Assembly: GCA_964035545.1 (NCBI GenBank)
Contig: OZ037768.1
Span: 3,938,741-4,002,740 of the forward strand
Length of the DNA stretch: 64,000 nucleotides
Direction: 5' to 3'
DNA from: Bugula neritina
Lineage: Eukaryota; Animalia; Bryozoa
How positions within the stretch are numbered: position 1 is the first letter of the stretch; each line of letters starts with the position of its first letter. The notes beneath the pieces are model-generated. The model did no database searches. It had not been told where the DNA came from and worked only from the letters and a program-made list of their open reading frames with translations. The translations under genes were made by a program, and so were the position numbers. Shown here piece by piece: positions 1 through 64,000 of the stretch.

Positions 1-107
1 TGAGTTCTCAAACAGGGTATTTATCGATTCCAGTTTGAATGGCTTTGAAAAAAAACCACTTAGATAAGAGTAAAAATTTACAGCAGATTCTAACTTAGAC
101 CACATAC

Positions 108-1700
108 TTTTCTAAAGCCATGAGTTCTGTTGGTACCAGAACCATGAATGAGTATAGGGTGGAAGAAGACGGTGTCTCCCTTCTCCATCTCTAGATGCAC
201 CATTGGCTGAGTAGAATCAAAGTCTTTAACTCCGTAATACATCTTATTAACTCCGTTCTAAAAGCCAGCAAAGATTTATACATCATGTATACAGATGTTA
301 TACATACAATATCAATAAATATATTGGAAACCAAATAAAATGGTGAAAATTTTAAACATTAAATCACGCTGACCTCCCACTCAGGGTAGTCGTGCTGTTT
401 CAAAGTGCCGTGATGAGTGCCAGGTAGAACGACTAGACAGCCATTGGATCTGGTCACCTTCTCCATGGCTGTCCAGGCACACACTATCCTATCTGCTGGT
501 CTGAATGGGAAGTAGTTTAAGTCCTGGTGGAGGGGATGGCGGGAGGTCTTGGTGCCAGGATCTGGTGGTTTATTTATCAACATGGTGTGGACAGCCATGA
601 TGTCAGCACCACAGAAACACTCCACATACTTCAGGATCTATTCAACATTCAAACAATTAAATAAGTTCAACATATACACTGAAAGTTATCCTTGACTTGC
701 AGTAAATATACCACAACAAATATTGGAACATCTATGTTTTCGATTTACATGCCAGCAAAATCAGAGGGCAAAGTTATTCTGTGGTTTGTAAAACGTCCTG
801 TGCTTTTTTCTATACTCTATATATTATATAATATTACAAACCTCAGGGTTTTTACAATAATCAAACAGAGGGTCGTAATATTGAAAGTCCTGTATCTTAG
901 TAACTGCCTTCTCTCCCGGTACAAACTCTGACTTAGCAATGGCTACGTCTCGCATGACAACGAGGTGTGGCACTTTCACATCGCCACTACATATCCTCTG
1001 GAAATGATCTCTGAAATATTAAGGCTATGAAATACAGTACACATTTCTCTTGCATTCTAGTTACTGAACGAAACAATTACCTGCACAAGAAGTTAGTTAA
1101 GGTCTAGTATTGGCTGCATATGCTAACTCAAGGCATACCGAGTAATTAAAGAGCACTTGAAAGGTGTTCAAGTCATGTTAAGCATACAAAGAGTAGTTTT
1201 CTGGAATACATTCCATTTGGCTGATGTAGTTCAAATGTGAGAAGTTGACTGAGACACTGAAATACACTAGCTACACTGTGATTGGTCAATGGTTAGTTTA
1301 GATGAAGCATATAGTAAATAAACATCATGTGACTGGATAAACAAATGAGGCTTTACCTGTATCGATCAATACTTTCGTCATCAACTAATCCTTTAACTAC
1401 AATGTATCCATTTCTTTCATAAAACTCTCTTTGGCTGTGAGTGAATAGCGAATTATTCAAAGTAAACTTGAAATCATTTAGTTTACCAGCGCATGGCTGC
1501 GTCTAAAACAAAATATCATTATCAGGTATAAATACCAACTGGACAAAGTTCATGGAATCATATCAGTTAACAGTTCAATATGAATCTATTTATAGATAAT
1601 ACATAGATTTAGCTGACACTCAACTGCTGCTGACCTCAATATTCTGACAGTTCAGTTGTTTTGAGACTACTTGTAGCCTGCAGGAGGCTGAATTAGCCAT
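108..1700 (-). CDS. PHYH: Phytanoyl-CoA dioxygenase (peroxisomal), 5' five coding exons; gene continues beyond the left edge of the window
   Basis: Exons approx. 1635-1700, 1357-1502, 842-1010, 374-638 and 108-257 join in phase at GT-AG boundaries. Translation: [16 protein letters not shown]...[14 protein letters not shown]...[43 protein letters not shown]...[24 protein letters not shown]. It has the Fe/2-oxoglutarate ligands (HQD, HGSG) and an N-terminal PTS2 (RLQVVSKQL). Confidence 0.95.
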
Positions 1701-3357
1701 GAAGACCCACTAGATCTACAAGCGTGAAAAGAGCAGATAGAGGTTCAAGGTATAACTATTAACATAACTTTATTTGTACTTTTTATAACAATATCACAAA
1801 TAAAACAAGTACAGACCAAACTCTACGCTTACAGTTTGCATAAATATAGAAGATATGTGTACTTACATTGTATGTTCTTACGACGTGATCAACTCACACA
1901 TACTAAATGGCCTTAGCATTTGAACAAGCATTCTTATCTTCACTGGTTTACAGTTTTATCTTATCCACATACCCAGCACATGATTGGCCAAAAGGCTTTT
2001 ATAGAGCTTTTAAAAACTACTCACATAAAGTGACTGGAAGTAAAATAGGGAACTTCTAGAACTTTCTTGGTGCTTTCTTTTTGTATGATTTATTATACTT
2101 TTAAATCAAGTATCAACAACTTTAGATTTTGCTGGACTAAGGCAAAAATATACTACTAACAGTCATAACTCATAAGCAAGGACATTTTGGGAATTCAACT
2201 TGCAAGATATGATCACAATACATGCAACCAAATCCTTGTGCAATTGACAAAACTAATTTTTCATTTGATTTTATTCCAACAAAATACAAGGAAGGTTTAA
2301 AAATATAGTGATAAATAGGTCCTTTACAGAAACAGTAAGTTAAATCACCCATTGCATCACCATTTCATTTTTGTGCTCCATAACTACAGAGCTTCGCTAA
2401 TTTATGTAATTGTTTCAGTTGGACTTTGCAGACTTTGTGTAAATAGTCTTGAAAATGCAAACATTTTCCTATTTTTAGTATGATCAACATATCAGCAACT
2501 GGAAAAAAAATGCAATCAAGCCTATTATGTCTCCTTCACATTGTTCCAGTTGCCAGCACAAGCTGGACCAACTCAGCAACAAAAACTGATGTCCTAATAT
2601 GTTGACTACTGAGATTTAAACTGAAATCTTCATCATATGTTCAAACAAGAAAATAATGAACAGTCAGAAATATTTTTGCAAGTTGATTTAGGATAGATAA
2701 CAGAAATCTGTTCACCATAAAAAGCACATCACTTACACTAAGATCTAGTGGTCTAATGTATCGATTACTTTCAAATTTAAAGCACATTTCAAAGTATTAT
2801 CATAAACAGCAACCATTATTATCACCATAATAAAACATCAATACAAATATCTATGCAACAACCATTTTGTCTATAATTATAATATTGACACTTCATTTGC
2901 ACTGCAAGTGCAATTATATTTATTACAAGTCAAATATTTTAACTTGAACTAGGACTGCGACTACAAATATTGTAATTGGGTGTCGTTACAATCACAACGA
3001 CCACTATGACTATGAGTAATTGTTCACCTTTCACCGCCATGTCCTGACCGAGTGTGTAACACTATGAAAAATACTTATATTATAACTACAACTTGAACTA
3101 TGTCTATAGCTATCATATTCATAATAATTACTCAAGTTTGACAATAGCATTAAGTTTAACTGATAACAGTTTCACTTTGACTTTCAGTAAAACTAAATCA
3201 AAATGTAATTACAATAATTACACATATTTTACATACTTTAATAGGCTTAAGTTATTGTTACTGTAAGTTTTTATATTATCAGAATTTTGTTATTTATTAC
3301 ACTTTACCTCCAAACTATAAAAGTTAATATCATTATTTCACTTGTATAACTTTTACT

Positions 3358-3584
3358 ACCAAGGTGAATAATCTGCAGGGAAGTTGCTTGAAGCAGCACC
3401 GAGTTGGAGCTTACTGAGTGCAACGGTTCTGGGATCACGAGTTTGGAGGGGAGTTTTCGGAACTCGGACAACGATGTGCGCGCAAATACTGTACTCAGTT
3501 ACCCCATACTTGGTGCTGCTCCTAGTAATATTCATTGTGCATTCAGTTAAACCCTGACCTTTGCAGAGCAGAAATATACCAGGT
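3358..3584 (+). ncRNA. Candidate structured non-coding RNA (long nested stems), family unknown
   Basis: GC-richer island. 3392-3422 pairs with 3490-3520 (~28 bp, with G-U pairs), TCTGCAGGG 3372-3380 pairs with CTTTGCAGA 3559-3567, and there is an inner CGAGTTT/GAACTCG stem. TATAAAAG lies at 3316-3323 and a T5 run near 3593. Confidence 0.4.
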
Positions 3585-5148
3585 GTGTACCATTTTTATG
3601 TACTATAGAGTTATCTTCCTTATCTTTAATTGAGGAGATAACTCTATAAAATTACTAGGTTAATTTATTTGATCGTCAACAGCTGACAACTCCCGCTTGC
3701 AACAGGAATGCGAGTAGCTTGAGTTAGTGTAAAAAGCATCAACTGTTGAAATCAGCAGCAACAAATTTAGAATCAAGTGGAAACATACAGTGGTTTTGAT
3801 TCAAGCGGTTTGCTCTAGCTGTTTTAAAATTTGTGTATCTAATAAAAACATAGTAGATAATATTAAGGTACTACTTACATTTACAAGACCCATGTAACAA
3901 ATTTGAGCTTGCACAGAATGTAGCCAATCACAGCAGGCCACAGCTAGATGTCGATGTTAAGTGCATAAAGCGTACCAGATATTGTGTTTTTCAAGGAACC
4001 GACCAAGTATATGAACAGACATTGTCATTTATCAATTGTCAAATATAAATTTGCAACAAAATGGTTTCCATTGACTTTTAAAATCATGATACGTTCATAT
4101 TTACTGTTTTCTGGCTGTAAAAGTCAATTACATCATAATGCATATATTAGACTTTCCTAGAAGTAACATATTCAAAACAATATAACAACCAGTTTAGTTA
4201 GATATATTGCAAGTATATAGTATGGATCAAGGACTATAATGGCTGCAATTATAGAAAAATAATGAGTGTTTCTATTGAAAATAGATCTTTAAGGAAAAGC
4301 AACTCATTTCCTTCAATTACTTGTTTAAATTATATTCCATAATAAATTCAATATTATGTCAAAAATAACTTTATTTGCCTAATTTTATTCGTTTCATTAA
4401 GTTATCAGTAAAATTACAGCTTTACTAATCATACAAACAAAATTAGTGGTTTCCATTTAAACTAAGTAATCAGATATAGAAATTATACCATGCGTATATT
4501 TTTACATGTCCGATGCACTGATGGCGCTATTCTAGTTTTATTGAGTAAATTTAGTGCATTATAACTTGGATATTTTGTTCAAGTAAGTGTATGTTTGTAT
4601 AAGTTGCAGGAAATGAATTGTCAACCCAACAATATTTTGTATGTGGTTTCAATCGATGCCACTGTTCCCCAACACCAATGAAAAATCCATTCTGAAGCAA
4701 TGGAAATGCATTGATAAATATCTAAAGCTTACAGTTGACACGTCTGATTACATTACACACAGTATTATATTACAGTATGTTAAAAAACATGTTATGTGTT
4801 TTTATTAGTTTGGTAAACGATACAGATACTGTAGTGAGTGTTATATATGAATTCTGTCTATTGACTAACACTCATGTACCTCATTTTACTATAACTTATT
4901 GCCTAACTTGAGCATGAAATCAACTTGGAGACAATTTTACCGAAACCCAAGTATTGTGAATTTTATCATAACTTTAAAAGTAAAGTGAGTACCAGAATGA
5001 ATATATTCAGAAAGGAAGTAATGCTACACAAAAAGGTTGTGATTGTTAGTTATCCCATTTTTGAACAGTCTGTTTATGAATATGCACAGTTTGTGTAGTT
5101 TTTAATTTTATTTCAAATAAATAAAATATATACAATATAAAGAAATAT

Positions 5149-6399
5149 TTAGGTAATATGGTCACTTTGTAAAGATTTTGCAGATAATACTTGGGCAGGA
5201 ACACTGTCATGGGAAGTTGTCTGTAGCGTAGAGATAGAGTGAGGAGTGATTGCTAACGACCTGGGAAGGGAGGGTTTGCTAATATCAGCGTCAATAGCGC
5301 AGGGTATAGAAGTATGTAGAGGAGTAGAGTTAGAGGCTGTTGTAGAAATATCTTCCGTAAAACTTGTTTCTATGTTATTATCTATTGCATAGATACTGGA
5401 TTCAATAGTTGAGTTGACAGTGAGCTGCTCCCGTTTGGTGGAAATAATCGCAGACGACAATCTCAGCCATTTCAATGGTTGTGTACCGGCCACTGCCAGA
5501 GCTATGGCCATCAATTGCTCTGCTGCCATCAGTATCAAGTTGAAATAATAAAAGTTCCATTTCTCCCGATGCCTATTGCACATTTTAGTCAACATGGAGG
5601 GGTTTCTAACAAATCCTAGTTCAATTACTACTAAATATATGTTCAAACAAGACAGGAAGAGAAAGAAAATGGCCGCAACGCAGCTGAGTTTGACACAAAC
5701 CGGAATGGCTTTTAGATTTCTTTTGTTAAAATCTCGTCGACAGTGACCTTTCCTATAGCAGGTTTTCTCCATTTTCTTTCGGGACTTTTGAACGGCTCTT
5801 CGGTATGTTATCACAAGAGCAATATATAATGAAAAGAAGACGAGCCCCCAAATAATATAAAAGAATTGACAAACAACTATCATGAGGTGCATAGAATGGC
5901 TAGTGGCTACGATAATGTCAGTTAAATAAGAAATGGTGAAGCAAATAACAACGAAAGCAACTATAACTTTAGTTTTTAATATCACAGGTAAAAGAAGCCT
6001 ATTTGGTACAGTGCATTGCCTGATTGCCACGTATAACATGTAAAACCCTACAGTCAAAGCTGGAAAACTGCTGTTATTCAGCAGGTTGCCTGCAAGCTGA
6101 GGCATAATCTTGTTAATACTCTTTGGGTCTATTGCATAGTACAGCAGTTTGGTAATAGAGAATATAAAGACCATTAGGTTGACTGTTATCATATACTTTC
6201 TGCTAACTAGAGATCTGCCTTTGATGAATATAAATATTAGATTCACTAGAGTCCAGGTGATCAGGAGGCCGTTGAGGGTGATTACGGTATACTTAAATCC
6301 GGTCCAATGGGCCCCCCACTCAGCAATTGCATGTTTCCACCCATTTTTTGGACTGAATGCTTTCATCATAGGTGGGGAGTCTGTTATGTTGCGATCCAT
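5149..6399 (-). CDS. Multi-pass (about 7 TM) membrane protein, PRRT3/PRRT4-like; single coding exon
   Basis: 455-codon open frame. An acceptor TTTTCTGTTTAG at ~6419-6430 precedes the ATG at 6399 (MDRNITDS..., N-glycosylation sequon). About seven hydrophobic segments, motifs W..HW.GF, AIDP and LLNNSSFPALT, a basic intracellular loop and a Ser/Thr/Pro-rich tail. Family assignment is from remembered similarity only. Possible 5'UTR exons at ~8040-8140 and upstream of 8597. Confidence 0.65.
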   Translation of the reverse strand: MDRNITDSPPMMKAFSPKNGWKHAIAEWGAHWTGFKYTVITLNGLLITWTLVNLIFIFIKGRSLVSRKYMITVNLMVFIFSITKLLYYAIDPKSINKIMPQLAGNLLNNSSFPALTVGFYMLYVAIRQCTVPNRLLLPVILKTKVIVAFVVICFTISYLTDIIVATSHSMHLMIVVCQFFYIIWGLVFFSLYIALVITYRRAVQKSRKKMEKTCYRKGHCRRDFNKRNLKAIPVCVKLSCVAAIFFLFLSCLNIYLVVIELGFVRNPSMLTKMCNRHREKWNFYYFNLILMAAEQLMAIALAVAGTQPLKWLRLSSAIISTKREQLTVNSTIESSIYAIDNNIETSFTEDISTTASNSTPLHTSIPCAIDADISKPSLPRSLAITPHSISTLQTTSHDSVPAQVLSAKSLQSDHIT

Positions 6400-7769
6400 G
6401 GATAGCAGTGTTATAGCTCTAAACAGAAAATATTGAATCATATAACAATTGCACATATCAAATGTAAGTACAGGTAACGAGATACAATAAAGAATGGATT
6501 GTTTGTTTCTATACAATACAGAAGTTCTAGCTAGTAGTAGCCTTTCTTACTCAATAAATGAATCACTAACAAATTAATAAAGCAAACTATTGATTTGGCC
6601 TTTCATGGGTTATACAAAGGTAAATAAATGCTAATATATTGGCTCTATTGATAAAAGTTATACAGCTTCACAGCAATGAAACAAAAATTGAATTTGAACT
6701 TTGTTTGACCCCCAACACTTGATGCTGATTTGGGCAGAGCTTGAATATGTTATTCTATTCATTACTGGTGGTGTAGCATTCGAATAAACAGTTCCCAATG
6801 TCTAAAGGACTTGGAGAAAGACTAGTAATACATTCCTATATTGAAAATGAAATCTATCACCTTTTTAAGATGAACTTTCATGACAATACAAGAAATAAAC
6901 TAATAGCTTGTTTATTGGCCAGGCTATTTGTAAATTGTTATAGATAATAACATAAGAAGCAGTGTTATTGTGTGGACAAATAGCTTTGGGAAAGCAGGCT
7001 GAATAATCATGACTTCCGGTTTTTTATCAGTTCAACTATATGGTGGCAATCGGGATGAGGAAAAGTTTCCTTCGTAATAGGAGACTGCGATGATAATAAT
7101 AGTTGGACACGTGACAGTAATCAACGTGACCATAGATAGAAGGCTGGGATCATTAACAGTGAATAACTGATGGTTGAAATAATAGACAAAAAGCATTTGA
7201 AGTGGCATTCAGGTAGCCTTGGTATAAGCTATACAGATACGATAGTGGAACATCTGGGGGCCTAGGTGTCAATGCCTACCACAAATAACAGCAAATTCAT
7301 AAAATATAATAAATCATTTTGAGATGCTTAGAATACTATTTGTGATCAGGGATGCTATCTTTAATTAGTTATAAATTATAATCATTGGTAGGAGTTCATG
7401 AACTGAAATAATCCTAATTTAATGAGCAAGACAGAATAATTATCCTAGCCACACCCATATTAGTCTTTACTGTCACTGCATGATTTTAGAAATGCTCACT
7501 ATTTCACACTCAAATTGTTGTATGCAAAACTAGCATGCCATTCAATGCCCCCAAACCAGGAAACCCAAAACCAATATAAGGAGCAAGGCGACACTATATA
7601 TTTTGCCATGCATGCAGAGTTTCACTTAACTTATTGGAAGTTTTTTCTAAAACACTAAACTATTAAATGCAGGCACAAGATGTGAGAATACATAGTCCTT
7701 CAGCTATCTATATAGTATAATCCATCTGTATAATATGTAATATAATCCATATATCTACATAATATACTT

Positions 7770-8015
7770 CATCTACCTATATATTATACTCCATCTATCT
7801 ATATGTTATACTCCATCTATCTATATATTATACTCCATCTATCTATATGTTATACTCCATCTATCTATATGTTATACTCCATCTATCTATATATTATACT
7901 CCATCTATCTATATATTATACTCCATCTATCTATATGTTATACTCCATCTATCTATATGTTATACTCCATCTATCTATATATTATACTCCATCTATCTAT
8001 ATGTTATACTCCATT
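7770..8015. repeat. Minisatellite, 22-bp unit TATACTCCATCTATCTATAT(G/A)T, about 11 copies
   Basis: Direct tandem repeats; accounts for the spurious ORFs 7803-8144 and 7847-8167. Confidence 0.95.
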
Positions 8016-11000
8016 CATATACGTATTGTACTCCTCTACCTGGAGTTTGCAGTCTACCAACACTCTTGTTGCAGATTGTGGTGGTACGAGAGGGGGCAAA
8101 GAAGATTACCCACAAAGGTGACTTCCTTTATTTACAGTTCCTGAGAAAGCATTGGCTTTCTCAGTGATATCCGGAAATGTTTTGTTAAATAAGTAAGTTG
8201 TATGCAGCAAGTTGTAAACAATAAACCAATTCCAGAAACAAATTTCGTCATCGAGCACGTAGAATTCTACTGAGACATATACAAGTAAGCAACAAAGATA
8301 GTTTGGTGAAACTACCTTGTAAGGAAATGGCTCGATGCAGCGCAAAGTTCGAGGTCACTGAGCGCAGTTTCTGGGAAATCCTAAGTTCGAAGTTTAAAGA
8401 TTAATGTGTACATAAATACTGCACCTAGTGACCCTAAACTTTGTACTGTGTCTAGCGATCTCTATCTTGTGAGAATAACTAGCGTAGTAGCAGTCAATAA
8501 CTGGTGCACCACAATGGTGTTAGTATTGGCTGATTACAATCATTCTGATGAATGTATGAACTAGAGTAGTTACACGTGTAACTCACAGTAGCTTACCTTC
8601 AGTCAGGAGTACTAGTATTAGAATTTACTGAACACTGCTTCTTTAGTCTCCTTCCATATAGATGCAATTACAGCGAACACAGATACGTGTCTGTCAACCA
8701 TTATGATTGAACCATCATCTAGTAGGCAAGTTACAAGATATTTAGAGCAGAGAAAAGCTAATGGATGCTTTCTTTTGCAGAGTAGATGAGCTGACGAAGA
8801 TCCTACGTTGTAAGCAGTTAATAGCGTTGTATAGGTATCTGTATAGGCACTGTAAACTAACAGTAACACTACCAATTCAACACCTTGTCTTTCCTTCGGT
8901 TGACTATAGTAGATGTGTATAAGTGATTGTCATCTATGTTGTACAACTCTCAATCAGTCAATGTAATTCAACACAGTCTTCTTCAACTACAGGTACATGT
9001 ATTACACCTATCTGAACCAGCAATTTATAACTTTAATCTACGAGATAGCGCATGCAACCGTCAACTTTTGCCTCCCAACGATAAATAACCTCTTATACGG
9101 GATTGATCGATGTATTATAAGGACGGCTACGGTGTTCTATAGCTGCTATGACTAAGCACATTTATGCAGCGCATTCAGTTTTGTTATCACGCAATATAGG
9201 CTGCTCACTGGGGCATGAGATGCGATGCAGCAATTCATACAGTATGTGAGTATAAACTCAAGCTGTGGAATTCTTGGAATTATTACATTTACATGGTTTA
9301 TGGGTTACGCATTAGCTAGACTTTACAAAATAAAGGAATACCACATAACCACAGCAGCAAAATGGTTTTAACCGATTTTCCCAAAATAGAAACTCCGCCT
9401 TTAAATAATCTTGCTTCCGTCTAAACTCTGACCCGGCCAACATGGAAGCTAATTCAAAGGTATAAATAATAATTTCCAGCTCATATTTTGCAGTATATAG
9501 GCTACCGTAAATAACTATTAGGTAGCATTTACTTGCTCTGGTATAGGTATGTCTAGTAACCCATCTTACGTTTTTATTTGCTCCAAAATCGTAGAAAAAA
9601 GTTCGTGCACATATTTTATAAAAAATATACTGGCCATGGTGAATAAATGAGGTGTCAAATAGTGCTTAGCTATTTGACATAGGAAATGCATGTTTTTTGC
9701 ACATCTATCTATCAATTTGTCAAATTGTTTTTTTCAGGGTTATTGATTTCATAATTCTAGCAAACTGCAGCAGTCTAACACCACTAAAGCAATGAAACTA
9801 TAAATAGCTTAGTTTCTCTGACAGAAATCTTTTCTAGCAGTTCTCCTTGACGACTTCTATACCAGTAGTAGCTGGGTGGTTGATTAGTGGTAAGTAGAGA
9901 GGACTATATACACTGTAATGTAAAATTAAAAGTTAGCCCCAAGTCTTCCAATGTTTGAATGTTGGATATAGGGGGGTGGCATTTTCTACACGGATTTTTA
10001 TTGAGTGCACCTTAGTATAACTTAAAAAGCTTCTATCCAACCTAGCTGGCAGCTTACTAAAGAATTGTGCCTCCACTACCCTAACTCTTTACAATATAAA
10101 TACCACCGTAGCATATTATAGTATTTGTAGTGTTACAAGCTATAGCTTCAAACTGGTGTCTTTTTTAAATAAAGTTTTATTGAATTTCTAACTATAGTGA
10201 AAAGTAAACCTAAAACACTAAACTCTAGACAGTTTTTGATAGAAAACCTTTACATTACAAACTACAGAATAACAAAAAATACCAACACAATATATAGTTA
10301 ACTAATATAGAAATAATGAAAATTATATGTAAGGACATAACATTTTACTACACTAATCTAATACAGCAAGTGCTGCCGAGTTCTGATACTTCTTCCAATA
10401 AACTCCGCATGTTGGTTAATCCAATTTTTTTTACTAATTCAGTAGGTTTGTTCAATTATAGGGAATCACACATTACTGAAAGTATTTTATTGCAAGAACT
10501 AACTTTGAAAGTGGGAGTTGCTATTATATTATTTTATATTTTATTATATTTTGTTATATTATATTATATGATAAGTTGGATGCCCATTGTGCAGCTATAA
10601 TAAAAACAGTGAATTACTTTGTTTTCCTAGTGAGTCACGAATGTATTGTAAATATAGGTCATGATTACGGAGCTATTAATAGCACAGTATTTGTTATTGA
10701 TTACAGCCAAAAGACATGTAGACATTTTTCAACTTCAGGAATTATTTCGGACAAATAAGTAACAGATACCAAAACAAAAGACATAATTTTATCTAAAGAT
10801 TATTTAACATGCCATAGCTTATGTATTATTCAAGTTCAAAGTAACATATCACTTTCAAGCATTTGGTGTCCACAGCACAGCACTTACATGTAACTCGTCC
10901 AATATGATCTACTTTAAAACTTTCGTTTCTTAATTTTCTGAGCGCTTAATAGCCTGCCATATTGAATATATTCCTTATTATCAGTATTTCTCTTTATTTA

Positions 11001-12851
11001 TGAAAATACAATTGGTTGGATGAAATGGATGTAACAACTAATAAAAGAGAAACATTATTTGATGGGGGAGGTAATTTTAATGCACATGTTGAATAATATA
11101 TCAACATATGAATTTCCAATAAAATTTCAAAGGTAATTAAGCTAATATACAAATAAAAAAAATACAGCCGCACTATTATATTACATAATAATTAGAATAA
11201 TGTATGCTTATTAACTACTATTGATTATTAATTTTGAATAATCATATTATAAACTTTACTATCATAAGGCTTTACTGTAATTATCATGTACTGAGAATAA
11301 TTTTTGCATAGTCAATATGTAGTAAGGCCAATTTTTCCATTTATACTTGAGTTGTTGGCCGGAACATAATATAGTCAACTGTAGCTATGATGGATAGGTC
11401 AACAAAGAAACATGATTTAAGTTGAAGTTGGTTGAAAGGCTCTAAGGCTAATAGAATAGCCTAAGGCTCTATCCTCTAAAGTCTGAAGGTTTTTACTGTA
11501 GTACAAGAGGAATAAATGTATTGATTATGGGCGCCTTTTCTGCCACCGCTACTGCTTACCTCATGCATGAATTTGGTTGTTTTAAATTGATGTGAGAGTA
11601 TTTTGTTTATACCCGCTCTTTGCTGACAATACACATCTCTAAACATATTATTGTATATGAGCCATTATGATTTGTGCAAAATATAATGCAATAATAGAAA
11701 TGTTATACGGATATAAAATTTCTAGTATTGTCAAATAAAACCATTAATTATTGTTGTAGTATTCTTATGTGTGTTGCATAATAACATTGAGCTATTTTTA
11801 AAATCAAGATCACTCGAGTGTGACAAACCTGTAAATATCAGTATTACCATCTCTATCAACCAGTATGTCTTGGAGATGATTGCATGTTGATATTCACAAT
11901 ATCACCATAATATTGACCCATGCCAGGTATAAATGAATAGTGCTCATAACAATTTACAGCCAATGCTGCGCTAACCATACCATGTTGTGCAATCATAAAC
12001 AAATGAAATAGGATGTTTTGACTGTATTTGTTTCCATCATAATGACATATAAATTTGATATTAAGCTAGCAGAAAATGTCAACTATACATAAATAAGTAA
12101 TACATAAGTTTACAGGCCCAAAAGCATATTTTGATGAATCAAATTTCCATACACAAGGAAATAGTAAGCTAGTTGAAGGAACCGCAACTCAGAATGATCA
12201 TAATAAATATTTACAAACTATAAAATATCAACAATAATCCATTTAATAATAAGTTTAACAAATTTTATTTATTTAAATTGTTTATTGTTTAACAAAATAT
12301 ATTTAATAATAAAGCAATATATAAAATAACAGTGGTATAACAGATAAGGTGTTGATAATTAGACAAATTCTGTTGAGTCATAAGAAGCCCTATTAGGAAT
12401 GTATAAGCAGGTATAAACTAGCTCCAGATTGGTATATATGTAACTAATGAGCTAAAAGAATTGCACCAATTACACAGGAAATATAAATGCAGTATCACCC
12501 TGGCACAGCACGTATAAGTCATTGGAAGACAACCTGTACAGACAGAATTTATGATCTAAGCAAAAACAATTTTCCCGTTTGTTCAGTTTCTAACAGCGAT
12601 GGTACAAAACTACAACTTAACATAAAAATTACAGTTGGGTTAGCTGCTCTCAATTTCCTGTTTTTAAGTCACAGTGAGAAAATTTATTCCAATATTCACT
12701 CAGATGTTATTTCCAGGTAATGAGTCAGAGCAGCTAAAGATAAGGTCAGGTTTTTTCAATTGAACACAGAAGGGAGAAGAAACCACACCCAAGCTCCTCT
12801 TACATAGAGTGTTATGTTACAGAAATATTGCAGTCGAATAATTATACATAA

Positions 12852-15800
12852 TTAACTATTACTGTTTGTAGTATCGTTATTAACATTGTAACTGTTCTCT
12901 GCTGATTCAACTGATAGATTATGATGAAGTGTGATACCATTCTCCTTATGGCTACAGCGACATAGGCGGTCGAAGTGAAAGAGATGTCCACGCATCTTGT
13001 AAGAGTAAATGGAGTAGCTGATAGCTCCAATACACACAGACGCAAAAGACAAGATAACTAGTAGACCAAAGTGGCGAGGCAAGGGTAATGCTATAACTAA
13101 CACAAATTTGACCATATCTAAGATCATGTTAAGTGAGCTCTGAACCCCGTTTACAACCCCTCTCTGCTGTTGCTCCACTCTTTCTAGAAGCAACTGGCTG
13201 ATTGCCAGATCCAGTGACCAAAGCCCTGAAACAGAAAAGGATTGTTGTAAGAAAGACGACAATGAAGAACTTATTTCAGAGTGGCTACATACACTAGGCT
13301 TACAACTACATTGTACACTAGCAGCACAAAGTTACTAGTAAAGTTCTAATTAATTTTAAATCACCATATATTATTTTAAAATTTAAATGCATGATATTAT
13401 TTAAGAGGTTATATATAACACTGTAATGGTACAATTTTTTTTAACCTATTAAGTTATTAGGTATGTTAGTGTAATATGATGCCAATTTAAAAAATGCATT
13501 TGTTCAACTTGGTAAAATAAAACTAGAAAAGTTGGTATAATTCTTGAAAACATTTCAAAATGATAATTATAGCTATATGGTAATATTGTTAGTTTCATCA
13601 GCACACTTTCAAACATGTCGAATATTAAATTCCTTATATCTAGTGTGCAGGTAGTATTTCTTATAGAAAACTATGGGCTCGAAGCTACTTGGATGCACCT
13701 AAATTTACCTGCAAGTAAAATATTCTAGTCATTATATGGGCACGCAGAAAGATCGAGCAAAGGGAATACAGAGGAAAAATAAAATTGCAACAAGCGTCAC
13801 CATGACTTGCATTTTATTAAACGCTAAAATTGTGATGGAATGATGTTCACTTCTTTTCAAGTGAACTGATTAATTTTTTAGTGATATAATTATGCGCTTA
13901 TAAACTCTGAGTGCATTTTAGGACAAAGTTCTATTTTTTTGCAGATTCATGCTGAGGGAAATTTCCAAAGCCAGCTGACAGCCGGAAAAACTTTAACAAA
14001 GCCGGATATTACCGTGATTAGACACTGCAGGCAAAATTTCAATTAAATGTCTATAATTTACTATCAAAATTGAATTGAAAGATTAATTAAAAATACAAGA
14101 ACTGAAAATAATTTCATGTAAGAAATTAGATTGAAAATTTGTATACCAAATGCAAAAATAAAGTAGTGAACTGGTTTAACTTTAGCCAACGTTTTGAATT
14201 AAAAACGAAAAGCTTTTGGAGGTTAAAACTTGCTTTGTGTATAAAAAAATACTTCCAGTGTGCAGTTATCGCAAGTTTAAGGTGTGAAATTAAACCAACA
14301 ATGGTTTGAGTAATGATAATTAGAATTTGAGCATAAAAATAATCTTTCAACTAGATAGTATGATTGTGGAAGTAAGTGCATTTTAATTTATGCTAATTAG
14401 TACTGGAGTACAATGGTGAAGGAATTAGTATGCAAGGAATATTATTATAAACCATAAAACTATGAATTGTTACACGGAACCAGAGATATGTAAAATAACA
14501 ATTCTGATATCTAGGCAACAAATTAAAGAGTTATGGACAAAGAACAGATAGTAACATGTTTTATTTACACTGAAAATTCTACTGTAAATTAGTATGTGCT
14601 GCAAAAGAAAACACTTTAATTAAAAGTTATGGAGAAAAATTACCAAATCGAGATACAATCATGCCAGCCATCAAAACAGAGAGAGAGATGAAGTTTTTCT
14701 GCTCTGATATAAAAACTGTAGGAGTAGTTTGGTTGGCAGGGAGCATAGTAGTAACATTCGTCATCTCGCTGGGTGACAGATCATCTAACATGTAAAACAT
14801 AATATCATATCTTAAAATTAAATGAATATAAAGTTATTTTGAACTAGTATTGCTGTTCTACAGCACATTATACATGTACACAGCACTATCATATTTGGAA
14901 CATGTTATAAATATATAACCTAATAAAATATAATATTCCATAATAACGAAACATATTCTATATAACAAAATATGCAATGAAGAAAACAGAAAAATTGTCC
15001 TGTTTTTGTTTATTATCAAGGTGTAAAATACAGACAGCAAATAATATTTTACTTGTAAGCTAAGATAAAGTTATTATTGTTAGATTTATGGTAAGTAGAG
15101 CGATCAATATGTTTTCACATTTTAGCAACATCAACAGCTTTATCAACCGTCAACTACATAGCAATATGCTTTCCTATGTTTAATTTACGAAACAATGGTT
15201 ACATTATACAACAACTAAGGGAGACATCATGATAGCGATGAGTAATAGGAATGCTAGCTCAGTATAATTGGTGTACGGCAGATGTACAAAATACTGTGCC
15301 AATAATTGCCAAGAAGACCTCCTTTTCAGTTATAAATTTTATTAGTGTAGGCAATACATTTACTTGCCAAGCACTGTGTAAAAGAGGACTTCCTTTTGTA
15401 TTTAAAAGTTGTCGAGGACAAGATATGCTATAGCATATGTTTTATAGTCTTCAACAGTTATTTTCTTAATAGGTAAAACATTTTTGTGCACCATAAATTT
15501 TGGTGTTGTTTACAAAATCCAAATAATAGGTTAGAAAACATAAAATATTTTGTTATGATTGTGAATTTAATCACGTCCACGAAGCTGATTGAATGCAGTG
15601 AAATCATCTGCAGGCCTTGACGCTTATTTTTCTGTTATTTTTGTTTATATGTTCATATGTTGACACTATATGTGGAAATAAAAAATTGTCTAAGCGTGAC
15701 AGCAGTAATGGTGTATAAATCACTCAAGTGTAACAGTTTTAGTGCCGAGAGCATTGTTTGATGTCAACTGTCAATCCTTTAGGTTGTTGCATCATAAAAT

Positions 15801-18800
15801 GGCACATGGAAACTCAACTCCTATATAAGATGCCAACAGAGCTTTGGCAATAAAATAAAATGTGTTAACAACACAGATATCCTGTTACCATCAGCCAAGA
15901 CCTGCTGTTGTATATTAAACCCTGAACTAGATGAGATAAATGATTGAGCTCTTACTAAATGTAGCCTGGGATTCCTGAGGATTGGTCAGATTAAAGGGGC
16001 TTCCTGGAAGCCACACAGACACTATACAGAGAGAGAGGGCACAGATCTCAGTGGTGAACCCCATGAGTCCAGTTCTTTCAATTCCTGTAGGCATAGACAT
16101 ACACTAAGTACATAATTGTGACAATACTCAACTCATTTACTACATCACATGGTTGCCAATATCAAACTACTTACATTCACTGTACGTTTCTAGCAAGTAA
16201 GAATGGTGGAAATGAGTTGATAGTTATTAGTAAAATACAATATTTCCTATTGGTGTGTGTTTCTGAAATATTTTAGGTGTGGCCACTGTTAACATGGCTA
16301 ATCTTTACCTAAACAGTTGAAGGAAGGGCTAGCGAGGTCATCCATTCATCATGATTGCACTGACAGTTTTTTCAGGTCACTTATAACTCTGACACAAATA
16401 AGACTGATTCCATTTAATCTACGTTTACCTAATTCTGGAAAGCAACTTATGCAGATAATTAGACTCGGAGAGCTTGTTTTGGGCAAATCACGGCATTGAT
16501 AGCAAAAAATATAATTATCAAAATGTAATCACTTATGCACCTATTTTTTGCTAATGGATTGATTCGTTGTATGTGGTTTTCTATCTTCAGCTTATAACTT
16601 AATGAAAGTAAGATTAACCACACCAAGCTGAAAGCACATTAACAACTATATGGAGAGTATTTTTACATTCTCTTTGCTATTTACTATAAGTAATCACATT
16701 TCCAGACATTTCAAGCTGTAGCTGAGTAAAGCTATATGCAGCACTGATCTGCTATCAACTAAATTCAACTTGAATTTTAAGATTGAGTATTTTTTCTGGA
16801 GATTACTTTTAATTAATAAGACATTATATATTATGATAGTTTGAGCAAAATTTAGATAGCTAAAATTAGATTACAACAGGTTGGCTTTTTTCTAATTGGG
16901 TCACAATTCCGTGACACAAAAATCGTATTCTTATAATTTGCTTCTCGTGCCAATATTATATTTTGGTAAGATGAGCTAAAGAGCTTTTCTACAATCTATA
17001 TCTAGTTGTTGATAACAAATTGCAAACGAATTTAGTTCCTTGAATATTGTGTCGAGTCACGATGAATAGGGATACATTCAGCAATGACCTCCAAATCAAC
17101 TTTACCTCACACCACCTCAATATTTCTGCATTTAGATCAAATTTAGTGCATAGTCCCCAGCAGATTAGCTGTACTCTCTCTCATTATCGTTAGTAAGCAA
17201 GTTTTTTTTACCAACATTCCAAAGATACAAAAATATTGCTCTGGGCATGAGAGCATTTTTAGTCGATGAATGAAGTTAAATGACAGATGGCAAATTTTGA
17301 GTAATAAATTGAAAGGCAAAATATATTAAATATTTTATAAAAATGTTTAGTAATTACCAATTCTTTTTCTGAATCTAGGATATGCAATGGTAGCTGCCAA
17401 TCCAATCAAAGCACTCACAGCTCTTAATATACCCAACACCAGCTGGCTGGCTCCCTGGCTGTAAGCATACCCTATAAAACAATATATTGTTACACTACCT
17501 GTCAGACATACGATGCAACTTTATACATATATACATATTATATATATATATATATATATATTTATTTATATATATATATATATATATTTATTTATTTATT
17601 TATATATATATATATATTTCTTTATTTATTAATTTATATATATATATATATATATATTTCTTTATTTATTAATTTATATATATATATATATGTATATATG
17701 CAAAGTGTAGAGACATGCAAACATTTCAAACCCTACTTTAAATGTCTATATTATATTTTCTTATAAAATATAAATGATAAAACCATTCAATAACCTTTTC
17801 ATCGCTAAGATTCTGAACACTGAAAAGTATAGCATATGTATGTCTACATGCAGAGTACAGAGTTACTAAGCTATTAGAGACTTCCAACATATAAATAATT
17901 ATGCATTTTATCAGGTCAGCTGATAACCACTTGGCAATCTAACTCTGAAGTAGCAGATAAATTATCATTCATATGCACATTATATTGCAGACTGTATTCA
18001 GTTATATGAAATAACGTCAGCCGCATATTTATACCACTTCAATCAAAGAGGGCACTTATTTATCTCAGTCCAGACAGGCATTAAATTAAAGAGCTCAACA
18101 AAGGCAACATTTGCATTTTGCTGTGTCATGTAGAAGCTATTTTGATTCCCCATTCACCTGTACCTGCCATTTTTTGTTCCCACCCAAACATTTAGAGCAG
18201 GGTAATCATGCGTTCATGTAAATTTGTATCTCATGTCTATACTCTGTACTCCATAGTCTGTAGCAATTAGAGTTCCAGATATTATATTATACTTCATACA
18301 ATTATGATAACTTATAAATTCAAAATCTTGAACTTGGTGGAATCTACCAAAAACTTGACTTTGCAGCATTTAAATTATTTCTGAAAGCTAAATTTTTTCA
18401 TTTACATTATAATAATATTTAATATTATATAATATTATATAATATAATACAATACATTATATTTTAATATAATTATATAGCATAATATGGTATACTACTA
18501 CATTTTAAGCTTCTAAAAAAACTCAATAATTTTATAGCACTATAATTATTACGTTTTGTTATATTATCTTACAATATATTATGACACAGTGTAAAATAGT
18601 ACCTATAATATTTGTTAAATAAGTCATAAAGACTTTTTAGCAACTTAGAATGGATATTTATTGGTCAAAAAGACCAAGGCTTATAGCAGAAGAAATTTGT
18701 GTTATTTTTCTTCATTTGTGAAAATTATTGTCTATAATGTAAATTGTGGTCGTATAATGTAGTGGGTAATTTCACTACTTGTTCTTAAATCCTATTCCAA

Positions 18801-21800
18801 TTCAGCAAAACAAACAATTTCCATACTATAAGTTTTAAAATAGATTGAAACTAAAATAAAGATGGTATAATAGCTGATGCAAAATTCAAGCTCCTAAATA
18901 TTAGCTAAAATTACATTTGGGTGAACTAAATTACGAACAAGGTGAATTATTTGAAACAAAATGATTTCTACTTGTGAAACTAAACATAAATATGAATAGT
19001 TAGAATTACCATTAGTGATATTGTCAAAGCCTAGCACAGTCATGTAGCACAGAGCCAGGCCCAGTCCTGCAAACTTTACTTCATAACTAAAATATATTCT
19101 CCATCCATTCTTGATAATGATGAAAGCGGAGAACATCTTCTTGCATGTTGTTGAACCTGTTTACAAGTAAAAACTACACTTAACATTCAGCAACATTTAA
19201 TAACTTTTCATAGTTCACATGCAAAACTAACACTTATCAATTTTTCTCAAATATAATTAATATCATAATAAAATTACTCACGGTATATAATGGAGTAAAG
19301 CAAATTGTACTTAAACCATCATCTCCCTTTTAAACATAGGTTGATGAATCTCACTTACACGTCTGTGACTTTGTATGAGCAGAAATGGCTGATTTTGGCT
19401 GATCATCATCCTCAGTATCTTCATGGAATTTTACATCCTGACTTTGGTCGTCTACCGCCACTGAGGTTTCAGCTTTTGGTGATACTCTGACTTCCACGTC
19501 ACTATTTTTGAGACCATCTGAGTTGAGATCTTCATTCAACTTGCTCTCATCTGCATCTAAAACAAAACACAATAAAGGAGTAGAAGTTTTATTCTAATCT
19601 GATAACCTGAATCTCTAAGTGGAAGTTCTGATTTATTTGTGAAGTATCTGTATCTGCTATTATTTTTTTCCACAAAATTACAAATTATGCAAAAAATGTT
19701 TAAAGTTTAATTCTTGTATAATGTACCACACATAGACATGAAAGTGCAAAGGGTTTAAAGCTGGCGTGAAACAACTATTGTATCAGCCTGATTTACTTAA
19801 AGATCAGCTGAGAATGTAAAAGAAAACCTCAACAAATGATAAATAAAAATATTATATGCAATATGCACTTACTCCTGTTCATAGAAGTATAATAAGCACC
19901 AATGTAATAGACTACTTGGCCATAAATTCATATAAAAAACATTGGCAATTCACTGATTTCATAAAAAAGCGCTTGCAAGAAGTGTAGATTAGCAGTGAAA
20001 CTCACACAACCCAGGCTATAAAACTTTAGGTTGTAAAATCTGTGGTGACTATTTGTGGTTTAGCTACCAAATTTCTTATTAATGTAATAATTAGTTATCT
20101 ACTTGCACAAGCATGTACATTAGGAAGTGTTCAAGGAAGCAAGCATTGACTAATCAATATCTCAATGAGATATGATAGAAATCTTAGCAACACTCTGAGA
20201 ATTAATCACAGGAGAGGTACAACCACTACCTCAAATTCTCCCATCAGCGTTGGGACAGAATGACTTGCAAGTTTTTAAGCCAAAATATATTGGCAGATTG
20301 ATGAACATTCGGATGTCAACTAGACAATGGTGATTTCAGGATACAGCTGGTTTGTGATAGTAGTATGAGTAAACTTAGCTTCCCTGACACCTTATCTATA
20401 GGCAATCACGTACAAAACCGCGGGTCATGTGATCAAAACATATAGCTCCATGATGCATTTTAAATAAGACCATTTTTCTTGTGGACCCATTAAATTATTT
20501 CTAATTATGTCTTTATACACTTTATTGCAATTAACAAAACGATTAAAAATCATTCAAAACAGCAGCAAATGAACTTTATACTAAATTTAGTAGCGTTGAA
20601 ATACTCTATAGCTTGTATCTTCACAAAGAGAACTAAAATCAATTTTTCTGCTGGCATAAATGTGAAAAGCTCAAACTCAGATTTCATAACTAAACTCGCA
20701 CCACAGAAATTTACCAAGTTACTTTCTTACCATTGAGATTTTCTGCAGATTGATGCTGTGTTGGTTCTACTGTTGATTCTCCATCTAGAAAAAATATATA
20801 CACATTAAATTAGTAGCTGCCGCAAAAAAAAACATAATATTTACAAATAGTTTGCTAAACTTACAAATCGCGGAAGAATTGTCAAATAGAATTTCATGAA
20901 ATATTTTTATGCAATTCCATTTCAATTGTTTTATGTAAAACATTAAAGGCGTATAAAAAGCGACTGGTTGAATAATTAAGAGTTGTATTCTTTAGGCTTG
21001 AAAATAAGAAGTGCAGACAACTTCCATGAACAACTCAAGCTTATAAAATCGAGTGAGTTGAGTTGTATTACTCCATACATACCCTGTTTGACGTGCTTGA
21101 CTGCAAGTTGTGGAACTTTGTTATATATTCGAATGAGTAGCCTGTACTCTATAATCACACTGACAATGTTCCACACCGCCACAAATATGGCGCTCATCAT
21201 ATTTGTCCCGACACTCATGATGAACCCCGTGAGGATGGGTGCCGTGACGTTAGTGAACTGGTCTATGGCTCTCATAGTCGAACTTAGTTCTGTGAAAGAA
21301 ATTTTGAATTCTTTCATCATGTGAATAGTGGACTAAATTTTAAAAATTAAAATCAATACTATCATAAAAAAAATAGAAATTTAATAATATAGTAATTGCA
21401 GTAAGAAACTAGCGCCCTTTAAAAATTTCTCGTTACATTTGTGCATTATTAAAATATCCATATATATCCTTACTGTCACCTACAGGCTGCTTCAGCGTTG
21501 TATGTCCAAACAATTTTGTTCTATATTAAAATTTTGTGCACACATGTCTAGGATTTATTCTGAGTTTTGTGGTAAAACTAATACTAAATGTTGCTAACTT
21601 TCATAGCATGCTAGTCTCAGCTGCTGCAACACACAGCTCAATCGTTAAGCTGGCCCAAGAGTTTCAAGTCTGTAGATGATAGCTAATATATAAATGAATA
21701 TTTTAATACAACATAAATGTAACATGTGGGGGGGGGTGCTAATAACCAAAAATTATAATTGAGACTTATATAACACTTATTCTAAATAATATAAGTAGTT

Positions 21801-23760
21801 TTCAATAAAATAGGCAATAGTGTTATGTAAAAGCTGACTGGCTAACTTGGCACTGTTCCCTTCACATATAACAGATGTCCAATCTTTCTCGACGGAGATT
21901 TTTAGTGCGGTACTAAACAACGAGGCTAGAATAGAGATCAAAATGACGCCAGTTTCACAAAGGGTGGATGTCCAAGCAGCGCTGTAACAAAAAAGACGCG
22001 CAACAGCATTATGCCCAGTGCACATAAACAAGTAATACTGAACTCAACTCCACTATGTAACTGCTGTAAATATTTAGAAGAATTTATGACCTTAAAATAA
22101 ATTGTTAGTGTTAGCCTGTTGAAAACTGACAATGAGTTCGTCAACTATGAATTGAAACCATGAAATATAACATTTCTTGACAAGCTGAAGACATCATTGC
22201 TGTGATTACCTGAAAAAATGTTAAATTTTTATATTCTATTCTCATATTTCAGCCTGAAATATTCGAAACATAAAACAACATTTCAACTCCACTACATCAT
22301 CAATGGCTATTTATACACACCATAGTTTCAAAATAAAATCCTCAAGAAATGCATATACAATTAATCGTTGTGTTTTGTTAAATATGGGGCCAAATAATGT
22401 AAATATCTTTTTGCAACTAATAAAAGACTAATTTGCTTTAGTGGCTAATTAATTTGAATAGACTATGATCTTATACTGTAGATCTCGTTTACTGTTTGGA
22501 CTCTTGAACCTCTCCTTAAAAGAAGATAAACCCTACTGTAGGACACACATTCATAATGTTAGTACTAACTCATAAACTTCTGAATGCCAACTCACCTGTA
22601 TATAACTGCTTTATAATAGTATATCAGACACACTAGAGCTGCACACAAAGCAACTAGAAGATTCTGGAAGGCCAGGACTGTCCGTGCAACTACAACAATC
22701 CAAATTCTCTGTGTAAGCCTGCATAGCATGTTATAAGTCATAGAAACTATACAAGTATGGGAATGTATTAGAATTTAGATCGTCACAATAATCTAAATAG
22801 TTTTAGAATGGCATATGTTAGAAAATGCACTCATTTATAAAATGGAAACATGAAGCATATATAAGCAAACTAAATATAGTAGTAATCCAACATTATTAAA
22901 TAGCACTCTATAAAACTAACAAACTACCAGCATCAATCTAATGGCCGGAAGCCTGAATTGTTTCACGAGTAAGCTGATAAAATGCTAGCAAAATTGAAAA
23001 TCCAGATGCTGATAAAAATATTGAAAAACTTCGGTGTTAGAGGACACTTGTTACCAGTCAGTCTAGGGTACTTGTCAACCATGTCGCCAATGAGCGCGCC
23101 CAGTAAAACAGCGGCTATCCCACGAGAAAATCCGAAACCTGCCACCAATCTAAAACTTCCGGGGGAAAGGTCTACTAGGTAGAGACCAACTGCAAACTGC
23201 CACATACGATCTCCCCACGAGGACAGAAAGTGACTGACGTACAGTGATGCCGCAACGCTTTGTGTAAAAGAAGATATTCGGTTGCATAGTGGTTGCTTGC
23301 GTGCTACAACACATAGTAAAATAATTATGGTTTTCATTAGTATTTACAACTGCTAAAACATTTGAATACTAGTTGAGTACACTAGCAGATTTTTTCAAAT
23401 TAATAAATGATGCTATGCCATGTAAATATTTAAACAATACAGTACAATATTTAACTATGATATCCTATTATTTTAAAGATTTAAAAGAAAGTCAACACTA
23501 AAGATGTACTGCAATTATATTAGCTCCCAAACTTAGGGGGGGGGGTCACAATTTAATAAAATATGAAAGACATGTGTTAACAAAACATATTAATGTATTA
23601 GGCTATAAGCATATATAAGTTTATTTTAGATAGGCTTTGAAAGAGCAACAACTTAATATTTACCATCAGAATTATCATGAGGAGGCGTGTCTAGTCCCTT
23701 TGAGGTCTCGCCATTTTCCATTGCCATTGTGCCCCTTATTTGGGCCTCATCTTCAGCCAT
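12852..23760 (-). CDS. SLC40A1: Ferroportin (iron exporter, SLC40A1), 12 coding exons
   Basis: Exons approx. 23664-23760, 23055-23303, 22596-22689, 21840-21983, 21083-21290, 20731-20784, 19358-19556, 19010-19156, 17358-17472, 15956-16085, 14644-14784 and 12852-13226, with consistent phases. Signature motifs: LYVSHFLSSWGDRMWQF, VEKDW, MRAIDQFTN, YMTVLGFD, GYAYSQG, RFGLWSLDL, RGVVNGVQSSLN. Confidence 0.95.
17520..17700. repeat. (TA)n / TTTA compound microsatellite in a ferroportin intron
   Basis: Directly visible. Confidence 0.9.
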
Positions 23761-26700
23761 AAGCAATCTTTGAGAAAAAAAGCAGATATTCCAGTATGGG
23801 AAAATAGAATTCTATCAAGTTGCACTTCAAAACCAATTGATATTACACAAAGCCCAAAAACCTTTCAATATAATATAGCCATATTGTACATTAAGAACTA
23901 TTTCAAAAAAAATCTGGTTATGGTTCCAAAAAATGTGAAGCTGGCAGCTGGCCAGCAAGCAGAGTGCAGTACTGTGTATTATAGGTGCTGTTCTCTGGAC
24001 TATTTCCCAATAAACTACAGAAATGAAAATACCAATACAAGCTTAAAGTTGTGCATTTATTTTTTTCTGGAAATCTCTTATTAAGAAATTAAAAGTAAAA
24101 CTAGACACTGTTTTTCACTCTGATGGAATCAGAAAGAGTATTGATAGATTTAATGCACCACTTAGTAACTAGTAACTAAATAACTTGGTGACTTAACAAC
24201 TTACCAAATTAAAGTACATTTAAAAACCTGAGCTAAAAAGTTGTGCGGAATGCAAAACTGAGAAAAACAAATCTGGAACAAGTATGAGTCAACTAATCTC
24301 CCAGTTTAAACATTAAGACTACATTTCAGAGTAAATTGCTTGTACGTGAGACATCCCTGTAAGCTGTATTTCTAGACACAATAAACTATTAACAGAACCA
24401 CTAAAATATCACTTATTTTGGTGACTCCAACTATTGTTTATTGCTTGAAAGGAAACGGTTACACATGTGCATTGTCTTCTAAGCTTATTGTTGAACAGCA
24501 GGTCAATACCAGTGTATCACAATTATTTATAATTTCAATGTTAAACAACTTATTGAATGACACGCATTAGAAATCCTAATACTAAACCATTCAATTTCAA
24601 TTCAACTTAACACATTCCTTATAAAATGTGGTTAATTTAACTGGTATAGTGACCAAACTACAAGATTTTTCTTTAGATATTTGAGAACAGTTGCAATTGT
24701 TCCCAAACATCTAATGCAAAATCCATTCGAAGTAATGGAAATGTAGTTATAGCAAACTGCAACCACAGATTCATTCACATGGATCCATTCCACGTTATGT
24801 GAACGCAGTGAGGGTTGCATATTATAGACTGGTGTAATTGAAAGCTGCTGGAATATGCCAATTACCAGTAGAGATGCAGGCTGAACCAAGTTTTAAATAC
24901 AAATGTTGACAAACTTATGAATCTTTCTAGAATATGGCTAAATGTCTAAAATGTCTAAATGTATAATGAATAATTATAATGCATGCTGATACAGTTTGAT
25001 ATAATATATTAACAAATGTCATTAAATCTCAATTCTTTTTAACTAACCTTTTTTTCTATAAATAACTAATAAGCCTTTTCATTGACGTTGTGAACTAAGT
25101 CAAATTAAATGGGCTGACCTGTAACTTTCTGTACCTTTTCTCTTTACATGTGAGTTTGCAATATGATTACTCCACTAACATGATGAGTTTTGTTACCTTT
25201 CAGTGACTGCAGGAGCACCTGATTGGTGTTCAGCCATTTCGCCTTTCAGCCTATCACTGTTGAGTAATTCCTTATCAGCTGCAGCCATATGGAGTTACTG
25301 GCCCTGTTTTCTGTATATCACTATCAGCACAGCTTCCCAAGTGCATGACCCCTTCATAAACTATGCAGGCTCTACGTGCTCGTTTCATTAACTGAAATGC
25401 AACACCGGAAATAACTTCTCCAGGCCTGCATTAAGATACACCTATGCTGAGTATTTGGAACTAGTACAGAACACTGCATTATAAATAATCATAATGTGAA
25501 TATGAATATTCACCTCCAGTTGCACTTTCTCAAGTCTAAATATTACATTCTGTAGCTAAGTTTTTAGAAATCAATACAGCTGCTATTTGAATGGGTAACG
25601 CCTTGCCTCAATCATGTCAAACAACAAAGCTGCTGGAATCACTATTTGTACTTACTTGTTAGCATCAACAATGTCCGTTAGCTAGTAGTATTCACATTGA
25701 ACAGCTGACTGGACGCATGTCGCAACACGGCACGCTCGCTAGTACAGTGTGCAGCTATGTTCACGCAACTACACACAAAAGGTTAAAAGCTGCTGCATGC
25801 AAGCCAATCAATTGGTTATATATATGCAGGTCAATCATTGGATTACAATTGACTGCTTTGTATTGCGTAGGTGCTGGATAATTGTAGATGTAAGAATCTG
25901 TGAATGCTGCTTCACTTCTTATAATGCTTTGTAAAAACTTAGTGCATAAGTTCCAGAACAACAGAGGCTGCCTTCAAAGGCCTATAAACTCCTGAGATCT
26001 CACATATTATATCTTATTTGAAGCTTTCATAGAAACACAATTTTTTCTTCAAGTAACTCTATAGCATTTGAAAGGTCTAGCAATGGTAAGTTTATTGCCT
26101 GTAATAGCGTGATAGAACCCAGCTATGTGCAGTTGTCAAGGGTAACAATTTAAAAAATATTTTACACTACAATACAAAAGCACCGATTTTTTATAGCATT
26201 AGTAATTCCAAGATAAATATAGATCACTATTACTTATAATTGCATGTTCAATGATCGCAGTATCCAAGTCAACAACTTTAGATCTAACAAAATTCTTTAA
26301 TTATCAAAATCTTCGGCTGAGTTTGCATAATATAACTATTTATTGGTTATGGTTTTAATGAGATTATACTATACTCACTTGTAAATTATAACAAAGGCGC
26401 CAATGTGACTGCAAAGTGTAAACTATATTACGCTATCTAATATGGGCTACTGGTAATGGCTCATGCTGGTTCGTAGCTATAAGAATTGTGAAAACTTTAA
26501 TGGTTTTTAATAGGGCTGAACTGGCATTGGGAATACTGAAATTATGCAACTGTTAAACTGTATTTTAGCATAAATTTTGACTTCATTGAATATTTTCAGT
26601 TAGTATCAAATTTTGTGTGCTTAGATGGTCCAGTGTGGTACGAAAGGTATAAATGATTTGAATAAAGGTACATGGAAGCTTGTTCTAACAGCAGCTGAGT

Positions 26701-27692
26701 CACCAACGAAATATTCTAGTACAGCACTAGTCTAGTTGCGAGTTTAATCACACAGTGGGAGCCGTCCACTGCATTTTATCTGGAAGCCCCCCCCCCCAAC
26801 ATATTATTCAAAGATGTCAGCAAAATTTGACCATGTGAATTTCGATTGCAACACAAGACGTTTGAGGAAAGGTTAATGCAAAACGTTTAACTTGAAGGGC
26901 TTTTTAGAGTAAATAGAATTATTTCGAATAAATGTAATGCCTATTGAAACTGAACATCATAGCTCTTGTTCCATATCTAATCTTGGTGAGTAATTAAATG
27001 TTGTTTTCCTTGTAATTTAGAATTCGGTTAATATAGTGATGCGGTAGAGTATGTTTATGGCAACAGTCTACTTCACTTATTATATGGCAGAATGAGATGA
27101 GAAATGTGATGAAGCTTTTAGGTAAACTGGAAGAGAAAATATTTTCACACAATCTCTACCTGAGAAGAGAAAAAGGCCAAGTAAGTAAACAGTTAAAGGT
27201 AGAGTTGGCCAAATCATGTCAAGAGGAGCTCCAGAAAATTTTTATACAAACACAGAAGACAAATGACTGACATGAAAAATATTTATTACATTTACTATAT
27301 ATAACATATCATTATACTGATATTGAATATTTGGCAAAAGACAAAAAAAGTTATTTTCAGATAAATATCCTAAAAGCAGACAAATTGTAATTTTACTTAA
27401 TATGCAATTACAGATTAACTATTCATTAAAACTTTATTGGAAATAATTGACTTTAAAATATTTGTCTGCTGCATCAACACAAATATAGAATGCCATATTG
27501 CATAACATATTTTCATGTTTAGACTTGGTCACATGCCAAATCCATGTTCTTATCACATTCATCCATGAGTGTGTATAGATAAACATATCTAACTAGTGCT
27601 CAGCTACAGCTCAAACCTGGCAACCAAACCTTTATAACATTTGCTATCAGTGACACTACAGAACATGTACTTGTTGCGCATAAGTATTTATA

Positions 27693-30600
27693 TTATCGCC
27701 TATCAGTCTTGCCAGACTTTCGCTTTCCAGAGAAGAGATGTTTTGGCTTTTTGACGGCAATATGGCGATCTGACTCTCCCATCTTTCCAAACTGGTTCAT
27801 CTTCCTCTGACTAGTTTTATGCATTTTTCTTGTTTGTGATGCCATCTACGAGTGAAATATAATAAAACTAGAACTAGACTGTGCAAAAGTGTTTACGCCA
27901 TGCTGTAGCTGAATATATGTTACAGCAACAGGAAATGTTGCACATGATGCAGAAGTATACATAGCAATAAGGTTATCAGCCTGGTAAACACAGGCTTATA
28001 GATTAAAAAACAGTCATGTTGATGGACTGATAATTAATAATAGAGTAAGATTTGGTGCTTTTTTACTCTTTTTTGAGCATTTTAAATAACAAAGCCATTT
28101 CACTGCAAGGATATGGAGCATGTATCAGCATGTAAAGAAATATATCAACAACCAAAACGCGGCCATGCAGCTTACCGACACATCCCTAACACCAGACACA
28201 TCACGTGGCACTTTAGAACTACTTCGTATCACTCCCTCAGAATCTTCTCTCTGTCGTTTGAGTGGACGACGAGTCTCACTTCGAGATCTTGTCTTGCTGA
28301 AGTGTTTCTAGGAAATAATACGAGATCAGCGCTTGACAAGCACACAAAACAAACATAGAGATTATATCTTCAACAGTTGAGAAAAGATGGCAGGAAGAGG
28401 TGTGGTGGTGAAGCAGGCCTTACCTCATCATCTGACTCCAGCTCCACGCCCAGATCGTTCATCTGCGACTTCAGTTTCTTCCCACTCATCTTCTCAGCTG
28501 TTCGCGGCAGTCTTGTCTTGATTCTGTGTCTTTCTTGTGCTTCCTTCTTCAGTATCTGACGTCTTTCTCGTATTCTACAGATATTATAATGTGTGAGTCA
28601 ACATGCACTTATTGAGGTACAATTGAAACTAGAGGCAGACAACTCTCAGGAATAACTGCACCGCAGGGAATATGTAACTTTAGTAACCACCACCATGATC
28701 GTCTTAAGGCCAGAACACACAACACCCAAATCCAAGCCAAGCACGGAAAGACGGAAAAGACTACTAACACCATTGATTTTCTCTTATGTAGTGTATTCTG
28801 AAAAATTGAAGCTAAGCCAAACCTGGTCAAAGTTCAATCGTATTTCGACCATCAAAATTCAGCTACACCATAACAACCACTACCAACAACAGAGTTCTAA
28901 AGCTACTGAAGCTACTGTTTACTGAGTGAACATTGTTACAACAGACTGCTTTAAAACTGAGTAAGCCAACAAGTTACGTCTGAATATTTACTAACTTGTC
29001 GGCTGTTTTTCTGATAGTAAGCGTCTCCTCATCTTCTTCAGAACTCTCGTTATCATACACACCGGCCTTCATCCTCATGTCCTCCTCACGCTCCAGGGCG
29101 TCCAGTTTCTAACAACATACAGGACCATAATCAGCAACCAAAGCTTCACACAAGTACAACCTCCTTCTATCAGATGCCTGAAACGCCTTAGTTTTCCTTA
29201 GCTTTTGTTTGACGAAAAATGCTGTTCTAACTTTGCACTTCGAATTCAAATTGCAAAAAACAATTAGAATACATAATATACAAGTATAACACTGGTCAAC
29301 ACCGAATATTATGTAGATAAATTTCATGGTAGCAATACACCTGACAAAAGAAGTTCGCTATAACCTATGCCTTGAAACAATATTTTAAAAGCTATTAAAC
29401 TGATAAACAACTACAGATTTACACAATAATGTTGAGTTTTAGTGAAGCTCACATTGCACACTTCAAACTTGAAGATATTATATACTATAGTACGTATTCA
29501 CCCACCTCCATAATCTCAGGATCTATATAGTCGGCTATGTTTCTACCGGACCAGATCTCTGGAATTACATCTTGCTTCCACTCATCATTCTTCAGATCCC
29601 AGTTTTCTGTAAGCAGCAGTTGACTTGCATAATCAGACACACACATAATGTTTATAAATTACGACAGAATTTTATTTGTAAAACATCTCACCATCCAACT
29701 AGTTTCATACGTTTCTAGGCAACTAACATGATCAAAATGCCCGCATTAGAAAAAAGACACATGTAAAATAGATAGAAATTATGAGTGAAGAGAAAAGCAC
29801 TGCATTATGAATAATAGAAAGCAGCATGTAAACTTAAAAGAATTGTGAATATACAACTTACTCTGTAAGTCCAGAATGTACTCATCACCCATTTCCAGTT
29901 CAATATCTCTTTCCTACCAACATGCGATGTAGTGTGTAATGGTGAGTAAGCAACGGTATATGTTACTACACAGCATATGTCAATTCAAATAACATTAGAC
30001 AAGCTATTAACTGTTGACGAATGAGTTCTTACTTATTTATTATATCATTGGGTAATTTAGTGTTGTAACGGTTTAATAAATAAATATTTTTAGCACATCC
30101 ATCTAACTTTATATTTGCTATTACAGAACATGTATATTACACATCATGACCAGAAAAACGCATCCAACTATAAAATGTTTAAATTAAACCTACCAGAACC
30201 TTCTTCTGAGCCTGAACTGCTGCTTGACCCTTCCTTTTAGCCAAGACACCAGGTGGTATGCAAGGAGGTCTCACCTGCACACAGAAGTATAGGTATAGAT
30301 ACATTTTTCAACATTAGAGGTAGTACAAAGCAGCTTACTATAGAAAGTATTGCAGTTTAATCATATTATTTTAATCCTACAACTTGACAACTATTGCATA
30401 TAATCTTTCACACTTCAGTTTCCAACAATAGTATAAATAACAAACATGCATGACTGTGCTTATGACACTGCAACGTAATTATATATGTATATTCTCACTA
30501 GATGCAAATTATGTTAAGAAACAATCGAGAAATACCACATTCGTTCACTTGCATAGTTTGTTACTAGCAGTTGAAAGTCAATTAAAAAAAAATTCAGAAA

Positions 30601-33600
30601 TTATTTAGACGCACTAAATATAAAATTAGTTTGTAAATGCATGGAACCAGTAATTTTGAAAATGTAAATATGCCACATTTCGTTAACACAAGCTAATTAC
30701 ACGTTAAGCAGGCAACCTATTGGAGGAGACTACACCACCCGCCATACCTTCTCATCTCTTTGTGCAGGTAAAGCCACATGCAGCCTATTCATGATGTCAT
30801 TGACCTTTCGACCTCTAGCCTTAGTCTCCACACGAACGGCCAGGAGACGGTCACACGCTTCAGTCTTCACTTTCATTATCCCCTCCTCGGTTACCGTACT
30901 CATTGGTAGGACTGGAATCTTCTCAGCTTCAAACTTCTTGAAAATCTGAACTCAAAATTTAACATAGCATATGACTAGACAGCAGCCACGGGGAGTGAAT
31001 ATTACAGAGTTTGTATGTGTTGATAGAGCAGGGTGACAGCAATGCAGGTGGCAGGAGATGGTCAATAGCTGAATTTAATGACACATTTAATGCATATTAC
31101 ACTGCATTCCTGAAATACTGGACATCACTGCAGTGTAATAGATGAAAGTACAGTTAGCATTACCCTCCCTTCATTATATTATTAGATCAGAAACATAAGT
31201 TGCGTGTCTCCTATTACCCTGATAAATATAAAACCAGTGTAGGCCGATAACATTTGGTTATTCAAACAAGAATGAAGATTTCAACTTTGAAGCGTATAGT
31301 GCTTCAAATAGTTTAAATCAATAAATTATCTTACAAACTTTTCATAGTAATTTTATCTGCACAACATTAAAGACGAGATATTTACCTCAATAGCATCCGG
31401 AGAAAGCTCATCAAAGGGTACAACATCCACCTTGTTGGCGCAAATCATGAGTGGCTTGTTTTGGAACAGTGGCTTGATAGACTCAAACAACTCGTACTAA
31501 ATGTTAAAAAGTAGAGTTAATGTTAAATCTACGAGTTTCTAATGACAGTAGAATTAATAACATTATGAAAATCAGTGAATGGAAGACAAAATCTCAACAT
31601 ATAGTTTACAATTCATGTCAATCTGCCTCAAGATAGTACTAAATATAGCAACACATGCAGGCTATACTAGAGTTACCAGCACATGAAGATTATACTAGAG
31701 TTATCAGTACATGTATGCAAATTATACTAGAGTTACCAGCACATGCAGGTTATACTAGAGTTATCAGCACATGCAGGTTATACTAGAGTTATCAGCACAT
31801 GCAGGCTATACTAGAGTTATCAGCACATGCAAGTTATACTAGAGTTATCAGCACATGCAGGTTACACTAGAGTTATCAGCACATGATGACAACTGATGCA
31901 AGGTTTCTGACAGCTCACCTGCTGACTCAGGTTATAACCACATAGCTCTGACACGTCCATTACGTAGAGCACAGCGGCTCTGAGATGGGCCAGGGCTGTG
32001 ATGGCTTGCATCTCAATGGTATTCCTGTCCTCCAGGGAATGGTCGAGGATACCAGGAGTGTCTATCACCTACAATGTCTACTGCTGTGTGAGATGCAGTG
32101 CAATGTAATACCTCATAATGTATACATAATGCAACTGCAATTGTGATACATCTCTCAGCTAACATACCATGTCATTCACGCTGACAGTTTATTGAACAAC
32201 TTCTTTAATGAGCCGAATCTTCATTTAGAATATAAAATTATATCTATTTATGCAGATATAAATTAATAATTGGGAGTCAAATTGAGTCCTAAATTTTATT
32301 TTGTTTAGCTGTCGGCAAACATAGTACAATGAGATGAATGTGTTATGGGACAGTAATATGGAGAAGTTTGTATAGCAAAATTTAGCTGTTGCTAAACATA
32401 TGGAACATTGAACTAATATACTGACCTGCCAGCGGAGATATCTGTAGTCCATGTGCCCCACATACAGAGACTTTGTGGTAAAGGCGTAGGGCTGCACCTC
32501 AACATCGGCCCGAGTAACCTTGTTCATGAAGCTAGATTTCCCAACGTTGGGAAAGCCACACACTAGCAGAGTCCTGGTGTTTGGGTCTATAGAGGGAAGA
32601 CGACTCAAATGTTGCCTGACCTGCTCCAAGTAGGTGAGGGACTGATTCTGGCGTTTCATTATGGTGCACATTCTAAAGCAGAGTATTACATGTCAGTATG
32701 AAATGTTACTATATCATTACAAAAACTAACTGGTGTCTGTCTAAAATCTAAATTTTTCCTTTAGAAATAATAATGTGGAGTAGAAAACCAGTTTTATAAG
32801 GGTTTTCTACTCCACATTATTATTTCTAAAGGAAAAATTTAGATTTTAGACAGACACCAGTTTTATAAGGGTTTTCTACTACTTAATATTATAGTCAAAA
32901 TGTGATCATAGTTACAGACCCTCACAATTCAACTTGAGCTATTACTTAGCTATTGTCCTCTCCCTCTCCTACATAGTCCTAATAGCAAGTAAAACTAGAC
33001 GATGAACATGGATCATGTATTTAACCGTATTACTAACAAGGAGTAAACTCTACCTGCCAAGAGCTGCCTTCTTCAGCTGCTTGCACCTGTACAGAGTGTC
33101 AGCATACTTGATCAGCCTCGAGTAATCCTTGGCCACACTGCAGGAAGTAACAACAATATCATCAACAGATTACAGATTACTGCTATACAGGTTGAGGAAC
33201 AGCTACTCCAATACAACAAATACAGCAACATGCATTGCCAAAAGAACTTCTACTGGAATATATTAGCCTGGTTAGAGGAGTGCAAATAGTAAATGAAACA
33301 CATGGGAAGAAGTAGAACAGAAATACTAACTTATCTATGAGATGCCTGGCCGTGTTGATCTGCCCCAAAGCTAGCTTGTAATGATCCCTGTCATACAGAA
33401 CATTCATCAAGTCTGCATAGAATGGATGAATATCCTACAAAACACACACAGAACTGTGTTGAATGAACAATAAAACTCTATCTAAAGGTGAGATATAATG
33501 ATTAGAGCTTCTGATCCAGTTTGAAATTCGAAGACATCGTTTAACCATGACTTTCAAATAGAGGTCTATGTGCTCACATCTAGTTTGGGAAAGTCCTCCA

Positions 33601-33908
33601 GAATTTGAGAGAGCTTATCATGGAAGTTCTGTTGGGTGAATTTGACTTTTTTCATATAGAACTGTCTTATTCTACCTATGGCATATTGTTTGTGGACTTC
33701 GGTAGGCGTCTTTCTTTGTGTTTTAGACAATATAATGTCAATAAAATCCTGTAAAATGAAAATAAAAACACTATTAGTCACAATACATCCATTAAAGGAA
33801 ATGGAGAAATAAAAACAAATTTCACATGCAAAAGTAATGTTACAGAAATAAAATATTTACCTTTGACGTTGGGACAACAATAATCTTTTTAAAGTTATAC
33901 TGCGACAT
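27693..33908 (-). CDS. GTPBP4: Nucleolar GTP-binding protein 1 (NOG1), about 15 coding exons
   Basis: Starts [16 protein letters not shown]|[16 protein letters not shown]; G1 [17 protein letters not shown]3 DTPG, G4 NKVD; ends [18 protein letters not shown] (TAA at 27693-27695). Introns are GT-AG. Confidence 0.97.
28670..28875 (-). ncRNA. Candidate box H/ACA snoRNA in a GTPBP4 intron
   Basis: On the host sense strand: a 5' hairpin (TATG/CATA, GTGTA/TACAC, CTGA/TCAG, TGGTCGAA/TTTGACCA), a hinge AGAGAA matching ANANNA at 28779-28784, a 3' hairpin (TTAGTAGTC/GGTTACTAA, CGTCTT/AAGACG) and ACA at 28673-28675. Confidence 0.5.
31650..31885. repeat. Minisatellite, ~28-bp unit ACATGCAGGTTATACTAGAGTTATCAGC, about 8 copies, in a GTPBP4 intron
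   Basis: Head-to-tail copies with no spacers. Confidence 0.93.
32728..32880. repeat. Perfect 62-bp inverted repeat with an 11-nt spacer, plus a 25-bp direct duplication
   Basis: Arm 32728-32789 is the exact reverse complement of 32801-32862. ACCAGTTTTATAAGGGTTTTCTACT occurs at 32787-32811 and 32856-32880. Confidence 0.95.
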
Positions 33909-35049
33909 GATTTTGGTGATGTTCTCCAATGAAGTTAATATCTATAAAAAGAAATAAAAAACAACAAATTAATCCTGAATAAATGAGGAATAAATCAAAT
34001 GCATGTATTAATAGCATACTTTTCATTACTCCAACAACTAGTTTACTGGCTAATGCTAAAAATAAATTTAATTAGCATTACCAAAACTAATTTTTAAACT
34101 TAAATCGAAAACTAAAATAAAAATTAATTTGAAAAGCAAATGTATCAAGACATGACAGTACAATGTTAATTATAATGAAGATCAGTATGAAACAATCATA
34201 ATGTTGGCTTGAGCTTTTTTAGTTTATAACTACTAAATTAAATTGAATTGATGGCTCATGCCATAATGATAATGATAACTTGAGACCCCCAGCATCAGAC
34301 TCAGCTTTGAAATAAAATTTAATGGCAATAGGCACAGCAAAAATAGCTATCAGTATAAATATTCCACGTTTCAATTCAACCTTAAAGTATTAAGTTTAAC
34401 TTCAAGTTGTTAACTATAACTTAGTCCCAAGCTTAAACTTAAACTAAACATCAATTTCAAACATGAACATGATGAACTTCAAATTAATTTTAAATACGAA
34501 TACTATAGTAACACTAACTCGCTAACTGTCTAATAGTAAATGTAATACTAATAGTGTAATAGTAATACTAATATAATATTAATACTGAAAGAAACTAGTA
34601 GTAGTACTACTAAAATATTATATTAATATAAATCTAAATAAAAATCAAAGCTGCAACTGTAAAATTAAAAATAATTATAATACCAAGTCTAATCATCATA
34701 ATGTCAATAAGCAATAATTAAATAGACAAAATAAAAATGAAAATTAAATTGAAATTAAATTTGCAATACTATTTCAAATAACACATTTAATAAATGACTG
34801 AGTCACATTCAATTTCATACATTTAATAAATCACTAAATTTTAATAAAATTAAATCAAATGACTTAATCTACATCATTTATGATTTATAATTTTATACCC
34901 TAAAAAACACACCACTAAAGATTCAGTAGTATTTGTTCAAAACACATTACAGTTGACTTATTGTAGGGCTATATGCTCAACTGAATGAGAAACGTAAAGC
35001 AAATTACTAGGAGTACATGTGTTTCAGTTAATGCTCAGCCCCATGGGAA

Positions 35050-35200
35050 TTAGCTCTATAATATAATTAATAATATCTATAGAGCACGTGTGGGTATTGA
35101 AATGACATGCGTAGTGAACGTTTCCTGTTCCGGTTGTGACGAAACAGGAGGTTAATTCGTAGCAGTAGCTAGATATTTCGCGAACTTATTTTTTAACCGC
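35050..35200. promoter_or_regulatory. Probable bidirectional promoter between GTPBP4 (-) and G6PC-like 1 (+)
   Basis: CpG-containing island between head-to-head genes, with E-box CACGTG (35085-35090), ETS-like TTCCGG (35128-35133) and E2F-like TTTCGCG (35176-35182). Confidence 0.5.
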
Positions 35201-35284
35201 TTTTCTGTTGTTTCACCTTGGACTTTTTATTTTTAATTGCATTATATTTGATGACAACGAAATGTACCATTAATATATTATGCT

Positions 35285-38200
35285 ATGGCAACCATAAAAC
35301 TAATCCCATTTATAGATTCTCTTATAAAGCCCATATATGTCTATGGAATAGAAATTATTCAAGCATCCCAAAGAAACTTTAAGGTAGGGAAGCAAAATAT
35401 CAACATATTTAATTTTATTATGCATTAAAGAATAAAATGTAGCAAGAAGGGTTAGTTGACTTAAATAATAATCAGTATTATGACAAAAATGTTTTCAAAA
35501 TATTTGTATCAGTTAGGACTTCCACGTCATTGACAATTCAATTTGAATTTATTTTATTTTCTAATATAAACTTTCAATGATTGTCAAACATCTTCGATTG
35601 TTTTATATTCTTTATTTTTGATAACAGAGTACTATCATTTAAAAAAAAGTTGAGCTTCAAAATACAAAATAGGATTATTGAAAGTTGTGCCTTTGCTTTA
35701 TTATGAGAATGTGTTTACTGTTAAACATTTCAAGCTGAAATTCAAATTGACTGTTAAATTAACTACTGTACTATTAGTATTACTATAGCCCTTGTCATTG
35801 TACTTAAATATATTGACATATGCTTATTAGTATTAGTTTACTATATTTCCTGTTATTCAACACAATCAGACTTTCTTATAGTCCCAATTCCTGTATATAA
35901 TTTATAATCTAATTAGATTTTTGAAAGCCTATGACCTTCATTTACCTCAAGCCGTGCTGGCAATATAGCCTTAGGCTAAGGGCTTTAAAATTGTACAGAA
36001 GAAGCTTCAATAAAATTAGTTTTTGGTGTCACCAATAGATTTTATAGAACATAAGTTATAGAAACTACCAGCTTAGCACTATTTAGCCTACTAATGGTAA
36101 CTACCCCTCTATCATTAATTATGTTATTTTTTCTTTTTACTAAATTGTCTAGAAAATGTACCAATAATAATAATTAACTATGGTAGTTGTGAAAATCATA
36201 TGAATAATTATTGTAAATTAAGTTATTATTAATTAATTTAAGTGAAGTTCAAGAAATAACCATTTTTCATTGATTGTTAGTAAACACTTTATTGAAACTA
36301 GCCTCACTAGCCACATGTTTTAATGCAGGTATGGGAGTCTCTACTGTACAACATTTATCAGCTGGCTGATCCATGGATGGTTTATTTTATCTTTTTCCCA
36401 TTAATTTACTACAACAACATGCGAATGGGTCTGAGGATTATATGGGCTACAGCAGTAACTGAATATGTTTGCATCATATTCAAACTGTAAGCTATCTATT
36501 ATTATAAAGCAAAAACGCTCACAAAATTTCTAAATGAATTATACTTTTAACCGGATTCTAAATAGGACTAAGGACTAAAGCACAGTTTTTTAGTCACTAA
36601 TTTTAATTTCTTGACCACATATGTCATCTTTTAGAATGGTCCATGGTCATCGTCCATACTGGTGGATCTATGAATCTCCATACCACATTACAGCTCCCCG
36701 AATCGGCCAATTCCCTTGGACATGTGAAACTACACCTGGTTTGGCATTGTTTAATTAACTATAAAATTGTGTTTATAAATAAGCTAATTTTGTCATTTTA
36801 TCTGCTTTTAGTGATGGACATAAGTCATTACTAATATCAATGCCCATAAAGAAATAACTTTTTATCATTGTACAAATCATGTTTTATATTCTTATACTAT
36901 GCAAATATTCTGTAACTGTAGTTCAATTATTAAAACACACACAACTTTTTTTTAAATAATACTATTCTAGCTTACCGGAAGATTGTTGAAGTCAATATGT
37001 GAATTACCATTACGTATTTCCTCATGGAAAATATTATCTTATTGTTGACACATTTATAAGCTCTGGTTTGTTTCAGCAACTCCTTCTGAACGAACTATGG
37101 TGACAGCCTGCATCAGCTTTATACTCCTTCAGCACTTCTGTAGATGTAAAGGACTTTCAATGCAGTGCGAGTGAGTTGAGCTACTTATTACTATGTTCAT
37201 CTAATTTGTTGTATTTTATTGCTATTCTGTTTTAAATTAAATTTAATTGAAACTTGAAATTTTTGCATTAAGTATTGGGATTTCTTACACTTTATATAAT
37301 TTTGAATTCTATTTTTTTAAATATATTGTAATAAATGTTGCTGCCATAATGATTATTGTAAGAATAGTAGCATTATGATGTCAACAGAGCAAAACATTGC
37401 TAATGCTAATGTATGCCAGTAATTAGTTGTAGTACCACCCACTTTACCTCACATTTTCCTATTTTACCAAATTTTGTCATTTTCTCATATTTTTAGCTGG
37501 CAGAAGTATTTGCTAGTGTGGAGTGGCTACTATCTCCTACAGTTACTAATAATCATAGCTGGAGCATTTTTTGCCACAACATTTCCTCACCAGGCTATCA
37601 TTGGAACACTTATGGGTAGATGCAATTTACGTTACTAATTGCAAATATAATTTGTTTTAGATTTGTTAATTACATAACTTCAATGAGTGGATGTTGCACA
37701 AAATCATAAGAAGTTATACGAAACTATTGTTATGAAAATTCTGATCCTCCATTTAGTAAAATAGGCACTATGATTGGTAAATATTGTTCACTTTTGCAGG
37801 CAGTATGATGGCAAGAAGGTTTGCTAGAACTAATGTCCTCGAAATATCCTTTGCTGGTTTTACTTGGATGATGTTTTTTATGATTTCACTATTTTCTATG
37901 CTGAATGGTGCCATGTGGGTACTCGGCCTTGACCCCACCTGGTCAGGTACTAAGGCTTCAATGGCCTGTATTAAGATAGCCTGGATGGACATCTACAGAA
38001 ACATGCTTGTCGAAGACACCATCAGAGCTTCCGCAATGATTATGGGTAACCATGACAACAGTTTCTGAATACCACTTTGGTTATAGTTCAAAACATTTTT
38101 AGTTATAAAAATTATGTTATAAACATTTGGTTCATTTTAGTTATATTTATAAATTAGAAATGATATATATGGTGATTACTCTATAAACTTTAAATAACAT

Positions 38201-39493
38201 CACATGACTTCTACATTTACTATTAAATTTTTTATAGTTTCGCAATGACCAAGAGATCATGTTTTGTTGCAGGGATGGGTCTGGCTATACGATTTTTTAC
38301 TGCAAACGCCCTGAAGATTACTGATGGGTGTTTGACAAAAGTCAAGCTGGTGCACGCCGGTGTTGGTATCATCATCATTGTCATATTCGAGGCTTTTGTA
38401 CAACCGCCATTCTCCACCTCTCCATCTCTTTACTATCTGTTCAACTTTGTGAAGTACACAATTCCTCCTGTACTCATTATTACAGACATCCCATTCATCA
38501 CTGGACTTGGCAAAGTAAGTAGACGTGTATATACAGTATATACGAAAAGTAGGTAGATGTGTATATACAGTATATATGAAAAGTAAGTAGATGTGTATAT
38601 ACAGTATATATGAAAAGTAGGTAGATGTGTATATACAGTATATATGAAAAGTAGATGTGTATATACATATATATGAAAAGTAGGTAGGTGTGTATATACA
38701 GTATATATGAAAAGTAGATGTGTATATACAGTATATATGAAAAGTAGATGTGTATATACAATATATATGAAAAGTAGGTAGGTGTGTATATACAATATAT
38801 ATGAAAAGTAGGTAGATGTGTATATACAGTATATATGAAAAGTAGGTAGATGTGTATATACAGTATATATGAAAAGTAAGTAGATGTGTATATACAGTAT
38901 ATATATGAAAAGTAAGTAGACGTGTATATACAATATAGTGGCTACTATTATGTATAATTAGGAATAATTACATTTTTAGCTTTTACATATATTACCTAAA
39001 ATTGAAATATTGAAATTTGTCATACCAACATCAAAATTTTAAAACAAACGCATTTTCAAAGCTGAAGATGTTGTGTTATCTAAATAATCATATAAAAAGA
39101 TAGAATTCAACTCAGCTGGATTATTATAACTTACAATTATGAAAATAAATGAATTTGAGTAGCTAAAATAATGTATGCGGAGCTTGCTATGTTTGTCTCT
39201 CTACCACTAGTATTGCTGATGTGTAATGGCTATTGCAGTTGATCAGTGCTGGTATAGTTGATGACAACCCCAGGTGTTTCACTCATATGAAAGGTAGTCC
39301 AATGAATCCAGTTAGGGAGGGGGAGGGTGTACCGTCCCCTATTGATCAGGATGAGTATTCTACTCCAGGGGACTTCCACCACCCAAACCATAGCAATAGC
39401 AGTAAAAAGGTGAGTGATGCAGAGTTCATTCTTGTAAGCCAATTGTGTTTTGACGAAACATGCAAAGAAGCAGTTGAATCTTTCGCCGGGTGA
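35285..39493 (+). CDS. Glucose-6-phosphatase (G6PC/PAP2 family)-like protein 1, predicted catalytically inactive; 8 exons
   Basis: Exons 35285-35383, 36329-36486, 36635-36738, 37077-37170, 37497-37615, 37800-38045, 38273-38514, 39239-39493. Motifs LADP, FKLMVHGHRPYWW, QFPWTCETTP, FPHQ, GLDPTWS and KY..PP. Four introns match the human G6PC1 positions and phases. Confidence 0.9.
38515..38935. repeat. Minisatellite, 30-34-bp unit GTA(A/G)GTAGATGTGTATATACAGTATATATGAAAA, about 12-13 copies, starting at a splice donor
   Basis: Tandem copies begin at the GT of the exon-7 donor; accounts for the spurious ORFs 38433-38933 and 38498-38761. Confidence 0.95.
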
Positions 39494-40519
39494 AAATTGA
39501 AGTACCTCAAAAAGCTAAAATATAAAAAAGCTATTTGGAGAATAATTGATAGTTTCGCGCACTTCTGACTGATTATACATCTACAGTTTTTAGATGACAA
39601 ATAGCATTTGCCTTTGTTGTAGCGTACTAGAAGTAAAAGGCGCTAGAAATGGAAGTAACAGCTGTTCTTCTACCTTGCCTATTACAGCAACAGAGTAGAA
39701 TTTTGTGCTGTATACAATGTTCAAGTGAAAGATGATGCTTATTTATTCACAATCTTCCTATTTATGTTGAATGTAAAGCCTTCTAAGTGTCTATTTATGT
39801 GCAACTTTTCTCAATGGCATGTTTTGAGTTGTCTACTCTTGATTTTAATGTAACCTTTGATTGTCTTCTAAGTTGTTATTTTAAGATATTATATGATGTA
39901 AAATATAACCTTATGCAAACTCATATATCTTTGATTTGCTATAGTATGCTACTTGAACTTTATTGAGTTAAATTGTCACATACATGCATGCATACATGCA
40001 TACACATGCACAAATACATATAACTACACACATACATATATTATAATATATTATATTCATTTCTATGCAATGACAACTTTTTCTTGAAATCTTATTTTCT
40101 TTTTTATTTTTCCAAACAAAACACATGTTCCTGCCATGTAGATTTTTGCATAATTCTAGAAAAATAATTTATACGTAGCACGTAATTAGAATTTTTTAAG
40201 TTCATTTACATCAAATTATACATGATGGTTGCTGTGTTATATCTGCAACTTCAGTCATGGTTTCTATAAGAAAAAGTAACTCTAAACGAACTTAAAGGAC
40301 TCAAATCAACAGTGATCGAGTTGGCTATTAGCAGCCATTGCTCACATTTTTTCCAATTTATTTCAACCTACAAATCACTATGTTGCTAGTATTTTAGGAA
40401 TGAACAATTATTAAACAAGTAAACAATTAAATCACAACAATGGCTAGTAATCACTTAGTTTTCAACTAGAATTTCATTAGGCTGGTCTTAAACTGTGTTT
40501 GTTTCACACATTATTCAAT

Positions 40520-43500
40520 ATGATTTGGGTAAAGGCTACTATCTACTTCATAGAGTCTTTAATTAAGCCACTATATGTTAGTGGTATAGACATCATTGAA
40601 GCTGTGCAGACGAGTTTTAAGGTATAGTTTTATTTATAATTATTTTTATTTTATATATCAATATGACTATAATTATTTATATTATTGTAATTAACTATAT
40701 TATCATATATTTTATTCTATTACATATTGATATGATTACTTCTAACAGTTTCTAGAAGATAACAGATCTAAATCATTTTGTATAGTTGTATATTTAAATT
40801 ACATATGTTGTACATTATACTAATATACTATTAATGTAACTAATTATGTTACCATATATCATAATTGTATTATGTGGTCACTGCTTACAGCCTTTTAAAT
40901 AACATTTTGTATTATTAAAAAGATAATAGAGCTAAAAATACAGTTGTAATTAGTTTGCTTCCTATTTTACTAGCAATAATTAAAAAGCAATTTGAAGTTG
41001 TCTGAAATTGCAGGTTATACATATATTGTGTGAAAGAAATACCATTTATATCTCGATCCAAGTTGTAGTTATGTCAAAACTAGCAACATATTAAAATTTA
41101 AAAAATAAAACGGAATTGCCTCATCCAAATTTACAAGTTATAACTTATAATTGTTGAAACTGCTTACGAGTAATGTCTATACACTTCCGTAATCATTGTA
41201 GATGTGGCAACCTCTTCTATATGCAGTATATCAGCTGGCTGATCCATGGTTTATGTATACTATACTATTTCCTGTCATATACTACCACAGCATGCGAATG
41301 GGGCTCAGACTAGTTTGGGCTGCTGCTGTCACTCAATACGTCTGCATGATATTCAAACTGTACGGACTATAACTTACGACTTTTACTTACGTTCATTGTT
41401 CATACACGAGTGTTGGTTTAATAATATACTTTTAAAAAATTAATTTCAATGTTCACCTATTTTGAAGACCTCTTATCTTTATTATGTTTGCAGATTGCTA
41501 CATGGACACAGGCCTTATTGGTACGCCTATGAATCAATATATCATATTTCAAGTCCAAAAATAAAGCAATTTGAATGCGAGTCAACTCCAGGTAAAGAAG
41601 ACAACTCCAAATAAGTAAAACTATATTTTGTATTTTTCTGTGTGTGTGTGTGCGTGTGTGCGTGTGTGCGTGTGCGCGTGTGCGCGTGTGCGCGTGTGCG
41701 CGTGTGCGCGTGTGTGCGTGTGCGTGTGTGCGTGTGTGCGTGTGTGTGCGTGTGTGTGTGTGTGTGCGTGCGTGCGTGTGTGTGTGTGTGTGTGTGCGCG
41801 TGTGTTCAATTATATTAATAATTATTATTACATTACTTTCAGCCTGTCCATCGGAGAAGGTTATGGTTACTGCCTGTATTACACATATTCTTGCTGAACA
41901 TTACTGTAAGTGTAGAGGACTTTCGGCACAGTGTGAGTAAGTTGTCACTACGACTTAAAACTTCCACACCTTCTATTTAATTTTTATTATCATACAAGAT
42001 TTCTTAGCAATGATTACAAAGGACTATGGTTTATAATAGCTATTTTTAGAACAGCATCGCCATATAAAAGTATACTTTTTTATTTCTGTTCTTTTTATGA
42101 ATTTTACTACATTTATGATATATATTAAATTATTCAATTATTCATTTTCAATACTAGTTCATGGTAAACACCCAAATTAAGTTGCATAAATTTCAAAGTT
42201 ATGGCCTTTTGTACAGGTTTTTATTTTCAAGTCTTCGTATTACAATATATTTACATATTTGTTTATGTTTGTAGAAAATACAAGTTTATCTTTGTATGGT
42301 TTATATATGGTGGTATTCAATTACTTCTCTTTATAAGTACAGCATATATGGCTTCCACTTTCCCACATCAAGCTCTTCTCAGTACTTTAATGGGTAAGCT
42401 CATACTAATATATCCTACAATAGAAACAGGGCTTGTATTAACCAATATTTTTTAGAAAATTTGTTATAGTTTATATAGCTCAGGTCTATAAACCCAAAAA
42501 TATCTGCAAACTGTTAGTAGTCATTTGATATTTATCTTCCAGTAAGAGTTTCGTGTACTTTACAGCATTCTGATGCTTAGATGGTTTTGGTGGTAGTCAG
42601 CCTATAACTAATTAGTTTTATGTAATGTACAACTTTTTTTATTAAAACTGTTATTTGCTTCACTTAGAATCTACATAACCAAACAAATTGCATGCAACTA
42701 CACTGCACCATGGCACAACTTCATATTTTTTGTATTAGGAACTTTAATATCAAAAAGAATGTATCGGACCAATGTATTGGATATAACATTCACTGGGTTT
42801 GCATGGATGATGGTTTCAATGTTGAGCACTCTGTGTGCCACCTACACAGTATTGCAATGGATTGGCTATGATCCAGCCTGGTCTATGACTAAGACCTCAT
42901 TGGCCTGTGCCAATATTGTATGGAAAGATTTGGAGAGGTACAAGCTTGTAGAGAACGCAATTCGAGCTTCTGGTTTTTTGACAGGTGAGCTAATTTCAGC
43001 TCAGCTGCTGTTACAACACATTATACAATAAAATGTATATTCACAAAATTTTAGGTTCAAGCTTTTACATAATTTGTAGTCAAATTAACACCATCTCACT
43101 GCTGACTCAGATTCCTTCAAATGCAAATATTATATAAACTTATTAGTCTTTATAAACTAATACCATAAATATGTTGTACTATAATATAGTTCATAATATA
43201 ATATAAAGTGCATGAGTTCTTATTGACTGTTGTTGTAGGAGTGGGGGTATCCATATCCTTCCTCAACTTTAAAAGTTTGAAGATCACAGATAAATGTTTA
43301 ATAAAGGTGAAAATAATTCACATTTGCGTCGGTATTGCGTTTGTCATACCACTTGATCTCTATCTGCAGCCCCCTGTACTGTTACACCCAGTTGCCCACT
43401 ATGTCTTCCAATTCATTAAGTATGCCATACTCCCTAACCTTGTCATCAATGATATACCAATGATAACAGGAGTGAGCAAGGTACAGTATTTTCTAATCTT

Positions 43501-43898
43501 AACACTTGTTTACTGTACATTATATTCTAATCTTAACGATTGTTTATGTTAAAAACTTTTATTGGATTTGATTTATTGCTGATTTGATACTTTTTAACAC
43601 ACTCTGTTTAATAACCTAGATTATTTTCTATCTATAGTTGCTGATAGCAGTGATTTGTGAAGGAAGAAATAAAGATGAAATATTTAAAAGGCTCTCTGGA
43701 GATCCAATGATACAGTCAACTGATGTGGTAGGGGTCCCATGTCTTCTCAATCAAGGGGAGTGTGCATTCTACAAGAGCTGTGAGAAGCCACACCCACAAG
43801 ATGAGAAGCCACATCCACAAGATGAGAAGCCACGCCCAAAAGATGCTCAGTTTGTTGAAAGAACGCCACCAGTAAGTATGATACAAGCTATGTTATAA
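40520..43898 (+). CDS. Glucose-6-phosphatase-like protein 2 (tandem paralog), predicted catalytically inactive; 8 exons
   Basis: Exons 40520-40621, 41202-41359, 41494-41591, 41843-41936, 42275-42393, 42739-42984, 43239-43480, 43638-43898. Same exon structure as copy 1, with [28 protein letters not shown] and GYDPAWS. Confidence 0.9.
41638..41805. repeat. Alternating purine-pyrimidine (TG/CG)n microsatellite filling most of a G6PC-like 2 intron
   Basis: Directly visible; accounts for the spurious ORFs at 41621-41940. Confidence 0.95.
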
Positions 43899-44576
43899 GT
43901 ATAAACACAGTGAGAATTGTAGTTGCATATATAGGCGTTAACAGAAGCTACTATCCTTTATAGAAATTGTTGAACTTGATTTCTTTTTGAAGATGAGGAA
44001 AAGGAAGAAGAGACTTGTGAGACATCAGGAAGATATGGCACACCTTTAACTGTTTGATGTTGGGTTACTGGTCGGTGATGATCACAGCTGTCACCTTGGA
44101 GTATTTTATGTAACATTATCTGTACCAATAAGTTTATTGTTAATAATAAATTGCTATATATAACAAATTGTCTCAATTATAGCTTTTGTGTATTTCTGTA
44201 AAACAAGATCAATAATCAGATAATAAGGGTAGGAAATATCTTCACAAATTTATATAGTCATATAGCTGCTGTATAATCGGCCATCACAATTATGCTCTTG
44301 AATTTATGAAATCCGTTTGATTTGAGGTTAATTGTACATTGCGAAAGAATTAATGTAAATATTAGCCAACAGCTCTAATGTTTCATGTGTTTGATTTGTT
44401 CTCTATGGATAAATTTCAATTCAACAAAAACACAACCCGTTAGAACACGGCATGCAAGGCTGTTGAGATGCAGGTACTTAGCATGAATCTCAATAACGCC
44501 AGGATTGTTAAATATGTAATGGCTACGTTACCACTCTGTGATTTTCTTCTTATATAGCTGTAATATTTGAACGATT

Positions 44577-47500
44577 ATGGTAAGTGATTTTAGAGCCTTC
44601 ATAGCCATAATATATTGAACGTGAATTGTGATAATAGAAATACAATAATTGAATCAATTGAATTATTTTAGCAGTATAATATTATCTGCTTGTATTCTTA
44701 TTTTGCTAGTCTATATGTTGGCTTATTTATTGCATGTTGGTTTTTTTATCAATTTATTACCAAAGTCAATGTTATTAATAAAAAATCATAAAAAGAAACA
44801 TAATCAAACTTTAATAGCATAACTATTAGCATTATTCATAAATGTTTCTCAGTTACTATCTGTGAAAGCCTATAATTAGGGTTAATTCTAAATGTTTATT
44901 AGGTGCTTATCACAAGTGTATTATGATTTCAGGCTCAAGTTGAACAAGGGGCCGACTTCAGTAGGATAAATCACGTGATACTGGAAGATGAGGAAATATC
45001 AGACGACTGTCAGAAAAGTGCGGATCACTCACCACAGCTGCCAAATGGCAATGTGATGCCAGATAAAGTAGCTGCATACAGAAAAAATGCTAAAAGTACT
45101 CTTGTCAAAATTAGAAATGCTCAAAAATTCATTGCCCGTATTCGAAATCAGATGTATGAGTTACGGAAACTAACTGCTAAAGACAAGGCCAAACATTATA
45201 TAGGCCAAAGCAGAAAACCTGGTAGTTTGAAGGTATTTCGAAAATATTTTATGACTTCTCAGTTTATTTGTTCAATAAAGCACTTAGAGTTAAATAATTT
45301 AATCACCTTAAAGTATAAAGAAAAGGTTAGGAAGCAGTGATGGTTCAAGGGACGCAGCGTTGACACAGCATGACTCAAACATGTGCTAGGTCTTGTTTCA
45401 AATCTGTGCATAAGTGCTAAAAACTAACATATCCAATTAGAATTGCTCCTTTGTCATAGTAAAAATGTCCTCAAACCGTGTTGCTAGCATGGTGGGTGGT
45501 ACAGCCTTCAACAGGCCACTTAAAAATCTAGCCGTGCACCAGGGTTTCTCACAAGTATGAAGACATTTAATAATGGAGCTTGCTGTAAGAAAATAGGTTC
45601 TGAGTTTATGTAATTATGGATAATTTAAGAGTTTTCTCATTTGGTGATTACTTTTTATTCCAATTTGGTGCGGGTCATTCTGCTATGACAATTTATGAAA
45701 CAAATTTATGTCAGACAGCTGCTGCTGCACTTCTACTGCACATATATAAACAGCTAACCATAGCAGGTCAAATAGTATAGCTAGCATTATATGCATAGCA
45801 AAAGCATCAGTTATGCTGGAATTATTTAACCCTGTACGTTGTTAATTAATGTAGCTTATAAGTTATAAATACTTCAATTTTATGAAACTGTAGCCTATAA
45901 CGCTGCCCAAAGAACATGGGTTAGATAAGAGATCATCAATGGGAAACATGGCTTCATTTGTGGATGGTAACACTACCCAACCCAACTTGCTAAGACAGAG
46001 GATGAGTAGAGCAGATCTATTTGCCAGACAATCCATTACAGGTTTGACAGGATCTGGAAATTTCCCAGAGGTTCATAACAGAAAGAGAATTAGAAAGAGA
46101 GTAGGTGTAGCATGTATAAATATAATACAGTAGAACGTTGTAACTATGTAATATTAAAGTTAAATTGTACTGTTTGATAAATACAACACACAATGTTGTT
46201 TATTTATTATAAACTCAGTATACATATAATATGCTAGCAGTAAATGTTGAATGTTATACGTAAACAACATAACTAGACAACTATAGAACTTATATTTGCT
46301 GTACAAATCTCATATACATTAGTAACTGTATATAAAGTAACCATTGCTTATAACTAAATATAACTTATAACGATATATAACTAAGATTCAAACCTGGGAT
46401 CTTCAGCTTCTTGGTTTTAAACTGAAATTAGATTTATAATTAAATGTTATTACATGATGTATTGCAACTTGTCAATTTCCATCACCAAATTATTAAAGCT
46501 CAAAAAATTCTATCAAAACTAAAGTTTTAAGAGAATAATTTGGATTTTTCAAATTTTATATATTATTTTAATGTTTCATTGTCATTGCTTGCCTCTAAAA
46601 TTTTTTGATGTTGTCATAGAGACCAGATTTAGGAAGAAAGTTCAAGGCTGCAGCCTGGATATCAATATTAATACGGAGATTATGTCTAGCAAATTTAAGG
46701 TAAGTAAATAATATTTATACATGTTAAGTTCATTAGGATAATCATTAGATTCAGGTCTAACATGTTGTATGATGATATTGCACTCCAGTCATCTAACTAG
46801 CATAACATGTTGGGATATTATAGCTTAAACCACATCACTTACATTAAAGTCAGTTGTGAAATTAAATTGATTGAGTTTTTGAAAAGTAATTGATAGGGGA
46901 AACAGGATTTAATTCTTATGAGCTGTATACATGGGCATTATAATATAAACAGATAAAACCATTAGAGTGCTGCTATAGTCTAAACAGATATCGTGCAAGG
47001 ACATGTATAACATGATGATGGCCATTTGTGTATTGATTTTATACTATTCTATGTGAAATTACCAGCTTGAATACCATTGAACATGAGCCTGTTCTATTTT
47101 ACTAGTTGTTTATGAATCACACATTGCCCATTACATTTTTAAAATAGCCTTTGTCTAATTCAAAAAAAAATTAATATTTATCTATTGTCATATGCTAAAA
47201 ATAGTTATAAGGTACCATTAAAATGAGAGAGAGCAAAAAGCTTAAGCTATTTATATACTGAGCTGCTCATAATGCCTTGATCACGAAGTAAAAACTATTA
47301 TTGTTTAAATATGACTTTTGTACATAAAGTATGTTAAATAACATACAAGGTTTAGTGTATGTAACAGTTAAGTGATCTGTGTAAGTTAGCTTTGCCAGTA
47401 GCAACCTGGTGTTAAACAAACACATCATTACAATGTATGTTTAATCAGTTAATGAATCAGGTCGATTATTTTGTTCTCGGGGATGGGAAAATCAATCAAA

Positions 47501-47593
47501 ACGGAAGATCAAAAATATCAAATTACATCTTTCAATATAAACTTTCCAATTTAGTTTGTGGCTTTTTGACAAAGCTCTTTTCATCTGTGTAGG

Positions 47594-47654
<61 letters not shown>

Positions 47655-50600
47655 CAGTATGTTGTATGCCCTATTTCTTCAAATATTTTATTATTAAAAC
47701 TACCAAGTTTATTACAGTGAGCCCATTATATTCATGTTTTGGGTCTATTTTTAGAAATTCAGAAGATAGTGACTCACCGTACATGAAGAATATAAAGTTT
47801 GTAGACAACATGGTTAAGGAAAGCCAAGGAAACCTTCTCTTTAGTGTCGAGGAGTTTAAGGCAAACAGAGAGGTAAAACTTGTAAATTTACACATGTCAT
47901 AACTCACTGAAACCAAATATGCATTTACATACAATTTATATATAAACATTATAAATTAAAATGTGAATTTAAAAAGGTATTAGCATCTTATTTGCTGTGA
48001 TATTTATTCACTGCTATCAACCTACTCAGTGTGCCACATTGAGGCTAGCTTTTGGGGAAAGCCCACACCCAATTGTTATAATTATATTATATTAATGCTC
48101 AATAACTATACAGCTTCCATATGCATGAGTATAACAACTATAATATTAACAGCTTCACTGCCCAGTTCCATAACACTGTTGGGTAATAGTTTGCATCTTT
48201 TAAAATTAAATTTAATAACAAACATTTCATTTTTACATTAAAGCTTTTATAATAGAAAGAAACTCATATTAATGCTCAATAAAATTTTCACTTGCAGAAT
48301 AGTAAATTCTTTGGTTAAAAACTTATGCAGTCAGTTTAGAATAATTGGGTTCAAATGTTGGAGTAGCACCATTTTGGATACAAAGTTTATGTGTGGAAGT
48401 TGCCTGCTCAATATAATTCAAAATACTTGTAGATGAGAATGTCGGAGGTGTCTAAACATATATTGATTAAACCACGGTGGGCCAGGACAGAGCAGGAGCT
48501 GCTACACGTACAGATTATACTACGCAGTATCAAAGACTATGCAGACTATCCGGTGGCCATACAGAGGAAGATAGCAGAAGTTGGTGAATATTTAAAGTAC
48601 GAATCTCGACGCATCATCGTGAGAGAAGGTCACCCAGCGTGGAACTTCTACTTTATACTCTCTGGCTCAGGTAGGCGAGAACAGGAAATGGTGCTTGAGC
48701 GTGCCCAGTAGGAACATAATGGTACCTCCATACACTAGTGGAGCATCATCTGTTATATAAACAATCAGAGCAATGTATGTATACTAAATCAAGCAAAATT
48801 ATATATTTTTGACCCAATTCTTTTGCTGACTATTAATATTATGATGGCCTTTAATCACAAAGCACTTTTGATGGACTATTTTGTAGTTGTGGTGCTAGTA
48901 ATGGATGAAGATAGAGCATTTGTGAAACCTAAGGCTATTCTGAGGAAGGGGCAAAGTTTTGGAGAGCTGGCAATAATTCATGGAGATAAGAGAAGGTCTA
49001 CAGTGGTGGCCATGGAAGAAACGGAAATGCTTTCCATATGGTTTGAGGTGATTTGCTCGGTATTGTTATATTGAAGTAATGTACTCCATATGTTACAGTG
49101 TAGAGTTTTTAAACTTTATAAAAATCGTGCATAGCAGAGTGTGCTTTGCATCAGTTAAAATGTTTTTATACTTGCATACCATATCACAACATAATAATAT
49201 ATTATGCAGTACTATTAGCCATATTATGGTATAATATACGTTGGTCAAACTCTATTGAAGTTTAATGGACATAACATCAAAGTTATACACTATAAGATTA
49301 CAACTTTGTTTTAGGTAAAAGTACATTATGTATTGTATATTATACACTATATATTATATTTCACATATTATGCGTTGTAGATTGTATATTACATACTGTA
49401 TATTATATATAGTTGATTAAATATTATATATGATATATTGCATTATACATAGCGTAAATTATATGTTATATACTATATATTCTAATACATTACACAGTGT
49501 ATATTACAGCACAAGGATGCTGTGTTTTAATGTAGGATTACGAAGCTATATTTATGGATGGGGGCGTATCAAAAGCCGATGATGAGTTTGTTAAAGAGCT
49601 CAACTTCCTCCAAGGCTGGCCCATTGAGATAGCTGATAATCATTCAGATCTCTTTCGCTATTACTTCTACAAGTATGGGCCAACTTTTCCCTTGTAATAC
49701 ATGTCATGAATTGCTAGATATAGTTGTAACTTCAACTTTTGTAATTTATGCAAAATTCTCAAAAACCAGTGTTTAAGAAATTATAAGCTCTCACTTTTAA
49801 GATTCCAGTATATAATGTTTTCAGAGTCAAAATTGGGGAACTTTTCTGCTCAAATCTATAAACTAGTAATTGCAAAAATATAAATAAAATTATTTAGCAT
49901 TTATTTTGTCATAAGCTGCTAGCTTGAAGGCAAAGGTGTATTTTTATGTAAACTTTAATGGGACATCTGATCAGGATGAGACAACTTAATATCCTAATAG
50001 ATACTGTAGTACTGTATGGCTCAAACACCACAGCAGGTGAAACTTTTCAATGTATTTTCTCCAACATACTTGAAGGCGAGGTGAAATAGTGGTGAGAGAC
50101 AGTAACAGATCAAACTGGATAATTGTTGTCAAATCTGGCAGTCTGAAGGTGATGAAGAGACTGAGAAAGGTGGAGGCTTTTGAATGGCGTAGGAACCCTG
50201 CAGAGAATAAAGCAGGTGGTTATTCTATGACTGAAATACTTCTGTATGATCGTATATTCATACTCTGTATGATCATATATTCATACTCCTGTATGGTAAT
50301 ATATTGGGTGAAAGTATGAGAATCGCTGTTAGGTACAGAGATTTACATTTTAGCTTAGCTTATGATTTCTTGCTTTTAGGTTGGCCTGAGCTATGACTTC
50401 TTTATTCTATGGTCAAATAACTTCTTATGCTGCAAATGTTATCTAACACAACACTGTTTGAAAGATATGTAATTTTTAAACCAGTCTCAATAATTATTGA
50501 TGATGCACAGGCTTTGATGAGTTGATATACTGAAGAAAACTTTTTTCAGTTGAAATAGGTGAAGGGCTAGAAAAAGCTGTCGATTCACTAACTCTAGCCA

Positions 50601-52968
50601 ACATGGATGCTGTGATGACTAAGACAACAAAAAATCAAAAATTTAAAACACTTGACAGGAAACACTTCAAAAGGAAATCAACAAAATCTCATCTGAATTC
50701 AGTAGAGCTCTCACTCAGCAACGTGAAAGAGATAGAGTCTTTAGGTAAGTTTAACAACTGCATATATAGACGGTGAGTCACTCATTGCTATAGTAAAGAG
50801 TAAAAAGTTTATATTATTGTTGTTATATTTTGTTAATCAAGCTATGTCTTTGATTTCATAAGCTGATTTTAGTGGTAAATGAAAACTGAAGCTATTGATA
50901 AATCAGTATTCATTACTAAGCAGCTTTTAAAAAACTTGATATATTTAACTGAAATGTAAATCAACAATAATATAGAAAAGGTGTTATGTTATTACAAGTT
51001 CTGATAATGTTTAATATATAGGAAAAAATGTTTCTTATGCATAACTTTTAAACAGCTAAATACAATTATTGTAATTAGTTATTAAGAGAATTTGTTTCAT
51101 GCTTGTCTAAAGAAATTTATAAGCCATGTTTGAATACTTCACCAGACTCCACTTCATTTCATCAAGAAATCTTGAATGCTTCCAATGATCTGGATATGGG
51201 ATATCAAAGGTCAGGGAGAGAAGTAGATCCTGACACTGAGATGAACCCCATGTTTGTACACATTCAAACTTTAACAAAGGGACAAGTCTTTGTGAGTATA
51301 AAATGCATCTATTGTGGGGTAGTCAATTATATTTAATAAGCTTATTTTACAGAGTTATCAACCCTTGCAACAAGGCTAAGTTCAGAATATAGAATGCTTA
51401 GCTTGAGTATTTCACTGGTATTTTTGGTTGTGTGAATTACTCATTATTTTAATTTACACTTTTAAAAGAAAATCTGTTAAAATAAATGCCTAATAAATAC
51501 TTTGACTTTATTACGATAAGCTATCATCAAATTATTGCATACCTAAGAACAAAGGGTATGCACTATCCTTTCAACTTCCCCTTTTGATAAAGCCTAATTT
51601 CATCACTAGATTTACATTTGCTAACTGATACTGTGTAGCCTGTGTTTTAACTGTGATGCCAATTTGCAGAACTTTTTTCTGCAGTAGATAAACTATTTCT
51701 GCAGTAGATAATAAGTTGAGATTTTATTTTCTACCGTCTTTATTATACCTCAGTGAAAGCCAGTATATGCAAATTTTCAACAGCAGTGTGTTTAACAAGA
51801 AAGTTTAAAACAATGCAGAAGTTTCTACATAAGGTTTAATTGTACATTCATAAGGTTATATATCTGTAATATATGGCAGGGACTATACGAGATTGTACTT
51901 GGCAAGCAGCCAAGCTTCTGTGTAGTGAGTAATGGAGCTGAAGTCATCATGATTGACAAAAACTTTTATGCAGAACATATGAAAGATGAAACCATGAAAA
52001 GAGTTCGCCAAGAGGTAAGGCCGGGTGGTAGACTGACTATTGAAAAACAATACACCTAAGTTTGTACTTGTATGGCACATAAAATGATGATCAATAATGT
52101 TGATTTAATACTACTATATGTGATATGGTATTATATTATGTCATAGTATCTCAAGCTGTGATATTATTATAGGATAGTACCATGGAAGCTAGTGTGCACT
52201 AGATTGTAGAATGTATATTAGGTTGTCATTAACCAGGGTTGGGGTAATTGTAATTTGTAATTGTAATTGGTTGTAATTAATTACATTTTTTCAAGTAATT
52301 GAATGTAATTTGTAATTGATGTATAAAAATGTAATTGTAATTGTAATTGTAATTAATTACATATCTAATGTAATTGATTTTTACAATTACTTTATAATTA
52401 CATGTCAACTACTTCAAACTTTGAAATCCTAAAAGTTTCATATTTTTCCTACCATGCCTACTGTTAAATAACAAATTCAGATTAATTGTCAATGTGGTAT
52501 AGTATCACTGTTGAGTACAAAGAAGGTTCAGCACTGTCAAAATTGCCCCTGCTAGTTGGACCCTAGAAGTGAAATTGCATAACTTCTATTTATCTCTTGC
52601 GAGAACAAAAGTAATTGTAATTGTAATTAATTACATTGCCATGTAATTGTAATTGTAATTGTAATTAATTACATTACTATTTGACTGTAATTATAATTGT
52701 AATTGTAATTGACAAATTATCATGTAATTGTAATTGTAATTAATTACATTCACATGTAATTGGCCCCAACCCTGTCATTAACACATAGTTATAAACTAAA
52801 CCTATTTTAAAGATAGCTGCTATATAATTTTAGGCTCAAGCCTATCCTAGTGACAGCGAACTTCAGAGCAATTTACAAGTCACGGTTGATTGGGATGCGT
52901 ATAAAATAGCGACTCTCAAATCGGCAGTTCGTAGAAACCCTAGAATCAGCAGAAACTTGTGCAAATAA
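44577..52968 (+). CDS. Cyclic nucleotide-binding domain protein, CNBD2-like (two CNB domains)
   Basis: ATG-only first exon (ATG|GTAAGT at 44577), then exons approx. 44933-45232, 45894-46100, 46620-46699, 47755-47872, 48433-48670, 48887-49047, 49536-49672, 50076-50215, 50550-50744, 51147-51291, 51881-52014 and 52833-52968. CNB motifs IIVREGHPAWNFYFILSG and GQSFGELAIIHGDKRRSTV; degenerate second domain WIIVVKSG...GQVFGL...VVSNGAEVI; C-terminal YPSD...W..YK. Confidence 0.8.
45334..45560 (+). mobile_element. Degenerate SINE-like interspersed repeat
   Basis: tRNA-like head and shared blocks with 59952-60150 (ATCCA...AATTG.TCCTTTG.CA; GGGTTTCTCACA) and with the minus-strand copy at ~62900-63045. 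Confidence 0.5.
47595..47651. repeat. (TA)n microsatellite
   Basis: Directly visible. Confidence 0.95.
52234..52774. mobile_element. Non-autonomous hAT-superfamily DNA transposon (MITE), 541 bp
   Basis: 11-bp perfect TIRs CAGGGTTGGGG / CCCCAACCCTG; exact 8-bp TSD TCATTAAC at 52226-52233 and 52775-52782; subterminal GTAATT/AATTAC arrays; no ORF. Confidence 0.92.
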
Positions 52969-53769
52969 TCTTTCATATTTTTTACTTCAACTTTTTGCAA
53001 TTTATTTATATCGTAGGTTAAATTATTTTTATATATAAATAGTTTTTTTTATATCTTATCTAAAATAGTTTGCATTAAGTATTCTTTATAACTTTGTGTA
53101 TATTTTGCACAGGCATAAGAATATAACATAGAATTTGGGACAAAAGTTAACTAATTGCTGGATGATTGAATAACTATTCTATGCAACACATAATACATCA
53201 TACTGCTAGCTAAATCATTTAGCAACTGAAGTTGAACCCAAAGCCTTTATGTTTTTCGATGTTTGATTGCCACAGAATGCTTTTTGTAGCTGCGCAATGT
53301 ATGGCATAATATTTTTATTTTTGTACCTTATTATAATTTTCTATAATAATTTTTTTAGTAAAATGTTCAAACTGAGTAGATTTTAAGAAACATTCAATAA
53401 TATTTGTTATCTAATATAAAAAATATATTAAATACTTCTCAGTAGGAGCATAAATTGTACATAATATAATGTAATAAATGCAAAATGATTTTTCTTTAAA
53501 CATAAGTTAAGTAAGATGCACACAAATAATATCCTTGTAATCCCAATATTATATAGGTTATGTAAGTAGTAAATGACAATGTAGTTATTCATAATTTATA
53601 GCATGTTTTTTAAATTGCATAAAGTAGCTGATGAGAACACACACAAAATTTACTCATACTTGTTATACAAATATACTTCGGTAGATAATATAATCGTAAC
53701 ATGTTAACATTTTCCCACATGCATACTGTGTTATTATACTGAACAGTAATTGGTCTTCTCCTTCTGGGT

Positions 53770-58267
<4,498 letters not shown>

Positions 58268-58281
58268 ATTCTATGCCAACA

Positions 58282-58349
58282 AAGAAGTAATAACTTATAA
58301 GAAAAGGGTAAGCACAAGAAGTAATAACTTATAAGAAAAGGGTAAGCAC
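58282..58349. repeat. Exact 34-bp tandem duplication just upstream of the calmodulin-like 1 ATG
   Basis: AAGAAGTAATAACTTATAAGAAAAGGGTAAGCAC x2. Confidence 0.9.
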
Positions 58350-58673
58350 TCAGACTTGCAGCTACTAGATCATAGCCGTTATTGTGCTTAGAAAAAATCA
58401 ATCAGCTTTTTATGTTACCTTGCATCAAACAAATAATTAGTAAAAATACCAAATGATAAATAACAGAATAATTGACTTTTGTTATATTTCAATACAATAG
58501 CATAAACCATTATAACAATAAATTGAAGCCTTGTATAATATTTCACACATGCAGGCATAATTACACATTGAAAGTGTTATATAACACCAGTGTATATGTC
58601 AACAATTCATTTTAATCAATCAATATGTTCTTTGATGAAAAATCTCTAGAGTCTTGCTTATCAATCTTGAGAT

Positions 58674-61600
58674 TCATGTGTCTGGTTTAGATTGAACAGT
58701 GTCAGATTCTGGTTTCTGCTTTTTCCTCTCCATTCTGTACGTCTCATTTATTTTTATTCTAGAAACTTCTGGCTTTTTAAATGGGTATGAATTATCCATA
58801 TACATTGTGACAAACTCTGTAACAAACAATGCTAATTTATAGTCGGTGTGTACAGACAACTCCTAAATAACTGACAAAATATTTTTGGCAGGTTTCTGTT
58901 GGTATCCCTATTTTTGAACTGAAATTCATTTCTATGGTGCCTATCATGTTACTATAACTCCAAAAAGCACAAATTTCATTTCTTTATAGTTAACAAGTAT
59001 TTATAACCTAGAAAGTAGTGGTGTAAACGGCAAAGAACAGGTAGGTAGAATGAAAGGGTGTAAAGTTGAAAGAACAATCAATATTGAGCTGATATGGAAT
59101 TGATCAGCTCACCTACGTAGTCAAACTTGCCATCACCATTCATATCATATTTCATGAGATCCTGTAAAAGCTGTGAGGCTTCTTCCTGGGTCCATTTCTC
59201 TCCCGCACCTGTCAGCACTTTCTATACTCAAATAAAACAGAAACGTAGAAAATTATCTAAACCACTCAACTAGGTATTTTCCGGTTAATTGATCTAAAGT
59301 CTAAACTAATAAAATCTGAAGCCACTCAATTTGAAGACTTAGACAGAAATCCCTACATATAAAAACTATCTGCAAGGGTATAATTACACAGACTCAAATC
59401 TATAAATACAAACTAAATACTTTTTAAATATAGCTGGAGTATTACATTTATGCATAGTGAGTGCTATATTTATACAAGGGGATTAGCAAATATTCAACAC
59501 CTTAGGCTTAAAAATTAATTATTTAAAACCAACTTTATGCAATCAATATTTTCAAGAACCAGGGAATTTTATAAACAATATTTTCAAACATTTTAATCAA
59601 CATATTTACTTTATTGAACAAGACAGCTAAGCTGTATGCCCACAAATAGATTATAGAAGAAAGATATAGTGTTGTGGACAGCAACTATACACTGTACTAC
59701 TTACTTTTAGCTCTAAAAGATTAAGAAATCCGTCCTTGTTTGTGTCTAACCTGTTGAAGGCATCCAGTAATTCTTCACCATTTACACTATGCTGAGCTAA
59801 AATCTTATAATTGTCAACTAGCTCAGTGATTTCAAGATTTCCATCACCTGCATTGAATAATCAAACTAGTTTATTTAATCACAGCAAAGTTTATTTGGAA
59901 AAATGTGTTACTGCCAAAGAAATATTTTATATATGTTATATTTCATAAATTGGGGCAGCCGCAGTCTAGGGGTTAAAGTGCTGGAATTTAGTAAACTCAT
60001 ATAGTCATGGATTCAATCTCCATTAAAGGCCATTGGTGATATTAGAAAGAGCATCCAGTCATAATTGTTCCTTTGCCACATCTGAATTTAATTCCTTAAC
60101 ATGATTTAACAAAAAACCCTTTCCATCAGGGGTTTCTCACAGGGATAGTGATTATAAGCTTGCGTGAGTTTTATGTTTAATAAATTAGTGCTACCAACTA
60201 AAACACAGAGAAAACAACTCCACATTATCAAAATTGGCTTAACAGTAGGATACTAAGCAAATGCTCACCGTGTCTGTCCAGCAATCTGAGAATATCTTTT
60301 GTATCCTCTTCTGTCGGATGTACCCCAACAAAGTTGAGAGCTGCTGGTAACTCTTCAACGTTTATTTTGCCGTCACCATTCTTATCAAATTGTTTGAAAC
60401 ATTCAATTAAGACTAAAAAAGAATTGTTGAAAATAGTGATGAACTGCAATATGGGCAGGCACTTTAAGCAATATTTATTTTCAGAACACATTTTGGAATT
60501 GCCTTTATGCATAAAGGAAAGTTGCATGAAGTCATGGGTAACAAAGATTCTCAACATAAAACTATAAACTTTTAATCTGTAATTTTTTCATAAACAATTC
60601 TACAAAACTGGTAAAAAAATTTTTATGCTGTTACCTATAAAATTAAAAAAAAAAATTTTAACAATTTTCAAAACCACGCATGCAATTTTCACTTTTTGCT
60701 ATACAGGTGTCTAAAATAAATTTCAGTCATTATTTATGGTAACTCAGCTTTTTAAATCTTATTTTTGCTGCAACTTTATAGCTTTTATTCTTCAAAAGAA
60801 AATTAAAAAAATATTACAAAAAATTATTTGTGTGAAAGCTCGCCGCTTAGTGGTTATTAGGGTTTATAGTACTATAGTTGACTAGTACACACAGTGCAGT
60901 ACACTATTTAGTGCATCATGTAGTGCATTGTGTCATGTAAGATACTGAGTGTAGTGTAGTGTGCTGCATAGTGTGTATATTGTGTTTTTTACTGTGTACT
61001 ATGTAATGTACTGTGTTGTATACTGTGTACTGTATTGTGTTATACATTAAATTGGGTGATGTACTGTGTAGTATACCTACTGTGTAGTCAGTGATGTGTA
61101 TAGCAAAACATACAAACAAAGGTAATGAAAAGTTTATAGAAAACATAAGTGCAACCACCTATTATACCTATATACCTACACTTATACACTGTAGATTACA
61201 TTTTGTTATAGACATCCGATATGTTTACGTTGCATTGATCTCTTATTAGTTTGCATACAAAAATAACTACTCTAAGCTTTTGCATTGCTCAGCTATATCA
61301 TATATCAGCTGCGTATACACATGTGCTTTAAAAACACTACTTGTGTATGTAAGCTGGCTATAATCAAGATTGGTGTCAAAATTCAATTACTCATCAAGTT
61401 GAAATTCTCTGTTTACTATATAATTAAAGGTAGAGTTATATAAAGTAGTATATAAGTATATAGCCGTGTGTACAAAATGACCCTAAGGCTAAGCCACCCT
61501 TTTACTAAACTGATGTAATTAAATAAATAATTATAATGAAGGCTCTCCAATTTAACTTCTATAAACCTGCTTCAATAAGACACCCGAGCATGAGTCTAAT

Positions 61601-62196
61601 TGTATCTGCACTAACAAATTCTGCACAAATGATCAAATTAATTTTAATATTTTTCTAAAATTTACACCATAGCATTGCAAAACAAGAAAAAAGATTTCTA
61701 CAATTGAAAAATCAATATTCCTAGGTTCTAGCTGAAGTAGATTACTTATACACATACTTGAATTTGAGATGACAGTTGAAAGCCATGTTTAACGTACTTA
61801 ATACACTTCACTTAGACTTCAATGTTGCATTGCAAAGTAATGCAGGGCAATTTGAAGCTATAACCAACAGCGCTAAAATAAAGCAGTAAATGGAGTACTT
61901 TTTGTTAATACAGAGCACTTACCGTTTCTACTTCCATCAGATAGTGCTAGACGTAGTGGATCAGGTCTTGACGATTCAGCCTATAATATATAACGAAGTT
62001 ATTAAGAAAAATATTAAAATACAATACCAGCTTCGATGTTTTCTCTTATGACATTATATCATGGTTTTTAATAGCATATAATAAAACAACTTTCATTAGC
62101 AGTAATGCCTGGGATGTAGCTTTGGAGTCAATGAATGCATTATGTAGGTAACGAGTAAAACTGTGTGCGCAATGAACAAAGTAAAATGCTTACCAT
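58674..62196 (-). CDS. Divergent calmodulin-like four-EF-hand protein 2 (tandem paralog with C-terminal extension), 6 exons
   Basis: Exons 62194-62196 (ATG only), 61923-61980, 60269-60412, 59705-59847, 59113-59221, 58674-58817. EF loops DKNGDGKINVEE, DRHGDGNLEITE, DTNKDGFLNLLE and DMNGDGKFDYVE; shares QHSVNG.EL..AFN.LD with paralog 1. Confidence 0.9.
59952..60150 (+). mobile_element. tRNA-derived SINE-like repeat
   Basis: GGGGCAG...GTCTAGGGGTTAA (A-box-like) and GGATTCAATCTC (B-box-like), followed by blocks shared with 45334-45560. Confidence 0.55.
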
Positions 62197-62899
62197 GACA
62201 ATAGTCAGCCAATAAGAAAGCAGCTACCACCTTTCTACTACTTCTCTATATAATTACTTTTTTTTGTTTTTCCGTGTAGCTCTAAATATTTTTCTTTTAT
62301 TATGTTCTACAGTTGCATAAAATCGTAGTGAAACTAAGCGATGGAAGAAAGTTACATAAAAGATTAATTCAGTTCATTCAGCTCTGCTTGTTAGGCTGCC
62401 TTGAGAAGTCAGCAGTTTGTTTCCTGCTATCTACTATCACAGTACTAACGTAACTATTTAGTTGTTATGTATTAATATCATTCGAATGAGAATATCAGTT
62501 TGAAATAGCATTTAAAGAGCTAAACAAACAAAAATAGGTGATAAAAATACTCTGAAAGCAAACGTTTATTTTACCTAGCTTAATTAGCATCAGTTTTTTT
62601 AGCTGTGCTCAAGCAGTAACACAAAGTTAGGCTGTACTCAATGTAGCAGCTTTAGAGGATGTTGAAAGCTATCTTTTTACTACCATATATAAATTAATGT
62701 TGTGGTTAATAGAATGCCTTATTAACTCCAGATCAATCTTACCTTACAACTTGGTTTTAGCGGCAAAAAATTGTTGATACTTTGAAAATAAAAAGTTTTA
62801 ATTATGCTGGGGAGAGCCCAGACTTTTATTTGCTACAATAAACTAATAATAAATTTGATTCAGCAGTTGAAAAATTCAAATTTAGGGCGAGAATCCTGG

Positions 62900-63045
62900 T
62901 GGTATTGAGGGTTAAGCTTTGTCTTCAAACATGCTGTAGCATGGCTTGAAGATTTCAAAGTGAATTTGCTATACTGTGATCATCAGGCTAAAGCAACACA
63001 TGCCGCTGTGACAACACCTCTAACAACTGGACGACCATTCTCTCC
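62900..63045 (-). mobile_element. Possible third, inverted degenerate SINE-like copy
   Basis: The reverse complement (ATGGTCGTCCAGTTGTTAGAGGTGTTGTCACAGC...CATGTG...TCTTCAAGCCATGCTACAGCATG) resembles the head and the internal hairpin of 45334-45560. Confidence 0.35.
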
Positions 63046-64000
63046 TTATTTCAATCCAATATAAAATTGGAAACTCACACATAATTACCACCATGCATAA
63101 GTTAGCCTGTACTTACTGTTTACATAGCCTATATCAAACATTACCTTACATATGCATACACTGTGTTATCTAAACCAAGGTACAGACATTTTAATTTTTA
63201 GAATTACAATACAAAAAGAGCGAAAGCTAGATAAAGTAGCACCAAAATTATTTACAATTTTATAGTTAATGAAATATATGGCATATAGTACAAACCTGTC
63301 AGACTTTGACACTGCATACAAACAGAATGAATTATATATTGTAGATGTGATGAATTACTAACAGCTGACCACAATAATCAATTTAAATGTAATGTTTTCT
63401 TTAATATGTAAATATTTGCTTGATAACTTGAGTAGTGTTATATTTAATTGCTTAACGTTTCTTACAAGCTGTCAGTTTTCTTGTTGCTAGACTTCACTAA
63501 CAGTTAGACTATATAACTTTACTACATCATCATATAAACTGCCTATATTATGCTGCTACTGCCGGAATAAGTTGAATTATATTAATATGTGAATATACAA
63601 ATTATAATAATTACAGAGGATTAAAAGTTTCTATTCAGGTTCCCATTGAGTTTAATCAATAGATCTTAGAAAAATTTGAAAAATATTATGGTAATTACAT
63701 GCATAATAACCATTAAATACAGATGTACTCAAAGTGAAAGTGAATGTATATGAAAATCTTTTACTTTTATAGATCAACATAATTGCTATTAACAATGGAG
63801 TCAAAAGGCACATGGACTGCTATAAAAGATTCAATCAATAGCCTTATAATACTGGTAGTGTATAACAGCACAGTCTCCTTAATAGCACTAAAACTGGAAT
63901 ACTGTTCTATGCAAGTCATGTTAATAAGTTTTAGCACAGATAACACTCAAACATTAAATACACAGGAATAGAGCACTCGGCTTGATCTAAATACTACGAT

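Follow-up and report, generated by a model that had tools for sequence, protein, structure and literature searches.

What role does the glucose-6-phosphatase (G6PC) fold play once it is unable to hydrolyse its substrate? This testable question is raised by a tandem pair of + strand genes in the Bugula neritina window (the whole stretch of 64,000 nucleotides analyzed here), both of which are G6PC-derived and have lost the catalytic residues. G6PC is medically central through glycogen storage disease 1a, neutropenia, and fasting glucose control. In arthropods, molluscs, and echinoderms, one copy of the gene is reported, and in tunicates and cephalochordates its loss (PMC5297017); the bryozoan pair adds to this picture of gain and loss across animals. 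In the full-text literature searched, no description of a catalytically dead G6PC branch was found. Here, we propose, with a probability of roughly 0.7, that the two are functional paralogous genes encoding conserved non-catalytic G6PC derivatives with a retained pocket.

The initial annotation had modelled eight exons per gene. All eight are real in each gene, with GT..AG borders, consistent phases, and no stop codons, but a ninth coding exon had been missed, and the gene ends lie beyond those first drawn. In copy 1, exon 1 (35285-35383; start codon, 33 codons, phase 0) lies outside the RNA contig, and its start and sequence are conserved in L031, a sibling lineage, and in L034, a more distant relative. 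Exon 2 (36329-36486) carries the equivalents of D38 and D69 (the latter is Glu) and ends 2 nt past the K76-equivalent codon (36482-36484) at the RNA joint 36486>36635. Exon 3 (36635-36738), encoding HGHRPYWW...QFPWTCETTP with the R83 equivalent at 36651-36653 and a retained E110 equivalent, has RNA joints on both sides. Exon 4 (37077-37170) contains PSER at 37082-37093 and appears in the RNA contig as 95 letters between the joints 36737>37076 and 37170>37497. Exon 5 (37497-37615) is part of the RNA contig, differing there by one synonymous change, and encodes AGAFFATTFPHQ at 37558-37593, with Gly (37561-37563) in place of R170 and Thr (37579-37581) in place of H176. Exon 6 (37800-38045), with its profile match to G6PC1 203-254, is bounded by RNA joints, and exon 7 (38273-38514), encoding the last membrane segments, is joined at 38514>39239 to exon 8 (39239-39409), which encodes the more weakly constrained tail past the last membrane segment. 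The RNA contigs then splice 39409>39623 into the coding part of exon 9 (39623-39646), which reads RTRSKRR plus a stop, is covered by an RNA contig, and is conserved in L031. The 3' UTR of copy 1 reaches at least 39814 in the RNA contig.

Copy 2 is organized similarly. Exon 1 (40520-40621) is followed by exon 2 (41202-41359), in which the K76 equivalent is retained and the D69 equivalent is Gln, by exon 3 (41494-41591; HGHRPYWY...QFECESTP), and by exon 4 (41843-41936), with PSEK at 41848-41859. The motif 3 region lies in exon 5 (42275-42393) at 42336-42371, where R170 and H176 are both Thr. Exon 6 (42739-42984), exon 7 (43239-43480), and exon 8 (43638-43871) follow, and the same kind of donor as in copy 1 stands after 43871. 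A candidate exon 9 is predicted at 43993-44049, encoding MRKRKKRLVRHQEDMAHL plus a stop behind an AG acceptor; L031 preserves both its frame and its stop, and the RNA-proven exon 9 of copy 1 provides a parallel. The exons were joined in silico for translation, alignment of paralogs and orthologs, dN/dS, hydropathy, and tblastn against the fetched loci.

Transcription was checked by aligning reads over 35200-41199, a region that holds copy 1 and exon 1 of copy 2. Two spliced contigs from run X1 yield seven GT..AG joints that coincide exactly with introns 2-8 of copy 1; none of the seven occurs in the DNA run X2. The RNA derives from a single library, in contig form, and from a strain that is 95-99% alike. 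The two copies share 50% protein identity, and their synonymous sites are saturated (pS 0.81) with both ORFs intact. The ORFs of both copies are also intact in L031, where DNA identity over the whole locus is 87-90%. Compared with L031, copy 1 gave a dS of 0.113, a dN of 0.0067, and an ω of 0.059, and copy 2 a dS of 0.208, a dN of 0.017, and an ω of 0.083; in the membrane core, ω was 0.044 for both copies, and in the copy 1 tail, dN/dS was 0.25. Both genes are under strong purifying selection and are not decaying. These ratios, far below 1, together with the spliced RNA of copy 1, bear out the earlier suggestion that the pair has been preserved since duplication. A seemingly frameshifted copy 2 (P0007/L030) was rejected as an assembly artefact, because it comes from the same organism as L031 and differs from it by gaps only, with zero mismatches.

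The descent from a true G6PC that had been proposed for the pair was confirmed by comparison with the PDB, done exon by exon with phmmer or hmmsearch, which gave collinear matches to human G6PC1. Exon 2 aligned to residues 35-76; exon 3 matched only G6PC1 chains, at residues 79-113 (E 2e-6); exon 5 matched residues 153-186 (E 2e-3); and the top match of the exon-6 profile was G6PC1 203-254 (E about 0.8). Exon 4, as a single sequence or as a profile, and the exon-7 profile had no G6PC match in the PDB. No LPP-type or PgpB-type PAP2 protein was matched there; the matches were to G6PC1 only. No single exon matched the Pfam PAP2 model (PF01569) at E up to 10, a weak and uninformative test as the domain is spread across four exons, and a genome-wide PF01569 search did not pick up the locus of the pair. 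The coding exons of human G6PC1 measure 230, 110, 106, 116, and 509 nt. Compared with these sizes, four intron positions and phases appear to be shared and fit the alignment ends: the exons end at G6PC1 residues 76/77, 113/114, about 148/149, and 187/188, in phases 2, 1, 2, and 1. The resemblance to G6PC1/2/3 (human G6PC1 structures 9J7V and 9J7U) comprises collinear similarity over exons 2, 3, 5, and 6, the G6PC-specific RPYWW...QFPxTCETxP segment, a multi-pass hydrophobic profile, and probably these four introns; the bryozoan genes differ in having three extra introns. When a representative library was searched with the exon-6 profile, eight exon-sized fragments and no full-length annotated protein were found.

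The residue changes listed in the initial annotation were all verified. Motif 1 is retained as KLMVHGHRP in copy 1 and KLLLHGHRP in copy 2, so that K76 and R83 are kept, and the pocket residues S117, D38, and E110 are retained as well. Motif 2 (PSGH) of PAP2 is absent, being PSER, PSEK, and, in L034, PSDR by positional alignment; S117 is thus preserved, G118 is replaced by Glu in both copies, and H119 by Arg in copy 1 and Lys in copy 2. Since exon 4 by itself lacks a match in the PDB, H119 was assigned by the ungapped continuation from residue 113 and the retained P116-S117. Motif 3 (SRxxxxxH) is lost in both copies, with R170 changed to Gly or Thr and H176 to Thr in the G6PC1 alignments. Between 34000 and 45000, no second exon-4-like or exon-5-like sequence that might restore the motifs was found, and neither PSGH nor HFPHQ occurs in any frame. 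With substitutions at the proton donor (H119), the phosphate ligand (R170), and the nucleophile (H176) alike, neither protein, as read from the sequence, is capable of the phosphohistidine chemistry of PAP2 enzymes. Hydrolysis of glucose-6-phosphate (G6P) by these proteins is expected to be absent, since the H176A, H119L, and R170Q mutations of human G6PC1 nearly abolish its activity (PMC11789071).

The loss of catalysis is older than the duplication, as had been surmised. In L034, one copy alone is flanked by NOG1 and the same downstream gene, and this copy is already dead (PSDR and SSFPHQ, with ISSTFFASSFPHQ), with motif 1 retained as K...LHGPRP; the conserved synteny of this dead single copy therefore places the loss before the duplication. 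Four other contigs show the same exon structure as the pair. R170 and H176 are both lost in L005, L006, and L007 (L005 and L033 come from SAMN08714533, a marine-biofilm metagenome). In one relative (L028/L029), H176 is kept and R170 is lost; the losses therefore occurred in steps or more than once, and function may not be the same in every family member. Exon 4 of L028 was sought in the upstream DNA and is absent from the contig. A tree built on exons 5 and 6 of seven sequences, with copy 2 on a long branch, did not resolve the order of the H176 losses or the placement of L028.

Based on these residues, we propose how the proteins might act. They would remain ER membrane proteins, their old pocket turned towards the lumen, with K76, R83, S117, D38, and E110 retained and a conserved acidic-basic pair (E/D118 and R/K119) gained; the kept residues and the new pair together would argue for a non-catalytic mode of action. 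The pocket, whose geometry we infer from a few aligned positions, may bind but not cleave a phosphate ester, for example a sugar phosphate, and the added C-terminal tail, about 60-95 residues long and basic at its end, could relay the bound state. That the family is a conserved non-catalytic derivative of G6PC is, as a general claim, quite probable; this specific mechanism of binding and relay is put forward tentatively. In human G6PC1, the H176A mutant retains G6P binding, and its Tm then rises by about 16 °C (PMC11789071).

The conserved acidic residue at 118 could itself occupy the phosphate site and block ligand binding. The proteins would then be non-catalytic scaffolds with a self-occupied pocket, in which the acidic residue pairs with K76 and R83, mimics the substrate phosphate, and leaves a structural role or that of an interaction partner in the ER membrane. 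The conservation of the E/D118 and R/K119 pair in copy 1, copy 2, and L034 is consistent with this, as is the loss of R170, a direct phosphate ligand whose position varies freely (G/T/E/G/G/A/S), and the G118S mutation disrupts the reaction centre of human G6PC1 (PMC11789071). A pure scaffold would seemingly not need all five of the kept pocket residues, however, and we consider this explanation rather unlikely.

An enzyme of a different chemistry is improbable. In such an enzyme, the hydroxyl group of Ser/Thr 176 or the His of the FPHQ segment (H179) would replace H176 in hydrolysing or transferring phosphate. Six of the seven lineages have Thr or Ser at position 176, which is not random, FPHQ is invariant, and the constraint is as strong as for an enzyme. 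Nevertheless, the proton donor and the ligand at 170 have gone as well, and we know of no PAP2-family enzyme that works without the motif 3 His. Human H176A is inactive (PMC11789071).

The initial annotation had also offered a role as regulator of an active G6PC, for which the pair would be the partner of an enzyme encoded elsewhere in the genome. This idea draws on an analogy with pseudoenzymes that modulate active paralogs, and it is unsupported because no other G6PC-family gene was detected when the 216-Mb assembly was searched by exon profiles, by the PAP2 model, and by the motif pattern. Only the pair was recovered genome-wide by single-exon queries and by profiles built on exons 3, 5, and 6, and the coding pattern R-x5-HFPHQ had zero occurrences in the genome. 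The other PF01569 loci and the weak matches of the exon-5 and exon-6 profiles were fetched and checked; they were noise or other PAP2 genes and contained no G6PC-like exons. On the scale of this search, 43.6 bits corresponded to an E-value of 5.6e-9, and a match of ~30 bits, the level of human exon 3, would fall far below the E-value cut-off if it passed the first filter. A very divergent active G6PC could escape, since the search was conducted exon by exon behind a loose first filter. A regulatory partnership of this kind is nonetheless highly improbable.

Decaying pseudogenes or mis-modelled exons, to which the missing catalytic residues and the lack of a Pfam PAP2 match by any single exon might point, are refuted for practical purposes by ORFs that are intact despite saturated synonymous divergence, an ω of 0.06-0.08, RNA spliced exactly as modelled, and an exon structure shared with the four other contigs. 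Because the catalytic residues are lost, conservation is strong, and a normal G6PC copy was not found, the two genes look like an undescribed enzyme-turned-non-enzyme family with a putative function.

Among known systems, G6PC itself is the closest in sequence, and PAP2-mechanism catalysis is not expected of the bryozoan proteins. They differ from it at H119 (R/K), G118 (E/D), R170 (G/T/S/E/A), and H176 (T/S) and in the longer C-terminal tail; human G6PC1 simply ends in a short KKSL. The PLPPR proteins (plasticity-related genes, PRG1-5), non-catalytic members of the lipid phosphate phosphatase (LPP) branch of PAP2, are likewise conserved pseudo-phosphatases with the PAP2 membrane fold, lost catalytic motif residues, and an added C-terminal tail. 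They are, however, vertebrate proteins of the plasma membrane derived from the LPP branch and showed no sequence relation to the bryozoan proteins past the fold, the PDB matches being to G6PC1 only. As far as sequence comparison goes, the resemblance is in kind and not one of descent or membership. G6PC2 (IGRP), itself a G6PC paralog, is much less active and plays a regulatory part rather than one in bulk metabolism, but it retains all the catalytic residues, unlike the bryozoan proteins.

The family represents a natural inactivation experiment, in which H119, R170, and H176 are gone and K76, R83, S117, D38, and E110 have long been under strong selection, apparently with no active copy alongside. 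It provides a natural sequence set for telling which G6PC residues serve catalysis and which serve ligand binding or structure, and the automatic annotation of these bryozoan genes as "glucose-6-phosphatase" would mislead. On a wider and more speculative reading, which we regard as doubtful, bryozoans would be without any glucose-6-phosphatase activity. Their single G6PC would have been converted early in the phylum to a luminal receptor that binds sugar phosphates or other phosphate esters without hydrolysing them and whose added cytosolic tail reports the metabolite status of the ER, and would later have been duplicated in Bugula into two specialized forms. If true, this would make the bryozoan receptor the first branch of pseudoenzymes within the G6PC family, and nature's counterpart to the substrate-trapping H176A mutant.

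The tail of copy 2 contains a 21-nt (7-residue) repeat at 43781-43845, of which L031 has one extra unit, in frame. A TG/CG-rich microsatellite is also present within copy 2, at 41639-41805.

Copy 1, which is expressed, and copy 2 are constrained derivatives of glucose-6-phosphatase (G6PC) in which the phosphohistidine mechanism of the PAP2 family is unusable. The two genes lie in tandem on the + strand within 35000–44200, in AT-rich animal genomic DNA (GC ~32%), and were delineated by sequence reading and scripted tests of the exon borders. The first eight exons of copy 1 are at 35285–35383, 36329–36486, 36635–36738, 37077–37170, 37497–37615, 37800–38045, 38273–38514, and 39239–39409; those of copy 2 are at 40520–40621, 41202–41359, 41494–41591, 41843–41936, 42275–42393, 42739–42984, 43239–43480, and 43638–43871. 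Every intron is of the GT..AG type, the phases are equal in the two copies, and both reading frames are free of internal stops. A 34-bp minisatellite of ~13 copies (38512–38937) occupies intron 7 of copy 1 directly after exon 7; its length is polymorphic, since the allele in the DNA run X2 is 307 bp shorter. Intron 3 of copy 2 contains a TG/CG-rich microsatellite (41639–41805) with ~22 copies of the 8-nt unit TGTGTGCG.

The models were compared over 35200–41199 with X1, an RNA-seq run from 2016 that is labeled "symbiont metagenome" and is likely RNA. Two spliced contigs, 95–99% alike to the window, were found. The first (781 nt) joins 36486 to 36635, 36738 to 37077, 37170 to 37497, 37615 to 37800, and 38045 to 38273, and the second (562 nt) joins 38514 to 39239 and 39409 to 39623 and extends to 39814. 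All seven joints are GT..AG and fall exactly on the predicted borders, and none occurs in X2; copy 1 is thus transcribed and spliced as modeled, with RNA support for the 3′ joint of exon 2 and for both sides of exons 3–8. The first contig carries exon 4 with PSER and exon 5 with TTFPHQ, and its only change in exon 5 is synonymous. The initial annotation gave each gene eight exons; their borders hold in both copies, but the RNA adds a ninth exon to copy 1, whose coding part (39623–39646) encodes RTRSKRR and then a stop. Copy 2 has a phase-0 donor after 43871, as copy 1 has before exon 9, and a candidate exon 9 predicted at 43993–44049 would encode MRKRKKRLVRHQEDMAHL and then a stop, with frame and stop conserved in the sibling lineage (metagenome contig L031). 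The RNA comparison took in exon 1 alone of copy 2, over which X1 depth was 0. Past 39814, the second contig departs from the genome for 55 unmatched letters, which could stem from a further splice in the 3′ UTR, from divergence between strains, or from chimerism of the contig.

Individual exons were searched against the PDB, and matches were scored on human G6PC1 chains. Exon 3 matched residues 79–113 (E 2e-6), with G6PC1 chains as the only PDB matches, and exon 5 matched 153–186 (E 2e-3). G6PC1 was also the best match of exon 2 (35–76, E 0.67) and of an exon-6 profile of seven sequences (203–254, E ~0.8). Exons 4 and 7 searched alone found no PDB match, and single exons did not reach the Pfam PAP2 model. 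Because the four top matches are collinear on one protein, the descent of both genes from G6PC, as initially proposed, is secure. The exon ends correspond to G6PC1 76/77 (phase 2), 113/114 (phase 1), ~148/149 (phase 2), and 187/188 (phase 1), and would coincide with four human introns if the human coding exons are, as we take them to be, 230/110/106/116/509 nt (357 codons in sum).

In human G6PC1, phosphate is held by Lys76, Arg83, Arg170, and Ser117, the chemistry is performed by His119 and His176, and glucose is contacted by Asp69, Glu110, and Ser260; the H119L, R170Q, and H176A mutants nearly lose activity, and H176A still binds glucose 6-phosphate (G6P) (PMC11789071). The first motif is kept as KLMVHGHRP in copy 1 and KLLLHGHRP in copy 2. 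Exon 4 runs on ungapped from residue 113 and retains Pro116 and Ser117, and its motif reads PSER (37082–37093) in copy 1 and PSEK (41848–41859) in copy 2; by position, Gly118 is replaced by Glu and His119 by Arg or Lys, respectively. In the exon-5 alignment, human CLSRIYLAAHFPHQ lies opposite IIAGAFFATTFPHQ of copy 1, Arg170 is replaced by Gly (copy 1) or Thr (copy 2), and the nucleophile His176 by Thr in both. Lys76, Arg83, Ser117, Asp38, and Glu110 are kept in both proteins, and Asp69 is Glu or Gln. The alignments and translations therefore bear out, at the positions originally given, the motif losses and the retention of motif 1 that had been read from the sequence. Neither PSGH nor HFPHQ occurs in any frame of 34000–45000, nor does any further exon-4-like or exon-5-like sequence, and alternative exons restoring the motifs are thus excluded at the level of the sequence.

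The two copies share 50% protein identity (dN 0.43) with saturated synonymous sites (pS 0.81), and the persistence of intact ORFs of >400 codons after such divergence argues against decay. L031, a 15-kb JGI metagenome contig with NOG1 and both copies, is 87–90% identical to the window over the locus. All 18 exons align, and the sole length difference is an in-frame 21-nt repeat unit in the tail of copy 2 (EKPHPQD units, 43781–43845), of which L031 has one more. By the Nei–Gojobori method with bootstrap 95% intervals, omega is 0.059 (0.017–0.128) for copy 1 (dS 0.113, dN 0.0067) and 0.083 (0.043–0.142) for copy 2 (dS 0.208, dN 0.017); it is 0.044 in the core (exons 1–7) of both and 0.25 and 0.18, respectively, in the tail (exons 8–9). 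Purifying selection on both genes is strong, in agreement with the suggestion that the inactive pattern has been preserved. An apparently broken copy 2 allele in contig L030 (JGI 3300003318; exon 6 frameshift, protein P0007) is most likely an assembly artefact; L030 has zero mismatches to L031 (JGI 3300002729), comes from the same organism, and carries several internal deletions.

The exon-6 profile retrieved only eight exon-sized fragments from 1.84 billion representative proteins, and their contigs share exon borders with the window genes. The exon-5 motifs of L005 (from a marine-biofilm metagenome sample), L006, and L007 are ILAECFLATSFPHQ, AIAGSYFATTFPHQ, and ILAGCFMATTFPHQ, and Arg170 and His176 are absent from all three. 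Two JGI environmental metagenome contigs (L028:623-748 and L029:362-487; 3300022223 and 3300022205) have LLGAAFLANHFPHQ, in which the His176 equivalent is retained and Ser169 and Arg170 are lost; an extra intron splits their exon 6, and exon 4 is absent from the L028 contig. They may represent an intermediate in an active-site loss that proceeded by steps. Position 170 shows no residue preference (G/T/E/G/G/A/S), and position 176 is Thr or Ser, with His in L028 only. This fits a loss of Arg170 first and of His176 afterwards, possibly more than once; the tree of exons 5 and 6 is too short to resolve the order.

An exon-3 metagenome scan found on L034 (43% GC) a complete gene whose exon 4 carries PSDR and whose exon 5 carries ISSTFFASSFPHQ. 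It is a single copy flanked by minus-strand NOG1 and by the gene that also follows the pair downstream in the window, and all its exons are nearer copy 1 than copy 2. Since this syntenic single copy is already dead, the loss of His119, Arg170, and His176 predates the Bugula duplication, as the initial annotation held, or else L034 lost copy 2 from a pair that was already dead.

The whole assembly (216,009,554 bases, six frames), in which the window spans 3938741–4002740 of contig 4, was searched for other family members. Copies 1 and 2 were the only genes retrieved with exon 3 or exon 5 as the query or with profiles of exons 3, 5, and 6 built from several species, and weak profile matches elsewhere proved to be noise. 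PF01569 matched ~10 other loci, none with G6PC-like exons by local tblastn, and the coding pattern R-x5-HFPHQ has zero occurrences genome-wide. In these searches, 43.6 bits corresponded to E 5.6e-9, and a ~30-bit match (the level of human exon 3) would still be reported once past the first filter; within that limit, copies 1 and 2 appear to be the sole G6PC-family genes of the genome. The proposed role as regulator of an active G6PC is accordingly left unsupported.

We propose a noncatalytic role that would still depend on the old luminal pocket, with Lys76, Arg83, Ser117, Asp38, and Glu110 in place and a conserved acidic–basic pair instead of the Gly-His of PSGH. The pocket may bind a phosphate ester without cleaving it, like human H176A, or the new carboxylate at 118 may fill the phosphate site and make the protein a pure scaffold; the two fit equally well. 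The added C-terminal tail of ~60–95 residues, with its basic last exon, would be the obvious output or sorting element. Another chemistry, with Ser/Thr176 or His179 as the nucleophile, is possible but unlikely, because His119 and Arg170 are also lost.

By descent the genes belong to the G6PC family, but of the three catalytic motifs that define it they fail two. Pseudo-phosphatases of the LPP branch (PLPPR/PRG) are alike in kind, but their relation to the window genes goes no deeper than the fold. A full-text literature search gave no account of G6PC in bryozoans or of an inactive branch of the family. According to passages of a metazoan G6PC survey, arthropods, molluscs, and echinoderms each have one such gene, and tunicates and cephalochordates have lost it; bryozoans are not mentioned in these passages (PMC5297017).

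Head-to-head with copy 1, the − strand carries a NOG1/GTPBP4 nucleolar GTPase gene (28173–33912; Pfam NOG1_N and MMR_HSR1), an arrangement also present in L031 and in L034, which is more distant. Pfam identified exons of ferroportin (FPN1) at 12855–23337 on the − strand (E 1e-18 to 1e-19), and a single-exon ORF of 455 codons (5149–6516, − strand) has several hydrophobic segments, is receptor-like, and has no Pfam match. The extreme GC skew at 56–58 kb is due to a ~1-kb (TG)n microsatellite at 56883–57910.
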